Source of the DNA: Candidatus Nomurabacteria bacterium
GTDB lineage: Bacteria > Patescibacteriota > Minisyncoccia > Phycocordibacterales > UBA5272
DNA length: 64,000 nt
Direction of reading: 5' to 3'
Assembly (NCBI GenBank): GCA_040376695.1
Contig: JBEIQD010000002.1
Span: 114,436-178,435 of the forward strand
Shown: positions 1 through 64,000 of the stretch, piece after piece
Numbering within the stretch: position 1 is the first letter of the stretch
How the letters are laid out: each line of letters opens with the position of its first letter
The notes under the pieces: model-generated
What the model was told of the DNA's origin: nothing
The model's input: the letters and a program-made list of their open reading frames with translations, nothing else
The model's database searches: none
Translations under genes and position numbers: made by a program

Positions 1-92
1 TATTTCCGTTAGGAAGAGATTTCATCTCTGGGTCACGGGTTAGGTTTCCAAATAAAAATGCTTTATTGAGGTACATAGAATAAGTTTACTCC

Positions 93-605
93 TTATTTTG
101 TCTCCTCGCTAGGCACTGATTCTACCTTTGTTTCCTCTACTTCCTTTGGAGCTTCTGTTGCAACAACGTCTGCATCCTTTGTTGTATCGATGTTTACATC
201 ATCTTCGTTATTAACGAGAGATTCTGCTTTAACAACTGGTGCACGCTTTGTGTATACAGTGTTATCACGAACAGTCTTTACAACGATGTAGCGAACAACT
301 TCTTCATCAAGCTTGATAGCCTTTTCGAAGTCCTTGATCTTGGCTCCATCAAGTTCAAACTTGATCCATCCGAAGTATCCTTCATTAAAACGAACGTTCA
401 CATTGTTAACAACGCGAATCATTTCATAAGCGAGCTCCCGCATGTACGGGGTCTCCTCAGAAATGAAGCTACCACCTAGGGTAGCAATAGACTGCTTGAG
501 TGCGTTACTCTTTTCAAGCGCCGTGCCCTCATCTAGTTTGTTATCAAAGATGAAAGATATTTCATATACACGACTGTCTACTGTGGTTTCATTAATTTCT
601 GTCAT
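93..605 (-). CDS. rpsF: 30S ribosomal protein S6 with acidic C-terminal tail
   Basis: 170 aa. The N-terminal ~100 aa match the S6 pattern (RVYEISFIF...RELAYEM...GYFGWIKFE), followed by a Glu/Asp/Thr/Val-rich tail. Confidence 0.75.
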   Translation of the reverse strand: MTEINETTVDSRVYEISFIFDNKLDEGTALEKSNALKQSIATLGGSFISEETPYMRELAYEMIRVVNNVNVRFNEGYFGWIKFELDGAKIKDFEKAIKLDEEVVRYIVVKTVRDNTVYTKRAPVVKAESLVNNEDDVNIDTTKDADVVATEAPKEVEETKVESVPSEETK

Positions 606-631
606 AGTGCTGTATTATAACACGATTTCAG

Positions 632-662
632 ACAAAAAGAAAGACCCCACCTGCGTGGGGTC
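632..662 (-). terminator. rho-independent terminator downstream of ORF 663..923
   Basis: On the minus strand, the hairpin agaccccac-gcag-gtggggtct is followed by ttctttttg. Confidence 0.65.
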
Positions 663-923
663 TTACCGATAGTGCATGTACTGATGAATCAGCCTGCCTG
701 ATGGTTCTTTCAGAATCAGCGTGATTTTTGGGTTTTTATTCCCTGTCACCGTAAAGCGGACGAGAGCACGGTTTGCTCCCATCAGAACCTTTGCATGGTC
801 GCTTGTTGCGGCGACGACAAATTTTCTTTTTGCCACCCAAAAGCTGAAGCTTTGGTCTTTGTTGTCGACTGGCCCTTTTACGAAGCCTGCGACACAGCTT
901 TCATTGTTTTCTGGCTCTGCCAT
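663..923 (-). CDS. hypothetical protein (86 aa)
   Basis: Compact ORF between rpsF and a TatD gene, with its own terminator. No family recognised. Confidence 0.35.
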   Translation of the reverse strand: MAEPENNESCVAGFVKGPVDNKDQSFSFWVAKRKFVVAATSDHAKVLMGANRALVRFTVTGNKNPKITLILKEPSGRLIHQYMHYR

Positions 924-976
924 GTCACACCTCCTTTCAAGGTTATTACAACTGACCCTATCCTGCTCTTTTAGAC

Positions 977-1807
977 TTAGTTTGTCAAACCAAATACCCG
1001 TATGGCATTTTTCACCAACTGCACTCTCACCGCTTCTTTGCTTAGTCCTTTTATGTCTGCAATCTTCTCATAAATATGTTCAACATAGAGCGGAGTGTTC
1101 CTCTTTCCGCGATGAGGCGTTGGTGTTGCATACGGACTATCCGTTTCAGCATGCATCATATCAAGTGGAATAGTGCGGACCAATTCTTCGTACATTTTTG
1201 CAAACGTAATCACACCTGAAAAAGAAACAGTGAAGCCCAGATCATTAAACTGCTGCGCGATATTCATATCCCCCACAAAAAAGTGAGCATTACCTCGGAC
1301 TTTGTTTCCTAGTCGCGTGTGAGCATTTTTAAGAATGAAAAGCATATCCTCATATGCGTCCATCCCAACATCTGGTCTTCCGTGAAGCATCAGAGGCTTA
1401 TCACATTCGGCCGCTAATTCTATTTGCTCCATGAAAAGAGTATGCTGCCTATCAATTTCAGCGTCTTTGTTTCCCTCAAATTTTTGAATATGAAAATAAT
1501 CCAGCCCACACTCACCGAGAGCTACAACTTTTGGATGCATGAGTAGTGCCTTGTAAGCATCTCGATCAAACACTTCTGTGCGATTATCGACTGGATGCAT
1601 TCCCACAGTTGCCCACACATGAGAATATTTCTCGGCGGTCTCTATCGCTTTTTTACTTTCCACCATATCTGTCCCTACCGTAATTGTTGCAAATCCTTTC
1701 TCTTCCATTTCTAAAATAACGACATCTCGATCTTCATCAAAAGCTTTATCATGAACATGTGAATGGACGTCAATAAAATTATGCATATGCTTCTTTAAGG
1801 ATATCAT
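977..1807 (-). CDS. TatD-family metal-dependent hydrolase/DNase
   Basis: 276 aa with the TatD motifs IDVHSHV, GECGLDY, and histidine/aspartate metal ligands spread through the sequence. Confidence 0.85.
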   Translation of the reverse strand: MISLKKHMHNFIDVHSHVHDKAFDEDRDVVILEMEEKGFATITVGTDMVESKKAIETAEKYSHVWATVGMHPVDNRTEVFDRDAYKALLMHPKVVALGECGLDYFHIQKFEGNKDAEIDRQHTLFMEQIELAAECDKPLMLHGRPDVGMDAYEDMLFILKNAHTRLGNKVRGNAHFFVGDMNIAQQFNDLGFTVSFSGVITFAKMYEELVRTIPLDMMHAETDSPYATPTPHRGKRNTPLYVEHIYEKIADIKGLSKEAVRVQLVKNAIRVFGLTN

Positions 1808-2387
1808 CTGTTAGTTGCGTTAATATTTCTATTATTTCAGGAAACTTATTCCCATACTTATCCCCTAACGATTTAGTTTGATTCCCATAATGAGATAGCG
1901 TCTCTTCACGTGTCTTACCTTCCTTTTTCAAATATGCTCCCTCATTCATTCGATGAGTAAGTTTTGTCATTACCTTATCAACCACTTTCACAAACTGTGC
2001 TTCATCTGTTTGCAGTGATTCATATTCTTCTATAGTTGTTGGAATCCATGGGTACACATCATTAAATTCTGACCGTATCCTTACAAGAGCTTCTTCCTCA
2101 CGCTTTTCTTTTTCAACCCTTCCAGTATCACTTAAATTGAATGTGTTCGTATCTCCTGCGTAGGCTTCAACCAAATCATGAATGATTGCGAACTGAGCAA
2201 CTTTTCCAATATCAAGATTCGGATATAATTTTGAAGCCAGAGAACACGCACAGATAGACAACATAACCGTGTGATCAGTATCAGATTCTGGAGTTATTCC
2301 ATCTTCATATAACGTTACGCGCTTTACTCGTGCAAAAGAGAATACTAGTTTGCCGATATCTATTAACCCTTGTTTGTTTGAGTTCAT
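1779..2387 (-). CDS. HD-domain phosphohydrolase (YfbR-like 5'-deoxynucleotidase family)
   Basis: HD motif HDLVEAYAGD. The start was moved to the internal Met (MNSNKQ...), because the longer ORF overlaps metG. Confidence 0.65.
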   Translation of the reverse strand: MNSNKQGLIDIGKLVFSFARVKRVTLYEDGITPESDTDHTVMLSICACSLASKLYPNLDIGKVAQFAIIHDLVEAYAGDTNTFNLSDTGRVEKEKREEEALVRIRSEFNDVYPWIPTTIEEYESLQTDEAQFVKVVDKVMTKLTHRMNEGAYLKKEGKTREETLSHYGNQTKSLGDKYGNKFPEIIEILTQLTDDILKEAYA

Positions 2388-2388
2388 A

Positions 2389-3837
2389 TTAAGGAAGACG
2401 TGCGAAGAGAGGTTTCTCTGGCATCTTATTTTCACGGATACAAGAAAGCATAACCGCCCCAGTATTTGGTATATGTACTTCCAATCTTTGTGCCAAAGCA
2501 AGAAGTCCGTGTAGACAGAATATAATCATTTCTTTTCCTTTTTCTCCATCAACTTTTATAACCTTAAATGGTTCATTTGTGGCTATATACTCGTCCAGCG
2601 CTCTCATGCTTTCCATACACTGCTTAATATCCATATTTGTATCGAAGTTTTCTAAACCACTCTCTGTTTTTGGTGTAACTTTTTCAAAAGAAATCTGAAC
2701 ATTATTACCTGTTGCCATCTTCATGATACGACTTGTAAGATTTCCAACGCCGTTTGCAAGGTAGGCTGTGTATGCTGTTTTGATTGAATCAATAGTAATG
2801 TCACCATCTTCAAACGATGGAACTTCATGAAGTAGAATAAATCGAAGCACATCTTCTGGATAATCAGTCACATCTTTAAACATATCAATCACATCAAATG
2901 GATTAATAACGTTTCCAATAGACTTACTCATCTTCTGTCCACCTGAAATAATAAATCCGTTAATGATGATATGTGATGTAGTAGGAAGCCCAGACGCTAA
3001 AAGCATTGCCTGCCAAATAGCTGATTGCTGACGAAGGTTATCCTTACCACAATACTGTACTGGTGTGCCCTCTTTCCAGTAACTAAAATCCCCCGCTTCA
3101 TCTGGCCACTGAAGTGTTGAAATATAACTGGTCAGCGCGTCAAACCAAACATACATCACATGATCATCATCTCCCGGTACTGGAACACCCCATGACATTT
3201 TGCTCTTCAAACGAGAAATAGAAAAATCTTCTAGTCCTCGATCAAGAAAAGCTTTTATTTCATTAAATCTAAAATCAGGTATTACGAGTGTTGGATTATC
3301 TTCGTATAACTTCTTAAGTGCTGGAGCAATTTTTGAAAAAGCAAAGAAATAGTTTTCTTCCTTGATAATTTCCACTTCACGATTTGGGTGTATCGGACAT
3401 TTACCATCAACAAGTTCACTGTCAGTTTTATATAACTCACAACCAACACAATACGTTGCTTCATACTCTTTCTTGTAAATATATCCGTTCGCATCGCATC
3501 GTCTCCACATTTCTTGCGCAGCTTGTATATGCACCTCATCCGTTGTACGAATGTGATGAATATCATCTGTAATCCCAAGCTTTGGAAATAGTTCATTAAA
3601 ACGTGCCGCGTTTTTATCAACATACTCCTGCACTGGAAGCCCCTCTTTTGCTGCACCCTCTAAAATCTTCGTGCCATGCTCATCAGTGCCTGTGTTAAAA
3701 AACACATCATATCCCAAAGATTTCTTGTAACGCGCAATAACGTCAGCTCGCACAAATTCAAGTGCGTGTCCTAAATGAGGTTCAGCGTTTACGTACGGGA
3801 GCGTTGTTGTAATGTAGAAAGGTTTCTTGTCACTCAT
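2389..3837 (-). CDS. metG: methionyl-tRNA synthetase (short form, no C-terminal tRNA-binding domain)
   Basis: 482 aa with a HIGH-type motif PYVNAEPHLGHALE and KMSKS. It ends just after the anticodon-binding domain. Confidence 0.9.
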   Translation of the reverse strand: MSDKKPFYITTTLPYVNAEPHLGHALEFVRADVIARYKKSLGYDVFFNTGTDEHGTKILEGAAKEGLPVQEYVDKNAARFNELFPKLGITDDIHHIRTTDEVHIQAAQEMWRRCDANGYIYKKEYEATYCVGCELYKTDSELVDGKCPIHPNREVEIIKEENYFFAFSKIAPALKKLYEDNPTLVIPDFRFNEIKAFLDRGLEDFSISRLKSKMSWGVPVPGDDDHVMYVWFDALTSYISTLQWPDEAGDFSYWKEGTPVQYCGKDNLRQQSAIWQAMLLASGLPTTSHIIINGFIISGGQKMSKSIGNVINPFDVIDMFKDVTDYPEDVLRFILLHEVPSFEDGDITIDSIKTAYTAYLANGVGNLTSRIMKMATGNNVQISFEKVTPKTESGLENFDTNMDIKQCMESMRALDEYIATNEPFKVIKVDGEKGKEMIIFCLHGLLALAQRLEVHIPNTGAVMLSCIRENKMPEKPLFARLP

Positions 3838-3847
3838 AGAATAGCTC

Positions 3848-4897
3848 TTAACCGAGTGGTTCTTGTTTTCTTTTATTATGATCTGAAGCTAACTCCATAA
3901 AAATAGCAGCAAGAGGAACTGAAAGGATTACTCCCCAGATACCAGCAAACTTTGCTCCTATGACAAGCGCAATAATAACAATCACCGATGGAACGCCCAC
4001 CATTTTGTTCATCACACGAGGATAGAGAACATGATTCTCTAATTGAGAAATAATGAAATAAATAAGCGCGACGATTCCAAGTAATGGAAGGCCTCCGTGA
4101 GCCCAGGCAATGAAGAGAGCAGGGATAGTAGCAAATGTTAGCCCGACCATTGGAACAAGCTCACCGCCAAAGGCAAGCACTCCAAGGAGTGCAGCATACG
4201 GCATACCGAGAATGAGCATCGGAATATACACAAGAAGTGCAACAAGGAGCGATAGAAGAAGTTGTCCCTGCATCCAAAGTCCAATCTTTTGCTGCGAACG
4301 CATCCAAAGATCTTCTACATATTTCTCATTTGCCTTGGGCACAATGAGCGAGAGAAACTTTTGAACACCACGTTCTTCGAGCGCTAGATAAAATGCAAGA
4401 ACAAACGTAAGGAGAAGGTTCACAACTCCACCAATCACTGCAGCTGAGGTTGCAAAAATTCCCGTTGTTCCAACAAGTGTATTCTTAAGAATTGTAAGAA
4501 TCTGACCCTTATCAATAGTTCGTGAAAGCTCCTGAACAGCAAGTGAGAGGTCGCGGAATCCCATATCGCTACCGAAAATAGTAATTGAATTAAGAAGCTG
4601 TGGGAGCGTTTGAACGAAGCGCGCAATGTCGTCTGCAAGTGGCGGAATAAAGATAAGAGCAATTGAAGCAATAATCGCAATGAACGTAAGGAAAAGAAGT
4701 GAAACAGAAATACCGCGCGACAATCCCCACTTCATCATTGTCTTTACCGGCATTTCTGCGGCAGAGGCAAGCACAACCGCAACAAGAAGCGCTATAACGA
4801 AATCACGAACATAAAATAATGCCGCAAATATAGCAATCCATAAAATAAATTTAATAATTGTTCCCGATGTAATTGTTACCCTCATAGATTCTTTCAT
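3848..4897 (-). CDS. AI-2E family transporter (PerM/YhhT-like membrane protein)
   Basis: 349 aa, about 8 predicted TM helices, with the length and hydrophobicity pattern typical of the AI-2E family. Confidence 0.55.
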   Translation of the reverse strand: MKESMRVTITSGTIIKFILWIAIFAALFYVRDFVIALLVAVVLASAAEMPVKTMMKWGLSRGISVSLLFLTFIAIIASIALIFIPPLADDIARFVQTLPQLLNSITIFGSDMGFRDLSLAVQELSRTIDKGQILTILKNTLVGTTGIFATSAAVIGGVVNLLLTFVLAFYLALEERGVQKFLSLIVPKANEKYVEDLWMRSQQKIGLWMQGQLLLSLLVALLVYIPMLILGMPYAALLGVLAFGGELVPMVGLTFATIPALFIAWAHGGLPLLGIVALIYFIISQLENHVLYPRVMNKMVGVPSVIVIIALVIGAKFAGIWGVILSVPLAAIFMELASDHNKRKQEPLG

Positions 4898-4940
4898 ATC
4901 TGTATCCTAACATAGCACGACACCCTTTGCCACGCAGCTT

Positions 4941-6806
4941 TTATCTGTCAACCACTTTAGAAGGGTCGACATTCCAGGTTTCTCCTGAAATAAACGTAGT
5001 AAGTGGAGAAATCGTAGTGCGGATGTGGGCGCGAGATTCAACCTCATCAGCATCAAGAACAATACCCCCTGTTATGCTTGGACTTGTATTAACATGAACC
5101 TGGGAAGGACGTACAGAAAGACCTATATCAGTTGCAGTGGACTTACTTGCTTCAAGGTTTCCAACATTCCAAGTTACCGTACGCGTCTTTGCATCATATG
5201 ATGTTTTAACAGAATCTGTTGTAACATTTCTCCACGAAACATATGCCGGTAAAACGAATGATACTTTTGTATTCGTAAGGGCATTTTGAGCTGACACAGC
5301 GAGATGAATAGTGTATGTCGTATCAACATTTGGCTCTGGTGGAATTGGACCTGTATTTTGGAATGGTGAATTCTTATACTGTGTTGTTGCAGAAACACTT
5401 GCACTACCCTGCACCGTAAATGTTTTAGATAAAGTAGCAACCACGTCATTAACTTCCTTAGACGTTCCTTTCCCCGTGACAGTGAGTATAAGCTTTGGTG
5501 AATTTGATCCCTTGTTCACTATTGGAATAGTAACTAGGAGCGTTCCTTCAGAATTAGGTGCCAATGTACCCAACTCTTCCATCGTAGCTCGACTCCATGT
5601 AATGGTGCCTGTTGTAGAATCGTAATATCCTCTGTCTCCGCTCACCTCTTTAATTACCGCAGCTGTACCGTCAATCTTTAACGTAATCTCATTGTTTAAA
5701 AGTGGTGAGGCGCTTCCATTTTTATAACGAATAGAAAGAAGTGCTCGATCACCGTAGCGAACATTTTCTCCATTGCCCCGTTCTGTATCAAGTGTCATGG
5801 ATAGAGAAAGCGGAGATGTGCGTAGTTGTATATCAAATGTTTCAGAAGAATACACCACACCGACGTCAGTAAGAGATCCTCCAACTGAGCCGATGAGCGC
5901 TTTCATGGTTGCCGTTTCTCCTTGGCTTCCAGTAAGAGAACCAATAAGTGTTACTACCTCTGATGCTCCGGCTTCGAGTGGTTTAATTTGCCACAGTGTT
6001 CCGCGAGTGCTTGATTTTGGGTTAGTGCTTTCAATTTGAAAATTAGTAGGAAGAGTCGCTAAAAGCAAACTTGCCGCGGTTGTTGTTCCTGTATTATTTT
6101 TTACCGTAAACGTAAATGTTCCGACTTGTCCCACAGATAAAACAGTTGGACCTTCTATATTAACTGAAATTGGTGGACTTTTAAGAACTACTTGAGTTAC
6201 ACCCACTTTACTAAACTTTGCATTAGACCCTTTTACTTTGTACTCCAATTTAACTGTTATATCGCGCGCCTCCCCTTCGCTACCAAAAAGAGTCACCTCG
6301 AAATCACTCCTCTTGAAATCCCCTGGATTAACAATTCCTAGCTCTTTCTTTACTTGCACCTTCTCTTGTTCATCTTGAGCTCCTGTTCCCTGTTTATACA
6401 TAAGTGTAAGCGAGGCTTCAGTAAGAGCTACTTCGTTTCTGTTTTGGAGACTTACAATAAACGGCGTACCGACTCCGCCTTCAATGTACGGAGTAACGTC
6501 GAGCGTCATGTCGATATTTTTATCAGATACAACATTTCGAGATGAAAGAACTCGCCATGCAGTAAATGAAAGAACGGCAATTAGAAGGAGTATCGCTCCA
6601 ATGAGAAATTTTGCACCGAAAGATAGCCCTGTTTGATCTTTCGATTCTCGTATAATAGGCGTATCTTCGCCCCACGAAGTAGGCAACAGTTTTTCTTTTC
6701 TGTCGCGCACGTGATGCATTGCAGTATTATCTATTTTCCCTTTTGGATCATAGAGTGTCTGCTCGAGTGTCTCCAGAGCAGATTGTTCATTGTCAGGTCT
6801 TTCCAT
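4941..6806 (-). CDS. membrane-anchored surface protein with repeated beta-rich (DUF11/CARDB-like) domains
   Basis: 621 aa: a short cytoplasmic N-terminus, a single TM (~aa 63-83), then a Thr/Ser/Val-rich extracellular region with repeated V.L.V.N.G motifs. Confidence 0.45.
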   Translation of the reverse strand: MERPDNEQSALETLEQTLYDPKGKIDNTAMHHVRDRKEKLLPTSWGEDTPIIRESKDQTGLSFGAKFLIGAILLLIAVLSFTAWRVLSSRNVVSDKNIDMTLDVTPYIEGGVGTPFIVSLQNRNEVALTEASLTLMYKQGTGAQDEQEKVQVKKELGIVNPGDFKRSDFEVTLFGSEGEARDITVKLEYKVKGSNAKFSKVGVTQVVLKSPPISVNIEGPTVLSVGQVGTFTFTVKNNTGTTTAASLLLATLPTNFQIESTNPKSSTRGTLWQIKPLEAGASEVVTLIGSLTGSQGETATMKALIGSVGGSLTDVGVVYSSETFDIQLRTSPLSLSMTLDTERGNGENVRYGDRALLSIRYKNGSASPLLNNEITLKIDGTAAVIKEVSGDRGYYDSTTGTITWSRATMEELGTLAPNSEGTLLVTIPIVNKGSNSPKLILTVTGKGTSKEVNDVVATLSKTFTVQGSASVSATTQYKNSPFQNTGPIPPEPNVDTTYTIHLAVSAQNALTNTKVSFVLPAYVSWRNVTTDSVKTSYDAKTRTVTWNVGNLEASKSTATDIGLSVRPSQVHVNTSPSITGGIVLDADEVESRAHIRTTISPLTTFISGETWNVDPSKVVDR

Positions 6807-6855
6807 GCTACACAGTATACCAGTAAAAATACTTCAATATTTTAAATAGCCCCTT

Positions 6856-7410
6856 CTAGAGTTGCGTTTCTTTTAATACTTCATGTACATGCGCACGAAC
6901 CTGCGCATAAGAAAGAAGAAGATGGGTATATAAATCTCCAACATTCCAACCTATATACTCTTTGATGTCTTTTGCTCCAATTACTTTTGCATCAGCATAC
7001 CCAAGTTCAACAAGTACAATATAGTGTACCAATAGTCGCGCTTTTTGCTTATCAAACGTTGAAGCTTCACCAAGAAATTGAATCAATCTATCATAGAGAG
7101 CTTTATGCGCACCCTCACCTCGAATGAATCGTTTAATAAGATGTGTTACTTCTTGCAACATTTCACCTAAGCTTTCTGCCTCTTCTGCTCCCGTTAATCT
7201 CCACACTTCGCGGCCTTGTACAAGTGTAATAAGCGCAACAGATCGTGGGGTAATATGCGCTCGTAATTTACTTTCTAATTTACGAACACTTTTTGCGTGA
7301 ACCATCAGCAACCCAAACTCTCTAGTAAATACTTTATATACCCTATCATGCTCACCCTGATCAAAGGATTCTATTACAATTGCTTTTGTGGTGTATTTTT
7401 CAATAGCCAT
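6856..7410 (-). CDS. recO: DNA repair protein RecO (short form, OB-fold only)
   Basis: The N-terminus matches the RecO OB fold (KAIVIESFDQGEHDRVYKVFTREFG...VWRLTGAE). No C-terminal zinc finger. Confidence 0.7.
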   Translation of the reverse strand: MAIEKYTTKAIVIESFDQGEHDRVYKVFTREFGLLMVHAKSVRKLESKLRAHITPRSVALITLVQGREVWRLTGAEEAESLGEMLQEVTHLIKRFIRGEGAHKALYDRLIQFLGEASTFDKQKARLLVHYIVLVELGYADAKVIGAKDIKEYIGWNVGDLYTHLLLSYAQVRAHVHEVLKETQL

Positions 7411-10400
7411 TTATCGGATATCGAAGGCGATAGTGCCAGTCGATGTTTCTGCTGTGTATGTTCCACTTCCCTTTTCTACCGAACTAATTCGACATGTGTT
7501 CATAAGAAGAACCTTAAACTGTTCTGGGATCATGTACTCTGTGTTAAGAACAATTGAATCCTTTGGTGTAAGCCCCTTATCTTTACGAGCATCCTGAACT
7601 GCACGCATAAGATTACGAACATCTCCTTCTGCTTGGAGTGTGTCCGTTACAGCAGTATCAAGCACACAAACTTCTGTCTGAGTTTCATCAAATGAAATTT
7701 CCTTCACGTTAAGCTCATCAAGGATTGTTGAAACATATTCCTCTCCTATCTTCTCCTTAAGAGTAAGCTTCTGAAGAGGTTGCCTTACAGCAATCTTTGC
7801 TTGTGTACGAAGTGACAGTGCTACCGTCACAAGTTCACGAACCTTTTTCATGGTAACTAATAATTCAGTATCTACTGAGAAACTCTGAGGCCAGACTTCC
7901 AGATGCACGGATTCTTTTTCACCACCAACCACGCTGTACACTCGCTCAGCAACAAATGGCATCACAGGAGCAATTACTTTTGAAAGTGTTAATAGTACGT
8001 ATGTTAGTGTTTCGTAGGCTTGCTTCTTTTCCTCGACACTCACATCTCCCTTAAGGCGATCTCGGCTCCGTCTAACGTACCAAACAGACAAGTCATCAAT
8101 GAGCTGATCAATTGGATATGTTGCCTCATCAAGCATGTAGGTGTCATACCCTTTAGTTACTTTTGCAACAACCTCATGAACTCTTGATATGATCCATCTA
8201 TCTAAAACATTTGTAGAATTTATTGTTGCTTCCATGACACCTTCTCTGTTCATCTCATAAAGTGAGAGAACATTTTCTAGCCGAGATATAACTTTCTTGT
8301 ACACATCCTCCACAGTCTTATCAGTAAATAAAACATTTTCTCCCTTAACCACAGGGCTCGACAGGAGCGCATAACGCATTGCGTCTGCTCCATATTTTTC
8401 TACAAGCTCCATCGGGTCAGTATAGTTTTTATCGCTCTTTGAAAGTTTAAGACCTGATTCCGCCATCACAAGACCGTTCACTATAACGTGCTTATATGGA
8501 GCTTTATCAAACAATCCAACCCCTAAGTTAATAAGCGAGTAGAACCATCCACGTGTTTGGTCTAATCCTTCAGCAATAAATTCGGCTGGATAGTTCTTTT
8601 CAAAGATTTCTTTGTTCTCAAATGGATAGTGAAGTGACGCAAACGGCATAGATCCAGATTCAAACCAACAATCAAAAACATCTCCAATTCGTTTATAGGT
8701 TACTCCATCAATTTCCAGTTCTATTTCATCAATATACGGACGATGAAGATTAACAGCCCCTGTTTCATCTCGCGGAACGAGTTGAGGATGCACAGGCACC
8801 ACATGGGCGTGCGCAGGAGATGTGTCTTCGTGCATCATCATATCCGCAACAATTTCCTCATCAGTACGCAAATGAGCTGCTGCTTCAAGCATCCACACAG
8901 GAGATCCGTGTGTTACAAATAGAATCTTCTTACCTTCGTATTCTTTTTCACAGTCATGCAAGACCTGCATTGTGCGGTTCATAAGATCACGATGAGATTC
9001 CCCTTCTGGTAATTTAGTGTCGAGATCCATGAAATCAGCTCGCTGACGTACATGGAACTCATCAACACTTGTACCTGAAAAGATTCCCGTATCAAACTCA
9101 CGAAGCCGCTTATCAAAAACTGATTCTGCTCCACACATCTCTTTTATAATGCGAGCCGTTTCTTCTGTTCGAAGCAATGGTGAATACACGATAATATCTA
9201 TCCCTTGTTCTTTTGCAAAGTGCCCAGCGTGACGAGCTTGTTCTTTACCAGTTTCAGTAAGGTGGTTGTGTGGGTCACCATAACTATCCAACACTCGATT
9301 AATATTACTCTGCGCTTCACCGTGACGAATAGCAAAATACGTATTCTTTGGTTTATTTTTATTCAGCGCAGCAAGCTCTTTAAGTGAGCCAATGATTTTC
9401 ATATCCCCGGCTTCATTTTTCCACACAGGAAGAGGAGCACCCCAATATCGCGAACGTGATACCGCCCACTCATGAGCACCTTCAAGCCACTTACCAAATC
9501 TTCCATCTCTAATATGTGACGGAGTCCAGCCAATATTTTTATTTTCTGAAAGAAGTTTCTCTTTCATTTTAGGGACATCAACAAACCATGAAGATGTAGC
9601 GTAATTAAGAAGCGGTGTCTTACATCGCCAACATAATGGATATGAGTGAATAATTTTATGCTTCTCAAAAAGTTTTCCGTTATGAGCTAAATACTTAATG
9701 ATCTCAATATCAGCTGACTGTGTGTCATCTTTTTGCTTTACCTTCATTCCAACAAAATCAATCACCTCGGTTGTAAATGTTCCATCCATCTTCACATGCT
9801 TGATAACTGGAATTCTGTGTAACTTTGCAAGATCCATATCCTCTGCCCCAAAAGCTGGGGCTTCATGTGCAACACCTGTTCCAGTATCAAGCGTAATAAA
9901 ATCAGCATGCCAGATTTTCCAGATATTTTCTTTATTATCAATTTCTTTATCTACAAAATACGGGAATACTGGCTTGTATGATTTTCCAACAAGCGTTGAA
10001 CCTAGAAACATATCTTTCACCTCATACTTCATATCTTTCAATACATCTTCTTTTCTTTCATTAGCAAGAATATACATTCCATCCATTCCTTCAATCGACA
10101 CCTTTATATACTGAGCCGTCTCACAAAGTGCGAGCGCTGTGTTTCCAGGAAGTGTCCACGGTGTTGTAGTCCATGCAAGTACATACGTACCTGGCTCATC
10201 CGCTAATTCAAACTTTGCAGTTACAGAAAGATCAGTCACATCATGGTATTCCATTCCTACTTCAGATTGTGCAAGTGTTGTTTCGCAACGCGGACAGATG
10301 TGCATTATTTTATATCCCTCATAAGCAAGTCCCTTTTCATACAAAGTTTTCCATGCCCACCAAATACTTTCCGTATAAGTTGAATCCATTGTCTTATATG

Positions 10401-10851
10401 CATGCTCCATATCAACAAAACGTCCAACTCGTGGAACAACTTTTTTCCATTCTTCTTCATACTGAAGAACAGAATTAAATGCATCTTGATTAAACTTATC
10501 AATTCCAAACGCCTCAATGTCTTTTTTTGAAGCAAGCCCTAATTTCTTTTCAATAAGATTTTCAATAGGAAGACCGTGACAATCCCAACCCCAAATACGA
10601 CGAACGGAGTTACCTTTCATTGTCTGATATCGAGGAATAGCATCCTTGATGGTTCCTGCGAGAATGTGTCCATGGTGAGGAAGCCCTGTAGCAAATGGTG
10701 GCCCATCATAAAAAGAGAACGATCCTTTGGGTATTTCACTTGCGGGATTTTCTACTGACTTTTCAAAGATTTTATTCTCTTGCCAGAAAAGAAGTGTTTC
10801 TTGCTCTTTCTCGTTTATGGTTTTTGGTTTAGGTAAAGTATTGTCAGACAT
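7411..10851 (-). CDS. ileS: isoleucyl-tRNA synthetase (type 2) with an inserted histidine-phosphatase (PGM-family) domain
   Basis: 1146 aa with HIGH (PHHGHILAG), a CP1 editing region, GLKLSKS, and a type-2 C-terminal domain. Between PLPVW and HRPYID it has ~225 aa instead of the ~40 in Thermus IleRS. The insert contains RHGE...SPLLRTEETA...VTHG. Confidence 0.9.
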   Translation of the reverse strand: MSDNTLPKPKTINEKEQETLLFWQENKIFEKSVENPASEIPKGSFSFYDGPPFATGLPHHGHILAGTIKDAIPRYQTMKGNSVRRIWGWDCHGLPIENLIEKKLGLASKKDIEAFGIDKFNQDAFNSVLQYEEEWKKVVPRVGRFVDMEHAYKTMDSTYTESIWWAWKTLYEKGLAYEGYKIMHICPRCETTLAQSEVGMEYHDVTDLSVTAKFELADEPGTYVLAWTTTPWTLPGNTALALCETAQYIKVSIEGMDGMYILANERKEDVLKDMKYEVKDMFLGSTLVGKSYKPVFPYFVDKEIDNKENIWKIWHADFITLDTGTGVAHEAPAFGAEDMDLAKLHRIPVIKHVKMDGTFTTEVIDFVGMKVKQKDDTQSADIEIIKYLAHNGKLFEKHKIIHSYPLCWRCKTPLLNYATSSWFVDVPKMKEKLLSENKNIGWTPSHIRDGRFGKWLEGAHEWAVSRSRYWGAPLPVWKNEAGDMKIIGSLKELAALNKNKPKNTYFAIRHGEAQSNINRVLDSYGDPHNHLTETGKEQARHAGHFAKEQGIDIIVYSPLLRTEETARIIKEMCGAESVFDKRLREFDTGIFSGTSVDEFHVRQRADFMDLDTKLPEGESHRDLMNRTMQVLHDCEKEYEGKKILFVTHGSPVWMLEAAAHLRTDEEIVADMMMHEDTSPAHAHVVPVHPQLVPRDETGAVNLHRPYIDEIELEIDGVTYKRIGDVFDCWFESGSMPFASLHYPFENKEIFEKNYPAEFIAEGLDQTRGWFYSLINLGVGLFDKAPYKHVIVNGLVMAESGLKLSKSDKNYTDPMELVEKYGADAMRYALLSSPVVKGENVLFTDKTVEDVYKKVISRLENVLSLYEMNREGVMEATINSTNVLDRWIISRVHEVVAKVTKGYDTYMLDEATYPIDQLIDDLSVWYVRRSRDRLKGDVSVEEKKQAYETLTYVLLTLSKVIAPVMPFVAERVYSVVGGEKESVHLEVWPQSFSVDTELLVTMKKVRELVTVALSLRTQAKIAVRQPLQKLTLKEKIGEEYVSTILDELNVKEISFDETQTEVCVLDTAVTDTLQAEGDVRNLMRAVQDARKDKGLTPKDSIVLNTEYMIPEQFKVLLMNTCRISSVEKGSGTYTAETSTGTIAFDIR

Positions 10852-11075
10852 AGATGTGTAAATAAATAAAACTCGTCCACAGAAAACAATGTATATTGTT
10901 TTCCAAGGACGAGTTTCATGTTTGAAATCGTGGTACCACCTTGTTTTTAGGATATTTCTATCCCCTCATTGATAGGTTCTACTTACATTCTACAGAATGT
11001 GTTCTTCCTGAAGCTCGGGGGTGATTGGTCCCGTCGTTGCTGTGACTTTATAATACCTCACTAATTGATAAAGGT
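10852..11075 (-). promoter_or_regulatory. T-box riboswitch leader (Ile-specific) with intrinsic terminator, upstream of ileS
   Basis: The minus-strand RNA contains AAACAAGGUGGUACCACG (T-box consensus) and a terminator hairpin AAACUCGUCC...GGACGAGUUUUAUUU just 5' of the ileS AUG. A candidate specifier is AUC-A in CCAAUCACCC. The UGGU acceptor-pairing box fits an A73 discriminator. Confidence 0.7.
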
Positions 11076-11085
11076 AAACAGGCAA

Positions 11086-12840
11086 TTACATCCGACTTGG
11101 GGCAACAATGCCGAGCGTATAGAGGCCGTGCGCCAAGATGTTTTTCGTAGCCGTTGCCAACATAACGTAATACGCACTTGTTTCTGCGTCCTCCTCATTC
11201 ACAATTTGTACACGTCCATACATATTGTTAAACGCACGAGTAAGTACAAGAAGGTGTTGAACGATGTGATGTGGACCCATGTCTTTGTACGCCTTCTGTA
11301 GCACTTGTGTATACCCAATGATAACTTGCTCAAGCTCACGTTCAGGGTGTTCTATTGCATAACTCTCAATTGAGATTCCTGCTTCTTCTGCTTTATCAAG
11401 CAACGCCGATAGTCTGGCATGTGTATATTGAAGATACGGCCCTGAATCACCTTCAAATGAAAGAGACTTCTCAAGATCAAAAATCATATCCTTTCCTGGG
11501 GCTGATTTAAGAATTGAAAACTTAATTGCTCCGACAGCGATATCATTGATGAGCTGTGCCTTCTGCCCCTCTCGCACTTTCATGTCTTCCAATCGCACAG
11601 CGATACGCTCACTTACTGTGGCGATGAGCTCTTCTGCAGGAATCACATTACCTTTTCGAGATGACATCTTCCCTTCTGGTAAACGAAGCATCCCGTGAGA
11701 AACATGAAGTAATTTATCAGCAAGTGGTTTATCTATCTGCTCAAATACCGCTTTCATCACTTTGAAATACTCATCGATTTCTTTTGCGGTCACAACAACA
11801 GAAAGAATAGAATCTGGAACGAGGAGATCTTTCTTGTAGGTATTACCCAGTTCCTTTGCTTCATACGTCGGAAGTCCTTGGGAGTTTATGAATACACGAG
11901 TATGCAATCCAACATCCTCACCCTTAAATACAACTGCTCCGTCTGACTCGTGGAAAACAGTACCGATATTCTCTTTAACAATTTGCGCGCCGTCTTTTCC
12001 AACCTCACTTTCAAAAATATAGTGATCAAACTGCGTTCCAAGTTTTTCATAGATCGTCTCAAAGTAATCAAGGCTCCACATTTTACCAAGGTCATATAAA
12101 CGATTTATTTCTGAATCCTTCTTTTCGAAAATCTTTTTGTTAATGTCTTTAAAGGCGTTCTTCTTATCTTCTAGCGTTGCAAACGTATAAAGTTCCTCAT
12201 CTGCAAACATGGTATTACCAAGAGCGTAACAAGCACCAAGAAATTGCACCTTATGCACTAGCGGAGTTTCTTCATTAAAGAAGACATCAATCTCTTTATT
12301 TTCATTCTCATGAGCAAGCTTCCACTGAATTCCAAAAATTGCCTGCGCAACATGCATACCAACATCTCCTTGGTAACACACACGGGTTACATCATGCCCT
12401 CCTGCTTCATAAATACGCGCGACTGATTCTCCAATTGCATTCGGTACAAGGTGTCCAATATGGAAAAGCTTGAATGGATTTGGGTCGGTATATTCAACAA
12501 TTACTTTTCCTTTTCCACCAACGTTAGTAATATCACTGAGCGCAACTGATTCTGCTTCATCAGTTCGTACATCATCTTTCAAAAAGAAATTAATAAATCC
12601 AGGTCCTGCCACTTCAGCTTTTTCTACAACATCTTCCAACTCGGTCATAAGTGTAGAAATAAGCTGCTCTGCAGTTTCCTTAGGAGATACGCCTGTTTGT
12701 TTTGAAAGAAGGAAAGCTACGTTTGTGGCGTAGTCACCATGAAGACTGTCTTCTGGCATATCCAAAGAAAAAGAAGGCTCAACCCCTTTTTCCTGACATA
12801 GTTCTGCAAGTGCGTCTTTGATGGTCTCGTACGAATTCAT
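11086..12840 (-). CDS. argS: arginyl-tRNA synthetase
   Basis: 584 aa with a HIGH motif (FHIGHLVPNAIG), a DALR anticodon-binding C-terminus, and a terminal ...RM. Confidence 0.9.
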   Translation of the reverse strand: MNSYETIKDALAELCQEKGVEPSFSLDMPEDSLHGDYATNVAFLLSKQTGVSPKETAEQLISTLMTELEDVVEKAEVAGPGFINFFLKDDVRTDEAESVALSDITNVGGKGKVIVEYTDPNPFKLFHIGHLVPNAIGESVARIYEAGGHDVTRVCYQGDVGMHVAQAIFGIQWKLAHENENKEIDVFFNEETPLVHKVQFLGACYALGNTMFADEELYTFATLEDKKNAFKDINKKIFEKKDSEINRLYDLGKMWSLDYFETIYEKLGTQFDHYIFESEVGKDGAQIVKENIGTVFHESDGAVVFKGEDVGLHTRVFINSQGLPTYEAKELGNTYKKDLLVPDSILSVVVTAKEIDEYFKVMKAVFEQIDKPLADKLLHVSHGMLRLPEGKMSSRKGNVIPAEELIATVSERIAVRLEDMKVREGQKAQLINDIAVGAIKFSILKSAPGKDMIFDLEKSLSFEGDSGPYLQYTHARLSALLDKAEEAGISIESYAIEHPERELEQVIIGYTQVLQKAYKDMGPHHIVQHLLVLTRAFNNMYGRVQIVNEEDAETSAYYVMLATATKNILAHGLYTLGIVAPSRM

Positions 12841-12867
12841 GCATCTATACTACCTTATTTGGGAATT

Positions 12868-12903
12868 AATAAAAAGAAAAACCAGCACAATGGCTGGTTT
12901 TTG
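12868..12903 (-). terminator. rho-independent terminator separating the GC-rich island from argS
   Basis: On the minus strand, aaaccagc-cattgt-gctggttt is followed by a T-run. Confidence 0.7.
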
Positions 12904-12915
12904 TATGCAAGCAAC

Positions 12916-13506
12916 TCAGCCTGCGACGGCGAGCTCTTTTTCAAGATGATGGGCAACAACATCCCGAAGCTTCTGTGAAGCTTCAATTGGATCAGTTGCA
13001 TCGATATACACGACCTCGGTCTTCCATGGAAGGAAACCTGTATTTAGGGCGCGGGCCACATTTCTGAAAGCCATACTCACCCGCTCATCAGCATCCTTGT
13101 GGGTGAAGATGATAAACAGTGTTGGTTTCCCAACAAGCTGTTCACGTCCGAAGGCAGCATGGAGCAAGCTTGATTCCCCAGGCGCCATTTCATGCCTCGC
13201 AAGAAGCGTGTATCCGAGCGAATCACAAATGACATGTTCGCCTCGCTCGAGCGCAGGACGAATAATCTGCGCTTCATGATCAATACGGAGCGCCCAAATG
13301 AGATGACGCTCAATCTCAGGAACGCTTGTTGCAGAATCTTCATGTAGGAGCGTTCGCAGTTTTTCCGCAAACGGTGTACCTCCTGGTTCGCGAGTCTGCA
13401 AGATATTATTTTCTCCAGTTCTCTTGGGTAAGTACTTGAGTACCGTGCAGGCATCGTTACCTGCCCTATCAACGACGCCAGCAATCACAATGAATTTTGG
13501 TTCCAT
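12916..13506 (-). CDS. thymidylate-kinase-like protein with degenerate P-loop (putative pseudokinase)
   Basis: 196 aa. The bacterial-type Tmk motif TREPGGT is conserved. The P-loop reads IVIAGVVDRAGNDA in place of IxxEGxDGxGKTT, so the Lys and Ser/Thr are replaced by Asn and Asp. GC is ~52%. Confidence 0.6.
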   Translation of the reverse strand: MEPKFIVIAGVVDRAGNDACTVLKYLPKRTGENNILQTREPGGTPFAEKLRTLLHEDSATSVPEIERHLIWALRIDHEAQIIRPALERGEHVICDSLGYTLLARHEMAPGESSLLHAAFGREQLVGKPTLFIIFTHKDADERVSMAFRNVARALNTGFLPWKTEVVYIDATDPIEASQKLRDVVAHHLEKELAVAG

Positions 13507-13636
13507 CAGAATCTCCTTGTTTAATAAAAGTACAATTTATACTTGCTCACACTAACACACAAAAATAACTATGTCGATGAAGCTCTATAGTAAAAGCCGA
13601 GTTCCACTACGTGGAACTCGGCTAGTTAATTACCTA

Positions 13637-14335
13637 TCAGATTTCAATGCCTTTTATTTGAAAGTGAGGCTTGATGTGCTTGAGCACTTCCAGATGGACA
13701 TCATCCCGTGACAGCTCGTGCTTGCCCTGGAGACATTCAACTACTTCCCACCCAAAGTGTTCAGCGTAAAAAATGCCACCCTCATGCCCCATGCGGACAT
13801 ACTCAGAATCACTTTCAACAGCATCAAGCTTGCTGCCGCCGCTATCAGAACGTTTTTGTGCCCGAGCACGAGAAAGCCAGAAAGGGATTTTGAGATAGAG
13901 CACGAACGCAGGCCTTGGAAGACCCATCGTTCCATACTCCAAATCGTAGAGCCACTTGCCATACCGCTCACGCTCTTCCGACGTACCAATCTTTCCACCT
14001 TGATGAAGCAGATTGGATTCGACATAGCGATCAAAGATCACAATGTCGTGTTCAGCAATGAGTCCCTCGAGATACTCTCGTGACTCACGCCGATCCATCG
14101 TGTACGGCAAACTCGCCGCATATGGATCAAGTTTCGCAAATTTGTACTTTGCGGCATCATCACCTTTCAGCGCTTCCCACAAAACCCAACCGCCCGTTGT
14201 CTCCTTGTAGCGAGGAAATGAAACACTTGCTACTTTGAAGCCTTTTGCCTCCAAGCTTTCCTTGAGGAGTTTGCTTTGTGTTTCCTTGCCTGCACCGTCA
14301 GAGCCTTCGATGGCAAGACTTATTTTTTTCGACAT
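13637..14335 (-). CDS. tmk: thymidylate kinase (type I/eukaryote-archaeal-like)
   Basis: Canonical P-loop ISLAIEGSDGAGKETQ, the DRY motif FDRYVESNLLHQGG, and a GLPRP lid. The start was set at MSKKISL. GC-rich. Confidence 0.75.
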   Translation of the reverse strand: MSKKISLAIEGSDGAGKETQSKLLKESLEAKGFKVASVSFPRYKETTGGWVLWEALKGDDAAKYKFAKLDPYAASLPYTMDRRESREYLEGLIAEHDIVIFDRYVESNLLHQGGKIGTSEERERYGKWLYDLEYGTMGLPRPAFVLYLKIPFWLSRARAQKRSDSGGSKLDAVESDSEYVRMGHEGGIFYAEHFGWEVVECLQGKHELSRDDVHLEVLKHIKPHFQIKGIEI

Positions 14336-14463
14336 CTCTTTCTCCTTCGCCCGCAGGCAGTAATATAAATGAACCTGCACCAAGGGTACAGGAAAGAAAG
14401 AGATGCCACAAACAAATAAAAAACAGGCACCGTCAAGGTGCCTGTTTGGAAAATTTCAGGCCA

Positions 14464-15822
14464 TTAAGCTTTCGCCACAATGTCCTGAGTGCCCCGCTTC
14501 ACATCAAACCGACCCATGTCGGATTCGTCGATGTAAACAGGGACGCCAATCTCACGGATCTGCTTGCCCATCTCTTGCGCTACTTCGCGGAGCGTAGGAT
14601 GAACAGTAGAACCAGAGCGAAGCTCCACAAGATACACCAAAGCCGGAAGGTCGCCTGTGACACGACAAGCAACTTGCTGCCCCATCGGAAGGTAGTACTG
14701 AAGGGCAGCTTCGCCATGATTGCTCACGTTTTGCTCCCACCAGTGCTTGATTTCCCTAACGAGCTTTTCCGCCTTCGCGCGAAGTTCAGGCCCCAACTGA
14801 TCAAGATACCAGTCCTGGAAACCGATATTCGGCGTCAACATTGGCATGCGCTGAATTACAGCACGTTGCCGTTGGATATCACGGAAAGATCCGAAATCGA
14901 GCGCAAACTCGAATTGGAGCGTCCCCGCTTCAGCCAAATGCTTCGGCAGTTCAGTCCGCGCTGGTCGCGAATTTATTGCCTCAGAATGTTCAAGCACAAG
15001 CTTGGCATCAAGCGTATTGCGGGTCAGGATTACTTCTTCCTTCCAATACATCGGCGAGAAATAGTAATCCTTTTCCATGCAAACTTCGCGATATGTCTCG
15101 CTTGCCGCATAACGCTTATGACCGAACGAATTCGGATGCGCCTGCTGCAAAGCTTTCTCGATCATGTTGGCAATGTCGTGTACTTCCGAAAGCGGGTGAG
15201 CTCGCAACCAGCCGAGCTTGTCCGCCGCTTGCCGCAGGTTACTTGTCCAGGCCAGGTTTGTTGCGGCGCCGGCAGGCAAAAATGCGCGAAGAATATCGAA
15301 CGCGCGGGCAGCGATCGCCTTTTCGTAGACAGCTTCCTTTTCTTCCGGCTGCATCGGATACCTTGCCTTCAACTCTTCCTTGAGTTGAGGCATGGCTTCG
15401 ATATAGAACTTGCGCAACCATTCCTGCGGATTCTCCTCAGGTGACAGCTCAAGAAGATTGATGAATACTGCGACTGCAAAGTCCTGGTACCGCGTTGAAA
15501 ATTCCTGGCCACAATAGAGAGCCCAATCCTGGATCGCCTTGGCAACCAGCATGGACACACCTTCGATAAAGATGGTTGTGTTGCCACAATCACCGATAGA
15601 TTTGTGTCCATAGCCAACGTAGTACTGAGCCATGAACTTGCCAGAGCCGACTTCTGCCAGCTTCTTCAGGTGTGCAAGCACTGATTGCGGTGACCGCGAA
15701 TAGAGCGCCTGGAGCATGGCCAAATCTTCGGCTGTGATGATCGCCCCGTCATAAAGGACGAGAACGAACGGACCTTTGGTTGGGTCACCTTGGGTGAAAT
15801 GTTTAAGTTGGCTGATGTCCAT
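14464..15822 (-). CDS. thyX: flavin-dependent thymidylate synthase ThyX, tandem-fused (two ThyX domains), with degenerate RHR motifs
   Basis: 452 aa. Both halves align to ThyX. The N-half reads YGHKS...FIEGVSMLVAKAIQDWAL...EFSTRY...LRAFLPAGAATNLAWTSNLRQAADKLGWLRAHPLSEVHDIANMI. The C-half reads FEFALDFGSFRDIQRQRAV...YLPMGQQVACRVTGDLPALVYLVELRSGSTVHPTLREVAQEM. RHR is lost in the N-half (DWA) and reads RQR in the C-half. Confidence 0.7.
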   Translation of the reverse strand: MDISQLKHFTQGDPTKGPFVLVLYDGAIITAEDLAMLQALYSRSPQSVLAHLKKLAEVGSGKFMAQYYVGYGHKSIGDCGNTTIFIEGVSMLVAKAIQDWALYCGQEFSTRYQDFAVAVFINLLELSPEENPQEWLRKFYIEAMPQLKEELKARYPMQPEEKEAVYEKAIAARAFDILRAFLPAGAATNLAWTSNLRQAADKLGWLRAHPLSEVHDIANMIEKALQQAHPNSFGHKRYAASETYREVCMEKDYYFSPMYWKEEVILTRNTLDAKLVLEHSEAINSRPARTELPKHLAEAGTLQFEFALDFGSFRDIQRQRAVIQRMPMLTPNIGFQDWYLDQLGPELRAKAEKLVREIKHWWEQNVSNHGEAALQYYLPMGQQVACRVTGDLPALVYLVELRSGSTVHPTLREVAQEMGKQIREIGVPVYIDESDMGRFDVKRGTQDIVAKA

Positions 15823-15902
15823 GAGGACCTCCTAAATATGGTTTAGATTGATGAAAAAACTACCGTACTCAATCCTACAGGTTTGTAGAAGTAAAAGCAA
15901 AA

Positions 15903-16322
15903 CTACTTTCCCGTACTTCCAAAACTCCCCGCTCCACGCTTAGTTTCAGAAAGAACTTCTGATTCTTCAACTTCCCACAGCTCAACTTTCTGAATAACCA
16001 TTTGTGCCACCTTGTCCCCTGACTCAAACGTATACGGCGTATCATTTAAATTATGAATTGGAATAAATAACTCTCCTCGATACCCAGAATCAAGAACACC
16101 TCCTAAGGTTTTAATTCCTTTTGATCCAAGAGATCCTTTATCCCAAGCAAATACGCAATATCCATCTGGTACTTCGTAGGCAATTCCTGTTGAAACCTTC
16201 ACTGTTGTATGTGGTGGAATAATTGTTTCTTCACAACAATAAATATCAAGACCTGCATCATCGTGATGGGCGCGAGTTGGAAGCTTTGCATTAACATGCA
16301 ATTTTTTCACTTTTAATTTCAT
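15903..16322 (-). CDS. dut: dUTP diphosphatase (trimeric dUTPase)
   Basis: Motifs AGLDIY, GVLDSGYRGE and RGAGSFGSTGK. Local GC is ~33-40%, unlike its neighbours. Confidence 0.9.
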   Translation of the reverse strand: MKLKVKKLHVNAKLPTRAHHDDAGLDIYCCEETIIPPHTTVKVSTGIAYEVPDGYCVFAWDKGSLGSKGIKTLGGVLDSGYRGELFIPIHNLNDTPYTFESGDKVAQMVIQKVELWEVEESEVLSETKRGAGSFGSTGK

Positions 16323-16344
16323 GTGTCTTCATTATACCAAAAAG

Positions 16345-16374
16345 AAAAAGCCCGCACCGAGGTGGGGGCTTTTG
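16345..16374 (-). terminator. intrinsic terminator between the dcd-like gene and dut
   Basis: On the minus strand, aagcccccacc-tc-ggtgcgggctt is followed by tttcttttt. Confidence 0.5.
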
Positions 16375-16378
16375 AAAA

Positions 16379-17428
16379 CTAAACGAAGTTCTTCGCAAGC
16401 TTGGGACCGCTTTGACCCTGATAAGAGCCTTTGTAAACGTCATGATTGTCGCCGCAGACATATTCGAAGCGCACCCGCGCAACGACTTGTCTATGCGTTA
16501 GCGTTAGCGGCTCCTGCACAGCCATTTCGCATGTGATTTCCCCTTTGAACCCTTGATCCACGAAACCGGCAAAGTTGTTGCGGGCTTCGATAATCCTTTC
16601 GTCCATTGGAGCGATTTCAGCAGTGATGTGCCCTGGCAAACAAAGACCTTCTTCAGTTGTTGTGATATAGAAGCGTTTTTCCTTCATGCCGATTTTCGAG
16701 TTCTCCACGAACAACGCCTTGAAAAACTCATCTTTCGGGTTCGGCTTGCTAAAAAAAGCTGGCCGATTGGTCTGCCTAGAAACATACGCAGCTGGACCAT
16801 TCACAGGTTTGAGATTCAAATGAAGGTATACCGATCCATCGCGATCAACGCGGAGGTTTTCGAATGAAATTGGTTTCCCTTCACGATCCACAATGAGAGG
16901 AGTTTTTTTGTGCTCCTCCTTAACCTGCTCTAGCGAAAGGCGTGTATCTTTGTTGAAAACACGCAACTGCGTGAGCTGATCACCTTCTGCAAAAACTCCA
17001 GGAAACGCCAAGCAACGGATCAAAGCCCACAATTCGCCACGATACCCTTTCGGGACCTGATCAAGACCAGGGTCTCCGTTCACCAAGACGCGGGTGTGAA
17101 CGAACTGACGACCAGTGGTCGAACGTGGATTTGCATACCCGTACAAATCTTCGGGAAGCTCGAGGCGTTCCTGAAGACGCGCAATGTAATGCAATCCAAC
17201 TTCGCAAGGATGTGAAGGGTGATGCATAGAAAACCCAACCTCCTTCATCATCGCCCAAACACTCTGACCCACAGAAGGTTGTTGAAAACTGTTCAAGCGA
17301 AACATTTCGCCTGTAAGACAGAGATTTAAAGAGCCAGGATTGAGTGCTTCGAGGTTGGCATTCTCGATGACTCCTTTTTCCATCAACCCTAAGAGCATAC
17401 TCTTAGGGAATGTGCCGAATTTTTTCAT
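16379..17428 (-). CDS. long-form dCTP deaminase-like protein (tandem dUTPase-fold, Pfam DCD/PF06559-like)
   Basis: 349 aa. The N-half reads RSTTGRQFVHTRVLVNGDPG...GELWAL (compare Dcd GRSSLARLG...HxTAxRIDPGWSG...LE). The C-half repeats the fold (FAGFVDQGFKGEITCEM). GC is ~50%. Confidence 0.55.
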   Translation of the reverse strand: MKKFGTFPKSMLLGLMEKGVIENANLEALNPGSLNLCLTGEMFRLNSFQQPSVGQSVWAMMKEVGFSMHHPSHPCEVGLHYIARLQERLELPEDLYGYANPRSTTGRQFVHTRVLVNGDPGLDQVPKGYRGELWALIRCLAFPGVFAEGDQLTQLRVFNKDTRLSLEQVKEEHKKTPLIVDREGKPISFENLRVDRDGSVYLHLNLKPVNGPAAYVSRQTNRPAFFSKPNPKDEFFKALFVENSKIGMKEKRFYITTTEEGLCLPGHITAEIAPMDERIIEARNNFAGFVDQGFKGEITCEMAVQEPLTLTHRQVVARVRFEYVCGDNHDVYKGSYQGQSGPKLAKNFV

Positions 17429-17496
17429 GAGACACCTCGTAATTGTTAGAACTTTTTACCCTTTCGGGACCTGGCATATAGCCTACGCTCCAAAAC

Positions 17497-17526
17497 AAAA
17501 AGCCGCAATATTGCGGCTTTTTGTTT
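17497..17526 (-). terminator. rho-independent terminator downstream of rplK
   Basis: aaaaagccgcaatattgcggcttttt. Confidence 0.75.
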
Positions 17527-17538
17527 TTATGGTGTAAA

Positions 17539-17952
17539 TTACTTTACTTTGATACCGATTGAACGAGCTGTTCCTTCGATAATCTTCATTGCCTGTTCTA
17601 CAGTGTGAGCAGTTAAGTCTTTCAACTTAATTTCAGCAATTTCACGAACTTTCTCAGGAGAGATTGTTCCAGCGTTACCTTTAGAGTTTCCTTTAGCAAC
17701 GTTTGCTGCCTTCATAACGAGAGATGTAGCAGTAGGAGTCTTGATAACGAAATCGTATGTTCGATCTTCGTACACATAAATCTTTACTGACATACGCCCT
17801 TGCTGTCCTTGAGTTGCAGCGTTGAACTTGTTAACGAAATCTCCAATCTGAACACCAGCCTGTCCAAGGGCAGGACCAAGTGGAGGAGCGGGAGTAGCTT
17901 TACCTGCTTCGATTTGCACCTTTACGTATTTTGTAATTTTCTTTGCTGCCAT
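17539..17952 (-). CDS. rplK: 50S ribosomal protein L11
   Basis: 137 aa: MAAKKI...VQIEAGKATPAPPLGPALGQ... Confidence 0.95.
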   Translation of the reverse strand: MAAKKITKYVKVQIEAGKATPAPPLGPALGQAGVQIGDFVNKFNAATQGQQGRMSVKIYVYEDRTYDFVIKTPTATSLVMKAANVAKGNSKGNAGTISPEKVREIAEIKLKDLTAHTVEQAMKIIEGTARSIGIKVK

Positions 17953-18024
17953 ATAAGTATCTGTTGTAAGTTTGGCTATTCTACCATTAAACTAATATCT
18001 TTTCAAGATGAGCTGACTGTGAGG

Positions 18025-18570
18025 CTATATCTTCTTAACCTGCAAAAAGTCGAGTTCAACCGGAGTTTCGCGTCCGAACATATTTACAAGCACCTTAAGC
18101 TTTCCACGAGCCTTGTCCACTTCTGACACTTTACCTTCAAAATCCTTGAAAGGTCCATCAGTAATTGAAACAAGTTCCCCTACTTCCATACTGATTTCAT
18201 GAACCACTTCACCTGTATTCATGCGACTAAAGAGGAAATCAATTTCCTGCTGACTAAGTGGTACAGGAGTAGTTCCTGCTCCAACGAATCCTGTTACACG
18301 AGGAGTGTTACGAACGACATACCAACTGTTGTCGTCCACAATCATATCTACAAGAACGTATCCTGGGTAGATCTTTTCTTCCACCTCAACACGCTTTGTT
18401 CCCTTTACCTTGATTTTCTTTTCAAGCGGAACAACGATAGCAAAAATCTTGTTCTCCATTCCTAGAGACTCAATACGCTGCTTCAAGTTACGCTGAACCG
18501 CGTTTTCGTAACCACTGTATGTGTGGATTGCGTACCAATGACGCTCTCCTGTGAATTCTTGTTTAGCCAT
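18025..18570 (-). CDS. nusG: transcription termination/antitermination factor NusG
   Basis: 181 aa with an NGN domain ([11 protein letters not shown]) and a KOW motif. Confidence 0.95.
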
Positions 18571-18593
18571 AGGTTAAAAAATAAAAGTAATAA

Positions 18594-18776
18594 TTATCGA
18601 GCGAGGAGTTTGATAAGACCTTCCTTAAGTCCGAGGTCTACTGCTCCGAGAAGTGCTGCAACGAGGATAGAAAGCGTAACCACAGCAACTGTGTATACAA
18701 TTGTCTGTGAAAGAGATGGGAATGTTACCTCCTTAAGTTCAGCCTTTGTTTCTTTGAAATAATTGAAAAGATTCAT
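18594..18776 (-). CDS. secE: preprotein translocase subunit SecE
   Basis: 60 aa with a single TM helix, located upstream of nusG. Confidence 0.8.
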   Translation of the reverse strand: MNLFNYFKETKAELKEVTFPSLSQTIVYTVAVVTLSILVAALLGAVDLGLKEGLIKLLAR

Positions 18777-18895
18777 AGAGTTTTGATTAGTGTAATAGTC
18801 TTATTCTAAAAAACACCCCCGTGGGTGTATCTGTATTTCAATTATACTAGATGCTATCACTGTTGTCAATGAAGGAGTTCTTGCTTGAACAAGAG

Positions 18896-18922
18896 AAAAA
18901 CCACTGCTTAGCAGTGGTTTTT
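18896..18922. terminator. bidirectional hairpin terminator
   Basis: aaaaaccactgcttagcagtggttttt. Confidence 0.7.
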
Positions 18923-18945
18923 CTCTTTATATACCTTACTCCTAC

Positions 18946-19734
18946 TTAGTCGAGGCTGTAGGTAATGGTCACACGTGACTTAATAACATTTTCACCTGTA
19001 GGAAGAGAAACTTCTGGAACACCAGCTCCCTTTGTTGATTGAAGTGATACCGCATCACGCGCGTAATACATAGGGTAGTATCCACCCGCATCTTCTGAAA
19101 ATTGCATTACTTCACCAAGGTCAGCATGGAGCGCCTTAGCTGTAGCTTTTGCTTTCTCTCGAGCTTCCGCTATAGCCATCTCCTTTGCCTCAGCTTGAGC
19201 TTTATCCATATCTTCTACAGTAAATGAAGGGCCTGAAATTTCAGTTATGTTGACTCCACCAAGAGCTCCAACGATTTCACCTGCCTGTTCGATATTACGA
19301 ATCTTGATTTCTACCATTTGAGAAACTTCGTATCCAACAATTTTCTGATTGGTAACCATACCAGAATAAATCGGTGAGGCAACTGCCACGTTTTCATACT
19401 TTGGATTTACTACATACGAAAGTGTCTTCTGATCCTTCTCTTCAACCCCGAGACCTGAAAGAGCAGTTATTGCTGCAGCAACTTTTGCCTCAGCAAGTTT
19501 CTGAGCATCTGGAACTGTCTTTGCAGATTCACGGATAGTAATAACTACGGTAGCAATATCAGGAAGCGCTGTTACTTCAGCTTCCCCTGTTACCGTAATA
19601 GTCCCTGGCTGCCCGTTTGGATTATTAACAGATTTCCATTCTGACGCACCGAGTGCTACTGTTGCAAAAAAGATTCCGATAAGAGCAAACATTCCCGCAA
19701 CCCACGTATATTTTTTATAATCAAATGATTCCAT
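18946..19734 (-). CDS. SIMPL-domain (DUF541/BP26-like) periplasmic/secreted protein
   Basis: 262 aa with an N-terminal TM/signal sequence and SIMPL-like motifs (ITVTGEAEV...VVNPKYEN...VTITYSL). Confidence 0.6.
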   Translation of the reverse strand: MESFDYKKYTWVAGMFALIGIFFATVALGASEWKSVNNPNGQPGTITVTGEAEVTALPDIATVVITIRESAKTVPDAQKLAEAKVAAAITALSGLGVEEKDQKTLSYVVNPKYENVAVASPIYSGMVTNQKIVGYEVSQMVEIKIRNIEQAGEIVGALGGVNITEISGPSFTVEDMDKAQAEAKEMAIAEAREKAKATAKALHADLGEVMQFSEDAGGYYPMYYARDAVSLQSTKGAGVPEVSLPTGENVIKSRVTITYSLD

Positions 19735-19821
19735 AACGATATATATTATTAATTAAATTTGTTTCCAGTAACCCCTATAACAGTTGAAAAGAAAATCTGT
19801 GACATTTTCTTTTCAACAGCA

Positions 19822-20535
19822 TTACAATCGTCCGTTACTGTACATGTACCCGAGCAAGAGAAGAATAACAAGCAACATAACGCATGCCATTATTACCAAC
19901 TTCTCGTCTCCGTTTGAGGGCTGAGCACTCGCTTGTGACACCGGAACAAAAGACTGAACTCTTTCTGGAGTTTTATACACAACCCTTTCTTCTACGACAG
20001 GTGTCTGCGTTTTTATTTCTGAATGACTCACTTCTGCATGCGCTTCTTCTGTGGTGTTTTCATAGAACACATCCTTATACCTAGAAAGAGGCCAGATATG
20101 TTCAGACGTTTCAAACGGACGTAATGGTAAGTTATGAGGCAAACCATCTCTTGTTTCAGTACTCTGAACGGGCGCAGACGATATGAGAGATTGCTGTTCA
20201 ATACTAGGAGTGGCGATTACCACGGGTGATACATCGGCAGGTTGAGCTTCTGGTTCTTCTTTCACTTCAACAACTTCGTCATTGTGAGCAAGCAGCAAGT
20301 GTTTATCATCCACTGTTGAGGGTAATACCAACTCAGTCTCTACAGGAGGTAATGGTATATATTCTTTCTCTGGAGAATCTTGAGGGCTTCCAGATTTAAA
20401 CATCATCCTTGCTTCCTCTACTTGCTTTTCTTCCCAACCCCCAGAACGTAAGAGAGTAACAAGCATGCCTTCATCAAGCCCTGGGTGACGGGCGCGAAGT
20501 GTATCTAATGTTTGTTCTATCTCATGTAAGGTCAT
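19822..20535 (-). CDS. hypothetical C-tail-anchored protein (Glu/Pro-rich)
   Basis: 237 aa with a C-terminal TM helix. It overlaps the downstream ligase gene by 1 nt. Confidence 0.4.
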   Translation of the reverse strand: MTLHEIEQTLDTLRARHPGLDEGMLVTLLRSGGWEEKQVEEARMMFKSGSPQDSPEKEYIPLPPVETELVLPSTVDDKHLLLAHNDEVVEVKEEPEAQPADVSPVVIATPSIEQQSLISSAPVQSTETRDGLPHNLPLRPFETSEHIWPLSRYKDVFYENTTEEAHAEVSHSEIKTQTPVVEERVVYKTPERVQSFVPVSQASAQPSNGDEKLVIMACVMLLVILLLLGYMYSNGRL

Positions 20536-22622
20536 TATTTTTTAGGGGCAGTCTCTGTTTGGGTCGACAAAGATGTGACGAGTGCCTTAATGTCTGCGTT
20601 TTCTGGATTTCTTTTAAGAAGTTCTTCGGCGATTGGTTTTGCCAAATCAGCACGTCCGCCGTCTCGAAGAGATAGTGCAAGAAAGTACGCAACATTTGCA
20701 TTGTTTGGATCTTTTTCAAGTGCAGTGTTAAGTGCTGTGACAGCATTTTGATAATCTTTTTTACCGTAATAAAGAAGACCTGCTTGTGTATACACCAATG
20801 GATCTTGTGGTGCATTCTTTACTGCCTCAAGTGCGTACGTAAGAGCTTCATCAATCTTATCTTCAGATGCTTCAAGTTGGCTCATTAAGTACAAAGCATC
20901 CGCAAAGTTTTGCTTCTTCTTAAGGGCTTCACCTAACTGCGCACGAACACCTTCTTTTGTTCCGGCTGAAGCTTCAAGTCGTGCAAGCATCACATACAGG
21001 TATGGATTATTTGGATACAACTTAACCGCCTCTTCATATGATTTCTTTGCGCGATTATATCCTTCCTCTTTTTCAAAAGGAATCGTTAACTCATACGCTC
21101 TACCAAGTGACACATAGTTCTGGTAGTTGTTACCATTTACCTTTACCGCATCCAGTCCTGCATTTAATGCTGCTTGAGCCTTTTCTAGATACTGTGTTTG
21201 AAGTGCTGCTTGATCTTCAGTTGCACCAGAAACAAGAATACGCTCTCCAGCAATGTAGTACTCTACTAGTGCTCTATAGAATCCATCGTACTGGTATATT
21301 GCTGTTGCGCCCGTAAGGAGCTTCCCAACTTCTTCAGTTGGACCTTTTGAGCTGAACATAGTTTGAGCCTTACTAAAGGCAGAAAACGCTTGCGCTTTTT
21401 GTGCAATCATTACCATGTTCACAACAAACAAAAGTGCTAGTGGGATAAAAAGATATGCAAGTCTCTTGCTTGGGTGATACTCAGACAACTGTGCTTTAGC
21501 AAGTCCCAAACCTGCAACAACCATCCACACAACCAACATCGCAAATGACAACGGAAGAATCCAAGAAACTATTGCCATGTACAAGAGCACAAGAGCAAGA
21601 AATCCTGTAATGAAATGATCTTCCGTTTCTCTTGTTTTTAGGTAACTTATGAATGTACTAAATAATGCCGAAAGTGTCAGCATAAGAAAACTAAGAAGTC
21701 CTACAATACCAACTGTAGTAAGTAGTGTTGTTACTGTACTGAACCCTTGATTAAATTCATATCCAAAGTATGGGGAAGCAATAACATTCATCGGACGGTA
21801 GAGCTGCCACGCGCGCGTATAATCCCCTGCTCCAATTCCAAATATCCCATCTTGAAATAGAACACTCTTTCCAACTGCAAACGAACTTACAAAATTAGGG
21901 CGAATAGCGTCAGATGATGCGATACTCACAATCCATGCAAGAAACACCATTGCGGTTGTTATAACAATAAACTTATAACGATTTTTAATTTTTGCTTTCT
22001 TTGAAAAGAAGAAGGCTCCAAGTACGAAGATTCCAACATATGCACTGAACGAAACTGAGTTTGAAAATCCTGAGAAAGCATTTTCAAATGTATCCATAAA
22101 TGTTCCATTAAACATTCTCCCAATCATAAGAATAAACACGGAGACTCCTAGAATGATTGCAAGAATATATTTCATTCGCAGACGCAATGTGTCAGGAAGT
22201 GTTCGAACAAGGTACACAATAACAGGAAGCGCTAAGAGCGAAACTCCTGCTAGCGGATTAAAAGCGTCCCCAAAGAGTGCGCTTCTTTGATCTCGTGCAA
22301 ACAGTACAGAAAAGATGACTGCAAGAGAAAATGCAAAGTAAGAGATAAACTCAAGACGAGATACGCTATGCCACTGACGCTTTAAAACTGCTGACACAGC
22401 GTATGAAATGAGCGCAACAGACACTACTACCATCATAGTAATGTAGTACGTAATCTCAGGAGCAAATCCAGTTCCTGGAATAAAGAAAAGAGGTGACCCT
22501 ACGATAATAAAAACTGTTGCATACTGATAAAGTCGTGTTAAAAAAGAAGCTAAAAATTTCATTGTATAAATTGAGTTAATGTAATGCCTATATAGATTCA
22601 GTATAGCTCTTTTAAGATACAA
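20535..22622 (-). CDS. O-antigen ligase-like (Wzy_C) polytopic membrane protein fused to C-terminal TPR repeats
   Basis: 695 aa. The N-terminal ~400 aa hold about 12 TM helices. The C-terminal ~280 aa carry repeated TPR-like A..Y..A motifs. Confidence 0.5.
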   Translation of the reverse strand: MYLKRAILNLYRHYINSIYTMKFLASFLTRLYQYATVFIIVGSPLFFIPGTGFAPEITYYITMMVVVSVALISYAVSAVLKRQWHSVSRLEFISYFAFSLAVIFSVLFARDQRSALFGDAFNPLAGVSLLALPVIVYLVRTLPDTLRLRMKYILAIILGVSVFILMIGRMFNGTFMDTFENAFSGFSNSVSFSAYVGIFVLGAFFFSKKAKIKNRYKFIVITTAMVFLAWIVSIASSDAIRPNFVSSFAVGKSVLFQDGIFGIGAGDYTRAWQLYRPMNVIASPYFGYEFNQGFSTVTTLLTTVGIVGLLSFLMLTLSALFSTFISYLKTRETEDHFITGFLALVLLYMAIVSWILPLSFAMLVVWMVVAGLGLAKAQLSEYHPSKRLAYLFIPLALLFVVNMVMIAQKAQAFSAFSKAQTMFSSKGPTEEVGKLLTGATAIYQYDGFYRALVEYYIAGERILVSGATEDQAALQTQYLEKAQAALNAGLDAVKVNGNNYQNYVSLGRAYELTIPFEKEEGYNRAKKSYEEAVKLYPNNPYLYVMLARLEASAGTKEGVRAQLGEALKKKQNFADALYLMSQLEASEDKIDEALTYALEAVKNAPQDPLVYTQAGLLYYGKKDYQNAVTALNTALEKDPNNANVAYFLALSLRDGGRADLAKPIAEELLKRNPENADIKALVTSLSTQTETAPKK

Positions 22623-22838
22623 ATACTGTGGACAGTATGCGTGAAGATTGAGGTGCTCTATAGGCTATACTGTAGATATCTATGAACGAACAATTTACTC
22701 CTTCTCCATCTGAAAATACAATACAACAACCAAGTGGTCCTACTCACTCTTTTCTTCATAAAATACTTTTCTTTTTCTTTGTAATTCTTTTCATTGTCGC
22801 GCTTCTGTATCTTGTATACCATAACGGAAAAAGTATCT

Positions 22839-24413
22839 ATGTTAACGGTATCTAAACATGAAGGCGCTTCTGTTCCACCTCTTTTTGCGGACCTTTCAAA
22901 AATAATTCTGGGAGATGTTGATTGTTCACATCTTGCAATAAAAACACACAGCACTGATGGTTCACCTTATAGTGTTCGCCCGCAAGCCATCCTCTATCCG
23001 AAAACAACTGGCGACATCAAACATGCAATCGCTTTTGCTCGCGAATATCAAATCCCTCTCACTGTTTCTGGTGGGCAAACATCAGCAAGTGGAAGCGCTC
23101 TGAGCGAAGGAATACTTCTCGATATGACGAGATACTTTTCTCATACTCGAACAATGAATGCAATGGAACACACGGTGATAGTTGACGCAGGTGTGCGAAT
23201 TGATGATCTTAAAGAAAAACTTGCTTCGTGGAATATGGAAATACCTGTGCTTCAAGATGAACATGGGGATGCGACGGTTGGTGGATTGGTCGCGACAAAA
23301 AGCGCCACAGCAAGCACCTTCTATGCAGGAACTATTCGTGAATGGATTGAAGCAATAACTGTTGTGGTTGATACAGGAGAAGAGCATCATTTGAAAGACG
23401 GGATTAGTCCAAGCGGTAGACTCTTGGGTATTTACCAATCAGTCTTCCCTCTTCTTTCAGCTTCTGGTCCAACCCTTCGTGCGGCAAGACGAGAATGCAG
23501 TGATGACGCTACAGGATATTCATTATGGAATGTTTCCATTGGACCTCGTCAGCTTATTGATAATCTTGTCGGCTCAGAAGGTACGCTTGCAGTCATCACC
23601 TCTGTTACCTTTCGTATTGTACAAAAGAAGAAACACACTGCCACAATTCTTATTCCTGTGTCTGATTCTACAAAAATAGAAAGTTATGTAGATGTTGCAA
23701 AACATCACCGTGCACACCGTCTCTTTATTTTCGATGAAACATTTAGAACGCTTACTGACACATTTCATACAGGATTGTTGCAAAAAACACTTACTCGCTC
23801 ACCATTTACGCTCGTCGTCTCTCTACAAGGAGATGATCTCCCTCTTCTTATGAAGGAAGTAAAAGCTCTTTCAAAAGCATTAGTTGATACTGACGAACTG
23901 GAATTACTTGATGAAAGAACGGCTTCTACGATTATGAGTCATTCTTTTCTTACTTCTCTTTTTCAATCATACTCAAAAGGTCTCCACATGATCGCAACCG
24001 CAGGAAGTGGAATCATTGTTCCTATGCGCTCATACAATGAGTGCGCACAAGCTCTTACAACACACATGGGATTAACGGGAAAACTTTTTACCCTTACAGG
24101 ATTTGTAGGAAGTGGACATATTGCAATAACCACAGCATTTGATTCTCAAAGCTCTACCTATGAAAAAGAACTGCAAACATACCGTGAAAATCTTTTTCAT
24201 ATTGTTGAGACATGGAAAGGAGGAATAAGTGCGGTTGGAGGCGATGGACTTGAGAGGACTGCAGCTCTTTCACATGTGTACAATGAAGCAACCCGTGAGA
24301 TATTCAAAAAAGTAAAAGAAGCTTGGGATCCACTTTCTATTTTTAATCCAAGTAAAAAAATACACATCTCAAAGGACTACCTTATTCAACATGCAGTACG
24401 CAGCTTAGAGTAA
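22839..24413 (+). CDS. FAD-binding (PCMH-type) oxidoreductase
   Basis: FAD-binding segment IPLTVSGGQTSASGSAL. A ~520-aa GlcD/FAD-linked oxidase family. The start was taken at the internal Met. Confidence 0.55.
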   Translation: MLTVSKHEGASVPPLFADLSKIILGDVDCSHLAIKTHSTDGSPYSVRPQAILYPKTTGDIKHAIAFAREYQIPLTVSGGQTSASGSALSEGILLDMTRYFSHTRTMNAMEHTVIVDAGVRIDDLKEKLASWNMEIPVLQDEHGDATVGGLVATKSATASTFYAGTIREWIEAITVVVDTGEEHHLKDGISPSGRLLGIYQSVFPLLSASGPTLRAARRECSDDATGYSLWNVSIGPRQLIDNLVGSEGTLAVITSVTFRIVQKKKHTATILIPVSDSTKIESYVDVAKHHRAHRLFIFDETFRTLTDTFHTGLLQKTLTRSPFTLVVSLQGDDLPLLMKEVKALSKALVDTDELELLDERTASTIMSHSFLTSLFQSYSKGLHMIATAGSGIIVPMRSYNECAQALTTHMGLTGKLFTLTGFVGSGHIAITTAFDSQSSTYEKELQTYRENLFHIVETWKGGISAVGGDGLERTAALSHVYNEATREIFKKVKEAWDPLSIFNPSKKIHISKDYLIQHAVRSLE

Positions 24414-24415
24414 GC

Positions 24416-24808
24416 TTACTTTAAAAGATGTTTTATTTGATCCTTAGGGTCAAAACTTCCTCGAACAATTTCTCTCGCCCAAATACGAAATTCTTTTCCC
24501 CACTCACCTTTCACGCGAAACCCGAGCGCAATAACAACATCAGGATTATATACAAATATTTTTCTAGCAACCTTTTTCTTCCCTTCAGCTTGGGTCACTA
24601 TAAGTTCTCGCTCGCTTAGTGACTTAGTAAGTTCTTTTTCTCGGTAGATTTTCTTTAAGTGATCATTGACGGTTGGAATACTTCTCCCGTAAATACGAGC
24701 AATTCTTTTCTGTGTACTCCACACTTCATTATCCAAAATGAAAACACCCTCTTTTACTAACTTGGGGTATTGGTCCATATGCACATGCATAAGGTTCGAG
24801 TTCTTCAT
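24416..24808 (-). CDS. RhuM-family protein (N-terminal DNA-binding part)
   Basis: YNPDVVIALGFRVKGEWGKEFRIWAREIV resembles the RhuM motif YNLDAIISVGYRVNSKRGTQFRQWAT. Confidence 0.5.
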   Translation of the reverse strand: MKNSNLMHVHMDQYPKLVKEGVFILDNEVWSTQKRIARIYGRSIPTVNDHLKKIYREKELTKSLSERELIVTQAEGKKKVARKIFVYNPDVVIALGFRVKGEWGKEFRIWAREIVRGSFDPKDQIKHLLK

Positions 24809-24824
24809 ATCAAAAGTATACCAC

Positions 24825-25271
24825 TTAGAACTTGTTAGTTTTTCTCACCTCTTCTCGTACTTCCATCCACAATTTTCCAAGATGGTTCTTTCCATCTTTA
24901 TTCGGACCCCAGCCCCAGAAATTATCTCGCCAAGAATCTTCAACAAGTTCTCTATCTCCGGATTCGAGCAGCTTCTTTAATACGTATGGATGCTGTGCAA
25001 CTTTCGCATGAAGAATTTCTTTCATAACACTAAGCTTGATTTCATTCCAATCAGGACGTTGAAGTGGTTTATTCACTTGAGCGTATGTGAAGGCATCATG
25101 AGCTGATCGCATACCTGCGATAGCTTGCTTCATACTTTCATCTGTAAAACGTTCAGCGTGATATGCATGCTCTGATGTCATCCACACCACCCCTTTCCGT
25201 TCAAGGGCAAACGAAGAGAAGTTCGAAAACACATAATACTCATGTTCGTAGAAACAAATAGGCTCGTTCAT
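24825..25271 (-). CDS. NADAR-domain protein (YbiA-like N-glycosidase, DUF1768)
   Basis: FYEHEYYVFSNFSSF...WMTSEHAYHAERF. Confidence 0.75.
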   Translation of the reverse strand: MNEPICFYEHEYYVFSNFSSFALERKGVVWMTSEHAYHAERFTDESMKQAIAGMRSAHDAFTYAQVNKPLQRPDWNEIKLSVMKEILHAKVAQHPYVLKKLLESGDRELVEDSWRDNFWGWGPNKDGKNHLGKLWMEVREEVRKTNKF

Positions 25272-25290
25272 TCTGTGAGTATACCAAAAT

Positions 25291-25314
25291 AAAAGCGGCC
25301 GTACGGCCGCTTTT
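25291..25314. terminator. bidirectional hairpin terminator
   Basis: aaaagcggccgtacggccgctttt. Confidence 0.75.
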
Positions 25315-25316
25315 AT

Positions 25317-25847
25317 TTATCTATTTACTAGAACAGTGATAGCTTTTTTCAAATGTTCCCGAGTAGACTCGTCGGTAAGTTTTCCTTCAGCGTTAAACTT
25401 TTCATGTGCCGAACTAAGGTAAAATTCTGGTTGTCCTAGAACGTTTCCATTAAGGTACAACATAACTTGCTTAAGATGTGACTGTCCAAGTGTTGTTCCG
25501 GTTGGTGCGGGTGTTGTTCCGAGAATGAGAACAGGCTTTGCATCAAAAGCGTTCATTCCATATGGTCGAGACGCCCAATCAATAGCATTCTTAAGTACTC
25601 CTGGAATTGAGCGATTGTATTCTGGTGTTGCAAAAATAACTCCATCAGAAGCAAGTATTTTATCCTTAAGTGCTTGTGCTTCAGCTGGAAAAGAAACTTC
25701 CAAATCCTGATTATAAAGCGGAATTGATGAGATATCGTATATCTCAATGTTAGCAACCCCTTCCGCGACTTCTTTCGCAGCTTCTAGTAAACGTGTATTG
25801 AAAGAATCCTTACGGAGACTTCCTGACATAGCAATAAATGTTTTCAT
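25317..25847 (-). CDS. NAD(P)H-dependent FMN reductase
   Basis: 176 aa with an FMN_red fold (MKTFIAMSGSLRKDSFN...). Confidence 0.8.
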   Translation of the reverse strand: MKTFIAMSGSLRKDSFNTRLLEAAKEVAEGVANIEIYDISSIPLYNQDLEVSFPAEAQALKDKILASDGVIFATPEYNRSIPGVLKNAIDWASRPYGMNAFDAKPVLILGTTPAPTGTTLGQSHLKQVMLYLNGNVLGQPEFYLSSAHEKFNAEGKLTDESTREHLKKAITVLVNR

Positions 25848-25913
25848 GGTTTCAAATATATTCTTAGGTAGTAAGAATCTGAGTGTACGTTAGTTACTTT
25901 ACTTTGTAAAGTA

Positions 25914-26258
25914 TTGTATACTAGGAACATGAAAAAGCTAGACGAAAAAGATCCTGATTTTTGTCCCATTGCTCGCGTAGCCGAGCTTCTTGGTGATCCT
26001 TGCACGCTTCTTATCGTAAGAGATCTTCTTAAAGGAAATAAGCGGTTCAAAGATTTTGAGGAGTCCCTCTCGCCCATGAGCACTCGCACCATCAGCAACA
26101 AACTGAAAATTTTGGAAGAAAAAAACATTATTACAAGAACAGAGTTCAAGGAGAAGCCGCCGCGTGTGGAGTATGCGTTAACAAAAGAAGGTTTAAAGTT
26201 GCATGGACTGATTGAAGAAATGAAAACGTACGGGAAAAAGTATCTACAAAGAATTTAA
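25914..26258 (+). CDS. HxlR-family transcriptional regulator
   Basis: CPIARVAELLGDPCTLLIVRDL...RTISNKLKILEEKNII. It is divergent from the FMN reductase. Confidence 0.85.
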   Translation: MYTRNMKKLDEKDPDFCPIARVAELLGDPCTLLIVRDLLKGNKRFKDFEESLSPMSTRTISNKLKILEEKNIITRTEFKEKPPRVEYALTKEGLKLHGLIEEMKTYGKKYLQRI

Positions 26259-26689
26259 AGCACCTCTTGAGTAAAAATACTTTTTAGTTTTGTGGCGTCC
26301 GAAAAATCGGTTATCTGTTCTGGTGCATGATTAAGGATATTAAAACCCATTTCATCGTAGCGAGGAACTAGATGCCAATGAACATGTTTTACTTCATCAA
26401 GATACAGAAGATACACTTTTTCTAGACCATACACTTCGCGTACAGCTTTTCTCGTTAACTCAACAATATCCATAAGATACTCATACTCTTCCCTATTTAA
26501 CATCTGAATATCTTCCCTTCTTTCTTTCCAAACCACAATAGAGTGTCCTTGTGTAATAGGAAATGAGGCAAGACAAACATATACCTTGTCGTCTTCATAA
26601 TAAATAGATTCCAGCGGCGGAGTTAATAAGTCTTCCATGTTATTGCTTAGTATATCAGTTCGAAATAACAACAAAATAACCGCCTTCAA
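26255..26689 (-). CDS. HIT-family (histidine triad) hydrolase
   Basis: HVHWHLVPR histidine triad. Confidence 0.7.
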   Translation of the reverse strand: MKAVILLLFRTDILSNNMEDLLTPPLESIYYEDDKVYVCLASFPITQGHSIVVWKERREDIQMLNREEYEYLMDIVELTRKAVREVYGLEKVYLLYLDEVKHVHWHLVPRYDEMGFNILNHAPEQITDFSDATKLKSIFTQEVL

Positions 26690-26702
26690 ATTGAAGGCGG
26701 TT
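26678..26702. terminator. bidirectional hairpin terminator
   Basis: aaccgccttcaaattgaaggcggtt with flanking A/T runs. Confidence 0.75.
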
Positions 26703-26770
26703 ATTTTGTTGTGAAAACTGTGTGCCGTAGTAGAGATGATTAGAACCAGTATAACCCACCCATCTCCACA

Positions 26771-29353
26771 CTATTTATAATTAAACTTTTCCTTAAGATC
26801 TTTATAGTCCTGAACAAGACCTGCATAGGTTGGCTCGGGCTCTTCATCCGTCTGATTGTGTCTATTACCTTTTCTGCTGGTCTTATCAAAAAGATCATTC
26901 AGTTCTTTTACTTTATCTTTAGGCATTTCTGGAAGCAACGACAAACTAGACATCCTTAGATTAGCTCTATATCTACTGACGATACCCGCAAACATGATCT
27001 TTTCGACGTAGTCCTCAAGATAGTTACTCATTAGGTCATAAACAACTCCCAAATCTACACGTGAACGTTTAGGCGCTTTCTCTAGAATTTTCATTCTTTC
27101 ATCCATCTCTTCAATCTTTAGCTTTAGAGTACTAGCTGTGTCTAGTTTGGTAGATTCTAAAATTACTAATCCATCCATCTTTTTGAGATGAACCACTTTT
27201 TTAGTCTCATATTCCAACGAGTTTAGAAAATAGAGATTGTGGGTAAACACAATTACTTGATTATTTTCAGCAAGCTTCAGTATTCGCTTAGCAACATTCG
27301 TTATATTATCCTCGTCTAGACTGTTTACTGGATCATCAAAAATGTAGATACCCTCGTATTTGTTTACTTCACACTGCGCAAAGAAGTCCGCGAGCGAGTG
27401 GAGTTTCCTTTCTCCTTCGCTAAAAATATCACCTATTCTTTTATCGTCTAAACTGTAAGTTCTCTTATTCACGCCGTCTCTAGTTGTGGGCTTTATGCTC
27501 CAATATGGAGGAACAGTAAACTTTAAGCGTTTATATTCCTCAGAAAGACAGGTTTCGAATTCCTTTAATCCTGCGACTTTAGAAAACTCAGACTCTGCAC
27601 GACTTATAGATTGCTTAAGAACATATACCGCTTCGCGCTTTGCTTGTAGTTTCTCTCTTTCTTTTTTACTAGCTAAATACGAGATGATTGTTTTCTTGTT
27701 TTTCTCAATAATCGCCTCTTCTTCTAGAGGTAAAGCTTCTGCTGTCAAACTACGAACTGACTCAACTTTGTCAGTTGTTAGTTTCTCTAGTTTAGCTATC
27801 TCAACCCCAAAAGCTTCACATACAGATTCGTACTCTTTATAAAAAGTTTTTAATTTATCTATTTCCTCATCAGTCAAGCTAATAGCGGAGAAGTCCTTTA
27901 ACCCTTTTTCAATCTTTTTATAAATTCCCACTATCTCTTCAAGATTAGGAATAAGAGGTTCAGTCTTTTGTATATGACTAAACTCTGCTTCAATAGTCTC
28001 ATTGGTGCTTGCTAAGTCCTCTATCATTCTTATCTCTCTAGAAACATCCCCAGCTAGTTCGTTTATCTGACCTCTTTCTCTTCTTAGTTTACTTTCATGA
28101 TCGGAGGCTATTTCCCCGTAGGCTTTGATGAGGCTTTTCGATTCTGGAGTTGCTAAATGTTGCTGGCAATATAGGCAAGTTTCTGAAGCATATTCATGTT
28201 GAGAATCATGATCAAGTGTTTTAGTGAATTCTATACTCTTCTGAACGAAATCATTCCAAAGATCATCTTCTATCCACCCGCCTGCGACTAGTTGAGCTAT
28301 TTTGCCTCTTCCGTTTTCTTCAAATGCTTTCTTTGCAAGATTGAAATTCTCGATCCTGTCGCTGAAACTTTTTATCTTCTCCTTGTCGTATCGAAGCACC
28401 CATTCTCCCTCGTCATTCTCATCAGCAATACTTTTTAAGACATCTACAGCTTCTCTACTGGCAGTACGAATATTTTTTAAAGTCTCTTGTGGGTTATCTT
28501 TATTTAAAGTCTCAAGAGTCTTTTTTAGACTTGCCAGATGTTTCTTTTTCTTTGCGTCAAAATTAATAGTAGCAAGCTTAGCTTCAATATCTTCTTCAGA
28601 CAAATCAAGAAGGTCTGAAACATCTTCCTCTAAGATTGCTTCTGCGGAAGTAATTGAGGAATCTGTATCATCAATAGCCCTGTCTAGCACTTCTTCAACT
28701 CTTTCATAAAGATCTCTTAAGTAAGAAAAATACTCAAGCTTAAGGTGTGCAATTTTAAAAGCATTAGTTTGATCAGATTCAACTAAAATTTGAGATATAC
28801 CCCCGTCGAATATCTTAATAGGAAAACTCTTTGAGACTTCACCAGTTTTCCAGTTTAGAGTTTTACTAGCCCCGTCGAGTCCTTCGTAAACTAATGAGCA
28901 TTCTGAATTCTTAATCGCAGAAGCAAGATTGGGATACACTTGCTTGTTTATTCCGAAGAGTTTGCAAAGAGCAAGATATACGGAACTTTTACCCGCTCCA
29001 TTCTTTCCATAAAACACATTTAATCCCTTATCTAGAGCTATAGGCTCCTTTATATCCAGCAATCCGACATTTAGTATCTTAGAGATTTCTTTTATCGCCT
29101 TAGCTTCTGACCCAGACTCTGCCAACGTAACAACCTCAGTCTTCTTTGAAGAACCAGTTTTTGCCTTCTTTGGAGACCTCTTAAGCTCCAATGCAACTGT
29201 AGAAATTTCTTCATCATCAAGACAATCACTTAAAACAGACTCAACCAGAGGTTGAATCCATGCATATTTTTTATCAACACAAACAGAACTAGCCTTTATG
29301 TGGCTAATTGCGTCAGGAAGAATGATTGCGTCTTTGTCTCCTTCTGGTGGCAT
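26771..29353 (-). CDS. RloC-like anticodon-nuclease-type defence protein (ABC-ATPase with coiled-coil/CxxC hook and C-terminal HEPN-like domain)
   Basis: 860 aa with Walker A GKNGAGKSS, an ABC signature-like FSEGERK, Walker B IYIFDDPVNSLD and H-loop FTHN. The ATPase halves are split by a ~500-aa predicted coiled coil containing ETCLYCQQH (CxxC). The C-terminal ~150 aa carry RKGNRH (Rx4H). Confidence 0.55.
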   Translation of the reverse strand: MPPEGDKDAIILPDAISHIKASSVCVDKKYAWIQPLVESVLSDCLDDEEISTVALELKRSPKKAKTGSSKKTEVVTLAESGSEAKAIKEISKILNVGLLDIKEPIALDKGLNVFYGKNGAGKSSVYLALCKLFGINKQVYPNLASAIKNSECSLVYEGLDGASKTLNWKTGEVSKSFPIKIFDGGISQILVESDQTNAFKIAHLKLEYFSYLRDLYERVEEVLDRAIDDTDSSITSAEAILEEDVSDLLDLSEEDIEAKLATINFDAKKKKHLASLKKTLETLNKDNPQETLKNIRTASREAVDVLKSIADENDEGEWVLRYDKEKIKSFSDRIENFNLAKKAFEENGRGKIAQLVAGGWIEDDLWNDFVQKSIEFTKTLDHDSQHEYASETCLYCQQHLATPESKSLIKAYGEIASDHESKLRRERGQINELAGDVSREIRMIEDLASTNETIEAEFSHIQKTEPLIPNLEEIVGIYKKIEKGLKDFSAISLTDEEIDKLKTFYKEYESVCEAFGVEIAKLEKLTTDKVESVRSLTAEALPLEEEAIIEKNKKTIISYLASKKEREKLQAKREAVYVLKQSISRAESEFSKVAGLKEFETCLSEEYKRLKFTVPPYWSIKPTTRDGVNKRTYSLDDKRIGDIFSEGERKLHSLADFFAQCEVNKYEGIYIFDDPVNSLDEDNITNVAKRILKLAENNQVIVFTHNLYFLNSLEYETKKVVHLKKMDGLVILESTKLDTASTLKLKIEEMDERMKILEKAPKRSRVDLGVVYDLMSNYLEDYVEKIMFAGIVSRYRANLRMSSLSLLPEMPKDKVKELNDLFDKTSRKGNRHNQTDEEPEPTYAGLVQDYKDLKEKFNYK

Positions 29354-29397
29354 TGGCTAAAGTATATGCCTTTTCAGATTGTATAGATACTACCAAT

Positions 29398-29820
29398 TTA
29401 AGACTCTTTTTTGAGCTCAGCGATCTCGTTAATCATATATTTTTCTGTCTCAGTAACTGTGACCGTACCCGCTTCAATTTGCCAAGCTTGAGAGATGATA
29501 GTCTCATTTGTAAAAAGGTTCTTAACCGACCAAGCCTTATGCGCGATTTGTGATTTATTGTCATACATAAAAACCTTCTCCAAAGAAAGACAAGCCTTCT
29601 TTGCAGGACTAAAGAAAACTTCGAAATCAACAGATGAAATACTCTCATTGTTTATTTCACTCTTCTCTTGCTTCTTTAGGTCTGGTAAAAAAGTGGCACA
29701 TTTCATATCCATAGCAAGCCCGTCATCTTTTTTACTCTCCTTTTCTAGAAAAAACGAATAACCCAATACAACGTTAAGGAGAACAGAAGCACACAAGAAG
29801 AATGTTATGTTTCGATTCAT
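29398..29820 (-). CDS. hypothetical N-terminally membrane-anchored protein (~140 aa)
   Basis: The start was chosen at MNRNITFFLCASVLLNVVLGYSFFL (TM helix). It lies immediately upstream of, and co-oriented with, the RloC-like gene. Confidence 0.35.
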   Translation of the reverse strand: MNRNITFFLCASVLLNVVLGYSFFLEKESKKDDGLAMDMKCATFLPDLKKQEKSEINNESISSVDFEVFFSPAKKACLSLEKVFMYDNKSQIAHKAWSVKNLFTNETIISQAWQIEAGTVTVTETEKYMINEIAELKKES

Positions 29821-30322
29821 GATATGTAAAAGATCTGGTGGGCAAACAAAAAGCCCATTACCAGTTATGGTCGTAAGACCAACATGTGCCTTTCGACACA
29901 CGACACTCAGCATGCCCACTGATAATGGGTTCTTTATTGCTGAGTGATTTTTAAAACCATACCTTAATGTTTCCACTAAGGGTTAGGTCAGAATTACACG
30001 TTATTAAGTTGTAGTAACAAGGTTATTATAGCATTTATCAATTCCTGTCACTGCTGTTACACCAAAAGTGCTATCACAGGGCAATATACGTGTTATCACG
30101 GGAGAAAGTAGGCGCACATTAATAAGCTAAGCCCTTGAAAAATAAAGAGAAGATCAGTGAAATAGTATAAAAAGAATTACTTTTACTCTCTATGGGTCTA
30201 TTTTAAGGCTTATAGAGGGTGGGGTGGGTGGTTCCCCTTTCGTTTAGAGCTTAATTATTAGGTACCCATCGGAAACGCTATGCAATTTTTAATTTATGTA
30301 TAACAAAATCTGAAAAGTCGCT

Positions 30323-30352
30323 TGCAATTTTTTCGATTTCGTGGTACAATAT
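30323..30352 (+). promoter_or_regulatory. near-consensus sigma70-type promoter
   Basis: TTGCAA, a 17-nt spacer, an extended -10 TGG, then TACAAT. Confidence 0.55.
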
Positions 30353-30615
30353 GTCTTATCTTCCCCTGAGGGAAAGATTTTACAAAAGAATTCTCGTTTA
30401 TAGAAGGTTCCTAAATAAACGACGACATTATTTTTGATCAAAATCCACTTCGACGCATTTATATCAATGGGCATACGATAGACATTCCGTCTTACTCGAT
30501 TTGAAACAAATCTTAATTACGAGATTCTAGATTAACAATAGGAGAAATCTGCACTTTTATTCCCTTTATGAATAAATTGGTGCTTTTTACATCTCCAACA
30601 CTAGATTAATAACAA

Positions 30616-30921
30616 TTGGACATAGAACACACTACTCTCCGCTTAAGGAGCGAAGAAAATGCAGGACTAGGAAGAATCTTTAGAGAGTTAAGAAAAATAC
30701 AAAGACTTGAAGTCCTTGGAGACATAATTCTCTACAAAACTATTATTAACACTCTTTCACTAAACGGCTATGAGGTATCAGAAAGATCTATTACAAGGCA
30801 CTTTGTAAATATTGATCTAGATGACTACAACCCAGAAGATCGTCGAGAAATTATAAAAGACCTCAAAGGAGGTTCCAAGAAAATTTACGAACAAGCAAGG
30901 AGAGGTCATAAACGACCCTAA
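30616..30921 (+). CDS. hypothetical small protein with possible HTH (element regulator/excisionase candidate)
   Basis: 101 aa. LSLNGYEVSERSITRHF is HTH-like. The C-terminus is basic. Confidence 0.35.
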   Translation: MDIEHTTLRLRSEENAGLGRIFRELRKIQRLEVLGDIILYKTIINTLSLNGYEVSERSITRHFVNIDLDDYNPEDRREIIKDLKGGSKKIYEQARRGHKRP

Positions 30922-30971
30922 AATCCTCTACAAACGACGAGGACTGCCTTTGCCGACCTAATTACTAAAGC

Positions 30972-31151
30972 ATGTTTTTATCATCTAAAAACGTCTCCGA
31001 CTTTCAGGAGATTTACAAAGAAACTTTTAACGAAGAAATTTCAACAGAAGAAGCAATTGAACAAGGGGCAAAACTTATAGAGCTCATAAGAGCTGTGTAC
31101 AGACCCATCACTAAAGAAAATTACGAAAAATACAAAATAACTCATGGATAA
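30972..31151 (+). CDS. small ORF (59 aa) translationally coupled to the downstream replication gene
   Basis: MFLSSKNVSDFQEIYKETFNEEISTEEAIEQGAKLIELIRAVYRPITKENYEKYKITHG. Its stop overlaps the next start (ATGGATAA). Confidence 0.2.
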   Translation: MFLSSKNVSDFQEIYKETFNEEISTEEAIEQGAKLIELIRAVYRPITKENYEKYKITHG

Positions 31152-32430
31152 ATACAATCAACTTACAACAGAAGAACTGGCGGATATTCTCTCGCTAACA
31201 ATAAAGGAGGATAAGGAAAATAAAGTGGCGACTTTCCTTTGCCAACTATCGGCATTCACTGAGGACTCTCAGTTCAATGTTTTATTTAACGCCCCTTCGT
31301 CATCAGGTAAATCTTATATACCTTTAGAGATAGCAAATCTATTTCCACAGGAAGACGTTCTGAAAATTGGGAACTGCTCTCCGACCGCTTTCTTTCATGA
31401 GCAAGGAGAGTACGATAAGGCAACAAATACAACTATGGTAAATCTAGAAAGAAAAATTCTCATATTTCTAGATATGCCACACACTCAGCTTTTAGAGAAA
31501 TTGCGTTCCCTTTTATCTCATGATGAAAAGGAAATGGTTTCAAAAATTACAGACAAAAGCGAAAAAGGTGGACACAGAACAAAGACAGTAATTCTAAGAG
31601 GTTATCCTTCTGTGATTTTCTGCTCAGCAGGATTCAATATTGACGAACAAGAGTCAACGCGATTTCTACTTCTTAGTCCAGAATCTACACATGAGAAGAT
31701 ACAACAAGCTATTGATCAAACAATTAGACGGGCTTCAAACTTAGAAAGCTACGAAGAGTGGCTCAATGCCGACCCAAGAAGGCAACTACTCCGAGAAAGA
31801 ATTGTAGATATTAAAAGGTCTCTCGTGGGAGATATACAAATATCTTCTGAGGGGCTTGTTAAAGAACTATTCATGCAAAATAAGAAAAGCTTGAAGGCAA
31901 GAGATCAGAGAGACATCAAAAGATTTGTCGCTTTAATTAAATCTTTTGCTTTGTTAAATCACTGGTGGAGAAAACAAACTAAGACTGGCATAATTGCCAA
32001 TGAAAATGATATCAGACAGGCATACGAGATATGGAAGAAGATTTCAGTATCACAGGAGTTTAATTTAGCTCCTTATGTCTACGATCTTTACAAAGATATT
32101 ATTATTCCTCTTTGGAAAGAAAAGAAGGTCGAGGTCATGAGTGACGAATTTAATCTTGATAAGCGTTATGGTATCTCTAGGTATGAAATACTACAGCGTC
32201 ATTACGACTTACACAAAAGAATGCTGGACGGATATAAGCTACGAACAGAAATATTAAGGGTGTTAGAAATAGCAGGTCTCATAACTCAAGAGCAAGATGT
32301 AAATGATAAAAGAAAATATCTAGTTTTCCCTTCAGTTGAAATTGAAGAAGAGTATAGTGTGGAGGAAGGTGGGGTGGCTAGCATTGTGAACACAAAATAC
32401 ATGCCCGTGTTTGCTGAAAATAATGCTTAG
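31144..32430 (+). CDS. SF3-helicase-like replication protein (phage/plasmid primase C-terminal-type P-loop NTPase)
   Basis: Walker A NAPSSSGKSY, Walker B ILIFLDMPH, and motif C VIFCSAGFN. 428 aa. Confidence 0.45.
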   Translation: MDKYNQLTTEELADILSLTIKEDKENKVATFLCQLSAFTEDSQFNVLFNAPSSSGKSYIPLEIANLFPQEDVLKIGNCSPTAFFHEQGEYDKATNTTMVNLERKILIFLDMPHTQLLEKLRSLLSHDEKEMVSKITDKSEKGGHRTKTVILRGYPSVIFCSAGFNIDEQESTRFLLLSPESTHEKIQQAIDQTIRRASNLESYEEWLNADPRRQLLRERIVDIKRSLVGDIQISSEGLVKELFMQNKKSLKARDQRDIKRFVALIKSFALLNHWWRKQTKTGIIANENDIRQAYEIWKKISVSQEFNLAPYVYDLYKDIIIPLWKEKKVEVMSDEFNLDKRYGISRYEILQRHYDLHKRMLDGYKLRTEILRVLEIAGLITQEQDVNDKRKYLVFPSVEIEEEYSVEEGGVASIVNTKYMPVFAENNA

Positions 32431-32553
32431 GTATATTATAAATATGCGAAACCATAAGATTAACCTTGATATTTGTAGCCAAAGATGGGGTAACAGTACT
32501 TGTGGTTTCGCGATTACAAGTATCATGCTGTTGCCCCTTTTTTGGTACAAGAT

Positions 32554-34176
32554 ATGAAAAAATTAAATAACGAAATTGAGTATTTTCTATATGCTCGCAA
32601 ATCATCAGAAAGTGATGATAGGCAAGTTCAATCTATAGATGATCAGATAGATAGACTAAAAGAATACGCTTCGCGTGTTGGTATTAAAATTAAAAAAGTC
32701 TTTATAGAAGCAAAGTCTGCTAAATTGCCAGGCAATAGACCAGTGTTCGCTGAAATGATGGAAGGAATAAAAGCAGGTAAGGCTCAAGGCATTCTGTGTT
32801 GGCAGATTAATCGTCTATCTCGTAATCCTGTAGATGGAGGAATGATTAGCTGGATGCTTCAACAAGGAATAATAAAATCTATCCAAACAACGGAAAGAGA
32901 ATACAAACCTGAAGATAACACTTTACTTTTAAGTGTTGAAACTGGTATGGCGAATCAGTTTATTATTGATCTAAAGAAAAATGTTCGGCGAGGAATGGAC
33001 GGCAAGGCGCAAAGAGGAGAGTATCCTACAAAGCCCCCTCTTGGTTATAAGAATGATCGTCTTAACAAGACGATTGTTAGTGATGAGGAAAGATTGCCAA
33101 TGATTAAGAAAATGTGGGACATGCTTCTTTCTGGAAACTACAGACCTCCAATGATAGTAAAGATAGTAAACGAAGAGTGGGGATTTAGAACTCCAAGAAC
33201 TCCCAAAGGAGGAGATAAGGAAATATCTAAATCTACCATCTACAAATTATTCAACAACATATTCTATGCTGGAGTATTTGAATGGCATGGAGAAATTCTG
33301 CAAGGTAATCATAGGGCAATCATCACACTAGATGAGTATGATAAAGCTCAGAGAATTTTAGGTAAAAAAGGTAAGCCACGATTCTCTAAACATGAACATG
33401 CATACACTGGCGAAATTCAGTGTGAAGAGTGCGGTTGTTTGCACACTGCAAGTTTGAAGTCTAAAGTGCTATCTAATGGGGAATCAAAATCTTACGGTTA
33501 TTACTACTGCACGAGAAGAAAGAAGAATCTAAATTGTAGCCAAACGGGAAAACTAACAACTCAGGAATTGGAAAATCAGATAGACGCGGAACTGAAAAAG
33601 TGTCAGATACACCCTAGATTTCTACAGTGGGCTCTAGACTATCTACAAGAAAGGAAGGAAGTTGATTTTGAAAACAAATCTACTATACGCGAACAACAGG
33701 AAGCAACATATAACAAGATTCAGGGTGAGTTAAGCAATCTCTCAAAAATGCTTTATAAGGAACTCATAAGTGAAGAGGAGTTCCTAAGTATGCGAGATGA
33801 TTTACGTTCACAATCTGCAAAAGTAAAATCAGCTCTAGATAATACCGAGAATGAATCCGCCAAATGGCTTGAGCTTACTCAAGAGTTTTTCCAATTCTCT
33901 GCCTACGCACGAGACCGCTTTAACGATCCTGAAGCAACAGCTCAAGAAAAGAAAGCTATTTTCCGTGCTTTAGGTTGGAACTTTAGCATAAAAGATAAAG
34001 TACTCCGTATTTCTAAGCACAAATGGATAGAAACTGTAGAAAACGAGTATCCATCTCTAGAAAAGAGAATCACTGCGTTAGAACTGGATAAAAACCTTGC
34101 TGTTACTGAACGAACCAAGCAAATTAGCATGATTCGTCTCGATTGGTGTGCCTATCGAGATTCGAACTCGAACTGA
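32554..34176 (+). CDS. large serine recombinase (integrase)
   Basis: N-terminal resolvase-type catalytic domain (YARKSSESDDRQ...CWQINRLSRN), a recombinase domain, and a Cys-rich zinc ribbon (CEECGC...CTRRKKNLNC). The last 33 nt overlap tRNA-His antisense. Confidence 0.85.
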   Translation: MKKLNNEIEYFLYARKSSESDDRQVQSIDDQIDRLKEYASRVGIKIKKVFIEAKSAKLPGNRPVFAEMMEGIKAGKAQGILCWQINRLSRNPVDGGMISWMLQQGIIKSIQTTEREYKPEDNTLLLSVETGMANQFIIDLKKNVRRGMDGKAQRGEYPTKPPLGYKNDRLNKTIVSDEERLPMIKKMWDMLLSGNYRPPMIVKIVNEEWGFRTPRTPKGGDKEISKSTIYKLFNNIFYAGVFEWHGEILQGNHRAIITLDEYDKAQRILGKKGKPRFSKHEHAYTGEIQCEECGCLHTASLKSKVLSNGESKSYGYYYCTRRKKNLNCSQTGKLTTQELENQIDAELKKCQIHPRFLQWALDYLQERKEVDFENKSTIREQQEATYNKIQGELSNLSKMLYKELISEEEFLSMRDDLRSQSAKVKSALDNTENESAKWLELTQEFFQFSAYARDRFNDPEATAQEKKAIFRALGWNFSIKDKVLRISKHKWIETVENEYPSLEKRITALELDKNLAVTERTKQISMIRLDWCAYRDSNSN

Positions 34177-34219
34177 GGGCTCCACAAGCCCGCGTGCTAA
34201 CCATTACACTATAGGCACC
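34144..34219 (-). tRNA. tRNA-His (anticodon GTG) with encoded G-1 and CCA
   Basis: Manual fold: 7-bp acceptor GTGCCTA/TAGGCAC preceded by G-1. D-loop AATGGTTA. Anticodon loop TTGTGGA. T-loop TTCGAAT. A73-CCA. One C-U mismatch at 27-43. Confidence 0.75.
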
Positions 34220-34356
34220 ATCTGCAACATTCCGCTGGGAATGAGGGTTTTACTCTAACACATTTTCCTGCTTTTTTGAAGAGTGCGCTTTTCTTTGGAA
34301 GTGCTAGAGTTATCTTTGTATCGTTCATTACAACAGCAACAACCCAGGAGACAATC

Positions 34357-34881
34357 ATGATGAAACGCTTTATTTTCCTTGTGGTTTTGGCATTTTCCCC
34401 GTTTTACAGTTTTGCTGACAGCTACGACCGTTACGACGGTTGGTCAGGAACCTTATACGGGTTCAGTCACCACGCAACCCAAAACCAGAAAAACCCCTAC
34501 GAGGAATTCAATCCGGGTATCGGCATCCGCAAACATTTTGGTGAATGCTTCTGGAGAAGCGCCAACTGTTTCGCAGAATTGGGCTACATCCACAGAAATA
34601 GCTTAGGGGGAAAGGTGAAGATGGCTTCCGTAGGGAGCAAGTGGACGCTGTTTACAGTTGACAACTATCGGTTTCACGTTGGTGGAACCATCACCTATAT
34701 CGAATACGGGAACCCTTTTAGCAAAAAGACTCTCCACGGATTTGCCCCAATTCCATTGATTGGCGTTGGGAAAAATTCCTGGGACTTCGATGTGTCGATC
34801 CTTTCCAAAAAACCTCTCTCGGCATTAACCGGGAAGGACGAAAAAGCTGTATTCTTGTTGTCTTTTGTACACAGGTTCTGA
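34357..34881 (+). CDS. outer-membrane beta-barrel-like secreted protein (PagL/OmpW-like), GC-rich
   Basis: Signal peptide MMKRFIFLVVLAFSPFYSFA after an AGGAG RBS. Alternating hydrophobic beta pattern. C-terminal ...FVHRF (aromatic-x-Phe OMP signature). GC is ~50%. Confidence 0.45.
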   Translation: MMKRFIFLVVLAFSPFYSFADSYDRYDGWSGTLYGFSHHATQNQKNPYEEFNPGIGIRKHFGECFWRSANCFAELGYIHRNSLGGKVKMASVGSKWTLFTVDNYRFHVGGTITYIEYGNPFSKKTLHGFAPIPLIGVGKNSWDFDVSILSKKPLSALTGKDEKAVFLLSFVHRF

Positions 34882-34897
34882 AGCAAGAACCTCCAAT

Positions 34898-34937
34898 TAA
34901 AACCCCACACCGTGTTAGTGTGGGGTTTTGCTTTTTT
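34898..34937 (+). terminator. rho-independent terminator
   Basis: aaaaccccacaccgtgttagtgtggggttttgctttttt. Confidence 0.75.
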
Positions 34938-34968
34938 AATTTAAAACAACAATCTAGATTCTTACTAC

Positions 34969-35001
34969 AAAAAACTACAAGAATTATTCTTGTAGTTTTT
35001 T
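34969..35001. terminator. bidirectional hairpin terminator downstream of tRNA-Leu
   Basis: aaaaaactacaagaattattcttgtagtttttt. Confidence 0.65.
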
Positions 35002-35004
35002 ATA

Positions 35005-35091
35005 TGGTGCCCAGGAGAGGACTTGAACCTCCATGCCGTTGCCAGCGCTACCACCTCAAGGTAGTGCGTCTACCAGTTTCGCCACCTGGGC
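35005..35091 (-). tRNA. tRNA-Leu (anticodon GAG), long variable arm, CCA encoded
   Basis: Acceptor GCCCAGG/CCTGGGC. Anticodon stem CTACC/GGTAG with loop TTGAGGT. Extra arm. T-loop TTCAAGT. Confidence 0.85.
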
Positions 35092-35180
35092 ATATTTAAA
35101 ATGTCTCTTCTTTAGAAGTATTGAAATACTACCACAGAATACAGTAAAACAAAAACCCGCACGAATGCGGGTTTTTGTTT

Positions 35181-35606
35181 TTATGCTGTTACTTCTTCTG
35201 GAGTTTCAACTACTGTTTCTACTGTAGTTACACCATCTTTCTTAACAACACGAACATCTTTCTTAAGCTTACGACGTACATCACGTAGCGCCTTATCACG
35301 CACATAGTAAAGCTTACTTCGGCGTGTATGTGAGTGGCGAACCACTTCGATCTTATCGATCATAACTGAGAAAAGTGGGAATACACGTTCAACTCCAACA
35401 CCTGAGGCAACTCGACGAACAGTAAATGTCGCACCGATTTCAGTTCCATGCTTACGAGCAAGTACCATTCCTTCAAAGGCCTGAAGACGAGTCTTTCCGT
35501 CTGCTTCTTTAATCTTATTCCAAACTCGAACAACATCTCCTGAAGCAAATTCGATTGCTTTTCGTGATTCAATGTCGACTGGTGTTAATATAATCGTCGT
35601 TTTCAT
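35181..35606 (-). CDS. rplS: 50S ribosomal protein L19
   Basis: 141 aa: FASGDVVRVWNKIKE...FTVRRVASGVGVERVFPL. Confidence 0.9.
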   Translation of the reverse strand: MKTTIILTPVDIESRKAIEFASGDVVRVWNKIKEADGKTRLQAFEGMVLARKHGTEIGATFTVRRVASGVGVERVFPLFSVMIDKIEVVRHSHTRRSKLYYVRDKALRDVRRKLKKDVRVVKKDGVTTVETVVETPEEVTA

Positions 35607-35643
35607 ACGTGGTTTTATGTTCGGCTATGATATCACAAAAAAA

Positions 35644-36369
35644 CTATATAAGCAAGAGCTTTTCTAGTACCTCTTGCATGTCTTGTGGCACTTCACAGGT
35701 GAAGGTTTTTTCAATATACCCTTCAGATTCGCCTGGAATATTAATGGTAAGGGAGTACGCATGTAGCATTGAACGTGGCGCAACATCTCTTCCTGCCTTT
35801 GATCCATATAAATCATCCCCAATAATTGGGTGACGAATACCCCTAAAATGAGCTCTAATCTGGTGAGTGCGACCAGTGAGCGGATAACATTCTACATAGC
35901 AGTACTGCTTTCCATCTGCTGCTGTTGAGCGCTTAAGAACTTTGTATCGAGTGATTGCTTCACGTTCCTCCCCTCGCGCGTCCCCTGAAAACATATCTAC
36001 AATGGTTCGTTTCCTAAAGTCTGACTTAGCGCGGGCAATTGGAAGTGAAACCATACCCGTATCGTGCTTTATATTACCCTCAACAATCGCTCGATATATT
36101 TTGCGTGTTGTGTGATCTTTAAACTGCTTTTTAAGTGTGGTAAAAGAAATATTATTCTTAGCAAGAATAAGCACGCCTGTAGTATTCCTGTCTAATCGAT
36201 GCACAATTCCCTCACGCCCTTTGTCCCCCACTCCGTCCATTGGATACGTTTTTGCCATCCAATCCGCAATAGTTTCTTCGTCTTGCCTGTCGTCAGGGTG
36301 CACCATAATACCCGCTGGTTTATTGATGACAAGCGTGTGTTTATCTTCGTAGACAATAGGGAGATTCAT
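35644..36369 (-). CDS. RluA-family pseudouridine synthase
   Basis: HRLDRNTTGVLILAKN catalytic motif. Confidence 0.9.
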   Translation of the reverse strand: MNLPIVYEDKHTLVINKPAGIMVHPDDRQDEETIADWMAKTYPMDGVGDKGREGIVHRLDRNTTGVLILAKNNISFTTLKKQFKDHTTRKIYRAIVEGNIKHDTGMVSLPIARAKSDFRKRTIVDMFSGDARGEEREAITRYKVLKRSTAADGKQYCYVECYPLTGRTHQIRAHFRGIRHPIIGDDLYGSKAGRDVAPRSMLHAYSLTINIPGESEGYIEKTFTCEVPQDMQEVLEKLLLI

Positions 36370-36420
36370 AGATGTAGTTTAACAAAAATGACACGCAACC
36401 GCGTGTCATTTTTGCATTTG

Positions 36421-36493
36421 TGGGCAATAGAGGATTCGAACCTCTGACCTTCGCTGTGTAAAAGCGCTGCTCTACCAACTGAGCTAATCGCCC
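36421..36493 (-). tRNA. tRNA-Val (anticodon TAC)
   Basis: Acceptor GGGCGAT/ATTGCCC. D-arm GCTC-AGTTGGTA-GAGC. Anticodon loop TTTACAC. T-arm AGAGG-TTCGAAT-CCTCT. No encoded CCA. Confidence 0.8.
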
Positions 36494-36541
36494 AAGTACG
36501 TAAATACTACAACATTTTATCTTTTTTTACCAGCCCGTCCA

Positions 36542-36781
36542 CTAGTGGTGGTATATTATTTTTTCTATCTCCTGGAGAGCGGCTTGTGGATCTTCTTCAA
36601 ATTTTCTCATCAGCTCTGGGTGAGTTGTTATAAGACTTCTAAACTCTTCACCATGAACGCCGGCAAAAACCTCCAAATCCTCTCCGTGCATTTGCGCAAG
36701 TTGTATTTGAATTGTATTTCCCATCTGAACCTCTCTCTCGGATTGAGATAGAGAAGCGCCTCCCATTTGTTCCATTTTCAT
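36542..36781 (-). CDS. hypothetical small protein
   Basis: ORF between tRNA-Val and tRNA-Arg. The start is uncertain (MKMEQM...). Confidence 0.3.
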   Translation of the reverse strand: MKMEQMGGASLSQSEREVQMGNTIQIQLAQMHGEDLEVFAGVHGEEFRSLITTHPELMRKFEEDPQAALQEIEKIIYHH

Positions 36782-36843
36782 ACAAGATAAGTATACCCCA
36801 TCGCAGGATAAGTGTTTTTTTGCTAGTATGTGGTAATCCAATT

Positions 36844-36918
36844 GCCCTGGTAGTTCAATGGATAGAACAGCGGACTTCTAAGCCGTTAATAGTGGTTCGA
36901 TTCCACTCCGGGGCACCA
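36844..36918 (+). tRNA. tRNA-Arg (anticodon TCT), CCA encoded
   Basis: Acceptor GCCCTGG/CCGGGGC. D-loop AATGGATA. Anticodon loop CTTCTAA. T-arm AGTGG-TTCGATT-CCACT. Confidence 0.85.
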
Positions 36919-37010
36919 AAACGTTTATAGAGGTATTTACATATTCAACCACAGCGCTACACTCAATAATGAGTGTTCCCCGTTCATAAACCTAACTGAG
37001 GAGAAGAGTC

Positions 37011-37217
37011 ATGCCTTCTGACTGGATTCAGGATCGCGATGCAGTGATCGACCCTGAAGCAAACACATCTCAACAGCAATCACATAGCCTCAAAAGTAGC
37101 CAAAAAACGCGTCGCCCAAGACGCGTCGCCCAAATTTTCCATGACGACAATTTGTGTGACGAGCAACCTCCACATCTTGCCGACCCTACCAGCATCTCAC
37201 GTGAACATCTCATGTAG
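37011..37217 (+). CDS. hypothetical small Arg-rich protein in a GC-rich patch
   Basis: A GAGGAG RBS lies 7 nt upstream. It contains the tandem 13-bp repeat. Coding status is uncertain. Confidence 0.3.
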   Translation: MPSDWIQDRDAVIDPEANTSQQQSHSLKSSQKTRRPRRVAQIFHDDNLCDEQPPHLADPTSISREHLM

Positions 37218-37235
37218 TTTCTAAAACCCGCATTG

Positions 37236-37265
37236 CAAAAAGCGCCCCAGGAAGGCGCTTTTGTT
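37236..37265. terminator. bidirectional hairpin terminator
   Basis: aaaaagcgccccaggaaggcgcttttg. Confidence 0.7.
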
Positions 37266-37497
37266 ATTCGTAGATAACCACTCTACCTAATCTATCTTCC
37301 AGTTTTCTTCCAAGCATTCTTTGTGCGTCCCCTGTCCCACACACGATTACTTCGTCCTTCCCTATTTTGTGAACAATAGTATCAAGCACTTCACTTATTG
37401 CTTTTGTAATTTCTTCTTCGATAAGAATTTTCCCGACAGGAATAGTTTCTCCATCAAACACAATATAGTCATCAAAGATACACACGTGATGTTTCAT
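37264..37497 (-). CDS. hypothetical protein (77 aa)
   Basis: Compact ORF between the terminator and the DedA gene. No family recognised. Confidence 0.4.
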   Translation of the reverse strand: MKHHVCIFDDYIVFDGETIPVGKILIEEEITKAISEVLDTIVHKIGKDEVIVCGTGDAQRMLGRKLEDRLGRVVIYE

Positions 37498-37499
37498 GC

Positions 37500-38078
37500 T
37501 TATAGTATACCCAAATATACTAGCAGCACATAGAGAGCAATGAGTGCGACAATTCCTATTGTTACCACCTTTGTATGTTTCAAAATATATTCACGCGCTT
37601 CATCTCCATATTCATACGAAAAGTAAGCGACAATACCCACTCGAATTAGACGACCCAAAAAGAAAGCAGTTACTACGACAATAAATGAAAGTGAAAATAC
37701 TCCAGACAGAAATGCAAAGATTCGATCTGGAAGTGGGGTAAACGCTGCGAGAAACATACTCACAAACGTATTGTGCTCAAACATTGTTTGCGTGTAAGTT
37801 GCTAACAGTGATGAATCAAAAAAACTCTGGAACCATGTTTGGTATGTGGTATATAAATATTTTCCCGTAACATACAAAAGTGCTGCCCCTGTTGCAGAAC
37901 CAGCTGCAGAAATAACACTGAGGAGTTTCCAAGAGATATCTTTTCTGTACGAGAGCACTGCCGCAACAACAAGCTCTGGCAAAAGTGGAGATATTGTTGT
38001 TTCAAGAAAAGCCACAATAAATACCCCTGTTTTTATCCAAGACCTGGTCGCAACGTAGGCAATCCACCTATCTATCAT
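37500..38078 (-). CDS. DedA/TVP38-family membrane protein
   Basis: FLETTISPLLPELVV motif and multiple TM helices. The start was set at the internal Met. Confidence 0.6.
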   Translation of the reverse strand: MIDRWIAYVATRSWIKTGVFIVAFLETTISPLLPELVVAAVLSYRKDISWKLLSVISAAGSATGAALLYVTGKYLYTTYQTWFQSFFDSSLLATYTQTMFEHNTFVSMFLAAFTPLPDRIFAFLSGVFSLSFIVVVTAFFLGRLIRVGIVAYFSYEYGDEAREYILKHTKVVTIGIVALIALYVLLVYLGIL

Positions 38079-38103
38079 CTTCACTTCTTTCTGAAGTGTT
38101 GTA

Positions 38104-38481
38104 CTAACGAAGTTTTGTTCCATTTGGAAGAGGTGTTGTTGGATTAAGGAGTGCAAATGAATCATCTGTTGATCCCGCTAAAATCATTCCTTGTGATTCA
38201 TGTCCACGCAACATACGTGGGGCAAGATTTGTTATAAAAGGAAATTGTTTTCCTAATAAATCTTCCGGCTGCACAAACTCTCTAATCCCTGAAAGTATTT
38301 GTCGTGGGGACGTTTCGCCAAGATCAACTTGTAATATATAAAGTTTGTCCGCACCTTCAACAATATTAACTGATACAACTGTTCCTAGTCTGATTTCTAT
38401 TTTTAGAAAATCATCAATAGTAGCAAAAACCTTCTCAGGAATTACCTCCTCCTTTTTTATTTCTTCCTGTGGTTCATTCAT
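38104..38481 (-). CDS. stand-alone tRNA-binding protein (Trbp111/CsaA/EMAP-like OB domain)
   Basis: ...IRLGTVVSVNIVEGADKLYILQVDLGE...QGMILA. The start was chosen at MNEPQEE, preceded by GGGGGA. Confidence 0.6.
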   Translation of the reverse strand: MNEPQEEIKKEEVIPEKVFATIDDFLKIEIRLGTVVSVNIVEGADKLYILQVDLGETSPRQILSGIREFVQPEDLLGKQFPFITNLAPRMLRGHESQGMILAGSTDDSFALLNPTTPLPNGTKLR

Positions 38482-38491
38482 ATCCCCCACT

Positions 38492-38962
38492 TTACCAGTT
38501 ATCATTTCCTCTGTCACTTTTGTTGTCTTCTTCATCGTCCTCCTCTTCAAACTCTTCATCATTTGAAATGACAGGGCCATGAACCTTATCAAGATATCTC
38601 TGAAGCACAATTGCAGCAGCCTGATCATCTACTTCTCGGGTTGCCTCGTTTCCTGGCTGCTTTCGAGCCTCCACTGTTGAATACCATTCTTTTTCATACG
38701 CGATAATAACGTCAGCAGCAGATTCCAATTTAGCACCAAAAGCACGCGCTTCCTTCGCCACAGGATTTGGCTTTCCTTTTTGATCAACACTTTCCCCGAT
38801 AACAATTGTTCCGAATTTCATTTCGCGAATAAGCTCCATCGTATCCTTAAAGAGTTGAGCGTCGTTTGGAGAAATCATAAGAGGAAAAGCTAGACGCCCC
38901 TCATCGTCTGATTGCGCAAAGCCAACCTTCTTCGTACCAAAATCAATTCCTAAATATTTCAT
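38492..38962 (-). CDS. ruvX: Holliday-junction resolvase-like RuvX/YqgF with acidic tail
   Basis: MKYLGIDFGTKKVGFAQSDD... Confidence 0.85.
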   Translation of the reverse strand: MKYLGIDFGTKKVGFAQSDDEGRLAFPLMISPNDAQLFKDTMELIREMKFGTIVIGESVDQKGKPNPVAKEARAFGAKLESAADVIIAYEKEWYSTVEARKQPGNEATREVDDQAAAIVLQRYLDKVHGPVISNDEEFEEEDDEEDNKSDRGNDNW

Positions 38963-38985
38963 GCTCTATAGTATATCAACTAGTT

Positions 38986-39246
38986 TTATTTCTTTCCCCA
39001 TCTCCAACTTGGTTTCTCACCTTTTTTGTAAGAAATTACGATAAGTAAAATCGTAACTCCCGCCATCAGAAAATGGTAATACAGTGGCGCTCCAGAACCG
39101 CCGCCGTCTAATGCTTTGTCCACCGTTGACCTGACATAGATAAATACAGAAAAAAGATATAACACTATCACTAACCACCCTTCCCATGAGCTCGGTGTCC
39201 ATCCCCATCCATACGTTTTTGCCTTAAACCAAAGTTTCTTTTCCAT
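38986..39246 (-). CDS. small two-TM membrane protein
   Basis: Trimmed to MEKKLWF..., because the longer ORF overlaps tRNA-Ser on the other strand. Confidence 0.3.
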   Translation of the reverse strand: MEKKLWFKAKTYGWGWTPSSWEGWLVIVLYLFSVFIYVRSTVDKALDGGGSGAPLYYHFLMAGVTILLIVISYKKGEKPSWRWGKK

Positions 39247-39317
39247 ATACCCTAAGTATACAGTAGATATTTCAAAAAAAGGCAAACCATGATAGAGTAG
39301 TACAACAATCGAAAGTT

Positions 39318-39404
39318 GGAGGAGTGGCAGAGTGGTCGATTGCACCTGTCTTGAAAACAGGAGTCTGGGCAACCGGACCGTGAGTTCGAATCTCACCTCC
39401 TCCG
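39318..39404 (+). tRNA. tRNA-Ser (anticodon TGA), long variable arm
   Basis: Acceptor GGAGGAG/CTCCTCC. Anticodon stem CCTGT/ACAGG with loop CTTGAAA. T-arm GTGAG-TTCGAAT-CTCAC. Discriminator G. Confidence 0.85.
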
Positions 39405-39499
39405 CAGTAAAGAAAAGACCGAAAGCTAAAGCTTTCGGTCTTTTCTTTGTCACAGTATTCTGATGTAAACCGTTATACTTACTATAACCCCACAACACT

Positions 39500-40444
39500 A
39501 TGACACTATTCAAAAAAACCGCCATTTTATTTAGCTTAGGAGCACTTGCCGTCTCTTCAGTAGCTTTTGCTTTTGAACCAAAAGAAACCGCTCGTTATTT
39601 TAACGGCCCAACAGTTTCTGGAGAAACTTCAACAAGCGCTACGTTCTCACTCTCATCTTCAGTGCTTGCTGGAATGACAAGCGAAGAAAAAGCGCGTGTA
39701 TATTTTGAATACATAGAAAAAGATCTCATGTGTATTGCTATTTACCCTACCCCGGCAGCATGTCTTCCAAAGAAGACAGAAGTTGGTAAAACACCAGTGG
39801 AAATAAAAGATCTCAAGCCGAATACAACATACACAGTTAAATACAAGGCGGACAATACCATTATGTGTATCACCGCACCGTGCCCAGGTAATGAATTTGA
39901 AAGCCTAACCACAGAATTTAAAACTCAGACAACAGTAACCCCTCCACCGCAAACAGTGATTACGAAAAACCTCTTCATAGGTAGTCGAGGTGTACAAGTA
40001 ACGCTTCTCCAGGAATTTCTTATTAGCAAAGGATACATGCGTGGAACAGCAACAGGTTATTTCGGTTTCGTAACATTCCAGTCAGTACGTGAATTCCAAA
40101 AAGCACACATTGTTCCTTCAACAGGTTTCGTAGGAGTACTCACACGAAAAGCAATTGCGGATTACAATTCTGACGCCTCAGTCGGAGCAGAAAAATTTGA
40201 AGGCACAATTACTGCATACTCAACACAGTGTTTCGTAGATGGTGAATGTAGTATCACCGTGGACGGAAAGAAAATTGTAACAACAACTGGGTGGTCACAG
40301 ATGACAGTTGGGACAGTAACAGGGATTCCTGATTTTGGATCTATTGCTGATAAGGTTGGATCACGCGTCAAAGTGTACGCGAAAAAGACTGCTACAGGAT
40401 ACACACTCTACGGAAGTACAGACTATTACGTACAAGTACAATAA
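39500..40444 (+). CDS. secreted protein with peptidoglycan-binding (PG_binding_1-like) domain
   Basis: Signal peptide. A central segment LQEFLISKGYMRGTATGYFGFVTFQSVREFQKAH. Confidence 0.5.
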   Translation: MTLFKKTAILFSLGALAVSSVAFAFEPKETARYFNGPTVSGETSTSATFSLSSSVLAGMTSEEKARVYFEYIEKDLMCIAIYPTPAACLPKKTEVGKTPVEIKDLKPNTTYTVKYKADNTIMCITAPCPGNEFESLTTEFKTQTTVTPPPQTVITKNLFIGSRGVQVTLLQEFLISKGYMRGTATGYFGFVTFQSVREFQKAHIVPSTGFVGVLTRKAIADYNSDASVGAEKFEGTITAYSTQCFVDGECSITVDGKKIVTTTGWSQMTVGTVTGIPDFGSIADKVGSRVKVYAKKTATGYTLYGSTDYYVQVQ

Positions 40445-40528
40445 ATTCGTAAGAATACTCACTCTTGTATCGTCATCAATAGAGCGAGCCTCATTGGCCG
40501 TTTTATACGCCCTTAAATAAACAACCAT

Positions 40529-40807
40529 ATGACAACAAAAACAGACTTCGAAACAAAGTTCGCTGAAACAGGAAGAAACATCGATGAAATGATCCTAGAT
40601 ACTCGTGAAAACTATCGAGAAGAGCGTCAGGAGCTACGTAACAAGTGGGACAAACTTGAAGCAAGGCGTACTGAGCTTGCGGATCAAGGCGACGACAAGT
40701 GGGAAGAGGTAAAAACAGAATTTGAGGAAGGTTGGGAGGAAGTAAAAAATTCGTATGAAGATTTGAAAGAAAAACTTTCAGAGAATCACGAAGGGCATAA
40801 TCATTAA
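40529..40807 (+). CDS. hypothetical coiled-coil acidic protein
   Basis: 92 aa, followed by a terminator. Confidence 0.4.
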   Translation: MTTKTDFETKFAETGRNIDEMILDTRENYREERQELRNKWDKLEARRTELADQGDDKWEEVKTEFEEGWEEVKNSYEDLKEKLSENHEGHNH

Positions 40808-40813
40808 ATAACA

Positions 40814-40842
40814 AAAGCACCCGAGGGGGTGCTTTTGTTTTG
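40814..40842 (+). terminator. rho-independent terminator
   Basis: aaaagcacccgagggggtgcttttgttttg. Confidence 0.75.
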
Positions 40843-40980
40843 AAGGTGCAGAATACCTGTCACAAGTCGCACCGCTTTCTGGGTAGATTAAGAGTTTTTA
40901 TGGGTGATTGGGAGAAGAAAGAATTATATAAAATAAAAACCGCCGACAAGCAGCGGAATCTACTTGTCGGCGGATGATGG

Positions 40981-41382
40981 TTAGACCTTGAACCGGATGA
41001 TTATGGACATCTCGGTACGGACACCTTTGCGGCCAAGTGCTTTCTCCCCGGCCTTGTCCCATAGCGTCCAGTTCTCCGTCTTGATGGTGACGTAGACCTG
41101 ATCCACTTTGCGCTCCACGGCCAACACCTTGCATGACTCCACGATGGCGAACGGGTTGATGAGGGTTCCGCAGCCTTTCGCGGCGTACTTGGCTTCGTCA
41201 GGAACACAACCTACAGCCCTGATTGTGCAGGAATAAACGATGCCTTCCGACATCAGATCGCCGGCATGGTATTCGAGGCGTTCGAAGAAGCCATTCTGGC
41301 GAACATGATCGAAAGCCGCTAAGAACTCCGGAGCTTTCGCAAACGGATCATTCATAAGATCTCCTAAGTTGAAATGAACCAT
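40981..41382 (-). CDS. hypothetical protein in GC-rich block adjacent to tRNA-Arg
   Basis: 133 aa. Local GC is ~54%. No confident family. Confidence 0.4.
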   Translation of the reverse strand: MVHFNLGDLMNDPFAKAPEFLAAFDHVRQNGFFERLEYHAGDLMSEGIVYSCTIRAVGCVPDEAKYAAKGCGTLINPFAIVESCKVLAVERKVDQVYVTIKTENWTLWDKAGEKALGRKGVRTEMSIIIRFKV

Positions 41383-41566
41383 ACCATTATATCACAATAT
41401 AATCTTTTTGTCAATATTACTTCGGCAGGAATCACCTCTCACTTTGCTAAGCTCGAAACCTTCACTCGCTCTTCGCGAGTTGCGGCCCGCGGTTCGATTC
41501 CTGTTGAGGGCAGATACCGACGAATAGAAAATAACCACCTCATCGGTGGTTATTTTCTATTCGTTG

Positions 41567-41638
41567 TGCCCTCGGCAGGAATCGAACCTGCATCGCAAGT
41601 ACCGCAAACTTGAATTCTATCCATTGAACTACGAGAGC
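41567..41638 (-). tRNA. tRNA-Arg (anticodon GCG, unusual)
   Basis: Acceptor GCTCTCG/CGAGGGC. D-loop AATGGATA. Anticodon stem CAAGT/ACTTG with loop TTGCGGT. T-arm GCAGG-TTCGATT-CCTGC. Confidence 0.65.
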
Positions 41639-41668
41639 ATGTACCGGATAGATCCGGTTGCACTAAGA

Positions 41669-41935
41669 CTATTTAGAAATCTTAGCGACTGCGCGTGCTA
41701 GACGTGCTTTCTTGCGATCAGCTGTTCCTTTCTTGATAACACCTTTTTTAGCAGCCTTATCAAGTGCCTTATATGCAAGAGAAAGAGAAGACGTAATAGC
41801 CTTTTCTCCCTTTGCGACGATGTCCTTACGAACATCTTTCACAGCTTCTTTCATTGTACGTCGGCGGCGGTCATTAACGACTCGCTTTCTGATGCTTACA
41901 CGATTTGCCTTCTTTGCGTTTTTTGTAATTGCCAT
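41669..41935 (-). CDS. rpsT: 30S ribosomal protein S20
   Basis: 88 aa, basic: MAITKNAKKANRVSIRKR... Confidence 0.9.
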   Translation of the reverse strand: MAITKNAKKANRVSIRKRVVNDRRRRTMKEAVKDVRKDIVAKGEKAITSSLSLAYKALDKAAKKGVIKKGTADRKKARLARAVAKISK

Positions 41936-42018
41936 ATCTTTATTGAGTAGGACAACTATACCACAAAGTCAATGATTTTTCAAGGATTCAAAGATTCCCT
42001 GCGTGGTATACTTTTCCC

Positions 42019-42579
42019 ATGATTGGCTATCTTAGCGGTGTTGTTCACAAAGTATCTGAAAAAGACATGATTCTTCTCGTTGGAGGAGTTGGGTACAAGC
42101 TCCTAGCCCCTCTCCCTGTTCTGCTGGCTCACAGCGCAGGCACAGAAACATCTCTCTATATACATACCCATGTACGCGAAGATCAGATTAGTTTATACGG
42201 ATTTGAGCAAGATATAGAACTTGAGCTTTTTGAAAGACTTATCAATGTTTCTGGCATTGGCCCAAAGTCAGCACTTGCCATGCTTTCGGTGCACTCACCA
42301 GCATCCGTAGCGGAGGCTGTTGAACGAGGAGACGCTGCAGTACTTTCTCACACTCCAGGCATTGGAAAGAAAACAGCTGAAAAAATTATTATAGAACTCA
42401 AAGGTAAACTTGCTCATCTTCAAGGTGTTGGGAAAACTGATTCGTTCTTTGAGGTACGCCTTGCGCTTGAAGCTCTGGGTTACTCTCCAAAAGAAGTACA
42501 CGATGTTCTTCAAAAATTAAACCCACTTGAGACAAACACAAGCACTCTCATTAAAGAGGCTCTTAGTAAGATAAAATAA
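42019..42579 (+). CDS. ruvA: Holliday junction helicase subunit RuvA
   Basis: MIGYLSGVV...VGGVGYKL... Confidence 0.9.
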   Translation: MIGYLSGVVHKVSEKDMILLVGGVGYKLLAPLPVLLAHSAGTETSLYIHTHVREDQISLYGFEQDIELELFERLINVSGIGPKSALAMLSVHSPASVAEAVERGDAAVLSHTPGIGKKTAEKIIIELKGKLAHLQGVGKTDSFFEVRLALEALGYSPKEVHDVLQKLNPLETNTSTLIKEALSKIK

Positions 42580-42583
42580 ACGT

Positions 42584-43852
42584 ATGGAAAAAATACTTCG
42601 CACAATAGAAAAACTTGTTCCTAAAAAAGTCTACCGCTTTTTCCAGCCTGCGTACCATTTCCTCCTTTCTGTAATCGGTATCATTATCTATCGTCATCCA
42701 TCACGACACATCTATGTCATCGGAATAACAGGAACAAAAGGAAAATCTTCTACGACTGAATTTGTGAACGCTGTTCTTGAAGCCGCAGGAAAGAAAACTG
42801 CCGTACTTTCAACTATTCGTTTTAAAGTAGGAGATAACTCACGTCCGAATAAATATAAGATGACGATGCCAGGAAGATTTTTTACACAAAAATTCTTGCG
42901 TGATGCAGTAACTGCTGGATGTGAATATGCTGTTATTGAAATGACATCAGAAGGCGCTCGTTTCTACCGCCACTTAGGTGTTGAACTTGATGCACTCATC
43001 TTTACCAACCTCTCCCCTGAACACATCGAGAGTCACGGTTCATTTGCAAACTACAAGCGCGCTAAATTAAAACTGGCACAACGCCTCGCCAAGAGTAATA
43101 AACCGGTTCGTCTTTCAATTGCTAATACTGATAATGAGCATGCTCCTTCGTTTCTTATTTTCCCTGTTGAAAAAAACATTGGGTACTCATTGGATCATGT
43201 ACACATCCTTAATGAAACTTCTACCTCAAGCACGATTAGATGGAACACTGCGGAAATCACTATCCCTCTCCCTGGAAAATTTAATATTTCAAACGCTCTC
43301 GCTGCACTCACTCTAGCAAACGAAGTTGGTATTTCAATTACTGACGCAAAGAAAGGAATAGAAAATCTTTCCCTTATTCGTGGAAGAGTAGAACGAATAG
43401 AAGCGGGGCAAGATTTTTCCGTGATTGTAGATTACGCTCACACCGATGACAGTCTTCGCAAACTCTATGAAACATTTCCATCATCAAGGAAAATCGCTGT
43501 GCTTGGCGCAACAGGTGGTGGACGAGATTCTTGGAAGCGCCCTGTACTTGGAACTATTGCGGATGAATGTTGTGATGAAATTATTATCACTAACGAAGAT
43601 CCATACGATGAAGACCCAACAAAGATTATTAATGAAGTTGCTGGTGGTGTGAAAAATCATACACCAATTATTATCCTTGATCGCCGTGAAGCAATTGCTC
43701 ACGCTATCTCTCTTGCAAAAACTGGTGATACTGTTTTAATAACCGGCAAAGGAACTGATCCATATATCATGGGACCAGACGGTACAAAAATTGTGTGGGA
43801 CGATGCAACGGTTGCAAAAGAGGAGCTTGAAAAACTACTCAAGAAAGCATAG
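42584..43852 (+). CDS. Mur ligase family protein (MurE/MurF-like)
   Basis: VIGITGTKGKSSTTE P-loop. EMTSEG...NLSPEHIESHGSFANY middle-domain motifs. Confidence 0.55.
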   Translation: MEKILRTIEKLVPKKVYRFFQPAYHFLLSVIGIIIYRHPSRHIYVIGITGTKGKSSTTEFVNAVLEAAGKKTAVLSTIRFKVGDNSRPNKYKMTMPGRFFTQKFLRDAVTAGCEYAVIEMTSEGARFYRHLGVELDALIFTNLSPEHIESHGSFANYKRAKLKLAQRLAKSNKPVRLSIANTDNEHAPSFLIFPVEKNIGYSLDHVHILNETSTSSTIRWNTAEITIPLPGKFNISNALAALTLANEVGISITDAKKGIENLSLIRGRVERIEAGQDFSVIVDYAHTDDSLRKLYETFPSSRKIAVLGATGGGRDSWKRPVLGTIADECCDEIIITNEDPYDEDPTKIINEVAGGVKNHTPIIILDRREAIAHAISLAKTGDTVLITGKGTDPYIMGPDGTKIVWDDATVAKEELEKLLKKA

Positions 43853-43861
43853 GCTCTACCT

Positions 43862-44782
43862 ATGCCCGAGCTTCCAGAAGTACACACAACCGTAACAGGA
43901 CTCCAAAGCGTCTTACCAGAATTATCCATTACAGATGTTTGGACAGATATGTGGAGTGCTGCTCGCCTTTCTAAAAACACGATTAAGGATCGTAGCTATT
44001 TCCCGTACTTCAAAAAGTACGCGCTCAACACACCGGTGAAACAGATTCGTCGTCGAGCAAAACATATTCTTATTGATTTCGAGAATGGCTTCACAATGAT
44101 TATTCATATGAAGATGACGGGGCATTTAATGTACGGAACATACAAACAAAATAAGAACTATGATGGGCGTCAGTGGCCATGGATTCCCGTAGATAAAGAT
44201 TCCCCGCTTAATGATCCATACAACCGCCACATCCATGTTGTGTTCACTTTATCTAATGGTTACCAACTCGCATTTTGTGATTCAAGAAAATTTGGAACCA
44301 TTGTTATAGAAAAAACTGACACGTTACACATAGATCGATTAGCACATCTCGGCCCTGAGCCTCTTGAAACGTCATTCACACTGAACAACTTCAAAGAACG
44401 CTTAATGAAATCCCCTGCTCGAGCAATTAAAACAGTGCTTATGGATCAGTCCATCATTGCAGGAATTGGAAATATTTATTCTGATGAAATGCTTCATCGT
44501 GCACATGTCCTACCAACACGTACAGCTAAGAGTCTTTCCCCTTCAGAGGACAGGTTGTTATTTACATCCATGAAAGCAGTTCTTTCAAAAGGAATAGATT
44601 TTGGCGGAGACAGCACAAGTGACTATAGAAACATTAAAGGTGAACGCGGAGCATTTCACGAGAACCATCAAGTTTACTTACGAACAAAAGAAAAATGCCT
44701 CACAAAAAATTGTAAAGGCATTATTGAAAAACAAACCATCGGTGGGCGTAGCGCTCACTTCTGTCGAGTGTGTCAGAAATAA
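43862..44782 (+). CDS. fpg: formamidopyrimidine-DNA glycosylase (Fpg/Nei family)
   Basis: N-terminal MPELPEV. C-terminal zinc finger CRVCQK. Confidence 0.85.
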   Translation: MPELPEVHTTVTGLQSVLPELSITDVWTDMWSAARLSKNTIKDRSYFPYFKKYALNTPVKQIRRRAKHILIDFENGFTMIIHMKMTGHLMYGTYKQNKNYDGRQWPWIPVDKDSPLNDPYNRHIHVVFTLSNGYQLAFCDSRKFGTIVIEKTDTLHIDRLAHLGPEPLETSFTLNNFKERLMKSPARAIKTVLMDQSIIAGIGNIYSDEMLHRAHVLPTRTAKSLSPSEDRLLFTSMKAVLSKGIDFGGDSTSDYRNIKGERGAFHENHQVYLRTKEKCLTKNCKGIIEKQTIGGRSAHFCRVCQK

Positions 44783-44791
44783 ATAACAGAT

Positions 44792-45307
44792 TCACACGAA
44801 GAAGCAGTCGTCCAAACCTTCCTCTTTGAGAGGTTTACCTGTGTGCTGTTGTCCGACCACGCTGCAGTAATAGCCTCTTTCTGCTTGAGGCAGCAGATCC
44901 TTTTCTGGATCCCAGTACACAGGAATCCTTTGCGTAATGAGTCTTGGTGTAAGATTAGCAGGATGAATACCGTGCTTACCGTAAAACACCCACCTTTCTT
45001 CAATTCCTTTCTTTGGTCTACAGTTTCGTTTCAAATAATCAAAAGCAAAGGCAGAAGAAAGGGAGTGCTCACCCCAAGAGCGTGCGGTCATCCCCACCTC
45101 AACACCACAATCGTGTGCTGGCGAGTTCATCAAGCGAGACCTCACCACCACAGCCTTTTTTAATTTGTCCCAGGAAAGCACCATGCCGTAGCCCACATAC
45201 CAGTGCCTGAAATAGAAAATCCAAGAAAAAACAGCGATAGTCACACAGGCCATCACGATGAAAAGGGCGAGTTGGTACGAATCGTTAAAGTTGTAAAAAG
45301 AACCCAT
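44792..45307 (-). CDS. hypothetical membrane-anchored protein
   Basis: 171 aa with an N-terminal TM helix. Confidence 0.35.
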   Translation of the reverse strand: MGSFYNFNDSYQLALFIVMACVTIAVFSWIFYFRHWYVGYGMVLSWDKLKKAVVVRSRLMNSPAHDCGVEVGMTARSWGEHSLSSAFAFDYLKRNCRPKKGIEERWVFYGKHGIHPANLTPRLITQRIPVYWDPEKDLLPQAERGYYCSVVGQQHTGKPLKEEGLDDCFFV

Positions 45308-45528
45308 GAGAAACTCCTTGTAATTGGTTTACCTAAACACTACTCCACATTCTGCCAATATGCAAAAAGCTGTATACTCATAGACATGGGAACACTTCTT
45401 AAAATATTCGTAGGGTTCTGGGTCATCTGGATTATCTGGTACATCACGGGCGGACCTCTTCGTGATGACAAAACAAAACCTTTTGTACGGTTTAACGAAA
45501 CAGGACAAATAGAAACAGTTGGGAGATA

Positions 45529-45567
45529 AAAATAAACACCTCGTATAATGCGAGGTGTTTATTTTTA
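45529..45567. terminator. hairpin terminator
   Basis: aaataaacacctcgtataatgcgaggtgtttattttt. Confidence 0.7.
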
Positions 45568-45571
45568 TCTG

Positions 45572-45644
45572 TGCCCCCAGAAGGGATCGAACCTTCGACC
45601 GTCTGCTTAAAAGGCAGCTGCTCTACCGACTGAGCTATAGGGAC
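45572..45644 (-). tRNA. tRNA-Lys (anticodon TTT)
   Basis: Acceptor GTCCCTA/TGGGGGC. D-arm GCTC-AGTCGGTA-GAGC. Anticodon loop CTTTTAA. T-arm GAAGG-TTCGATC-CCTTC. Confidence 0.8.
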
Positions 45645-45688
45645 ATTGGTTGCTCTATCCTAGCAAAAATATGGGAATACTTCAAAGT

Positions 45689-46318
45689 CTAGATTGAAAG
45701 GATAATACTTTCCAGTTCCACTTTCAAATCCCTCTCCCCTCGGTGAGCCAAGATACTCGCTCGTAAAATCCTCCCTCCGAAGACTTCACATTCCTCTACT
45801 GTAAACTTTCCTGGGCGACCAGAACGAATATCTAACCACACAGTTCCGAACTTCCACTGAAGTGCACCAGCAATTGCTTCTGGAGATTCTACGTCTCGTA
45901 ATTTCATCCACTCAATCCATACCGCCTTCTTATCACGCCGAGCAAATGCCGTTGCTAAAGCAAACGGAGTTACCTCAACACCTTTTTCCTCTCGTGCGTC
46001 GTATATCGTATTGGCATACTTCTCTATTTTTTTCATTCTATTGGCATCTGCAAACGGTTCATCAATAACAAAAATATTTTGTGACTCTTTCATTGAAGGG
46101 AGTAAGTCGTACACATGTTCTCGAGCATCTGCTTTTTCTAACACCTGAATAAGATGAGCAATAACGGTATCACCAAATAAGCTTGTTGCTTCAACAAGTG
46201 GCGCTAATTGATATATCTGTTCTGCATAAATATGCGCCGAAGGAGTTCCAAGCTTTGCTATCTGCACTAAGGCCTTTTCTCTTTTTTTTGCATCCGTACC
46301 AATGAGAGCGTATATCAT
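45689..46318 (-). CDS. DNA polymerase III delta-subunit-like protein (HolA-like, short)
   Basis: 209 aa with a clamp-loader-like alpha/beta pattern and no Walker A. The assignment is tentative. Confidence 0.35.
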   Translation of the reverse strand: MIYALIGTDAKKREKALVQIAKLGTPSAHIYAEQIYQLAPLVEATSLFGDTVIAHLIQVLEKADAREHVYDLLPSMKESQNIFVIDEPFADANRMKKIEKYANTIYDAREEKGVEVTPFALATAFARRDKKAVWIEWMKLRDVESPEAIAGALQWKFGTVWLDIRSGRPGKFTVEECEVFGGRILRASILAHRGERDLKVELESIILSI

Positions 46319-46323
46319 AGTTC

Positions 46324-48663
46324 TTAAATAGCCTGCAGATTACTTCCAAGTGTACGAGAAACAACGAGTGGTAATGTTGAAAGATTTCTCTTCTTGAGAA
46401 CATTCTCAAGCACGGACACAAGTTGATCAGCAACAGATTCAGCAACTTCTTTTTCAATTTCAAATACAAGTTCATCATGGATTTGAATAACAAGCTTCAC
46501 TTTATCAGTCAGCCCCTTTTCAACAAGATATTCATGAGCATCAAGCATTGCAAGTTTAAGAATATCCGCAGACGTTCCTTGAATCGGAGCGTTAATAGCA
46601 ATTCTCTCCCCTTGCGCACGCAAGAATGGTAATGGGCTTTTAAGAAGAGGAACTTCGCGGCGGCGTCCGAGAATTGTTTCTGTATAACCATGCTTCCACG
46701 CAAACGCTTTTACTTCTTCCAAGTATTCCATCAATCGAACAAACGTTACTTTATACTGATCATAAAATTCCTGAGCTTCTGCACGTTCAACCTTCATCCC
46801 TTCTTTAAGGGCGGTGACTCCCATGCCGTACAAAATTCCGAAGTTAATTGCCTTCGCTTTTCTTCGCATGTCAGGTGTTACCTCTGACTCTTTCACATTA
46901 AACACACGTGCCGCCGTACCTGTATGAACGTCTATGTTATTTGCAAATATTTCTACAAGATGTGGATCGCCGGAAAGCATTGCAGCGGCACGGAGGTCGA
47001 TCTGAGCATAGTCACACGAGAGGAGAACTTTTCCCTTTGATGCCACAAATGCTTCACGAACCTTTTGCCCTAGCTCACTCTTGATTGGAAGGTTCTGCAG
47101 GTTTGGATCTTCACAACTAAACCTCCCTGTCCCTGCCCCTGTTTGAATAAAGTGCGCATGTATTCTTCCGTCTTCTTTTACATACTGCGGGAGTGAATCA
47201 ATATATGTTGAAAGAAGTTTCATCATTTCTCTATATGTTGAAATCTTGTCCACGATTGGGTGTTCATCTCTAATCTTTTCAAGCTCTGTTGCGTTTGTGC
47301 TCTTTGCTCCTGTTGCGGTCTTTTTAATTTTTGTTCCAAGGTTAAGTTTCTCGTATAACACTTCGCTTAGTTGTTTTGGTGAACCAATATTAAATTCCAC
47401 ACCAGCAAGCGTATAAATTTCTTTTTCCAATTTCTTCACCTCAATATGAAGATGCTCACTTAACACTTTAAGTTCTTTTACATCGAGCATGATTCCATTG
47501 ACTTCCATATCTCGAATTCGAGGCATGAGAGGTTGCTCTACATCAACAAAGAGCGGCCACAATTTTTCTCGTTTCAATTCTTCTTCAAGATACGCCTTCA
47601 TCTCTGCTGCAGTCTTTTTACCCGTAACATTTTGAATATCAATAACTGAAGCATTAGTCATTTCACTATGAAGAAGATGAACCATGACTCGCAGTTCTTC
47701 TAAATCATCAAATGCCACTTCAACTTTCGCTTCCTCTACTGCTTCAGGAGCCCCTCTCATTCTTTCGAGTTTGCTTCTAAGAGATCTAAACTCATACTTA
47801 TCACACATAGCTTCATACTGGGAGATGTCTATACTTTCAAGCCATGGCGTTTCAGGCTTTTGATATTCGCACGGCGCATCTCTCCTGATAGTGGCCAACG
47901 TTTTAGAAAATAAAGCCTCCTCTTCCCCTTCTTCTACAAGCTTTACTATTCGCTCCTTAAACCCATCCAAAAGTAACTGTTCGCGTTTCTTCTTGAGCTG
48001 TTTATAAATACCTTCAATTTCACCATACCTCTTAATGAGCTCGGTAGCTGTCTTGTCTCCGATACCTTTAATACCAATAATATTATCCGATGGGTCTCCA
48101 GCCAGTCCTTTGTAATCAGGAATACGTTCTGGGCCAAAACCAAAACGATCAATAACAGCTTGCTCGTTGTAAAGAATTGTTTCAGTGCCTTTTCTCATGG
48201 TGTACACCGTCACACGATCATCATCCACAAGCTGTAATGTATCCATGTCCCCTGACGCAATAATAATACGTGTATCTTTTTCTTTTTTTAACTGCTCTGC
48301 AATTGTTCCTAATAAGTCATCAGCCTCAAAACCTTCGCATTCATATAAAGGAATTGAAAGCGCCTTACAAAGATTTCTTGATTCTTTGATTTGCTCAATG
48401 AGTGCATCATCTGTTTTTGCGCGACCTGCTTTGTATCCTTCGTAACTTGTGTGACGAAATGTTGGCTTTGGTAAATCAAAACATGCAGCAATATAATCTG
48501 GTTGTATCTCTTCGAAAATTCTAAGGGTCATGGTGATAAATCCGTAGAGTGCCCCTGTTGGACGCCCATCATGCGTAGCAAATCCTGTCATAGCATGAAA
48601 ACCACGATGAAGAATTGCGTGTGCGTCGAGTAATACAATAGTTGTTCGTTTATCTTTCTTCAT
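46324..48663 (-). CDS. polA: DNA polymerase I (5'-3' exonuclease + polymerase; 3'-5' exonuclease region reduced)
   Basis: 779 aa with an N-terminal FEN domain. Polymerase motifs RRKAKAINFGILYGMG and QIHDELVFE. Confidence 0.95.
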   Translation of the reverse strand: MKKDKRTTIVLLDAHAILHRGFHAMTGFATHDGRPTGALYGFITMTLRIFEEIQPDYIAACFDLPKPTFRHTSYEGYKAGRAKTDDALIEQIKESRNLCKALSIPLYECEGFEADDLLGTIAEQLKKEKDTRIIIASGDMDTLQLVDDDRVTVYTMRKGTETILYNEQAVIDRFGFGPERIPDYKGLAGDPSDNIIGIKGIGDKTATELIKRYGEIEGIYKQLKKKREQLLLDGFKERIVKLVEEGEEEALFSKTLATIRRDAPCEYQKPETPWLESIDISQYEAMCDKYEFRSLRSKLERMRGAPEAVEEAKVEVAFDDLEELRVMVHLLHSEMTNASVIDIQNVTGKKTAAEMKAYLEEELKREKLWPLFVDVEQPLMPRIRDMEVNGIMLDVKELKVLSEHLHIEVKKLEKEIYTLAGVEFNIGSPKQLSEVLYEKLNLGTKIKKTATGAKSTNATELEKIRDEHPIVDKISTYREMMKLLSTYIDSLPQYVKEDGRIHAHFIQTGAGTGRFSCEDPNLQNLPIKSELGQKVREAFVASKGKVLLSCDYAQIDLRAAAMLSGDPHLVEIFANNIDVHTGTAARVFNVKESEVTPDMRRKAKAINFGILYGMGVTALKEGMKVERAEAQEFYDQYKVTFVRLMEYLEEVKAFAWKHGYTETILGRRREVPLLKSPLPFLRAQGERIAINAPIQGTSADILKLAMLDAHEYLVEKGLTDKVKLVIQIHDELVFEIEKEVAESVADQLVSVLENVLKKRNLSTLPLVVSRTLGSNLQAI

Positions 48664-49135
48664 AGGAAATAGTTATTTCGCGCACTGATTCATCTTGTAC
48701 TTTAAAATCAATTTCCATATCGGGGCGAACATACGTCATCTTTGACGGCCACTCGATAACAATGAGTGCACCTTCATCTTTAAGATCTTCGTCTAACCTC
48801 AACACCTTTGCTTCTTCTGGGGAGTTAAATCTATATGCATCTACATGGATTAATTTCTTAAACTTCGCATGTGTTCCTTTGTATTCCTTTTTAAGGATGA
48901 AGGTTGGACTGTGGACTGTGTGTGATTCTATCCCAAGAACACCTGCTAAGGATTTTGTGAAGGTTGTTTTTCCTGCACCCAAATCCCCTGTAAGCAAAAT
49001 AACAAAAGCCTTTTTCGTTGAACTGGCTGTGTGCATTTCGCTTAAGATAGTAGCGACCCTTTCAGAAAACTCTCCTAAGTCTTGTTCTGTAAGCAAAAAA
49101 ACCTCTTTCATTACCCCTATGATACCACGAAACAA
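48650..49135 (-). CDS. tsaE: tRNA t6A biosynthesis ATPase TsaE
   Basis: ILLTGDLGAGKTTFTK. Confidence 0.85.
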   Translation of the reverse strand: MFRGIIGVMKEVFLLTEQDLGEFSERVATILSEMHTASSTKKAFVILLTGDLGAGKTTFTKSLAGVLGIESHTVHSPTFILKKEYKGTHAKFKKLIHVDAYRFNSPEEAKVLRLDEDLKDEGALIVIEWPSKMTYVRPDMEIDFKVQDESVREITISYEER

Positions 49136-49195
49136 ACCGCCCTTTCGGGGCGGTTTGTTTATTCCTATCGGCTCACATAAGGCGTATGTAAGGGT

Positions 49196-51010
49196 TTAGT
49201 GTGATCCTTTTTTATCAGTTGAGTATGATGAGTACACACTGCGTCCAAGGATAAAGATGATGAAGAGGATTGCAATAAGAGCAAGCCATTCAACAAGAGA
49301 GTTTGGAAGGAATCCATGACCACTTGATGAACCAACCACCGTCTTTGAACCAGTGTCAGATTTAACATCTGATGAAGAGGCAACTGAACCAACAACGTAT
49401 GCTGTTACTTCATCCTCAACAGTAGTTCCCGGTACTGAGTAATTAGTGTATGCAGTTGTAACCATAGACTTACCAACCACTGCTTCCTTAGCTACTGTTC
49501 CTGTCCAATTGATACTCATTTCTCCGTATGGAGAAAGCGTAATATTTGAAACAGTAAGAACATGAGTAATAGGATCATAACTTCCAGCTGAAGCGTTTGT
49601 AAGAACAATCTCCTGTGGAATAGTTACCTTTGCAGTTACTCCTGTAAGCGCTGAGTCTGAAACGTTCTTAAGTGTAAGTTTGTAATTAACTACAGAGGAA
49701 GCTGTAAGATTTCCTGAAACCTTTTCAATCTGAAGAGAGATAAGTTTCTGTCCGTTGTTAATAATCTCAGATGCTGACTTTGAACCTACAGTTACGTATG
49801 TTCCATCAACACAGAGAACTTGGTTTGTCTTTGTTACTGTCTTAGTAACAGGAGACTTTACGATTGGTTTTACATACGTAACAGCTGTTGTCTTTGTAGT
49901 AAACGCTACAATCTCTCCCTTAACGACACCGTACTGGTTCTGCATTACTGCGCGACAGTAGTATGTTGTTCGTGGCTTAAGGTTTGTAAGAACGTTTGAG
50001 AATGGCGCTGTTGGAGATGATCCAATATTTGCCTTTGCTGTCTCACGTCCAAGGTTTGATGTCTCACCGTATTCGAACCATCCCGTTGACTGTGCACCTG
50101 AAGCAATAAGTCCGATTCCGTTACAACGAGCGCTTGTGAGTGTAATCTCAGTTGCTACTGATGTGATAACGTTATTAAACTTAATAGTCTGTGGAGGAAC
50201 ATATGGAACATATGTGTTTCCTACGTAACATGTCTGGTTAACTGGAATACTTGTTCCGTTAGCACACACTTTGTACTGTGCAGGACAAATTGAGTTAACA
50301 GAAATTCTTGATCCATCCCAACAAAGCTGTGTTGTAACTACTGGAGCAACAATTGTACGAGTACATGAACCATTGATTGGAGCCTGTCCATCAGAACAGA
50401 TTGTGTTTACGTTTGTAGGAATAACAGTAGTACGAGTACATCCTGTTGTTGGTGATGGGATAGTGCCATCAGAACAACGAGTAACTGTCGTAACTGGAAC
50501 CACAGGCTGAGTTACAACTGGCTGAGTGTAGGTTGGTTGCGTATATACAGGCTGAGTGTATGTAGGCTGTGTAGGGTATGAGTATGTTGAGTAGTTATAC
50601 CCTGTCCATGAAGGAGCTGAAGTATATGCAGGTGTTGTATAGTTATAATCGTATGTTGTTGCTGGGGTCACATAATTGTAATCGTATGTTGTACCACCAG
50701 TTGTTCCGTAATTATAGTCGTACGTTGTACCACCATAATTAGAATCATACGTAGTACCTGTACTACCGTAGTTGTAGTCATATGTTGTACCTCCGTAATT
50801 GTAATCGTAGGTATTTCCTCCCCCGTAATTATAGTCGTACGTTGTACCACCATAATTAGAATCATACGTAGTACCTGTACTACCGTAGTTGTAGTCATAT
50901 GTTGTACCTCCGTAATTGTAATCGTACACTTCCTGCGCCAAAACAGTCGCTGGAACAAGTTGTCCAACAAGAGAAAGGGTTAGGAGTGCTGTTAATATAA
51001 TTTTTTTCAT
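49196..51010 (-). CDS. repeat-rich cell-surface protein with C-terminal TM anchor
   Basis: Signal peptide. About 10 TTYDYNYGG repeats. TQPVYTQPTY repeats. Cys-paired repeats. DUF11-like Ig domains. C-terminal WLALIAILFIIFILG. Confidence 0.6.
   Translation of the reverse strand: MKKIILTALLTLSLVGQLVPATVLAQEVYDYNYGGTTYDYNYGSTGTTYDSNYGGTTYDYNYGGGNTYDYNYGGTTYDYNYGSTGTTYDSNYGGTTYDYNYGTTGGTTYDYNYVTPATTYDYNYTTPAYTSAPSWTGYNYSTYSYPTQPTYTQPVYTQPTYTQPVVTQPVVPVTTVTRCSDGTIPSPTTGCTRTTVIPTNVNTICSDGQAPINGSCTRTIVAPVVTTQLCWDGSRISVNSICPAQYKVCANGTSIPVNQTCYVGNTYVPYVPPQTIKFNNVITSVATEITLTSARCNGIGLIASGAQSTGWFEYGETSNLGRETAKANIGSSPTAPFSNVLTNLKPRTTYYCRAVMQNQYGVVKGEIVAFTTKTTAVTYVKPIVKSPVTKTVTKTNQVLCVDGTYVTVGSKSASEIINNGQKLISLQIEKVSGNLTASSVVNYKLTLKNVSDSALTGVTAKVTIPQEIVLTNASAGSYDPITHVLTVSNITLSPYGEMSINWTGTVAKEAVVGKSMVTTAYTNYSVPGTTVEDEVTAYVVGSVASSSDVKSDTGSKTVVGSSSGHGFLPNSLVEWLALIAILFIIFILGRSVYSSYSTDKKGSH
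50706..50926. repeat. near-perfect tandem DNA repeat (period 117 bp, 2 copies) inside the surface-protein gene
   Basis: ccgtaattatagtcgtacgttgtaccaccataattagaatcatacgtagtacctgtactaccgtagttgtagtcatatgttgtacctccgtaattgtaatcgta occurs at 50706 and again at 50823. Confidence 0.8.
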
Positions 51011-51073
51011 ACTTTTACTACTATTTATTAGTTCTCTAATTATATACTATATATCAACATTTGTCAATAGCAA

Positions 51074-51104
51074 TAAAAAAAACACCGCCTGAAGGGGCGG
51101 TGTT
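51074..51104 (-). terminator. rho-independent terminator
   Basis: aaacaccgccccttcaggcggtgtttttttt (minus strand). Confidence 0.7.
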
Positions 51105-51120
51105 TCGAGTGGTTCACTTT

Positions 51121-51756
51121 TTAGCGAGCCGGAGAGGTGGGGTAAACCTTCGACCAGATTTTGTCTTCCGGTTTTTGGCGGAAAGCAGCAACCTGCTGTT
51201 GTTCCCACAGAGGGCAGTTCACCGCGCCGTTTTCAACGCTGGTGCGAGCCTTTTCTTCACCTTTGATGCGGAAGATGCAGATATCCATCGGCTTTTGCAT
51301 CACAGCCGCACGTGCAGGTTCTGTGTAGACCGCCGCGTGAGCGGTGGCAGAACTTATCCGCGCGGTAGCAACAGCATAGGAACGCTGGGGTTTTGCATAC
51401 ACCAACTTCGGAGCTGGAGGGCGACAGGCTTTTGCAACCGCCTCAGTGACAATCGTTGTGCACTGAGCGATGGTGGCGCCCTCAATCACTTCGATTTTTT
51501 TGGGAGGCTGTTCCTTGAGGGTTCGCAGTTCGCCGGCCAGTTTCGTTTTCTCGGCCTCGAGAGCGCTGACCTGCTGGTTCAGTTCGTGAACTTTCATCGG
51601 ATTGCTGAAGATGGGGTATCCGAAGAGGAGCCCCATCAGCAACGCCATGACGCCAACAACGATGAGAATGGTTGTTGGCCACTTCTTTTCACCTTCAGGT
51701 TTTTTTGGTGCAGAAGATGGAGAAGCGACAGCGGAAGCAGAAGCGGTATCAGACAT
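51121..51756 (-). CDS. hypothetical membrane-anchored coiled-coil protein (GC-rich island)
   Basis: 211 aa with an N-terminal TM helix and a coiled-coil segment. GC is ~55%. Confidence 0.4.
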   Translation of the reverse strand: MSDTASASAVASPSSAPKKPEGEKKWPTTILIVVGVMALLMGLLFGYPIFSNPMKVHELNQQVSALEAEKTKLAGELRTLKEQPPKKIEVIEGATIAQCTTIVTEAVAKACRPPAPKLVYAKPQRSYAVATARISSATAHAAVYTEPARAAVMQKPMDICIFRIKGEEKARTSVENGAVNCPLWEQQQVAAFRQKPEDKIWSKVYPTSPAR

Positions 51757-51916
51757 GGTGAACTCCTTGTAAAAGACAATCTATGTTAACAACCATTGCT
51801 AACATTACAGATAATATTATATCAGTTTAAATTGACTTTGTCAAGTAATATTCTTCCCCTCCTATAAGAAAAACACCCGACGTAAAAGTCGGGTGTTGCT
51901 CATGTTTCCATGAGTT

Positions 51917-52576
51917 TTAACGGAGTCCGCGAGCCGAAGCTTCGCGTTGCTGCCATTCGTTGCAAATCTGCTTTGCTTCTTCGCGTTTGACAGAGAGAGG
52001 CAATTTGATTTCCGCAACAACGTTGCCGTTATTGCGGAGGCGACATGTGTCTTGATCGCCCGCTGCCGCAAAGGAGGTTTCCTGCAGTTGTGCTGCCGGC
52101 CGCTGACCTTGCGCAACAGCAAGCTGTTGTACGCCGCCATAGGTCGGATTGGCAAACTGTTGTGGTGCTTGTTGAACCACAACACGTTGCTGACCCTGGT
52201 TGCTCATCATCGGGCAGAAAAATCCGCCGGCGATATAGCCAAGGAAGCCGCCGTTTTCGGTGTTGCGTGCATCGTTGCCGCGATTGGCGCCGATGACGCG
52301 ACCCAGCCGTTCTGCCAGACCACCACACTGACCAGTGTTCCCCATGGGGACACCGACAGGATAGCTTGAGCCGTAGAAAGGCTGAGGGGCTTGCACCACA
52401 ACATTCTGACCACCGATGTAGCCACCGTTGTTTTGGGTGCACCACATGCCGTTGGTCAGAACCACCGGAGGCGAACCCGCAGGAATCATTCCGCTGTTGG
52501 GGTAGCAGACAGCCGAAGCCGACTGAACACCGCACAGAAAAGCAAAAGCTGCGAGAGTTTTGATAACCATGTTCAT
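51917..52576 (-). CDS. hypothetical secreted Gly/Gln-rich protein (GC-rich island)
   Basis: Signal peptide MNMVIKTLAAFAFLCGVQSASA. GC is ~55%. Confidence 0.4.
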   Translation of the reverse strand: MNMVIKTLAAFAFLCGVQSASAVCYPNSGMIPAGSPPVVLTNGMWCTQNNGGYIGGQNVVVQAPQPFYGSSYPVGVPMGNTGQCGGLAERLGRVIGANRGNDARNTENGGFLGYIAGGFFCPMMSNQGQQRVVVQQAPQQFANPTYGGVQQLAVAQGQRPAAQLQETSFAAAGDQDTCRLRNNGNVVAEIKLPLSVKREEAKQICNEWQQREASARGLR

Positions 52577-52763
52577 GATGAACTCCTTGAGATTGAAACG
52601 ATTTGAAAGGTACAACTGAGCGTTGATTTGATGGAACTAATTCCACCCTATCTAGCATGTATACAGTATACACTAAAATAGACTTTTGTCAAGCCCTTTT
52701 CTTTTAGTAAATAAGGGGCTCTATCCCCTCACTTTTATTCCAAAAGCCTTATATACTAAGGCC

Positions 52764-54467
52764 ATGACAATTGTCTTTGATGATGCACTCCAAAACCATA
52801 GACTTGATGAACTTCGAAAGGACGAGGAGGAACAGCTCGTAAAGATTCTTTCTGATAAATATGGACTTCCTTATATTGATTTGCGCGGAATAGCTCCTGA
52901 ACCTGATGCCATGCAATTTGTGAAAGAAGAAGAGGCACGAGCTGCAGGATGCGTGCCTTTTAAGGTGGTTGGGCGGAAATTATACGTCGCCACCCTTTCC
53001 CCTTCTAATTCAAAATTAGAAGAACTCATTCGACCTATCGAAACTAGAGGGTCAGAAATTATTCTCTATCTTTGTTCTCACGCATCTCTTGAACATGTGC
53101 TTTCTCGTTACGCAGATTTAAACCAATCAACAAAAGTTGAAAGTGGAATGCTTGAACTAACCAAGGAAAAGATGGTTACGCTTATGGCAAGCTTCAGCAA
53201 CATTGACGAACTTCGTCAGCAATTCGACACTCTTTTAGGTTCACCAGTGCTCTATAAAACAACACGAGTAATAGAACTCATTGTCGCTGGAGCTCTTAAG
53301 TTTGATGCGTCAGACATTCACATTGAACCAGAGGAAGAGAAGGTTCGTTTGCGTTATCGTTTAAATGGTGTACTTGATGATATTGCTTTCTTTGACTTCA
53401 ACGCACTTAAAAATATTACGAGTCGATTGAAACTTCTTTCAGGACTTAAGCTCTCAACTACAGCAAATGCTCAAGACGGACGATTTAGTATTGATTTAGG
53501 AGATGTTGAAGTGGACGTTCGTGTATCTGTTGTTCCAGGGAACTATGGGGAATCATTCGTGATGCGTTTACTTGATCCACGGCATACTGTTTCTAACTTG
53601 GATAATATAGCCTTCCCTGCAAGGCTTCGTGAACTTGTTGAACGATCACTCGTTAAACCAAATGGTGTTATCTTAACCACTGGTCCAACGGGGTCTGGAA
53701 AAACAACTACGCTGTATGCGTTTTTGCATAAGGTATATAACCCTGAGGTAAAAATTATTACTATCGAAGATCCAATTGAATACCATTTTGAAGGCATTAC
53801 ACAAACTCAGGTGGAAGAAGAAAAAGGGTATACCTTTCTTTCTGGACTTCGAGCAGCGCTTCGCCAAGACCCTGACGTAATCATGGTGGGAGAAATTCGA
53901 GATGAAGATACCGCTAAGGTGGCGATTAATGCAGCACTCACAGGACACTTAGTGCTTTCAACACTTCACACCAATAACGCAGCCGGAACCATTCCGCGTT
54001 TGATAGACCTTGGTATTAATCCAAAAGTTATTGCGGGAGCTCTTTCTCTTGCTCTTGCTCAACGTCTTGTGCGAACACTGTGCCAAGAATGTAAAGTTGC
54101 GTACGAAACAACTGAAAAGGAGGCTCGTATCATTACTACTATTTTAGGTGATATGAAAATATCAGGTAAAGAAACTGAGATGATGGGACATGTTCCAGCT
54201 CTTACATATTCAATATTTAAACCAGTTGGATGTGCTAAGTGTGAAATGACAGGATACAAAGGACGTATCGGAATCTTTGAAGCAATTACTATGACGGAAG
54301 CTGTTGAAAAAACACTTATTACGAATCCAAGTGAGCGAGAAGTGCGTGCTGCGGCCAAGGATCAGGGAATCCCTACCCTTCGTGAAGATGCTATAATTAA
54401 GGTACTCGAAGGTATTACTTCACTTGACGAAGTATCCAGAGTGGTAGATCTTTATAGCGAAAGCTAA
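52764..54467 (+). CDS. pilB: type IV pilus assembly / type II secretion ATPase PilB/GspE
   Basis: N-terminal GSPII_E_N-like domain. Walker A TGPTGSGKTT. DVIMVGEIRD. LVLSTLHTN. C-terminal Cys tetrad. Confidence 0.9.
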   Translation: MTIVFDDALQNHRLDELRKDEEEQLVKILSDKYGLPYIDLRGIAPEPDAMQFVKEEEARAAGCVPFKVVGRKLYVATLSPSNSKLEELIRPIETRGSEIILYLCSHASLEHVLSRYADLNQSTKVESGMLELTKEKMVTLMASFSNIDELRQQFDTLLGSPVLYKTTRVIELIVAGALKFDASDIHIEPEEEKVRLRYRLNGVLDDIAFFDFNALKNITSRLKLLSGLKLSTTANAQDGRFSIDLGDVEVDVRVSVVPGNYGESFVMRLLDPRHTVSNLDNIAFPARLRELVERSLVKPNGVILTTGPTGSGKTTTLYAFLHKVYNPEVKIITIEDPIEYHFEGITQTQVEEEKGYTFLSGLRAALRQDPDVIMVGEIRDEDTAKVAINAALTGHLVLSTLHTNNAAGTIPRLIDLGINPKVIAGALSLALAQRLVRTLCQECKVAYETTEKEARIITTILGDMKISGKETEMMGHVPALTYSIFKPVGCAKCEMTGYKGRIGIFEAITMTEAVEKTLITNPSEREVRAAAKDQGIPTLREDAIIKVLEGITSLDEVSRVVDLYSES

Positions 54468-54731
54468 TCTCGGGAACGTAAAAACCCATATACCTCTAAG
54501 CAACCCCTTGGTGAAGAACATTCCTTCATAAGGATAGGCACAGAACGTAGCAAGTACGACCAGACCGTCCTCCGAATTAGAAAGTGAAAACTAGGTTTCC
54601 GATTGTTTAGAGATATATGGGTTCTGACAAAGATGAACTTGTACATTGCTGTACATAAGTTACCTACTTGCTAATTATAGCACATAAAAAACTTTTGTCA
54701 AATACCCTCCACCACCCTCAAAAAAGACCCT

Positions 54732-55715
54732 ATGTCTGACCCACATCAAAAAATTGAAATAGAAGAGACACGACACTTGGACAGCACCCTTCGCCCAGAC
54801 AGTTTTTCTGATTACATCGGACAAGAAACCATCAAGAAAAACCTCCATATACTCCTAACGGCAGCAAAAGAGCGAGGGGCTCCCCCTGAACACATTCTTC
54901 TATATGGTCCACCAGGTCTTGGAAAAACAACACTTGCTCATCTTATAGCAAAAGAGTTGAATGCTAATTTAAAATTATCGAGCGGCCCTGCAATTATGAA
55001 GGTTGGAGACCTTGCTGCAATACTCACCAACCTTACACCGGGAGATGTTTTGTTTATCGATGAAATACACCGACTCAATAAAATGATTGAAGAAGTTCTC
55101 TACCCTGCAATGGAGTCCGGGCAACTTGATATTGTAATTGGTAAAGGTCCTTCGGCGCGTACCATACAGCTCGATCTTCCTCCTTTCACACTTATTGGGG
55201 CGACAACACGCATTTCTCTTCTTTCCTCCCCTCTTCGTTCACGATTCTCAGGAGGTGTGCACAGACTTCAATATTATACAGAGGATGAAATTGCAACGAT
55301 TGTAAAAAATAGTGGAAAAATTTTAGGAGCTGATGTTCCACATGATGCAGCTTTTGAAATAGCAAAGCGCTCTCGCTTTACACCGCGTATTGCAAACTAT
55401 TACCTCAAGCGAGCTCGAGATTATGCTCAGGTACACAAAGCAAATATTGATCGTGACATTGTGGACGTTTCTCTTTCGTTACTTGAAATTGATCAGTTCG
55501 GACTTGGTATCGCTGAACGCATGGTGCTTGATTCGCTTATCAATACATTCAACGGCGGACCTGTTGGGTTAAACACCCTTGCCGCGGCAACAGGAGAAGA
55601 AATGGCAACTATTGAAGACGTGACCGAACCATACCTTCTTCAAATCGGTATGATTGAACGAACACCTCGTGGGAGAAAAGCGACAGACAAAGCACTTCTT
55701 CATTTTAAAAAATAA
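54732..55715 (+). CDS. ruvB: Holliday junction helicase RuvB
   Basis: GPPGLGKTTLA Walker A. Sensor motifs. Confidence 0.95.
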   Translation: MSDPHQKIEIEETRHLDSTLRPDSFSDYIGQETIKKNLHILLTAAKERGAPPEHILLYGPPGLGKTTLAHLIAKELNANLKLSSGPAIMKVGDLAAILTNLTPGDVLFIDEIHRLNKMIEEVLYPAMESGQLDIVIGKGPSARTIQLDLPPFTLIGATTRISLLSSPLRSRFSGGVHRLQYYTEDEIATIVKNSGKILGADVPHDAAFEIAKRSRFTPRIANYYLKRARDYAQVHKANIDRDIVDVSLSLLEIDQFGLGIAERMVLDSLINTFNGGPVGLNTLAAATGEEMATIEDVTEPYLLQIGMIERTPRGRKATDKALLHFKK

Positions 55716-55716
55716 T

Positions 55717-56211
55717 ATGTCTACGAGAATTTTAGGAATTGATCCTGGATTTGATCGGCTCGGTGTGTGTGTTTTAGAAAAAGAAGGAAGCGTTGAGACC
55801 CTCCTTTTTTCTACATGTATCGTAACTTCAAAAAAAGATTCCTTCGAGGCTCGTCTTGCGACCATTGCAACAGAACTCACTCTCATCCTTAAAAAATACA
55901 CCCCGACAGAACTTGCGATTGAGAAACTTTTCTTAGCCAATAACCAACGTACCGTGATGAATGTTTCTGAAGCGCGTGGGGTACTGCTCTACATATGTCA
56001 CATTAACGGGCTTTCGGTTCATGAGTATTCTCCACCACAAATAAAAGTGGCGGTTACTGGGTACGGCAAAGCAACAAAAAACGATATTGCTCTCATGGTT
56101 CCGAAAATACTTAAGACCCCTCTTGCTGTGAATCTTTTAGATGACGAACTAGATGCTATTGCTATTGCTTTAACACATAGCGCTCATAGAAAAATGAACA
56201 GTTGGAAATAG
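55717..56211 (+). CDS. ruvC: crossover junction endodeoxyribonuclease RuvC
   Basis: MSTRILGIDPGFDRLG... Confidence 0.9.
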   Translation: MSTRILGIDPGFDRLGVCVLEKEGSVETLLFSTCIVTSKKDSFEARLATIATELTLILKKYTPTELAIEKLFLANNQRTVMNVSEARGVLLYICHINGLSVHEYSPPQIKVAVTGYGKATKNDIALMVPKILKTPLAVNLLDDELDAIAIALTHSAHRKMNSWK

Positions 56212-56322
56212 TATTAAAATCTTTGTAAATTAGAGCTTTTTACAACCAACTCAGCAAGAAACCTCTAACCCTTGCAACCAAACCTGTGCTGTGGTATCTT
56301 TTTCAATACATTAAACAAAATT

Positions 56323-56499
56323 ATGCTTATTGATGAAGAAGAAGGAAAACCGGTTGGTGAGGTAAACCCAGATGCGCTTGAAGCTGTCTTTGAAGACGAC
56401 TCAGCAACAGATGAGGAGGTGTTTATTTTTGGAACAACGGAAGAAGAAGAAAACGAGGTTGATATCGCTTTCGAACCAAACCCAGAAAACTACTGGTAA
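56323..56499 (+). CDS. hypothetical small acidic protein
   Basis: 58 aa, highly acidic, followed by a terminator. Weak evidence. Confidence 0.25.
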   Translation: MLIDEEEGKPVGEVNPDALEAVFEDDSATDEEVFIFGTTEEEENEVDIAFEPNPENYW

Positions 56500-56505
56500 G
56501 AATAA

Positions 56506-56539
56506 GAAAAAGCCGTTGCTCTGCAACGGCTTTTTCTTT
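56506..56539. terminator. bidirectional hairpin terminator (also ends tyrS)
   Basis: aaaaagccgttgctctgcaacggctttttcttt. Confidence 0.75.
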
Positions 56540-57731
56540 AGGCAACTACAATTTTTATAAATCTCTTCTTTCCAATCTTAAGCGTTACATTGTAAGCTTT
56601 TACTTTTGCATCAGTCACCACCGCCCCTGACACATCAGCTACTGCCCCATCTTCTACCAGTCTCCTCCAGTCAGTTTTAGACGTTACTACCGCTCCCTCT
56701 ATAAGAACATCCGCAAGATCTTTATCTCCGGTCGTTACTATTTCCGGAATAGTATCTGGCACTCCACCTTTTGAAAAGGTTTCAATCCAAGAATTTTTTG
56801 CAAGGGACGCTTGTTTCTCATCGTGGTACATCGTAACTATTTCTGTTGCGAGTCTCATTTTAATATCGCGAGGATTTGCTCCGCCAGCTAATTCTTTTTC
56901 GATGTCCGTGATTTCTGCAAGCGAAAGATCTGTACAGAGAGTAAAGTATTTAACAACCAACTCATCACGAACTGACATTAATTTACCAAACATATCAAAC
57001 GGCTCATCAACGATAGTAATTACGTTTTCCCAGCTTGTTGACATCTTGCGTCCATCTGTTCCTTCAAGCATCGTACCTACCATAATGTGCTGCTTAGGCA
57101 TATCAAAATATTCCTGCATAATTCTACCTGCCTTTACGTTAAAAAGCTGATCGAAACCCCCTAGTTCAACATCTGATTTTATTTCGACTGAATCATACCC
57201 TTGCATCATTGGGTACAAAAATTCACGAAGTGAGATTTCTTTCCCTGCGTCATAACGCTCTTTAAAATTTCTTCGAGCCAACATTTGCTGCACAGTGAAG
57301 CAATCCATCATTTTTACCACATCACTAAAGGAAAGCTTTGAGAGCCAATCGTTGTTGTACACAAACTCAGTCTTACTGATATCAATAATTTTCCCAATCT
57401 GATTTTTGTAGTCCTTAATATTTTCATCAATTTGAGCACGGGTAAGCATTGGACGCTTTTCTGTTTTATCTGACGCGTCTCCAATCTGAGCAGTAAAATC
57501 CCCCACTACAAGTACCGCTTGATGTCCCATTCTTTGGAGTTCTCGAAGTTTACGAAGTGGAATTGCGCGACCAAGGTGAATCTTTGGACCAGTAGGATCG
57601 ATACCCAACTTTACACGCAATACCCTCCCAGACATAAGGTCTTTCTTAAATTCTTCCTTTACGAAAATATCTTCCACCCCTCGAGAGAGAAGTTCATCAA
57701 TCTTTGCTTCGTCAACTAGTACTTTGTCCAT
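56538..57731 (-). CDS. tyrS: tyrosyl-tRNA synthetase
   Basis: GIDPTGPKIHLGRAIPL (HIGH region). KMSTS. C-terminal S4-like domain. Confidence 0.8.
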   Translation of the reverse strand: MDKVLVDEAKIDELLSRGVEDIFVKEEFKKDLMSGRVLRVKLGIDPTGPKIHLGRAIPLRKLRELQRMGHQAVLVVGDFTAQIGDASDKTEKRPMLTRAQIDENIKDYKNQIGKIIDISKTEFVYNNDWLSKLSFSDVVKMMDCFTVQQMLARRNFKERYDAGKEISLREFLYPMMQGYDSVEIKSDVELGGFDQLFNVKAGRIMQEYFDMPKQHIMVGTMLEGTDGRKMSTSWENVITIVDEPFDMFGKLMSVRDELVVKYFTLCTDLSLAEITDIEKELAGGANPRDIKMRLATEIVTMYHDEKQASLAKNSWIETFSKGGVPDTIPEIVTTGDKDLADVLIEGAVVTSKTDWRRLVEDGAVADVSGAVVTDAKVKAYNVTLKIGKKRFIKIVVA

Positions 57732-57767
57732 CCCCTTATATTATCATAGGTATGCTACTATTATGAA

Positions 57768-59972
57768 ATGACCACAAACGTAGAAATGCGCAAGAAAAAG
57801 GCGCAAAAGAAACTGTTAAAGGAAGCTTTTTTTGTAATAACTTCTCTTGGAGTTATTGTTGTCGCCCTCATGATCGGGTGGGTTGCAACACTTCAGTTAC
57901 CTGACTTTAATAACTTTGAAAATAGATCAATCGCCAATTCAACAAAAATTTATGATCGTACTGGGAAAATAGTACTTTATAACATTCACGACAACGTGCG
58001 GCGTACAGAGGTTGCTATTGCTGATATTAGTCCTTATATCCAGCAAGCAACAATCTCTATTGAAGATGCTCACTTCTACGAACACAACGGGTTCCGCCCA
58101 ACTTCTTTTATTCGCGCAGCTATCGCAAACGTGCTCAGTGGAGGATACTCTCAAGGTGGATCAACTATCGACCAACAGGTTGTTAAAAATGCTCTTCTTA
58201 CTCGAGAAAAAACTATTTCTCGAAAAATGAAAGAAATTGTTCTCTCTCTTAAACTAGACCGCGAAGTTCCTAAGGATATTATTCTTCAAATTTATTTAAA
58301 TGAAAGCCCTTATGGAGGAACTCTCTATGGGGTTGAGGAGGCGTCTCTAGCTTTCTTTAATAAACATGCAAAAGACATAACGCTTACTGAGGCTGCTTAT
58401 TTAGCCGCCCTTCCACAATCTCCAACGTATTATTCTCCGTATGGTAAAAACCGAGAAGCCCTGGAGAAACGTAAAAACCTTGTACTCGAAAGAATGTTCG
58501 AGCTTGGATATATCACCGAGGCTCAAAAAAATGACTCACAGGTAGAATCTGTCGTATTTGAGCGTGATGTTTCTAATACTGGTAAAGCTCTTCACTTTGT
58601 TATGTATATTCGTGAATACCTAGAGCAACAATATGGGGATGACGCTATACAAAATGGTGGACTTAAAGTTGTTACAACAATTGATTACGAACTTCAAAAA
58701 AATCTTGAAGAAATTGTAAAAGTGGGAGCATTGGAAAATGCTAAGAAATACAAAGCAACCAACGCAGCAGCTGTTGCAATAGATCCACGTAACGGACAAA
58801 TACTTGCTATGGTTGGTTCTCGAGACTTCTTTGATACAGAAATTCCTGGACAATACAATATTGCGTTAGCTGAAAGACAGCCAGGTTCTTCATTTAAACC
58901 TATCGTCTATGCTGCGGCTTTTGAAAGAGGATACACCCCTGAAACAGTTCTCTTTGATGTACCAACACAATTCAGCACAGCTTGTGATGCGTATGGTAAC
59001 CCTCGTGGAAACGCAGCAGCAACTTCATGTTATATGCCTGGAAACTATGATGAACTGTTCCGTGGACCTATTTCGCTTCGTGATGCGCTCGCTCAATCAC
59101 TTAACGTTCCGGCTGTTAAGCTTCTCTATCTTACTGGATTAAACAATGCGGTACGTTTAGCTCAACTTATGGGACTCTCTACTATTCAAGATCCTGCGCG
59201 ATATGGACTTTCTCTTGTTCTTGGAGGTGGTGAAGTCACTCTTCTTGAACTTACAAACGCCTACGGGGTGTTCGCTAACAATGGTATTTATAATCCTCCA
59301 CAAGGAATACTAGAGGTGCGTGATGGAGATGATACTGTGCTTGAAAAGTTTACTAAAAAAGAAAAAGAAGTTCTTTCTGAATCCGTATCATCACTTATCT
59401 CAAGTGTGCTTTCAGACAATAGTGCAAAAATACCGGCCTATGGAGCAAACTCACCTCTTTTCTTTGGAGACAGACCTGTCGCCTCAAAGACTGGTACAAC
59501 AAACGATTACCGAGATGTGTGGGTTGTTGGGTACACTCCATCAGTTGTTGTTGGTATGTGGGGAGGAAATAACAATAACAGTCCAATTGATAAGAAGGTG
59601 GCTGGGTTTGTACTTGCCCCTATTTGGCATAAAGCTATGGTAGCAGCCATGGGAACCTCTAGTATTGAGTATTTCCCTAATCCTCTCCCTAACACTACTT
59701 CAAAACCGATTTTACATGGTGATTATTGTTCTGGAGGTCTTCACACAATATTGGCCTCTGTTATTAAAGATAACCCAGACGGACCTTACCCAACGAACCC
59801 AACAGGAGACTCACAATATTCTAACTGGGAGACAGCTGTACAAAACTGGGCATCTAAACATACAGTAGATTGTTCTTCATTTGGAGGATCAACCACAGGG
59901 TCAACAACACAATCAACATCAACAGACCCGAATGGTGGTGTAGAAATTCCTATCACTAATATTGGTCTTTAG
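57768..59972 (+). CDS. penicillin-binding protein 1A (bifunctional transglycosylase/transpeptidase)
   Basis: GT51 motif IEDAHFYEHNG. TPase motifs SSFKP, SxN and KTGT. N-terminal TM helix. Confidence 0.9.
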   Translation: MTTNVEMRKKKAQKKLLKEAFFVITSLGVIVVALMIGWVATLQLPDFNNFENRSIANSTKIYDRTGKIVLYNIHDNVRRTEVAIADISPYIQQATISIEDAHFYEHNGFRPTSFIRAAIANVLSGGYSQGGSTIDQQVVKNALLTREKTISRKMKEIVLSLKLDREVPKDIILQIYLNESPYGGTLYGVEEASLAFFNKHAKDITLTEAAYLAALPQSPTYYSPYGKNREALEKRKNLVLERMFELGYITEAQKNDSQVESVVFERDVSNTGKALHFVMYIREYLEQQYGDDAIQNGGLKVVTTIDYELQKNLEEIVKVGALENAKKYKATNAAAVAIDPRNGQILAMVGSRDFFDTEIPGQYNIALAERQPGSSFKPIVYAAAFERGYTPETVLFDVPTQFSTACDAYGNPRGNAAATSCYMPGNYDELFRGPISLRDALAQSLNVPAVKLLYLTGLNNAVRLAQLMGLSTIQDPARYGLSLVLGGGEVTLLELTNAYGVFANNGIYNPPQGILEVRDGDDTVLEKFTKKEKEVLSESVSSLISSVLSDNSAKIPAYGANSPLFFGDRPVASKTGTTNDYRDVWVVGYTPSVVVGMWGGNNNNSPIDKKVAGFVLAPIWHKAMVAAMGTSSIEYFPNPLPNTTSKPILHGDYCSGGLHTILASVIKDNPDGPYPTNPTGDSQYSNWETAVQNWASKHTVDCSSFGGSTTGSTTQSTSTDPNGGVEIPITNIGL

Positions 59973-60205
59973 TTTTGAAAGGTATAACCCAAAGACTCTA
60001 AAACTTCCTTACCTCCTTTTTGGAGGATGGCTGTTTTCTTAACAGACGATGTTGAGATTTGCACTTTCTTTTTTGAAATAGTTATTTCTGATTCAGAAAG
60101 AATAACGCCAGTGGTGTTTGTGATTGAAGTAATAACTTCTTGTTTTGTATTTTCTCTTTCCTTAATGTTTCGTATATATTTTGAAAATAAACCTTGCTCC
60201 ATATA

Positions 60206-61297
60206 TTAACGATTAAGTGGCATGAGAAGATATGTAAAACTAATATCTTTGTTACCTCGTATAAACATTGGACGATTAGCTGTACTAAACATACAAATAA
60301 TCGTTCCTCCTTCAATATGAGATAAAACATCTAAAAAGTATCTATTGTTATATTTCACCTCTATATCATCCCCCACTTTTTCCCCTGAGATAGTGTGAGT
60401 TACCTGGCCTACAGCTTCATTTCTACTATGAAAAGTTACTTTTCCTTCCGTGAATACACACTCAACTTGAGAATATTGTTCGTTAAAGAATGTTGTAAGC
60501 GTTAATGTCTTTTGAAGCTCCTCTTTAGCTAACGTGACGGTTGTAGTGAATTCCTTAGGGAACAGCTGCCTATAGTCAGGAAATTGACCAGTAACGGTAT
60601 GTATCGCTAGGGTTAGGTTTGATGTACTGAAAGATAAAATACTCTCATGTTGTGAAAGTGTAAATATTTCATCTTCTTCATTAAGAATCTGAAGTATATC
60701 TGCTATGTGTTTCTGTGGAATAAGAATAGAACATTCTAAGTCTGTAGTATTTTGTATTGTTTTTTCAGCTAATCGATATGAATCTGTTGCTACTGTATAA
60801 ATAAGATCATCTTTTGTATAAAGATACACGGAAGCAATTTCTGGTTTAATATCTGTGGTGGCTGCACAGAAAGAAACCTCTTTTAAAAGAGTATTTATAT
60901 TTTCTTTTGAAAGCGTTCCTATTGCTGCACCTTGAGCAGGAAGAGTTGGAAAATCCTCATATGGTGTTGTTTTAATCTCAACAACTCCTTTATCTGTTGT
61001 TATTGAAAAAACACCGTCCTCCACCTCACACACCAGAACTGTATCGAGTGATTGAAATGTAGAAAGAATTCTCAGGAACGCTTCTCCTTGTAAAATACAG
61101 TTTCCATTTACAAGACCTTTAACAGGGATACTCTTCTCACAAAATAATTCGAGATTTGTTGCTCGTAAAGTTAAAAGATGAGTATCTAACTCAATATGAA
61201 TATCTTGAAGGTAGTTTTGTGACTGCTGTTTACTACGAGCACGTGATACTTGTTGAACAGCTTTTATAAATACCTCTCCTCTGCATTCGAATTTCAT
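60206..61297 (-). CDS. dnaN: DNA polymerase III beta subunit (sliding clamp)
   Basis: 363 aa with a three-domain clamp pattern, directly downstream of dnaA. Confidence 0.85.
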   Translation of the reverse strand: MKFECRGEVFIKAVQQVSRARSKQQSQNYLQDIHIELDTHLLTLRATNLELFCEKSIPVKGLVNGNCILQGEAFLRILSTFQSLDTVLVCEVEDGVFSITTDKGVVEIKTTPYEDFPTLPAQGAAIGTLSKENINTLLKEVSFCAATTDIKPEIASVYLYTKDDLIYTVATDSYRLAEKTIQNTTDLECSILIPQKHIADILQILNEEDEIFTLSQHESILSFSTSNLTLAIHTVTGQFPDYRQLFPKEFTTTVTLAKEELQKTLTLTTFFNEQYSQVECVFTEGKVTFHSRNEAVGQVTHTISGEKVGDDIEVKYNNRYFLDVLSHIEGGTIICMFSTANRPMFIRGNKDISFTYLLMPLNR

Positions 61298-61554
61298 AGT
61301 ATCTAGTATATATATAATATGATATTAAGTATAGGTCTGTGGATGGTGTGGGAATGCTAAAAAAGCCTTATTTTATAAATATTTTTTAGGAATTTATAAT
61401 GTAGGTGTAGGTATATAATAAGAAAGTAGTTGTGGGTAGATAACGTGTAATTAAAAATAGTTGTTAATAAAGAGGGTGGTTATTACGAAGATATTAATCT
61501 GTTATCCACAACAATATCCACAACAGTGTAAAAAGAGACCTTAAAGGTCTCTTT
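61298..61554. promoter_or_regulatory. candidate oriC: AT-rich dnaA-dnaN intergenic region with DnaA boxes
   Basis: TTATCCACA at 61502-61510. ATATCCACA at 61514-61522. Degenerate TGTGGATGG at 61338-61346. AT-rich tract around 61305-61335. Confidence 0.5.
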
Positions 61555-61558
61555 TTAC
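61527..61558 (-). terminator. hairpin terminator at the end of dnaA
   Basis: aaaaagagacc-ttta-aggtctcttttt. Confidence 0.55.
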
Positions 61559-62892
61559 ACCAACATTGCACGAATATCTTCAATTTCTCTAGATAGTTGA
61601 GGGTTTTCTTTTAAAACACCTTTAATCTTTTCATAAGAATGAATTACTGTTGTATGATCTCTTCCCCCTAACCTGTCTCCAATCATAGGATATGAGATAT
61701 CAAAATCTTCTCGCAAGATATACATAACAATTTGACGAGGTTTAACAACATCTTTTCTTCTTGTTTTGTTGTAAATATATACATCAGGAATATGATAATA
61801 ATCAGCAATAAGTTTTACAATTTCTGGTATTGAAATACTTTTCTTTGCTCGAACATTATTTTTTAGAAGATTTTTTACATCAATTAATGTAATTGCTTGT
61901 TGTTTAACTTGAATATAACCAAGTATTGAAGTCATTACCCCCTCTAATTCCCGAATGTTACCCTGCACCGTTTCAGCAACATACTCTAAAACCTCATGAG
62001 GAATTTTTTCAGAATAATCTTTTGTTTTAGCCATTAAAATAGCAAGCCTTGATTCAACTGACGGAATATTTACATCTACAATCATTCCATGGTTGAAACG
62101 TGATCTAAGTCGATCTTCTAAGCCCACAATAAGATTTGGGTGTTTATCAGAAGAAAAGATTATTTGTTTATTCATTTCATAAAGAGAATTAAATAAATGG
62201 AACAATTCATCCTGAGTTCTTTCTTTTCCATTAATGAATTGGATGTCATCCATAATAAAAACGTCGTATTTTCTATACTTCTCTTTAAATGAATTAATTT
62301 TATTCATATTAGTCGCGTTCACATAATCCATATAGAACTTTTCAAGAGATGTATAAAACACCTTTCTTTCTGGATGTTTCTTTTTAACCGTGTTCCCTAT
62401 TGCTTGCATAAGGTGAGTCTTTCCAAGACCTGTATTTCCGTATACAAAGAAAGGGTTATATACAATACCTAATCCGTTTATAACAGCTTGAGAGCAAGCA
62501 TAAGCAACCTCATTGAAAGACCCAACGATAAACGTATCGAAGGTATAGCGAGGATTAAGCCCATCATCTTTGTTGATGTATAAATCTTGAAGAGGAAGAG
62601 GTTGCCCAGTGATCGCTATATGCTGAGCCTTCTTTTGAAGGTTTTCTGGTTTTACAACCGTAAAGACAATAGATCGAACACTTTCATGAATAGTGCGAAG
62701 AATGCGGAGGATAAATTTATGGTACTTTTGGTTGAGCCAGTCCTTAACGAATTCATTAGGAACACCAATAGTTACCTCACCGTCTTTGTAGTCGATAATA
62801 CGAGTGTTTTTAAACCACGTATTAAAGTTAACTCGAGAAAGTTCAATCTCAATCTGAGATAATGCACTGTTCCAGAGTTGTTGGTAATCCAT
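61555..62892 (-). CDS. dnaA: chromosomal replication initiator DnaA
   Basis: AAA+ motif GNTGLGKTHL. C-terminal DnaA-box-binding domain. Confidence 0.95.
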   Translation of the reverse strand: MDYQQLWNSALSQIEIELSRVNFNTWFKNTRIIDYKDGEVTIGVPNEFVKDWLNQKYHKFILRILRTIHESVRSIVFTVVKPENLQKKAQHIAITGQPLPLQDLYINKDDGLNPRYTFDTFIVGSFNEVAYACSQAVINGLGIVYNPFFVYGNTGLGKTHLMQAIGNTVKKKHPERKVFYTSLEKFYMDYVNATNMNKINSFKEKYRKYDVFIMDDIQFINGKERTQDELFHLFNSLYEMNKQIIFSSDKHPNLIVGLEDRLRSRFNHGMIVDVNIPSVESRLAILMAKTKDYSEKIPHEVLEYVAETVQGNIRELEGVMTSILGYIQVKQQAITLIDVKNLLKNNVRAKKSISIPEIVKLIADYYHIPDVYIYNKTRRKDVVKPRQIVMYILREDFDISYPMIGDRLGGRDHTTVIHSYEKIKGVLKENPQLSREIEDIRAMLV

Positions 62893-62954
62893 AGTAGAGT
62901 AGTATACACTCAGAAAATTTTGCTACAACTTGACGAGATAGAGATAAGTATACG

Positions 62955-62985
62955 CTTATTGATTTATCCGCCCCATTCGTGTAGA
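62955..62985 (+). promoter_or_regulatory. putative rpmH promoter
   Basis: TTGATT, a 17-nt spacer, then TAGAAT, just upstream of the rpmH ATG. Confidence 0.45.
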
Positions 62986-62992
62986 ATAGCGC

Positions 62993-63127
62993 CATGTCTA
63001 TTACATATAACCCAAAAAGGAAGAAGCGAGGAACAACCCACGGTTTTCTCGTTCGTATGGCGTCAAAAGGTGGACGTAGAGTAATTTCTCGTCGTCGATC
63101 AAATGGACGAAAGAAGCTTTCTGTCTA
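62993..63127 (+). CDS. rpmH: 50S ribosomal protein L34
   Basis: [44 protein letters not shown] (44 aa). It falls below the ORF-track length cutoff. Confidence 0.9.
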
Positions 63128-63136
63128 ATTATTTTT

Positions 63137-63460
63137 ATGCTTCCAAAGATGAAGCGGGTAACGGCAACTGATTTCAAGGGTACAAAAACGCGGCTCGTTT
63201 ATCGAGGTGCGTTTTTTGATCTTAGTGTTGCGCCGACAGGTTCATCCGAAGATATAACTAAATTTGCATGTGTGATAGCTAAAAAGCGTATCAAGCGAGC
63301 TGTCGACAGGAATAGAGCTAAGAGAAAAATATATACTCAACTCACCGGCATACAAACAAAGACCCCTCTTCTTGTATTCATTTACCCCACTAAACATATA
63401 CTTCAAGCCCCTTCTTTTTCAATCAAAGAGGAAATAAGTAAAGCATTTGCTACACTGTAA
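63137..63460 (+). CDS. rnpA: RNase P protein component
   Basis: 107 aa, basic, with conserved rpmH-rnpA synteny. Confidence 0.85.
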   Translation: MLPKMKRVTATDFKGTKTRLVYRGAFFDLSVAPTGSSEDITKFACVIAKKRIKRAVDRNRAKRKIYTQLTGIQTKTPLLVFIYPTKHILQAPSFSIKEEISKAFATL

Positions 63461-63470
63461 CAACAAAACT

Positions 63471-64000
63471 ATGTTCCACACCATTTTCTACGAACCAATT
63501 TATAACCTTCTTGTTCTTGTTCTTACCTATGTCCCTCTTCATGATATAGGAACAGCAATTGTTATTGTGACACTTATTGTTAAGCTAATACTTCTTCCAC
63601 TTAATCTTTCAGCACTACGAAGTCAGTACATTATGAAGCGCCTAGAAGGAGAAATGGCGGCTTTAAAAGAAGAGCACAAAGCCTCACCCCAGGAGGCCTC
63701 GAAGAAAATGATGGAGGTATATAAACGTGAAAAGATAAATCCATTTGCAAGTCTCTTCACGGTTCTTGTTCAGATTCCAATCTTTTTCGCGCTCTACTTC
63801 GTTTTCTCTAAAGGGCTTTTTGCTGACCCAAACTCGCTGTACTCTTTCGTCAGTTTCCCAGAGACATTACACACAAAAGCCTTTGGATTATTTGATGTAA
63901 TGGATAAAAATATTGTAATCGCAGTATTAGCAGGACTTTCTTCATATGTTCTTGCGCGCCGCCAAACTGCATCAATGGTTGCTCCTAAAAAAGAAGGAAA
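63471..64000 (+). CDS. yidC: membrane protein insertase YidC (5' partial, runs off window)
   Basis: A short YidC form with several TM helices. Synteny after rnpA. Confidence 0.8.
   Translation, partial: MFHTIFYEPIYNLLVLVLTYVPLHDIGTAIVIVTLIVKLILLPLNLSALRSQYIMKRLEGEMAALKEEHKASPQEASKKMMEVYKREKINPFASLFTVLVQIPIFFALYFVFSKGLFADPNSLYSFVSFPETLHTKAFGLFDVMDKNIVIAVLAGLSSYVLARRQTASMVAPKKEG

What the first reader, a model, noticed from the sequence alone, without database searches (positions are those of the whole stretch)
8782..9339. Isoleucyl-tRNA synthetase carries an internal histidine-phosphatase (PGM-family) domain in place of the zinc knuckle
The IleS ORF is 1146 aa. Its HIGH and KMSKS motifs, CP1 region and type-2 C-terminus are all intact. 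Between the conserved ...WGAPLPVW and HRPYIDE... blocks it has ~225 residues, against ~37 in Thermus-type IleRS. The extra segment reads TYFAIRHGEAQSN...LTETGKEQA...YSPLLRTEETA...ILFVTHGSPVW. This is a complete branch-1 histidine-phosphatase catalytic core, with the RHG nucleophile His, Arg, and the second His in THG. The Cys ligands of the zinc-binding insertion normally at this spot are absent. I am not aware of a described phosphatase-aaRS fusion of this kind. It could add a dephosphorylation or editing-like activity, or a regulatory one, to the synthetase. Possible substrates are a phosphorylated intermediate, a tRNA 3'/2' phosphate, or an alarmone. Or it could be a structural replacement.
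Basis: partly seen in the sequence, partly recalled or inferred. Interest (0 to 1): 0.75.

Follow-up and report, generated by a model that had tools for sequence, protein, structure and literature searches.

The report
Histidine phosphatase nested inside IleRS
This Parcubacteria isoleucyl-tRNA synthetase carries a complete, strongly conserved histidine-phosphatase domain inserted in a surface loop, and in related bacteria the same phosphatase is a separate gene right next to the synthetase gene, which points to an undescribed partnership between the two enzymes.

Summary

It is not an artefact. All 120 best homologs and all 80 retained GTDB species loci (Parcubacteria/Paceibacteria) share the architecture. 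The catalytic residues R509, H510, N516, R561, E585 and H648 are invariant in all 121 close homologs and retained in essentially all 181 embedded copies. dN/dS of the insert is 0.028, as low as the synthetase core.

New here: 11 of 11 closest free-standing homologs are encoded next to an insert-less ileS, usually 1-70 nt upstream, between argS and ileS in the same syntenic block. None of 81 nested loci has a separate copy nearby. So the domain is the fused form of an ileS-linked phosphatase gene. Some lineages carry two copies, both catalytically intact.

The substrate is unknown. The fold points to a small phosphomonoester or nucleotide. A passenger fusion without mechanistic coupling is not excluded. 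I found no paper describing this.

The parts
7411..10851 (-). ileS: 1146-aa type-2 isoleucyl-tRNA synthetase with a nested phosphatase domain
   Evidence: best PDB matches are IleRS2 8c8u (E=5e-206) and eukaryote/Thermus-type IleRS
9421..10851 (-). aa 1-477: first Rossmann half, CP core, CP1 editing domain, CP2, up to ..WGAPLPVW. Includes HHGH at 10666-10677, the first zinc site CPRC 10285-10296 and CWRC 9622-9633, and TTTPWT at 10153-10170
   Evidence: these motifs are invariant in 121 homologs
9343..9420 (-). CP3 N-arm (aa 478-503, KNEAGDMKIIGSLKELAALNKNKPKN): a beta-hairpin plus helix that carries CxxC in insert-less relatives; no Cys here
8782..9342 (-). Branch-1 histidine phosphatase domain (aa 504-690). 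RHG 9319-9327 (nucleophile H510), N516 9304-9306, R561 9169-9171, E585 9097-9099, E618 8998-9000, H648 8908-8910
8686..8781 (-). CP3 C-arm (aa 691-722, LVPRDETGAVNLHRPYIDEIELEIDGVTYKRI): the second beta-hairpin, which carries CxC/CxxC in insert-less relatives; no Cys here
7414..8685 (-). aa 723-1146: second Rossmann half (KLSKS at 8434-8448), anticodon-binding domain, type-2 C-terminal domain (DUF5915)
10902..11046 (-). Reduced T-box-like leader upstream of ileS: short Stem I hairpin with AUC-A in its loop, the GGUGGUACCACG box, and a terminator hairpin plus U-run reaching about 10870. The nested phosphatase would be expressed under the same control as IleRS
   Evidence: RF00230 at 33.6 bits, E=6e-6, below the gathering score of 93; fold z=-4.4; motif found upstream of ileS in 15 of 73 nested loci
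11086..12840 (-). argS, the upstream syntenic neighbour. In split genomes the free-standing phosphatase gene lies between argS and ileS
6856..7410 (-). recO-like gene, the downstream syntenic neighbour (synteny argS-ileS-recO-DUF11 protein-AI-2E transporter)

Best explanation
SHOWN: The window encodes a bifunctional polypeptide. It is a normal type-2 IleRS whose CP3 subdomain carries, at its tip, a complete PhoE/PspA/GpgP-like histidine phosphatase. This domain is the fused form of a phosphatase gene that in sister Patescibacteria is a separate gene next to ileS, often only 1-4 nt away. The two states are mutually exclusive, so phosphatase and IleRS form a conserved pair across Parcubacteria.

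INFERRED: The domain is an active phosphomonoesterase using the standard mechanism. R509, R561, N516 and H648 hold the phosphate, H510 takes it as a phospho-histidine intermediate, and E585 acts as the acid/base. It works as an independent catalytic module held on the CP3 pedestal at one copy per IleRS. Its fold neighbours and full-size cap suggest a small phosphomonoester, possibly a nucleotide-type compound made or met at the synthetase, and not a protein or RNA end. The substrate itself is not identified.
For: 2. Selection for catalysis: R509, H510, N516, R561, E585, E618 and H648 are 121/121 in close homologs. They are retained in essentially all 181 embedded copies, from 76 GTDB species loci and 105 copies in 50%-identity cluster representatives, even though overall domain identity is only about 35%. 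dN/dS is 0.028 for the insert against 0.019 and 0.058 for the synthetase parts.
3. Lineage-wide: all 120 best homologs and all 80 retained GTDB loci carry it. Named taxa include Nomura-, Kaiser-, Adler-, Vogel-, Lloyd-, Taylor- and Yonathbacteria.
4. Rosetta-stone evidence: 11 of 11 free-standing relatives examined are next to an insert-less ileS. Ten are upstream on the same strand: seven directly adjacent (a 7-nt overlap to a 118-nt gap) and three separated by one to three inserted genes. One is convergent. Where upstream sequence is available they lie between argS and ileS. None of 81 nested loci has a separate copy within 6 kb, and the synteny is shared.
5. Repeated elaboration in the same host protein: there are tandem copies at CP3 (P0147 clade) and a second-site copy between the KMSKS half and the anticodon-binding domain (P0163, P0188, P0239). 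Both copies are catalytically intact, and they occur on contigs up to 1.06 Mb.
6. The domain is mildly acidic (net charge -11; family median -3), which does not favour generic RNA binding.
Confidence: 0.55

Rival explanations
1. Passenger fusion. An unrelated housekeeping phosphatase that happened to sit next to ileS was moved into the permissive CP3 loop by local duplication and deletion. Both activities are needed by the cell but are mechanistically independent.
For: The whole argS-ileS-recO-DUF11 block is syntenic without any known functional link. CP3 is a naturally variable, tolerant subdomain (PMC7191050). The nearest structures are ordinary metabolic phosphatases. The insert evolves faster than the N-terminal core in mean conservation across the 121 homologs (0.51 against 0.80 agreement with the window's residue).
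Against: A nested insertion needs at least two rearrangements in an essential gene. Yet the fusion is fixed class-wide, was elaborated again in the same protein (tandem and second-site copies), and appears interleaved with split lineages on the IleRS tree (no support values). Every long protein among the 150 best hits of the insert-only search was an IleRS, bar three that are ambiguous: P0129, P0210 and P0240 showed no IleRS block in the local classification. In several split genomes the two genes are only 1-4 nt apart.
Confidence: 0.3
2. The phosphatase acts on a macromolecule in the charging cycle. It could remove a 2'/3'-phosphate from the tRNA-Ile acceptor end (end healing), or dephosphorylate IleRS itself or another translation factor, for example to counter kinase toxins of the HipA/HipT/Doc type. 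That comparison is from my own knowledge.
Against: The best fold matches, with full-length alignment, are small-molecule phosphatases. SixA aligns over only 132 residues. The domain is acidic, not basic. The papers read describe no CP3 contact with tRNA. There is no evident reason why only IleRS would need this.
Confidence: 0.12
3. Structural replacement. The domain only stabilises CP3 after loss of the zinc site, or mediates dimerisation, and catalysis is irrelevant.
For: The Cys ligands are lost in about 95% of nested proteins. PhoE-type phosphatases are typically dimers (own knowledge), and tandem copies exist.
Against: All catalytic residues are invariant across about 35%-identical copies, and in both copies of the double variants. 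Three homologs keep the zinc Cys together with the insert. The free-standing form retains the same catalytic residues. One split-lineage IleRS (L096) has also lost the Cys without any insert.
Confidence: 0.03
4. It is the 'missing' cofactor-dependent phosphoglycerate mutase of Parcubacteria glycolysis, hidden inside IleRS.
For: PGM was reported absent from several shallow Parcubacteria clades, possibly through divergence (PMC7304191). The domain belongs to the PGM superfamily.
Against: dPGM equivalog models score far below their cutoffs: 39.8 against 316, dPGM_arch 77.7 against 225, GpmB 85 against 261. The motif after the acid Glu is EFDTG, not the ERHYG of mutases (from the sequence plus my own knowledge of dPGM). 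The top structural neighbours are phosphatases.
Confidence: 0.03
5. Assembly or frameshift artefact, or a mobile element (intein-like) interrupting ileS.
For: None beyond the unusual length.
Against: The ORF is uninterrupted. A 95%-identical 1146-aa protein comes from an independent NCBI assembly with the same gene neighbours. More than 120 homolog clusters come from NCBI, JGI, ENA and Logan. No Hint/intein or endonuclease domain is found, and the junctions lack intein Cys/Ser and His-Asn motifs.
Confidence: 0.01

Closest known systems
PhoE / PspA / GpgP-type branch-1 histidine phosphatases (PDB 1h2e, 4ij5, 6s2q/4qih; also CobC 6e4b and HFP 9mmh)
   Different: Those are free-standing enzymes of about 200 aa, whereas this one is nested inside another enzyme. 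Sequence identity is only 20-25%. No NCBIfam equivalog cutoff is reached, so no specific substrate can be transferred.
Type-2 IleRS (Priestia megaterium IleRS2 8c8u; Thermus thermophilus 1ile, whose CP3 binds zinc)
   Different: CP3 here lacks the four Cys and carries a phosphatase domain of about 190 residues at its tip. No solved IleRS has this.
NCBIfam NF040702 'isoleucine--tRNA ligase, N-acetyltransferase domain-containing'
   Same: A curated precedent for an IleRS carrying an extra enzyme domain.
   Different: The domain is different (GNAT) and so is the site. That family has a normal CP3 of about 40 residues (profile positions 655-697), and its extra residues lie upstream of profile position 558.
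End-to-end fusions of histidine phosphatase domains with nucleic-acid or nucleotide enzymes: Rv2228c RNase H-acid phosphatase (NF005567) and mycobacterial MutT1 Nudix-histidine phosphatase (PDB 9cxx, 3fjy)
   Different: Those are terminal fusions, not nested insertions, and the partner is not an aminoacyl-tRNA synthetase.
Lineage-specific inserted or appended modules of class Ia synthetases (LeuRS leucine-specific domain, eukaryotic UNE-I, bacterial C-terminal zinc-binding domain)
   Same: An idiosyncratic module inserted in, or appended to, the catalytic body of a class Ia synthetase (PMC11685878; own knowledge).
   Different: To my knowledge those modules are non-catalytic tRNA- or protein-binding elements. 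This one is a complete second enzyme with a conserved active site.

Membership tests
Histidine phosphatase superfamily, branch 1 (Pfam PF00300) | Profile score above the curated cutoff | tested here: met
   111.9 bits against 21.7, E=4e-32, aa 507-660
Histidine phosphatase superfamily, branch 1 (Pfam PF00300) | RHG motif with the nucleophilic His, second Arg, second His, and acid Glu | tested here: met
   R509-H510-G511, R561, H648 and E585 (plus N516 and E618) are present, and are 121/121 in homologs
Histidine phosphatase superfamily, branch 1 (Pfam PF00300) | Alpha/beta/alpha fold of the family | tested here: met
Histidine phosphatase superfamily, branch 1 (Pfam PF00300) | Phosphatase activity through a phospho-histidine intermediate | not testable with these tools
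   Needs an enzyme assay. It is inferred from the invariant residues and dN/dS 0.028
Cofactor-dependent phosphoglycerate mutase (dPGM / GpmA) | Equivalog model score at or above the cutoff | tested here: not met
   NF002339 39.8 against 316; NF038349 77.7 against 225; GpmB NF002901 85.1 against 261
Isoleucyl-tRNA synthetase (TIGR00392) | Equivalog score at or above the cutoff; HIGH and KMSKS motifs; CP1 editing motifs | tested here: met
   816.2 bits against 621.4. HHGH 59-62, KLSKS 802-806, and WTTTPWTLP plus D338 are invariant
Type-2 (eukaryote-like / mupirocin-resistant type) IleRS | Closer to IleRS2/eukaryotic/Thermus IleRS than to type 1; type-2 C-terminal domain instead of the C-terminal zinc-binding domain | tested here: met
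   8c8u E=5e-206 and 1ile 5e-190, against type-1 1ffy 6.5e-86; DUF5915 at 1062-1104
Zinc-binding CP3 subdomain (Thermus-type) | Four Cys ligands (CxxC ... CxC/CxxC) in the two CP3 arms | tested here: not met
   The window has no Cys in aa 476-500 or 700-725. This holds for 115-117 of 121 homologs. Insert-less relatives keep the Cys
Rosetta-stone (fused versus split) gene pair | The same two components occur as separate genes in some genomes and as one polypeptide in others, in a mutually exclusive pattern | tested here: met
   11 of 11 free-standing relatives are next to an insert-less ileS. None of 81 nested loci has a free copy within 6 kb
Intein / mobile insertion | Hint domain; Cys/Ser at the N-junction; His-Asn plus Cys/Ser/Thr at the C-junction; homing endonuclease | tested here: not met
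   No such Pfam hit. The junction sequences are ..KPKN|TYFAIRHG.. and ..VHPQ|LVPRDETG..
T-box leader (Rfam RF00230), side observation | Covariance-model score at or above the gathering score; T-box sequence, specifier, terminator/antiterminator | tested here: inconclusive
   33.6 bits against the gathering score of 93, E=6e-6 in a 381-nt search, with Stem I reduced. The GGUGGUACCACG box, AUC-A in the hairpin loop and a strong terminator are present

The most novel reading that the evidence does not exclude
The phosphatase is a third active site of the synthetase, needed for productive Ile-tRNA formation in Parcubacteria. It might heal a phosphorylated tRNA-Ile acceptor end, remove an inhibitory phosphate from IleRS (immunity to kinase toxins), or destroy a phosphorylated by-product or inhibitor at the synthetic site. 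That would be a previously unknown class of aaRS-linked quality control or repair, present either as a nested domain or as a dedicated partner protein.
Probability: 0.15. Interest if true: 0.9.

Novelty: new variant of a known kind. Interest (0 to 1): 0.72.

Why it matters
Aminoacyl-tRNA synthetases are among the best-studied enzymes, and I know of no case where one carries a conserved, catalytically intact phosphatase. Here the pairing holds across a whole class of the Candidate Phyla Radiation. It occurs either as a nested domain in at least 80 GTDB species representatives, or as a separate gene next to ileS, often only a few nucleotides away. Some lineages have even duplicated it inside the same protein.

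That pattern argues that a phosphomonoester hydrolysis step is tied to IleRS in these reduced, symbiotic bacteria. Identifying the substrate could reveal a new aspect of tRNA charging, its quality control or its regulation, or an unexpected metabolic coupling. The split/fused pair also gives a ready experimental handle: two proteins to test for complex formation, and one polypeptide to mutate. It is also a clean natural example of an enzyme domain inserted at the tip of a zinc knuckle, followed by loss of the metal ligands.

Tried and rejected
1. The full-length AlphaFold2 model, meant to locate the phosphatase pocket relative to the synthetic and editing sites, was unusable. pTM was 0.51, the Rossmann core had pLDDT below 50, and Foldseek superpositions had rmsd of about 22 A. 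Coordinates are not exposed to scripts, so no geometry could be measured.
2. The afdb50 fold library was not available.
3. Nine literature searches found nothing on this architecture. The one paper linking IleRS and Parcubacteria was unrelated; it concerned SbzA and a Parcubacteria CDPS.
4. The idea that NCBIfam 'ileS_w_GNAT' has its GNAT domain at the same CP3 site was rejected. CP3 is of normal length in that profile.
5. The idea that intermediate-length hits (600-1000 aa) were other synthetases, or editing-domain-less IleRS, carrying the insert was rejected. They are contig-truncated IleRS fragments.
6. The hidden-dPGM idea was rejected on model scores and motifs.
7. Intein and artefact explanations were rejected.
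8. A relic phosphatase gene in the argS-ileS spacer, or another paralog in the 64-kb window, was searched for and not found.
9. A T-box upstream of the free-standing phosphatase in split genomes was searched for and not detected.
10. Pairwise identities could not resolve whether embedded copies are monophyletic relative to free copies: about 35% within the embedded class against 33% between classes. The IleRS NJ tree has no support values, so the number and direction of split/nested transitions remain open.
Full report
OBSERVATION. The window holds one uninterrupted 1146-aa ORF on the minus strand, 7411-10851. It is an isoleucyl-tRNA synthetase: TIGR00392 scores 816 bits against a cutoff of 621. 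Pfam splits the class I synthetase core around a His_Phos_1 match at aa 507-660 (E=4e-32, 111.9 bits against a cutoff of 21.7) and also finds Anticodon_1 and the type-2 C-terminal DUF5915. Exactly 225 residues lie between W477 of WGAPLPVW and H703 of HRPYID, and the range is 224-234 in all 121 homologs. HHGH, KLSKS, the CP1 editing motif (WTTTPWTLP, D338) and the first zinc site (CPRC/CWRC) are invariant.

IS IT REAL AND SELECTED? All 120 best homologs (64-95% identity, 1138-1202 aa, from NCBI, JGI, ENA and Logan) have the same domain set. A 95%-identical copy from an independent NCBI assembly has the same neighbours. A scan of one genome per GTDB species matched 599 stretches, of which 390 encode a relative. 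All 80 retained loci contain the nested architecture. Their record titles span Nomura-, Kaiser-, Adler-, Vogel-, Lloyd-, Taylor- and Yonathbacteria and Paceibacterota, which is the Parcubacteria/Paceibacteria radiation. Many other records carry a generic 'Saccharibacteria' label that I do not trust.

An exhaustive search with the insert alone found 11,840 hits at E<=1e-3. Of the best 150 cluster representatives, about 85 are IleRS, or contig-truncated IleRS, with the domain at the same site. R509, H510, N516, R561, E585, E618 and H648 are 121/121 in the close set. They are retained in essentially all 181 embedded copies from the wide set, although the domains are only about 35% identical to each other. 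Between the window and its 95% relative, dN/dS is 0.028 for the insert (67.5 synonymous against 11.5 non-synonymous differences), 0.019 for the N-terminal core and 0.058 for the C-terminal part. The domain is therefore under strong purifying selection, including at its active site. A catalytically dead structural role is unlikely.

THE KEY NEW RESULT: A SPLIT FORM NEXT TO ileS. The closest free-standing homologs (about 190 aa, 38-44% identical to the insert) are also patescibacterial; the names given include Staskawiczbacteria and 'Patescibacteria group'. I looked up the genomic position of eleven of them. Nine are from the P0132 family, spanning 42-100% identity. Two further top hits, P0125 and P0144, fall outside that family's best 120. 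All eleven are next to ileS. Ten lie upstream on the same strand. Seven of those are directly adjacent, from a 7-nt overlap to a 118-nt gap. In three, one to three genes have been inserted in between: a toxin-antitoxin pair plus an HD_3 gene, a CYTH gene, or an unknown 330-aa gene. One is convergent with ileS. Wherever upstream sequence is available, argS precedes the phosphatase.

The IleRS in these genomes is 818-983 aa and has no insert. Apart from L096, the examined ones keep the four-Cys CP3 knuckle. The surrounding synteny (argS, ileS, recO, a DUF11/CLIPPER protein, an AI-2E transporter) is the same as in the window. Conversely, none of the 81 nested loci, including the window, has a separate phosphatase ORF within about 6 kb. 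The window's 234-nt argS-ileS spacer holds no relic of one, and the whole 64-kb window has no other paralog. Fused and split states are thus mutually exclusive alternatives of one conserved gene pair, which is a Rosetta-stone pattern. On a rough neighbour-joining tree of the IleRS core, three split lineages form a divergent outgroup and three others are interleaved among nested clades. This hints at more than one transition, but the tree has no support values.

ELABORATIONS. Some IleRS relatives carry two phosphatase domains. One form has them in tandem at CP3 (P0147, 1468 aa, plus the fragments P0136, P0155, P0235 and P0257). The first copies group together at 52-69% identity and the second copies at 40-46%, so the duplication is old. 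The other form has one domain at CP3 and a second between the KMSKS half and the anticodon-binding domain (P0163, P0188, P0239, P0152). Both copies keep the catalytic residues. The P0188 cluster has six members on contigs up to 1.06 Mb. Repeated gain inside the same host protein argues for a benefit of having the activity on IleRS.

HOW IT MOST LIKELY WORKS. Shown: this is a canonical type-2 IleRS plus a complete, selected phosphatase module on CP3, equivalent to a separately encoded partner in sister lineages. Inferred: the module is an active phosphomonoesterase with the family mechanism. R509, R561, N516 and H648 bind the phosphate, H510 forms the phospho-enzyme, and E585 acts as the acid/base. 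It is held at one copy per synthetase.

Three things favour a small phosphomonoester, perhaps a nucleotide-type compound, over a protein or RNA end. The fold neighbours are small-molecule phosphatases, the cap region is full-sized, and the charge is mildly acidic (net -11; family median -3). Two split loci have another phosphohydrolase in the same slot, namely CYTH and HD_3. This fits a nucleotide or phosphate theme, but it is anecdotal. I put 0.55 on 'an active phosphatase that is a functional partner of IleRS, acting on a small substrate'. I put 0.30 on a passenger fusion made easy by adjacency and a tolerant loop, and 0.12 on a macromolecular substrate. The remaining few percent go to structural-only, hidden-dPGM and artefact readings. 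The main weakness is that I could not determine where the phosphatase pocket faces. The full-length model was unreliable, and the papers read for CP3 describe no CP3-tRNA contact. Conserved synteny of the whole block also weakens adjacency as evidence on its own.

COMPARISON WITH WHAT IS KNOWN. Both components belong to well-known families, and the membership tests are met for branch-1 histidine phosphatases and for type-2 IleRS. What I could not find described is their combination. Nine full-text searches returned nothing relevant. No solved structure has it, and source annotations call these proteins simply IleRS or 'class I tRNA ligase family protein'. The nearest precedents are the NCBIfam family of IleRS with a GNAT domain, which has a different domain at a different site, and terminal fusions of histidine phosphatases to RNase H (Rv2228c-type) or Nudix (MutT1-type) enzymes. 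I class it as a new variant of a known kind: an aaRS with an idiosyncratic module, but here the module is a second, conserved enzyme that also exists as a dedicated neighbouring gene.

SIDE OBSERVATION. The argS-ileS spacer contains a reduced T-box-like leader: a short Stem I hairpin with AUC-A in the loop, a GGUGGUACCACG box, and a strong terminator. Rfam T-box scores 33.6 bits, E=6e-6, below the gathering score, and the fold z-score is -4.4. The box motif occurs upstream of ileS in 15 of 73 nested loci, against a background of 0.009 per 600 nt, and in none of the split loci. If functional, it puts the nested phosphatase under tRNA-Ile charging control in this lineage.

Noticed in passing
window 10870-11046 (-), the argS-ileS spacer: A reduced T-box-like leader upstream of ileS. 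It has a short Stem I hairpin with an AUC-A (Ile) specifier in the loop, a GGUGGUACCACG box and a strong terminator plus U-run. Rfam T-box scores 33.6 bits (below the gathering score of 93), E=6e-6. The core motif is found upstream of ileS in 15 of 73 nested loci and in none of the split loci. T-boxes with a short Stem I are known from actinobacterial ileS (own knowledge); I do not know of a report from CPR bacteria.
   Followed up: partly
P0147 (1468 aa), P0163/P0188 (1419 aa), P0239 (1379 aa); fragments P0136, P0152, P0155, P0235, P0257: IleRS relatives with two histidine-phosphatase domains. Some have them in tandem at CP3. Others have a second copy between the KMSKS half and the anticodon-binding domain. 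Both copies are catalytically intact, and the P0188 cluster occurs on contigs up to 1.06 Mb.
   Followed up: partly
L091 5570-6160; L086 6652-7819; L092 5814-6806: In split genomes the slot between the phosphatase gene and ileS sometimes holds other genes: a CYTH triphosphatase-family gene (L091), an RHH/ParE toxin-antitoxin pair plus an HD_3 nucleotidase-like gene (L086), and an unknown 330-aa gene (L092).
   Followed up: no
L096 2682-5609 (-): Here ileS is convergent with the argS-phosphatase pair and is called as two ORFs (412 aa N-part and 554 aa C-part, breaking near aa 420). It could be a split gene or a frameshift. Its CP3 lacks both the insert and the Cys ligands.
   Followed up: no
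P0121 (1161 aa, ENA contig of 3.9 kb): An odd protein with an IleRS N-terminal block followed by three histidine-phosphatase domains that keep the core catalytic residues (the third has Ala at the N516 position), plus a fourth partial match, and no recognisable IleRS C-terminal half.
   Followed up: no
window 29867-29989 (-): A LOOT RNA (Rfam RF03000), 68.6 bits, above the gathering score of 46.4. This is a structured RNA of unknown function.
   Followed up: no
window 14464-15822 (-) and 12916-14383 (-): A 452-aa ThyX-like protein with two Thy1 matches, about twice the usual length. Two adjacent thymidylate-kinase-like ORFs (196 and 248 aa) sit next to dUTPase and dCTP deaminase genes, forming a dTTP-synthesis cluster.
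   Followed up: no
window 10666-10677 (HHGH) and homolog alignment position 62: The fourth residue of the HIGH signature is His in 93, Thr in 18 and Ser in 10 of 121 homologs. The second residue varies among Y, H, M and F. Altered HIGH motifs have been linked to mupirocin hyper-resistance in IleRS2 (titles of PDB 8c8w and 8c9f).
   Followed up: no

Follow-up and report, generated by a model that had tools for sequence, protein, structure and literature searches.

Organization of the rplK-argS interval

The window analyzed here is the whole 64-kb stretch of DNA over which this genome was inspected. In it, five co-oriented minus-strand open reading frames lie between rplK (17539-17952) upstream and argS (11086-12840) downstream. 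Their family matches in Pfam and NCBIfam are, in coordinate order, Thymidylate_kin (N-terminal half only), Thymidylate_kin, Thy1 (in two stretches), dUTPase, and DCD_N+DCD+DCD_C, which confirms all five of the genes described in the earlier note. The order secE-nusG-rplK is the usual one, and a terminator follows rplK. The features of the locus, in the direction of transcription, are:

17492-17527, minus strand: rplK intrinsic terminator, a perfect 18+18-nt palindrome (AAAACAAAAAGCCGCAAT/ATTGCGGCTTTTTGTTTT); upstream border of the locus
17429-17491, minus strand: leader upstream of dcd, with a GTAGGCT box, a small CCC-GAAA-GGG hairpin and a GAGGTG ribosome-binding site
16379-17428, minus strand: dcd, long two-domain dCTP deaminase-like protein, 349 aa; Pfam DCD_N, DCD and DCD_C above cut-off
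16340-16373, minus strand: intrinsic terminator after dcd, hairpin plus TTTTTCTTTTT; -16.2 kcal/mol, z -2.95
16331-16339, minus strand: TGGTATAAT, an extended -10-like box read from the sequence, 8 nt upstream of the dut start codon
15903-16322, minus strand: dut, dUTPase, 139 aa; Pfam dUTPase 88 bits, NCBIfam TIGR00576 120 bits (cut-off 102.55)
14464-15822, minus strand: thyX, tandem (two-repeat) flavin-dependent thymidylate synthase, 452 aa; Pfam Thy1 74.6 bits in two stretches
14421-14447, minus strand: intrinsic terminator after thyX, 11-bp stem plus TTTTTTATTT; -18.3 kcal/mol, z -5.8
13637-14335, minus strand: tmk, dTMP kinase, 232 aa from the ATG at 14335; Pfam Thymidylate_kin 64.6 bits
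13595-13623, minus strand: intrinsic terminator after tmk, 13-bp stem; -23.4 kcal/mol, z -6.9
12916-13506, minus strand: tmk2, Tmk-like pseudokinase, 196 aa; Pfam match to residues 13-97 only
12877-12902, minus strand: intrinsic terminator after tmk2; -12.2 kcal/mol, z -4.8; downstream border of the locus, ahead of argS

The hairpins at 17492-17527 and 12877-12902 bear out the description of the block as bracketed by terminators; the former was found as an inverted repeat, folds with -22.8 kcal/mol (z -7.5) and is kept in eight relatives. Since dcd, thyX and tmk are each followed by a further strong terminator, and TGGTATAAT lies ahead of dut, the block is not a single unit but four terminator-bounded modules, in the order dcd / dut-thyX / tmk / tmk2, downstream of a leader conserved among relatives. 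This leader is recognizable in an alignment of eight relatives that carry at least three different types of dcd, while its hairpin by itself does not fold significantly (z -0.74). A possible promoter overlaps the arm of the rplK terminator (-35 TTGCGG, 17-nt spacer, -10 TAGGCT); the promoter scan did not call this candidate. The TGGTATAAT box is a candidate promoter for the dut-thyX module.

Predicted thymidylate pathway

We read the block as the locus at which an L1-less lineage of Parcubacteria makes thymidylate (dTMP/dTDP), and the gene identities bear out the proposed route from dCTP through dUTP, dUMP and dTMP to dTDP; the individual roles are assigned on the basis of protein family, of conserved motifs, and of the canonical alternatives that occupy the same slots in relatives. 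Dcd is the predicted source of dUTP from dCTP. Its C-terminal domain retains the GF.D.GF.GE.T.E motif, catalytic Glu included, and its N-terminal domain the RSTTGR Ser/Arg motif; the protein matches PDB 2r9q (E 1.6e-26) and aligns to the dCTP deaminase 4xjc. Dut would then hydrolyze dUTP to dUMP and PPi. For the next step, dUMP to dTMP with methylene-tetrahydrofolate and reduced flavin, the putative enzyme is the tandem ThyX, whose motif is divided between two complementary degenerate halves: the N-half keeps S109-x-R111-Y112 and has QDW in place of RHR, and the C-half keeps R318-(H/Q)-R320 and is missing SxRY. Its AF2 model has a pLDDT of 85, with top PDB matches that are all ThyX, and its homologues number more than 4485, the named ones being from Parcubacteria/Paceibacterota. 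Tmk, the probable dTMP to dTDP kinase, is of the Mycobacterium-like 'FPRY' subtype with the P-loop GSDGAGKET. Dcd, ThyX and Tmk pass Pfam cut-offs and Dut passes that of NCBIfam; Dcd, ThyX (33 vs 87.9 bits) and Tmk (best match PRK07933, 122 bits vs 193) fall under the NCBIfam equivalog cut-offs.

The fifth protein, Tmk2, keeps the bacterial-type dTMP-site motif TREPGGTP..EK.R. In an alignment with canonical Tmk it has no GK[ST] P-loop, CDS replaces DR(F/Y), and the LID region is deleted; without the P-loop, kinase activity is impossible. Most likely the role of Tmk2 is to bind dTMP, either in regulation or as a partner subunit of Tmk. Only eight close homologues were found in 5.8 billion clusters, and tmk2 always lies between tmk and argS (in the window genome, L002, L020 and L097). 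The atypical members flagged earlier, i.e. the two-domain Dcd, the tandem ThyX and the Tmk-like pseudokinase, are thus real.

Conserved position of the locus and absence of rplA

The block had been read as an insertion where rplA would follow rplK, and comparison with relatives contradicts this reading. We defined close relatives as GTDB species loci with a complete rplK-argS interval and an L11 at least 81% identical (n=29). The order rplK-[thymidylate genes]-argS-ileS-recO, with no rplA, is present in all 29 of them and in 24 of the 28 more distant Parcubacteria sampled; with nusG ahead of rplK it is seen in L002, L003, L009, L010, L094 and L097. At the corresponding site, rplA does not follow rplK in any of the roughly 57 related Parcubacteria loci, and a tblastn search detected no L1 homologue in the 64-kb window; the same L1 probes find rplA directly after rplK in five control loci (L065, L072, L084, L088 and L092). 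Loss of L1 is a trait of the clade, and a preprint (bioRxiv 10.1101/2022.01.07.475337, citing Brown et al. 2015) already describes its absence for a group of Parcubacteria. The window genome shares the secE-nusG-rplK order with the rplKA (L11-L1) operon and differs from it in lacking rplA. The rplK-argS position of the thymidylate genes is ancestral to a large clade of Parcubacteria.

Mosaic gene content

Although the position is fixed, the content is not: the 29 complete close-relative intervals display 22 architectures, with alternative enzymes for each step. The slots hold ThyX or ThyA+DHFR; at least three types of long Dcd, a short Dcd or a dCMP deaminase; and sometimes SHMT/FolD. L094 and L009 have nearly identical flanks (IleS 99%, RecO 100% and ArgS 97% identity; flanking DNA 93-98%) and differ by a swap with clean breakpoints, a 2.7-kb dut-thyX-tmk segment in one standing in place of a 2.2-kb dut'-thyA-dhfr segment in the other.

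In the window genome the nearest relatives differ by gene: L094 for Dcd, L097 for Dut, L096 for ThyX, and L094, L097 and L020 for Tmk. Its Dcd is 95% identical to that of L094 and 92% to that of L009, genomes whose IleS and RecO are 65% and 59% identical to its own, and only 34% and 29% identical to those of L002 (the sister genome) and L097, the closest genomes by flanks (IleS 77-79%). Dut is 89% identical to that of L097, 83% to L094 and L096, and 49% to L002; Tmk is 63% identical to those of L094, L097 and L020 and 28.5% to that of L002. As judged from these identities, the incongruence of Dut, Tmk and Dcd with the flanks shows transfer gene by gene among related Parcubacteria; no donor outside the family was identified. 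ThyX is 87, 82 and 74% identical to its counterparts in L002, L003 and L006, roughly in line with the flank relationships, and thyX may therefore be older in this lineage than dcd. Of the lateral acquisition proposed earlier, what survives is that transfer shaped the block, by replacement of genes in an old locus and not by arrival of a whole module.

Base composition

The block has a GC content of 48.1%, compared with 40.4% outside it, and is both the most GC-rich and the most tetranucleotide-deviant among 595 sliding 4.6-kb windows; the contrast noted earlier is thus significant, but the figures given for it (50-55% vs 35-40%) were overstated, with only thyX above 50% (52.3%). Relative to 42 core genes, four of the five genes have elevated GC3, with z of +6.5 for thyX (GC3 0.58), +4.5 for dcd (0.50), +4.1 for tmk and +3.0 for tmk2; dut (GC3 0.25, z -1.7) is the sole gene of native-looking composition, so that the GC-rich character does not extend to it. 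Further GC3-rich patches occur in the window at 34276-34881, 40981-41382, 44792-45307 and 51061-52673.

The cassette also exceeds its flanks in GC3 in the other genomes of variable architecture (L002, L097, L009, L020, L023, L026 and L029), whereas in those with the stable type DCD-DHFR-THYA-SHMT-TMK-DUT-FolD (L013-15, L019 and L021) it follows the host without excess. Across about 60 loci, the mean GC3 excess over flanks is +0.08 for ThyX, +0.07 for ThyA, +0.04 for Dcd and -0.035 for Dut, which is nearly always the lowest; a high-GC cassette with a low-GC dut recurs in the window genome, L002 and L097 despite their different gene variants. Given these means and the low dut, part of the pattern may belong to the genes themselves, or reflect GC-biased gene conversion instead of recent import. 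The excess of thyX in the window genome, +0.26, is three times the family mean.

Origin of the mosaic

We consider it likely that the block is an ancestral locus for canonical dTMP synthesis under repeated in-situ gene displacement. Its genes have been replaced in place, time and again, through homologous recombination at conserved sequence in the flanks and junctions, with xenologous or non-orthologous equivalents supplied by other Parcubacteria. The dcd, thyX, tmk and tmk2 of the window genome would have come from GC-richer relatives, and their GC excess may persist because the import was too recent for drift to the host's 40% GC; swapping of single genes between relatives would in this way account for the odd base composition.

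Vertical inheritance, with the GC3 excess a property of genes or locus (codon selection, or GC-biased gene conversion at a recombination-prone site), agrees with the mean excesses by gene family, with the recurrence of the composition pattern in genomes with different variants, and with the rough parallel between ThyX and flanks. It is nevertheless unlikely, and as the sole explanation it is refuted by the gross incongruence of Dcd, Dut and Tmk; the clean segment swap between near-identical genomes, the stable seven-gene genomes without excess, and the size of the thyX excess also speak against it. We give even less credence to an assembly or binning chimera in which a GC-richer fragment was joined into a 40% GC contig: the contig is metagenome-assembled and its composition shifts at gene borders, but from dcd to the beginning of argS the proteins of an independent Logan assembly (ERR9973207 contig, L001) are 100% identical, eight relatives keep the rplK-dcd junction together with its leader, and the same synteny recurs across dozens of independent assemblies, making this the least credible of the alternatives.

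A phage-derived module for a modified pyrimidine nucleotide or for phage-host conflict, and not for ordinary dTTP synthesis, is very improbable. Phage hypermodification modules, such as the T4 dCTPase, dCMP hydroxymethylase and dNMP kinase, likewise group dUTPase-fold enzymes with a nucleotide kinase and an enzyme resembling thymidylate synthase; large phages also have tandem ThyX and long Dcd. Tandem ThyX turns up in 55 IMG/VR contigs and also in jumbo phages, Vibrio phage BONAISHI among them, and four viral contigs have a long Dcd adjoining it. The atypical members and the very fast turnover of the locus would fit as well. However, identity to viral ThyX relatives does not go above 48%, compared with up to 90% within Parcubacteria; a search for viral relatives of this Dcd type found none; PADLOC defence families gave no match above noise; and phage genes for structure or integration are missing from the adjacent DNA. 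The option of a modified pyrimidine, raised in the earlier note, finds no support in the gene content: the block holds no glycosyl-, aminoacyl- or hydroxymethyl-transferase and no hydroxymethylase-type gene, and most relatives fill the thyX slot with ThyA+DHFR, often with SHMT+FolD, i.e. a canonical thymidylate cycle.

Comparison with known systems

The canonical dCTP-to-dTTP route of Escherichia coli and of ThyX-using bacteria has the same four reactions and enzyme superfamilies; unlike it, the steps here are clustered at one locus, with a two-domain Dcd (PDB 2r9q type), a tandem ThyX and an extra Tmk-derived pseudokinase. In-situ gene displacement in conserved operons was reportedly described by Omelchenko and colleagues in 2003. 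Lateral displacement of thymidylate synthases, both non-homologous and xenologous, is also on record (Stern et al. 2010, PMC2826268), and in the same manner ThyX and ThyA(+DHFR) alternate patchily among these relatives within a conserved neighbourhood. Unlike in earlier cases, the displacement is visible here over very short evolutionary distances, in that genomes whose flanking proteins are 99-100% identical differ, and every pathway step at a single locus is affected, behind a conserved leader.

Like a classical genomic island, the block deviates in GC and tetranucleotides and its genes are discordant with the flanks. A single recent island that brought the entire pathway in between rplK and argS and displaced rplA would also explain the terminators at both borders and the missing rplA. 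Unlike such an island, the block has no integrase, adjacent tRNA target or flanking direct repeats; its site is filled in all close relatives; L1 loss belongs to the clade; and the five genes have different nearest relatives, with dut compositionally native. We therefore regard acquisition of the module as one island, as first proposed, as highly improbable. Elsewhere, at 32.5-34.2 kb, the window holds a better island candidate, a large serine recombinase next to tRNA-His.

Thymidylate genes between rplK and argS

The interval between rplK and argS holds a block of five minus-strand ORFs:

Genes of the block and its borders
17539-17952, minus strand: rplK, one border of the block
16379-17428, minus strand: long two-domain Dcd-like protein, 349 aa, with Pfam DCD_N, DCD and DCD_C
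15903-16322, minus strand: dUTPase (Dut), above the NCBIfam cut-off
14464-15822, minus strand: predicted tandem ThyX, 452 aa, with two Pfam Thy1 stretches
13637-14335, minus strand: Tmk (Thymidylate_kin), P-loop GSDGAGKET
12916-13506, minus strand: putative Tmk-like pseudokinase (tmk2), 196 aa, matching the Tmk profile in its N-terminal half only
11086-12840, minus strand: argS, the other border of the block

An earlier note had called these five genes and proposed that together they cover the path from dCTP to dTDP; both the calls and the coverage are borne out by the profile (Pfam/NCBIfam), fold and motif evidence on the five ORFs. The Dcd-like protein has both domains of the long form (PF06559/PF22569; 90 bits for DCD_N, 98 for DCD and 50 for DCD_C), and it matches the structural-genomics entry PDB 2r9q (E 1.6e-26). 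The catalytic-Glu motif (GF.G..T.E) is kept in its C-terminal domain, where GFVDQGFKGEITCEM is aligned to GWVDPGFNGQITLEL of the dCTP deaminase 4xjc, and the protein scores 140 bits against the NCBIfam equivalog PRK07559, under the 283-bit cut-off. Dut is assigned at the equivalog level (TIGR00576, 120 bits against a cut-off of 102.55; PRK00601, 109.5 against 103), and its sequence contains AGLDI, GVLDSGYRGE and RGAGSFGSTG, with motif 2 reading KGS rather than RSS/RSG. Tmk matches Pfam Thymidylate_kin at 64.6 bits (cut-off 27), its Walker A P-loop is present, and it falls under the cut-offs of the NCBIfam equivalog models.

The 452-aa protein matches Pfam Thy1 (PF02511) in two stretches, at 74.6 bits against a cut-off of 24.8, and reaches 33 bits against the NCBIfam equivalog TIGR02170, for which the cut-off is 87.9. 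Sequence-only searches against solved structures gave no link, with a profile E of only 0.14; the link came from a fold search with the AlphaFold (AF2) model (pLDDT 85, pTM 0.85), in which ThyX structures take all of the top 50 PDB places, each aligned over ~190 of 452 residues. Because the model matches ThyX structures only, and each over about half its length, we identify the protein from its predicted fold as a tandem ThyX. The N-terminal half keeps S109-T-R111-Y112 and has QDW at the RHR position; the C-terminal half keeps R318-(H/Q)-R320 and is without SxRY; the retained residues are invariant across 23 homologues. Neither half contains an intact RHR(X)7S(X)R motif within one repeat, and complementation between the halves would be needed for a complete motif. 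There are more than 4485 homologues of this protein, and those with names are from Parcubacteria/Paceibacterota. A divergent protein of ~350 aa occupies the thymidylate-synthase slot in two of the compared loci, L017 (12098-13147, minus strand) and L020 (11642-12703, minus strand; here adjoining a ThyA-like match); it matches Thy1 marginally, at 24.4 bits against the 24.8-bit cut-off, and is possibly a third thymidylate-synthase variant.

The product of tmk2 is without the Walker A motif GxxxxGK[ST]: its P-loop position reads AGVVDRAGNDAC, with no lysine or serine, and this region varies across all 8 family members in the alignment. The DR(Y/F/H) motif is likewise absent, with CDS instead, and the LID region is deleted; the TREPGGTP dTMP-site motif is kept. 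Since P-loop, DR motif and LID are missing and TREPGGTP is retained, we do not class this protein as a Tmk, and its sequence points to a Tmk-derived pseudokinase. The family is small, with 8 close homologues known, and biochemical work has concrete targets in this putative pseudokinase and in the tandem ThyX with its complementary halves.

The locus and its position are ancestral

A scan of the window's L11 against one genome per GTDB species gave 80 loci, which were then searched by tblastn. Thymidylate genes occupy the rplK-argS interval in all 29 close relatives with a complete interval (L11 at least 81% identical) and in 24 of 28 more distant Parcubacteria, and the contigs with the nearest homologues share the order secE-nusG-rplK-[cassette]-argS-ileS-recO. 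By tblastn, rplA lies downstream of rplK in none of these 29 close and 28 distant loci. E. coli and T. thermophilus L1 probes had no tblastn match in the 64-kb window; the same probes recovered rplA directly after rplK in five control loci, i.e. four from outside the CPR and one from Parcubacteria (L065). That a group of Parcubacteria lacks L1 has been described before (bioRxiv 10.1101/2022.01.07.475337). Upstream of dcd, a terminator-leader segment of ~100 nt is kept in 8 relatives with at least three dcd types. The survey and this conserved segment together establish that the thymidylate locus and its position are ancestral. The leader hairpin is not significant as a structured RNA (z -0.74) and an Rfam search of the block gave no match; the promoters assigned at the locus are putative.

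These results contradict the proposal that the block was inserted in place of rplA, since the relatives' site carries thymidylate genes and rplA follows rplK in none of them, and the site is not empty or otherwise occupied in close relatives. Its deviant composition would fit a horizontally acquired island, but the occupied site in relatives and the lack of mobility hallmarks rule against such an insertion: the block contains no integrase or recombinase and has no flanking direct repeats, and no tRNA adjoins it, the closest lying at 34 kb of the window. What lies at this site is not a foreign metabolic island that took the place of a ribosomal protein gene in a reduced genome.

Genes are replaced in place

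The gene content of the locus is a mosaic, with 22 architectures among the 29 complete intervals. The supply of dUMP falls to one of at least three long-Dcd types (~30% mutual identity), a short canonical Dcd or a dCMP deaminase; methylation to tandem ThyX (4 genomes), to ThyA, mostly paired with DHFR (20-21 genomes), or to the divergent 350-aa Thy1-like protein; and phosphorylation to Tmk, of which there are at least three types, in some loci accompanied by the pseudokinase. SHMT and FolD, for one-carbon supply, are present in part of the genomes.

Judged by IleS, RecO, TPR and CLIPPER proteins, the loci nearest to the window are L002 and L097 (~71-79% identity). The window's Dcd is 34% identical to that of L002 and 29% to that of L097, and 95% and 92% identical to those of L094 and L009, two loci whose flanks are 65% (IleS) and 59% (RecO) identical to the window. 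Dut is 89% identical in L097 and 49% in L002, and Tmk 63% in L097 and L094 and 28.5% in L002. The comparison of L094 with L009 is particularly direct: their flanks are nearly the same (IleS 99%, RecO 100%, ArgS 97%; flanking DNA 93-98% identical), the breakpoints are clean, ~35 nt into dut and ~22 nt before argS, and the segment between them is dut-thyX-tmk (2.7 kb) in one and dut'-thyA-dhfr (2.2 kb) in the other, with Dut proteins 48% identical. This difference is a very recent in-place replacement. The kept flanks, the alternative enzymes at the same position and these breakpoints show that the block is a product of in-situ displacement at a conserved locus by xenologous or non-orthologous equivalents; the lateral transfer that the earlier note suspected is thus supported as gene replacement in place, not as the insertion of an island.

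ArgS beside the locus is itself of two xenologous types, ~40% identical, in genomes that share more than 90% identity in L11 and NusG (10672-12417 in L003 against 11086-12840 in the window); in L017, L026, L027, L030, L031, L033, L035 and L038 the match is better with the L003 type, so gene replacement reaches into the flank.

Genes displaced in situ inside conserved operons have been described, and non-orthologous gene displacement has so far been inferred mainly over deep phylogeny. Compared with known cases, the rplK-argS locus offers an example from CPR bacteria that is dense and of short timescale: many interchangeable enzyme sets meet the need for dTMP, and swaps between ThyX and ThyA plus DHFR are seen where neighbour proteins are 99-100% identical, which makes this a natural system in which to date and dissect such displacement. 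CPR bacteria, including Parcubacteria, are thought to depend on salvage; in this clade, by contrast, a full dTMP pathway is retained at a single conserved site. It is established that ThyA and ThyX are distributed sporadically as a result of non-homologous lateral transfer (Stern et al. 2010, PMC2826268). Our literature search for ThyX and Parcubacteria returned no paper linking both, and the only paper on ThyX and CPR that it found is on amoebal Dcd/ThyX.

Modules and composition

The two terminators said to bracket the block are both real, and terminators of equal quality also lie 3' of dcd, thyX and tmk. These internal terminators, with TGGTATAAT directly upstream of dut, divide the block into dcd / dut-thyX / tmk / tmk2, each of the four a self-contained module. 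The 17-nt sequence CAGGTCCCGAAAGGGTA occurs twice on the minus strand as an exact direct repeat, in the dcd leader (17457-17473) and inside dcd (17043-17059, encoding QVPKGY); shuffles give a mean chance expectation of 0.01 for such a repeat. The leader copy also occurs upstream of another dcd type in the compared locus L096, and the repeat is possibly a recombination scar.

The deviant composition reported for the block holds in rank, as it comes first of 595 sliding 4.6-kb windows for GC and tetranucleotide distance alike, but its size is milder than claimed (48.1% GC against 40.4% in the rest of the window). GC3 is 0.58 in thyX, 0.50 in dcd, 0.485 in tmk and 0.44 in tmk2 against 0.318 +/- 0.041 in 42 core genes, i.e. 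z of +3 to +6.5 in these four; dut, with a GC3 of 0.25 (z -1.7), looks native.

A small part of this excess is likely gene-specific, since over ~60 loci the mean GC3 relative to flanks is +0.07-0.08 for ThyX and ThyA and -0.035 for Dut. A stable seven-gene architecture (L013-15, L019, L021) has no GC3 excess, and variable architectures have an excess of +0.1 to +0.29 (the window's own genome, L002, L097, L009, L020, L023, L026, L029). In three hosts with flank GC3 of 0.32-0.45, genes of the window's Dcd type have a GC3 of 0.46-0.50, and the GC of relatives spans 29% to 58%. The best reading of the excess is recent import from GC-richer Parcubacteria with incomplete amelioration, possibly with a contribution from GC-biased gene conversion. 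A local GC anomaly can thus flag gene-by-gene replacement in an ancestral locus and not the insertion of an island.

Other parts of the window also stand out in GC. A 1.6-kb patch at 51061-52673 (~54% GC), flanked by genes for a 604-aa hypothetical protein and a T2SSE pilus ATPase, has long overlapping ORFs on both strands, no Pfam match, nothing above noise in Rfam and no tandem repeats. Three ORFs without a Pfam match, at 40981-41382 (minus strand), 44792-45307 (minus strand) and 34276-34881 (plus strand), have a GC3 of 0.51-0.66 (core ~0.32) and may be imported genes or not genes.

Predicted product and relation to phages

Relatives fill the thyX slot with ThyA and DHFR (and SHMT and FolD), and the block contains only Dcd, Dut, ThyX and Tmk families, with no hydroxymethylase or modifying transferase. 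Given this interchangeability and the absence of such enzymes, the predicted product of the cassette is most likely ordinary dTMP/dTDP. A modified pyrimidine, as in phage hypermodification, had been offered as the alternative product; the block encodes no modifying enzyme and there are no phage genes near it, which speaks against that possibility.

Tandem ThyX does occur in viruses, at 55 IMG/VR loci (L099-L153) on large, mostly GC-rich contigs and in some jumbo phages, and the long two-domain Dcd adjoins it in 4 of the 55. The viral and GenBank phage relatives are only 26-48% identical to the window's ThyX, and the viral scan returned no relative of its Dcd type, so a direct phage donor cannot be claimed and the phage link is weak. 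An anti-phage defence system, depleting dNTPs in the manner of dCTP deaminase types, finds nothing above noise in PADLOC, where Tmk has a marginal PDC-M51B match (E 1.5e-4) and Dcd, Dut, ThyX and Tmk2 have none. As for the viral contigs themselves, many of those with tandem ThyX are 100-320 kb long with 55-69% GC, and L012/L119 also carries a NadM-Nudix and NAMPT NAD-salvage pair.

A more speculative extension of in-situ displacement, which we consider rather improbable, is that the rplK-argS interval of L1-less Parcubacteria is a dedicated site at which terminator-bounded thymidylate modules are swapped on strain-level timescales behind a conserved leader and putative promoter. The modules would be dcd types, dut-thyX or thyA-dhfr, tmk types and tmk2, exchanged as in an integron but, unlike there, without an integrase. 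Phage conflict over the dNTP pool could be the driver, and on that view the tandem ThyX, two-domain Dcd and Tmk pseudokinase would be regulators of this conflict or variants that it has shaped.

Further features of the window

As a candidate for a genuine mobile element, the region at 26771-34218 is stronger than the thymidylate block. A large serine recombinase gene (32500-34176; Resolvase, Recombinase and Zn_ribbon) overlaps the 3' end of tRNA-His (34144-34218), and ahead of it are an AT-rich stretch (35-38% GC, 30-33 kb) and a gene for an 860-aa AAA_13/SMC-like ATPase. A match to the Rfam LOOT RNA (RF03000) at 29867-29989 on the minus strand scores 68.6 bits (gathering score 46.4) and overlaps the start of a 192-aa ORF without a Pfam match. 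At 7411-10851 on the minus strand, the 1146-aa IleS carries a His_Phos_1 domain (RHG motif) between two tRNA-synt_1 parts, an arrangement that is also found in L002, L003, L009, L010, L094 and L097.

Follow-up and report, generated by a model that had tools for sequence, protein, structure and literature searches.

Many bacteria have flavin-dependent thymidylate synthase (ThyX) as their sole thymidylate synthase, and the enzyme is a drug target. The assembly of its active site from three subunits has made its mechanism and cooperativity hard to dissect. In Mycobacterium tuberculosis ThyX, whose site is built in this way, subunit A contributes the RHR motif (residues 95-97) and R199 (T. maritima R174), subunit B contributes S71 (T55) and R190 (R165), with R190 touching the FAD phosphate, and subunit C contributes Q103, S105, R107, and Y108 (E86, S88, R90, and Y91) together with R87 (PMC6514825). 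H53 has been placed on "monomer-3," and R78 stabilizes the reduced flavin (PMC11940539). R174 activates dUMP, and S88, R90, and Y91 aid methylene transfer (PMC8316439). The subunit role of R74 varies between species, M. tuberculosis using R87 instead. The contributions of subunits A, B, and C are called roles A, B, and C below, and Arg147 is taken here to belong to role C of the canonical site.

For fused or duplicated ThyX and for chlamydial ThyX, the literature found is confined to a 2009 remark on Chloroflexi and a note on chlamydial divergence. A duplicated ThyX was mentioned as "not characterized" and as the one thymidylate synthase that most Chloroflexi have (Valas and Bourne, 2009; PMC3224940), and chlamydial ThyX is too divergent for ThyX phylogenies (PMC6171736). 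ThyX of C. trachomatis has been employed in ThyX activity assays (PMC3498832). Literature searches on fused, tandem, or duplicated ThyX, on ThyX of CPR/Patescibacteria, and on chlamydial ThyX found no account of a design in which the active site is split between fused domains.

The gene considered here encodes a fused two-domain ThyX of 452 aa plus a stop codon and lies at 14464..15822 on the minus strand of the window, the 64-kb stretch of DNA that was analyzed. Its N-half domain covers aa 1-258 (15049..15822, minus strand) and its C-half domain aa 259-452 (14467..15048, minus strand). The protein is probably a working flavin-dependent thymidylate synthase converting dUMP to dTMP, and it is best read as a tandem fusion of two specialized ThyX domains, of which the C-half would supply role A and the N-half roles B and C.

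An earlier note on this DNA had recognized two ThyX domains in the chain, a reading now borne out by Pfam Thy1 matches in both halves and by PDB fold matches to the ThyX family. Thy1 (PF02511) matches the entire protein in two stretches (E 1.1e-20, 74.6 bits). Scanned alone, the N-half (aa 1-262) scores 52.7 bits and the C-half (aa 263-452) 25.5 bits, the latter a marginal pass of the gathering cut-off of 24.8 bits that covers profile positions 105-188 only. The thyX equivalog model of NCBIfam, TIGR02170, matches the N-half only and, at 33 bits, fails its cut-off of 87.9 bits. No ThyX chain in the PDB was found by sequence with either the single protein or a 38-sequence family profile, and pairwise BLAST against T. 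maritima ThyX gave no match. Since the TIGR02170 score is low and no PDB chain is matched by sequence, the fused protein is classed as a distant ThyX relative. These sequence and profile searches of the PDB also found no solved structure for the fused family.

With the family alignment as input, AlphaFold gives a confident whole-chain model (pLDDT 89.6, pTM 0.86), along which one succession of strands and helices occurs twice. When searched against the PDB with Foldseek, this model matches ThyX structures only, each spanning about half of the query, with the enzymes of M. tuberculosis, C. glutamicum, PBCV-1, H. pylori, and T. maritima among the matches. A stand-alone model of the C-half (aa 256-452; pLDDT 88.4) has 155 PDB matches at E<=1e-3, and the top 50 of the 155 are all ThyX-family chains (TM ~0.55-0.61 over ~190 columns). 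PolB, a ThyX-like methylase (PDB 4p5a), is at rank 48 among the fold matches listed for this model. As modelled, both halves share the ThyX fold, and the structure search recovers it for each of them, as the two-domain reading predicts. Aligned with each other by hhalign, the N-half and the C-half are not significantly similar (probability 0.3%, E 0.19), and only the fold and the matches to the canonical ThyX family reveal the duplication.

Residues were mapped by profile-profile alignment (hhalign) to T. maritima ThyX, the reference sequence having been verified against PDB 1kq4. The N-half aligns with canonical ThyX at a probability of 87% and E 4e-6, with aa 62-234 corresponding to T. maritima 42-203. 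The alignment of the C-half is weak (E 0.002), and, with a Pfam score of 25.5 bits, the sequence support for this half is the weak point of the main reading. All of the motifs that follow lie on the minus strand. Within the N-half, H73-K-S75-I-G-D78 (15589..15606) corresponds to H53, T55, and E58, a flexible loop predicted to serve folate/flavin stacking and FAD phosphate binding. The segment K95-A-I-Q-D99-W-A101 (15520..15540) takes the place of R74...R78-H79-R80, with K95 at R74 and D99 at R78, such that the RHR of the N-half is replaced. E107-F-S109-T-R111-Y112 (15487..15504) corresponds to E86, S88, R90, and Y91, a putative active-site loop for dUMP binding and for aiding methylene transfer. 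Further along, the alignment pairs R179 (15286..15288) with R147 (M. tuberculosis R172) and N195-L-R197 (15232..15240) with N163 and R165 (M. tuberculosis R190), and R174 falls opposite a gap.

The C-half carries its version of RHR, here RQR, in R314-D-I-Q-R318-Q319-R320 (14863..14883), where R314 is equivalent to R74, D315 to Q75, and R318, Q319, and R320 to R78, H79, and R80; this motif is predicted to contact the FAD ribityl and phosphate groups, flavin N1/O2, and dUMP. The chain continues with AVIQRMPMLTP, without S-x-R-Y, and Q375 stands at the position of R147. In R402-S-G-S-T-V-H408 (14599..14619), the alignment makes R402 the counterpart of R174, the dUMP-activating Arg, and H408 is the probable equivalent of H178. 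The conserved C-terminal tail R-F-D-V-K-R443-G444-T-Q-D-I (14479..14511) is without a canonical ThyX counterpart. Re-reading of the sequence agrees with the earlier note that the N-half is without RHR, having QDW instead, and keeps E-x-S-T-R-Y, and that the C-half has RQR and is without the Ser/Arg-Tyr segment. Neither half contains both RHR and the Ser/Arg-Tyr loop; the set is complete only when the halves are combined. The incompleteness of each half, likewise proposed from the sequence, is found in the alignment to T. maritima ThyX and again across 145 relatives.

These relatives are family members clustered at ~50% identity and reach down to ~36% identity with the window protein. Conserved in the C-half only are R318, R320, R402, and H408, each in 145/145 sequences, and R314 and D315 of the same half are also present in all 145. 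Conserved in the N-half only are H73 (141/145), S75 (145/145), E107 (142/145), S109 (145/145), R111 (145/145), Y112 (140/145), R179 (137/145), and R197 (118/145), and D78 of this half is kept in 127/145. The reciprocal positions are non-catalytic: in the N-half, D99 (118/145), position 100, which is variable or Pro, position 101 (Pro in 82/145), and the gap at R174; in the C-half, M326, L328, T330, Q375 (141/145), and L392 (108/145). Each member of the catalytic set (the equivalents of H53, R78, E86, S88, R90, Y91, R147, and R174) occurs once per chain and is 94-100% conserved among the 145 relatives. As aligned, the catalytic and ligand-binding residues are each kept a single time, in complementary halves that follow the division of subunit roles in the canonical tetramer. 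One position runs against a simple partition, which predicts otherwise: the residue at R74 is basic in both halves (K95, 141/145; R314, 145/145).

Position 319 is H in 125 of the 145 relatives, Q in 19, and N in one, and the RQR of the window protein is therefore a minority variant in a family whose C-half consensus is RHR. Loss of function through this His-to-Gln change was considered and rejected, as the relatives with Q are under the same constraint. Measured against a 93%-identical orthologue (locus L001), dN/dS is 0.05 in both halves, so each half is under strong purifying selection. To call the motifs degenerate, as the earlier note did, is misleading, since such selection acts on a very large family in which the pattern is fixed.

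The residue split suggests how the fused chain might assemble. Let the two-fold axes x, y, and z of a tetramer with 222 symmetry relate subunit A to B, C, and D, respectively. The site in which D takes role A then uses C for role B and B for role C, so that sites A and D share the subunit pair B/C with its roles swapped. The C-half keeps what appear to be role-A residues only (the RHR and Arg174 equivalents), and the N-half keeps those of role B (the His53/Thr55 loop and Arg165) and role C (the Glu86-Ser88-Arg90-Tyr91 loop and Arg147) only. If C-halves occupy A and D and N-halves occupy B and C, a homodimer of the fused chain would form a pseudo-tetramer with z as its only true two-fold axis, in which two sites are complete and two are extinct. 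This prediction follows from the complementary split together with the 222 symmetry of canonical ThyX. Each complete site would bind FAD and dUMP, giving two FAD per dimer. The dimeric assembly, the assignment of halves to roles, the FAD stoichiometry, and catalytic activity itself are proposals drawn from sequence and symmetry. The asymmetric composite active site that the earlier note had offered as one of two options is supported, in that every residue is kept once and the split follows subunit roles.

Some positions of the presumed extinct sites are conserved rather than drifting, which may leave room for re-use of these pockets. According to this alternative, the two "dead" sites serve as regulatory or extra ligand pockets (e.g., for NADPH, dTTP feedback, or folate), and the fusion adds control. 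The replacement residues D99 (118/145), Q375 (141/145), P101 (82/145), and L392 (108/145) are conserved to a degree not expected from neutral decay, and the two halves have equally low dN/dS. Such conservation can nevertheless have purely structural causes, the replacement positions show no recognizable ligand-binding motif, and re-use of this kind is decidedly unlikely. The family also has invariant residues without a canonical ThyX counterpart, namely D315 at the Q75 position, W338-Y339, Q375-Y376, and R443-G444 of the tail. The tail motif, R-F-D-[VI]-K-R443-G444-x-Q-D-I, is common to the whole family, including its phage members, with R443 in 145/145 relatives; the pLDDT of the tail in the whole-chain model is low (52-83). 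There is a small chance that Asp315, W338-Y339, Q375-Y376, and R443-G444 adapt specificity for the donor, reductant, or sugar, or that the extinct sites have turned regulatory. CPR bacteria and large viruses often lack folate biosynthesis, which would fit a donor-adaptation or regulatory-pocket reading.

The surroundings of the gene point to the dTTP pathway. Among housekeeping genes (nusG, rplK, argS, dcd, dut, and tmk), the fused thyX belongs to a co-directional cluster that runs from a long dCTP deaminase through dUTPase, the fused ThyX, thymidylate kinase, and a second Tmk-like gene to argS, all of the features below being on the minus strand. The two-domain (DCD_N + DCD_C) dCTP deaminase, a supplier of dUTP, is encoded at 16379..17428 (PF06559, 1.9e-25; PF22569, 3e-13; PF22769, two stretches). 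The dUTPase gene (dut, 15903..16322; Pfam dUTPase, 5e-25; TIGR00576, 120 bits, above cut-off) would supply dUMP. On the other side, the thymidylate kinase gene (tmk, 13637..14383) would provide the consumer of dTMP (PF02223, 1.5e-17; NF005923, 2e-35, below the equivalog cut-off). The second Tmk-like protein (12916..13506; PF02223, 2.7e-12, aa 13-97 only) has a degenerate P-loop, its sequence (IAGVVDRAGNDA) being without GK[ST]. At 80 related loci, the neighborhood up to 5 kb away includes a tmk-like gene in 53 cases, dut in 25, and dcd in 14. Neither thyA nor a canonical thyX is present within the 64-kb window, although the rest of the genome may encode another thymidylate synthase.

The other option raised in the earlier note was a changed substrate or reaction. 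Spelled out here, this rival would make the protein a neofunctionalized ThyX-like enzyme that acts on a different pyrimidine nucleotide (dCMP, or UMP as with PolB), carries out a hydroxymethylation, or uses another one-carbon donor. Its divergence from characterized ThyX is indeed strong (33 bits against the 87.9 of TIGR02170, and no sequence match in the PDB). The invariant family-specific residues, from D315 in place of Q75 through W338-Y339 and Q375-Y376 to the RG tail, would suit such a change, as would the fold match between the C-half and the UMP/dUMP methylase PolB. Homologues are found in jumbo phages and on giant-virus contigs, and jumbo phages and giant viruses often modify DNA bases. 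Against this, the equivalents of S88, R90, Y91, and R174, which read or activate the uracil, are invariant, as is that of R78. The flanking genes dcd and dut yield dUMP and tmk consumes dTMP, and nothing points to a gene cluster for nucleoside antibiotics. Moreover, most Chloroflexi have no thymidylate synthase other than a duplicated ThyX (PMC3224940), which may or may not belong to the present family. The claim of a new substrate or reaction is therefore unlikely to hold. Ordinary synthesis of dTMP from dUMP is favored as the best reading because of the purifying selection, the dcd-dut-thyX-tmk cluster, and the invariant uracil-contacting residues, and a change of substrate is unsupported. 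No member of the fused family is known to have been assayed.

The fused ThyX family is large and belongs mostly to Patescibacteria, with further members in jumbo phages and on giant-virus contigs. More than 4,400 relatives, nearly all of ~450 aa, are found in a collection of 5.8 billion proteins, and representatives at 50% identity form 1,900 clusters at E<=1e-3, 485 of them at E<1e-30. A relative is encoded at 564 genome loci, the closest being 93% identical, and the best 80 of the 564 come almost entirely from CPR/Patescibacteria bins. The few relatives that carry a name, "FAD-dependent thymidylate synthase," are from Patescibacteria; the family is thus already annotated as ThyX in databases, and its mechanism is undescribed. 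Vibrio phages BONAISHI and vB_VmeM-Yong and Tunturiibacter phage Tunturi_5, all jumbo phages, have the same architecture. It recurs at 72 viral loci, many of them on contigs of >100 kb, including giant-virus bins. From these 72 loci, 65 full-length ORFs were recovered, and 62 of them show the split pattern. ORF269 of Vibrio phage BONAISHI has both this split and the C-terminal tail motif.

The absence of a complete ThyX motif set from either half alone might also suggest that the protein is a pseudo-enzyme or inactive relic, or that assembly or gene calling joined two genes by mistake. Such an origin is hardly credible for a protein with >4,400 homologues at ~450 aa, 485 clusters of 50% identity at E<1e-30, and a relative at 564 genome loci, in which dN/dS is 0.05 and each catalytic residue is retained exactly once. 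Family size and dN/dS led to rejection of a pseudogene or fusion artefact.

If real, the natural pseudo-tetramer would offer structural and kinetic studies a ready-made asymmetric ThyX, and the split site would be a clean example of subfunctionalization following domain duplication. It would also account for the dTMP synthesis of many jumbo phages and giant viruses and of a very large fraction of Patescibacteria. Motif rules of the "RHR...S" type and the TIGR02170 equivalog model overlook the entire fused family.

Several described proteins resemble the fused ThyX in part. The duplicated ThyX of Chloroflexi is likewise a tandem ThyX duplication and a possible member of the fused family, and the ~529-aa ThyX of Chlamydia, which the earlier note also cited as a fusion, is presumably to be placed with this duplicated group. 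PolB, the UMP/dUMP C5-methylase of polyoxin biosynthesis (PDB 4p5a), has the ThyX fold, as does the window protein; however, PolB is a single domain in a nucleoside-antibiotic pathway, whereas the window protein has two domains in the context of the dTTP pathway. The viral homologues are closest in design, with the same two-domain length and split, visible as AKAIQD...GQExSTRY in the N-half, RD.QRHR and ELRSG.TVH in the C-half, and a KRG.Q tail. They are 26-34% identical to the window protein in records of cultured phages and up to 49% identical on viral contigs. They differ in their viral context, which is without the dcd-dut-tmk cluster, and several are annotated as "hypothetical," BONAISHI ORF269 being a "thymidilate synthase-like protein." Finally, canonical homotetrameric ThyX (T. 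maritima TM0449, M. tuberculosis Rv2754c, and PBCV-1 A674R; PF02511, EC 2.1.1.148) is alike in fold, residue set, and pathway context. In contrast to the canonical enzyme, the window protein has two domains per chain, neither with both RHR and S-x-R-Y, and is further set apart by Q in place of H79, an invariant Asp in place of Q75, an extra RG tail, and a score below the TIGR02170 cut-off. Its pseudo-tetramer is predicted to hold two active sites rather than the four of the canonical enzyme.

Four of the five genes of the dTTP cluster (dcd-dut-thyX-tmk-tmk) stand apart in base composition. GC3 lies at 0.44-0.58 in the fused thyX, both tmk-like genes and dcd (window 12916-17428), compared with 0.25-0.40 in dut, argS, rplK, nusG, ileS, polA and dnaA. 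Since their G+C is much higher than that of the latter seven genes, this compositional difference suggests that thyX, both tmk-like genes and dcd were acquired horizontally. G+C is likewise raised in the thyX orthologue of L001, the locus of the closest relative. A 388-aa open reading frame on the plus strand (14278-15444) runs antisense inside the thyX gene; it is most likely no genuine gene but the shadow ORF of one rich in GC3.

The second Tmk-like protein (196 aa; 12916-13506, minus strand) is encoded next to the full thymidylate kinase gene. Its match to Tmk is confined to the N-terminal ~100 aa, and its P-loop is degenerate, reading IAGVVDRAGNDA and lacking GK[ST]. The protein may be a pseudo-kinase or may serve another function.

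Elsewhere in the window, an isoleucyl-tRNA synthetase-like protein of 1,146 aa (7411-10851, minus strand) contains a histidine-phosphatase domain (PF00300, E 4e-32) at aa 507-660, an insertion that splits the class I catalytic domain in two. The stretch at ~30000-34200 has a low G+C of 0.36-0.37 and a reversed GC skew, and is probably an integrated mobile element. Its end is marked by a large serine recombinase gene (32500-34176, plus strand) overlapping the gene for tRNA-His (34144-34218, minus strand), and it is adjoined by a gene for an AAA_13/SMC-like ATPase of 860 aa (26771-29353, minus strand). dnaN and dnaA lie side by side (60206-62892, minus strand); therefore, the window adjoins the chromosomal replication origin.

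A fused ThyX of 531 aa (P0236), surrounded by small ORFs without annotation, is also encoded on two metagenome contigs, L082 and L083. Its neighbors there are NAMPT, a NUDIX/cytidylyltransferase (NadR-like) gene and a 5′-nucleotidase, a context that looks like a phage nucleotide-metabolism module.

In the window, dcd (16379-17428, minus strand) encodes a long dCTP deaminase of 349 aa composed of DCD_N and DCD_C. This two-domain type makes it the second tandem-duplicated enzyme in the dTTP cluster (dcd-dut-thyX-tmk-tmk), besides ThyX. No match to it was found in the L001 locus (tblastn, E ≤ 1e-5), where a 214-aa ORF occupies the corresponding place. Relatives of this type, Dcd2, occur chiefly in CPR and Chloroflexi (PMC10733785).

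Follow-up and report, generated by a model that had tools for sequence, protein, structure and literature searches.

What does the 860-residue ATPase encoded in the tRNA-His insert of this Patescibacterial genome do, and is its C-terminal domain a nuclease? The window, the whole stretch of 64,000 nucleotides that was analysed, comes from a genome of the Patescibacteria (Paceibacterota-like) within the candidate phyla radiation. In the first-pass annotation the gene at 26771-29353 was read as an RloC-like defence gene, with ABC ATPase lobes split by a long coiled coil carrying a CxxC hook and followed by a HEPN-type nuclease domain. Judged from its sequence, the protein is a divergent new member of the known RloC-like ABC-HEPN abortive-infection ATPases, with a putative RNase activity. 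On balance we favour the view that it acts as a single-protein abortive-infection-type defence ATPase, carried as cargo of a serine-integrase element at tRNA-His. The features on which the argument draws are as follows.

26771-29353, minus strand: RloC-like gene, 860-aa ABC ATPase/zinc-hook/HEPN-like protein, PADLOC PDC-S06 (ORF, PADLOC, Pfam)
29105-29353, minus strand: N-terminal extension, residues 1-83 (hhalign, AF2, conservation)
28736-29104, minus strand: ABC ATPase head N-lobe, residues 84-206 (Pfam, AF2, motifs)
28982-29008, minus strand: Walker A GKNGAGKSS, residues 116-124 (motif position)
27527-28735, minus strand: helical insert splitting the ATPase, residues 207-609 (AF2 DSSP, Foldseek)
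28166-28177, minus strand: CxxC zinc-hook motif C393-L-Y-C396, followed by Q398 (conservation, hhalign)
27149-27526, minus strand: ABC ATPase head C-lobe, residues 610-735 (Pfam, AF2, motifs)
27404-27424, minus strand: signature FSEGERK, residues 644-650 (motif position)
27314-27349, minus strand: Walker B/D-loop IYIFDDPVNSLD, residues 669-680 (motif position)
27236-27247, minus strand: H-loop FTHN, residues 703-706 (motif position)
26774-27148, minus strand: C-terminal all-helical domain, residues 736-860 (125 aa), putative HEPN-like RNase effector (AF2, conservation, HEPN rules of PMC3710099)
27014-27028, minus strand: S776-N-Y-L-E780 with the helix-2 acid E780 (conservation, hhalign; triad as defined in PMC2610378)
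26858-26875, minus strand: Rx4H motif RKGNRH, residues 827-832 (conservation in 163 sequences, AF2 helix positions)
26662-34140: 7.5-kb strain-specific insert between HIT and tRNA-His (blastn synteny, GC)
26669-26711, minus strand: terminator-like hairpin, 20-bp stem and T-run, directly past the stop codon of the RloC-like gene at the insert edge
29398-29919, minus strand: membrane-protein ORF, 173 aa (gene caller)
31144-32430, plus strand: 428-aa P-loop orphan within the insert
32500-34176, plus strand: serine integrase (phrog_95, 1.5e-67; Pfam Resolvase/Recombinase/Zn_ribbon_recom)
34144-34218, minus strand: tRNA-His (GTG), the integration landmark

ATPase head, zinc-hook insert and N-terminal extension

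The reading frame is uninterrupted over its 860 codons, and Pfam assigns the protein to AAA_13/SMC_N (AAA_13, E 2.3e-18). All motifs quoted in the first-pass annotation (Walker A near residue 120, ETCLYCQQH, FSEGERK, IYIFDDPVNSLD, FTHN and RKGNRH) are present where it placed them, ETCLYCQQH corresponding to residues 391-399 with the hook cysteines at C393 and C396. Among 103 full-length members of the family, K122, C393, C396, E648, D673 and D674 are each conserved in 103/103, as are G116 and G121, while H705 is kept in 102 and Q398 in 100. Variation at Walker A, signature, Walker B, H-loop and CxxC is absent or minimal in these members, and on the strength of that alignment the motifs are not chance strings.

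The full-length AF2 model (pLDDT 77.7) has the expected domain order, and its top Foldseek matches in the PDB are to Rad50 and to SMC heads bearing a coiled coil (7zr1, E 2.4e-10; 5xei), together with LmuB of Lamassu. The proposed Rad50/SMC-like layout is therein borne out as a head of that type with a predicted helical insert. The insert that splits the ATPase is largely helical (82% helix by DSSP of the AF2 model), but at 403 aa it is shorter than the ~500 aa first proposed. Arms of 186 and 213 aa flank the CxxC, which the model places in a short loop with an isolated strand/bridge residue on either side and which hhalign aligns with the CPFC of canonical RloC. The C-terminal domain was likewise drawn too long, at ~150 aa; the domain proper spans ~125 aa (736-860).

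The ~83-aa N-terminal extension is specific to the subfamily of this protein. It is small and modelled as helical at residues 15-55 with a disordered linker at 58-81, and residue 1 of canonical RloC aligns with residue 86. In the 103 members a median of 115 residues precedes Walker A, and W32 of the extension is kept in 93 of them. No Pfam family covers the extension, a search at E<=10 returning scattered chance matches only.

The integrated element and the neighbourhoods of homologues

The RloC-like gene is the distal cargo of the 7.5-kb insert, in agreement with its earlier placement in a tRNA-His-associated element. A direct att repeat or a displaced copy of the tRNA-His 3' end was sought to delimit the element and was not found, and the borders are those set by synteny with a close relative (L013), which by blastn breaks at 34141 and at 26661. 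The relative lacks the insert and carries sortase, ice-binding-like and Cu-oxidase genes in the same slot. Between these borders the GC content is 0.35-0.385, lower than the 0.39-0.43 of the flanks; the interval also holds small ORFs and contains no R-M genes. The end of the integrase ORF overlaps the 3' end of tRNA-His by 33 nt in antisense orientation. The HIT gene downstream was considered as part of the system and rejected: the terminator-like hairpin and the synteny break separate it from the RloC-like gene, it is kept in the insert-free relative, and it is not adjacent in the other contexts.

Homologues occur in defence or mobile contexts, 9 of 12 neighbourhoods being linked to restriction/defence or to recombinases. 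R-M or defence modules adjoin the gene in 5 of the 12 distinct neighbourhoods, and recombinases on mobile elements in 4. The R-M or defence modules are a type I hsdMSR directly upstream of the homologue (L009), MmeI-type modules (L007 and L016), a methyltransferase/helicase module (L011) and Mrr (L017); the homologue P0018 directly follows hsdMSR. Solitary occurrences comprise L005, L012, L019 and the insert in the window, and no partner gene is conserved across the 12 neighbourhoods. Family members are plasmid-borne in several phyla, a search of the phage collection returned no homologue of the protein, and the C-terminal domain is carried by at least 2001 clusters at 50% identity.

The C-terminal domain

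HEPN RNases follow three topology rules: helix 2 carries an acid, an insert separates it from helix 3, and an Rx4-6H motif lies at the end of helix 3 (PMC3710099). The C-terminal domain is modelled by AF2 as all-helical (pLDDT 84, pTM 0.79), with helices H1 (739-759), H2 (765-787), H3 (812-827) and H4 (843-857), and as modelled it fits all three rules. H2 bears Y772, S776, E780 and E784, the H2-H3 insert (788-811) bears R794 and N798, H3 ends at R827, and R831 and H832 lie in the loop that follows. Conservation over 163 C-terminal domains picks out the same positions. H832 and E780 are each present in 162, E784 in 160, R827 in 138 and R831 in 65, and the most conserved residues form a polar set (Y772, E780, E784, R794 and H832, each in at least 159/163). 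The protein departs from HEPN usage at the residue after the motif arginine, typically N, D or H, which is K828 here and G, K, R, L, Y, W, D or N in the family alignments.

Database searches with the domain gave no comparable signal. No HEPN model in Pfam is matched at E<=10 by the C-terminal domain or by 19 members, the matches at that threshold being scattered chance ones (for example PoNi_N, 0.002), none of them recurrent. A PDB sequence search with the C-terminal domain profile returned no match to the domain, and PDB sequence searches with the protein, this profile and canonical RloC found only Rad50/SMC ATPases and no RloC or PrrC structure. Foldseek against the PDB with the domain finds generic helical bundles (best E 0.67), HEPN toxins appearing only at E 3.5-4, and a BFVD search with the domain returned nothing. 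The HEPN-type assignment of the first-pass annotation stands for motif and topology, but not as a significant sequence or fold match to RloC/PrrC or to a HEPN family. A PrrC-like triad, R794-x3-N798-x33-H832, was considered and dropped in favour of the helix-2 E780 with Rx4H: under the HEPN rules the acid belongs in helix 2 and the R/H where helix 3 ends, and R794 and N798 sit in the H2-H3 insert.

The absence of a significant sequence or fold link between this domain and any nuclease speaks for another reading, in which the protein is an SMC/Rad50-like DNA sensor, its C-terminal domain serves a non-nuclease regulatory or docking role, and killing or restriction is carried out in trans by other proteins, for example neighbouring R-M enzymes. 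LmuB, whose structure is among the Foldseek matches, needs LmuA in Lamassu. Secondary PADLOC matches of the RloC-like protein are to the LmuB and mad3 models, and homologous genes often directly follow R-M modules (L009, L011, L007). However, the residues most conserved in the domain are of catalytic type and occupy HEPN catalytic positions, and a sensor acting through other proteins is hard to match with several solitary genes and the missing conserved partner; we consider this reading unlikely.

Relationship to RloC

RloC (COG4694; Davidov & Kaufmann 2008) is a wobble-nucleotide-excising anticodon nuclease whose ATPase/zinc-hook switch, activation by DNA breaks and catalytic triad are established experimentally, the last by mutagenesis (PMC2610378, PMC3458546, PMC3874168). 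Its triad is Arg-x3-Glu-x36-52-His (PMC2610378), and the triad arginine R692 is essential in GkaRloC by mutagenesis (PMC2610378, PMC3458546, PMC3874168). Four PADLOC models of PDC-S06 (PDLC04891/92/88/93) match the present protein over its full length with E-values of 7.8e-69 to 2.6e-56; the best, PDLC04891 (E 7.8e-69), aligns residues 29-855 with positions 14-848 of 858 and covers both the N-terminal and the C-terminal domain. Canonical RloC and RloC-like proteins of H. pylori match sister PDC-S06 HMMs. The protein is a Patescibacteria-type, divergent member of PDC-S06, and the suggestion that it might be a new variant is too strong because PADLOC already holds full-length models of this family. 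PDC-S06 is a 'phage defence candidate' family found by its embedding in BREX, DISARM and type I R-M loci, and as defined it lumps the subfamily of this protein with the canonical RloC-like proteins.

With proteins that JGI names 'wobble nucleotide-excising tRNase' as the canonical reference set, hhalign aligns the family to RloC with 98% probability (E 2e-13, 672 aligned columns). The alignment is collinear (86-853 against 1-755) and significant across the ATPase heads and the insert with its CxxC, at ~17% identity over the aligned region. The RloC-like architecture first proposed is upheld by this alignment, the Pfam assignment and the full-length PDC-S06 match. Both proteins share the order of ABC ATPase head, coiled-coil insert with CxxC and C-terminal helical domain, and both are encoded by single genes that are often restriction-linked or on mobile elements. 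They differ in that only the present protein carries the extra ~83-aa N-terminal domain, and homology of the C-terminal domains is not detectable by sequence. The protein also has a clear Rx4H, which is absent from the canonical clade sampled (…YANxFHHD…).

These likenesses raise the possibility of a true RloC orthologue with a diverged anticodon-nuclease domain, excising the wobble nucleotide from specific tRNAs after DNA double-strand breaks. The collinear alignment extends in a low-confidence tail that puts S776, E780 and H832 on RloC R673, E677 and H732. A glutamine follows the CxxC in both proteins, the size falls within the RloC range (658-897 aa), and the contexts are restriction-linked. 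In the sister clade of the present protein the literal R-x3-E-x51-H occurs. Yet hhalign of the C-terminal domains alone against canonical RloC C-terminal domains, run in local, global and mact-0 modes on all sequences and also on the R-type and S-type members separately, gives probabilities of 0.03-1.3% with conflicting registers, and the alternative register R794-x3-N798 fares just as badly. We make no claim of homology between the nuclease domains, because this comparison is insignificant and its registers conflict. Together with the low identity, the additional N-terminal domain and the loss of the triad arginine, this leaves orthology with RloC in the strict sense quite improbable.

At the putative active site the motif reads S776-x3-E780-x51-H832, so that Glu and His are present and the triad Arg is replaced by Ser, with an arginine (R831) next to the His instead. 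Taken literally, the earlier remark on the absence of an R-x3-E-x31-H triad is correct, yet the 51-residue separation of E780 and H832 agrees with the RloC spacing. Among the 163 C-terminal domains the full R-x3-E-x51-H occurs in 97 (the sister clade, of R776 type), and 66, this protein among them, are of the S776/R831 type; none has Arg at both 776 and 831, and every ungapped sequence has it at one of the two. In the S776 clade R831 probably takes over the role of the helix-2 triad arginine. The covariation of 776 and 831 is weak statistical evidence, and was rejected as strong evidence, because on the tree the swap comes down to essentially one clade (minimum of 2 changes).

Other related systems and the adjacent membrane protein

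PrrC, an anticodon nuclease that acts on tRNA-Lys and is embedded in type Ic R-M, shares the concept of an ABC ATPase joined to a C-terminal metal-independent RNase, and the position of P0018 after hsdMSR recalls its setting. PrrC differs in being ~400 aa long, with no coiled-coil/zinc-hook insert, and in always lying within R-M and being silenced by EcoprrI. In PADLOC the PrrC model matches the ATPase core only (residues 663-739, E 1.3e-8). By description alone, the APECO1_4465 and ERFG_01251 families are comparable, pairing an ABC ATPase with a C-terminal HEPN domain on mobile islands and in prophages (Anantharaman et al. 2013). Rad50/SbcC, LmuB (Lamassu) and JetC (Wadjet), the best structural matches, share the head and coiled coil, and in Rad50 the zinc hook, but lack the C-terminal domain and work with separate nuclease or kleisin partners, none of which is encoded near the RloC-like gene.

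The first-pass annotation had also named the ORF just upstream, called there at 29398-29820, as a possible partner or immunity factor; the gene caller extends it to 29398-29919. Its 173-aa product has one strongly hydrophobic segment, and it lies on the same strand as the RloC-like gene across a 44-bp gap, as would suit a two-gene toxin/immunity or sensor/effector pair. Against such a pair, tblastn of the protein against 11 homologue loci (L002-L012) gives a best E of about 1, and the neighbours of family members differ in each context, the small ORFs upstream of other members being unrelated to this protein and to one another. With no Pfam, PADLOC, NCBIfam or PHROG family assigned to the 173-aa protein either, we regard the pairing as very unlikely. 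A housekeeping role as a Rad50/SbcC-type DNA-repair or chromosome-maintenance ATPase, suggested by the best solved-structure matches (Rad50 and SMC heads) and by one homologue auto-annotated by JGI as 'SbcCD ATPase subunit', is scarcely credible for a gene in a strain-specific insert absent from a close relative, plasmid-borne and patchy across phyla elsewhere, with no Mre11/SbcD-like neighbour in 12 contexts (the window and 11 others) and with an extra 125-aa C-terminal domain that Rad50/SbcC do not have (PMC2610378).

Proposed mechanism and significance

As a single-protein abortive-infection ATPase, the RloC-like protein may work much as RloC does. By this analogy two molecules would pair through Zn-bound hooks and ATP-engaged heads, and at rest the ATPase/hook module would silence the C-terminal RNase. 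DNA ends or damage that go with phage infection or failed restriction would set off hydrolysis of ATP and thereby activate the nuclease. Its HEPN-like site could then cut RNA in a metal-independent manner, with H832 as general base helped by R827/R831 and E780. The cut would most likely fall in tRNA anticodon loops, so that translation stops and the infection aborts. Residues offered for mutation are K122, C393/C396, E780, R827, R831 and H832.

If this reading is right, it ties the candidate family PDC-S06 to the RloC mechanism. PDC-S06 holds at least two effector-domain types, the canonical RloC nuclease and the HEPN-like domain with its N-terminal module, which matters for the annotation of defence repertoires. 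The gene itself is a clearly delimited and testable representative of a class that was expected, and it opens no long-standing question. To the Patescibacteria it adds a single-gene abortive-infection candidate, whose serine-integrase element at a tRNA gene is very small.

A bolder proposal, which we put forward tentatively and hold to be doubtful as a whole, is that the ~860-aa subfamily forms a distinct, very widespread sister of RloC whose effector is a HEPN-like RNase, either recruited independently or heavily remodelled, and whose N-terminal module is a new sensor, and that the Patescibacteria-rich clade to which this gene belongs has moved the active-site arginine from 776 on helix 2 to 831, just ahead of the catalytic histidine. 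Were this true, the relocation would amount to a rewired catalytic centre that could alter the cleavage chemistry or the RNA target, and ultra-small symbiotic bacteria would possess a functional suicide RNase, borne by a minimal integrative element of 7.5 kb.

Architecture of the RloC-like protein

The RloC-like gene (26771-29353, minus strand) is an intact open reading frame of 860 residues, and every motif read from it in the first-pass annotation is in place:

Residues 116-124: Walker A, GKNGAGKSS
Residues 391-399: ETCLYCQQH
Residues 644-650: signature, FSEGERK
Residues 669-680: Walker B/D-loop, IYIFDDPVNSLD
Residues 703-706: H-loop, FTHN
Residues 827-832: RKGNRH

K122, C393, C396, E648, D673 and D674 do not vary among 103 full-length relatives, and 102 of these keep H705, so the motifs are functional rather than chance strings. 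The ABC ATPase is intact, and its conserved CxxC lies in a long helical insert, which had been put at ~500 residues and measures ~400 (207-609); the proposed C-terminal domain is also present, its size corrected to ~125 residues. In a full-length AF2 model (built on 23 sequences, pLDDT 77.7) a small N-terminal helical domain is followed by the ABC N-lobe, helices, the ABC C-lobe and a helical C-terminal domain; long helices flank the CxxC, which occupies a short loop with an isolated strand/bridge residue on either side. The near-equal arms on either side of this central hook (186 and 213 residues), together with Foldseek matches in the PDB to Rad50 (7zr1, E 2.4e-10), SMC heads with coiled coil, Lamassu LmuB and JetC, lead us to infer that the modelled arms pack antiparallel.

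Profile-profile alignment of the family with canonical RloC (COG4694; ~761-residue proteins named 'wobble nucleotide-excising tRNase' by JGI) is collinear over residues 86-853 versus 1-755 (98%, E 2e-13), with CxxC aligned on CxxC and Q next in both. The first ~85 residues have no RloC counterpart; this N-terminal extension is a hallmark of the subfamily, with a median of 115 residues ahead of Walker A in the 103 members. The protein matches Pfam AAA_13 (2.3e-18), SMC_N and AAA_21, has no NCBIfam match above family cut-offs, and matches the PADLOC PDC-S06 model PDLC04891 over its full length (E 7.8e-69, residues 29-855 versus 14-848 of 858), while its match to the PADLOC PrrC model is confined to the ATPase core. 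Canonical RloC proteins and H. pylori relatives match other PDC-S06 models, indicating that PDC-S06 spans the RloC superfamily. We consider the protein very likely a zinc-hook ABC ATPase of this RloC-like/PDC-S06 type.

The C-terminal domain

A dedicated model of the C-terminal domain is confident (pLDDT 84, pTM 0.79) and agrees with each point of HEPN topology (PMC3710099):

Residues 765-787: helix H2, bearing E780 and E784
Residues 788-811: H2-H3 insert, with a short helix within
Residues 812-827: helix H3, with R827 as its last residue
Residue 832: H832, in the loop after H3
Residues 843-857: helix H4

This helical domain carries a conserved, HEPN-positioned set of polar residues: Y772, E780 and H832 are each found in 162 of 163 aligned C-terminal domains, E784 in 160, R794 in 159 and R827 in 138. 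The residue after R827 differs from the N, D or H usual in HEPN domains. Searches with the domain found no Pfam family (nor any across 19 members at E<=10), no match by sequence in the PDB and none in BFVD; domain-only hhalign against RloC C-terminal domains gave probabilities of 0.03-1.3%. Foldseek matches in the PDB all had E >= 0.67, with HEPN toxins appearing only at E 3.5-4, a negative that is uninformative about RloC and PrrC because our search for a solved structure of either found none. Given this lack of a search link to any known family and the atypical residue after R827, the domain is best described as HEPN-like by motif and predicted topology, with homology unproven. The chances that it is an RNase appear evenly balanced.

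RloC is defined by an Arg-x3-Glu-x36-52-His triad, and the G. kaustophilus enzyme requires every one of its three members, R692, E696 and H737 (PMC2610378). Here E780 and H832 are separated by 51 residues, and position 776 is Arg in 97 of 163 sequences, giving the literal RloC triad, and Ser in the other 66, this protein included. Among the 66 Ser-776 sequences, 65 carry Arg at position 831, directly before the His, and one is gapped there; every Arg-776 sequence has G, A, S, V or D at this site. Arg is never present at both positions, and each ungapped sequence has it at one of them. On a tree of the N-terminal 700 residues, sequences of the Ser/Arg type fall essentially into a single clade (52 of 53 leaves, minimum 2 changes). 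We therefore read the aligned pattern as marking a clade; it would fit a move of an active-site arginine but is not strong statistical proof of one.

Family and neighbourhoods

Homologue searches returned 23 close relatives (33-49% identity, mostly metagenomic and Pacebacteria-like) and distant homologues at ~20% identity. When the C-terminal domain was used for an exhaustive HMM search, 2001 cluster representatives were recovered (E<=1e-3), nearly all of them carrying it at the C-terminus of a protein of 850-880 residues, indicating a large family of fixed architecture. PADLOC already has models for this family as an untested candidate, and it belongs to the known ABC-HEPN abortive-infection class, of which the RloC-like gene is a new, divergent member. 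The PDC set comprises 145 systems, untested and termed 'phage defence candidates', that were selected for their position inside loci of BREX, DISARM or type I R-M (bioRxiv 10.1101/2024.01.29.577857); a literature search for a functional test of PDC-S06 found none.

Twelve distinct neighbourhoods were compared, including the window. Five homologue loci are restriction- or defence-linked:

L007: in a dense island, behind an MmeI/Eco57I-type module; radical-SAM, AAA_15 and Cas3-like genes also occur there
L009: directly 3' of type I hsdM-S-R
L011: separated by 17 bp from a preceding methyltransferase/DEAD-helicase/DUF4391 module; TIR and GIY-YIG/Eco57I lie nearby
L016: adjoining MmeI-type R-M, MazEF, RloB with AAA_15/21, and DUF3644
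L017: after Mrr/NA-iREase1 and RmuC

Four (window, L002, L010, L018) lie on mobile elements, next to serine recombinases or resolvases, and three (L005, L012, L019) are uninformative. Plasmid-borne members occur in Actinomycetota, Bacillota and Pseudomonadota; the phage collection contained none. The distribution is accessory, mobile and restriction-linked, and the RloC-like gene is probably a defence gene. Neither an Mre11/SbcD-like partner nor any other conserved neighbour was seen in the 12 neighbourhoods, and the upstream membrane protein, once suggested as partner or immunity factor, has no homologue near any relative. At L011 (Mycolicibacterium plasmid NZ_CP126903.1) the homologue is followed, after 2-3 kb, by TIR- and HIT-domain genes (10767-12274); the HIT gene that follows the window's copy belongs to conserved backbone, so the resemblance is probably coincidental.

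The tRNA-His element

The close relative L013 (JAHFMX010000003.1) shares with the window a tRNA-Arg/Val/Leu/His array and a HIT flank (HIT genes 86% identical). Synteny stops on one side at 34141, where tRNA-His has its 3' end, and on the other at 26661, enclosing the RloC-like gene as had been proposed; in L013 the slot is filled by genes of sortase, ice-binding-like and multicopper-oxidase type. GC is lower in the 7.5-kb segment specific to the window, which contains, besides small ORFs and the membrane-protein ORF:

26669-26711: hairpin, a perfect 20-bp inverted repeat then a T-run
26771-29353, minus: RloC-like gene, at the far end
31144-32430: 428-residue P-loop orphan (P-loop-like motif NAPSSSGKS)
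32500-34176, plus: phage-type large serine integrase (Pfam; phrog_95 1.5e-67)

The last 33 nt of the integrase ORF (34144-34176) overlap the 3' part of tRNA-His in antisense; a search of the other end of the insert turned up neither a displaced tRNA fragment nor an att repeat. The P-loop protein, which has no family assignment in Pfam, PADLOC, NCBIfam or PHROG, may serve replication or maintenance of the element. The hairpin, which separates the stop codon (26771) from the synteny break (~26661), is terminator-like and could also mark the element end.

Other features lie outside the insert. At 24416-25271 a truncated RhuM-like gene (130 residues; PADLOC PDC-S05, 1.8e-29) adjoins a NADAR-domain gene, both in backbone conserved with the relative; RloC/PrrC loci are often near RhuM-like genes (PMC3710099). 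FMN-reductase and HxlR genes form a second variable patch (25272-26272 versus L013 10367-13694), replaced in L013 by ~3.3 kb of other sequence. A ~660-bp insertion at 34285-34995, where L013 has 128 bp from tRNA-Leu to tRNA-His, holds an ORF (34276-34881, plus) with a weak PagP-like PHROG match (5.8e-6), which is unusual in a genome of Patescibacteria type. At 34144-45644 (~11.5 kb) housekeeping genes are interspersed with an unusually dense set of seven tRNA genes, located on both strands, and 60001-63000 has low GC (0.32-0.35 versus ~0.40-0.43 elsewhere) and could be another island.

Implications

[quoted passage not shown] For this protein the anticodon loop is a tentative target, proposed by analogy. 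The gene is of modest interest for its extra N-terminal domain, a C-terminal domain that sequence does not link to that of RloC, the Ser776/Arg831 arrangement, and its location on a minimal integrative element of a Patescibacteria genome.
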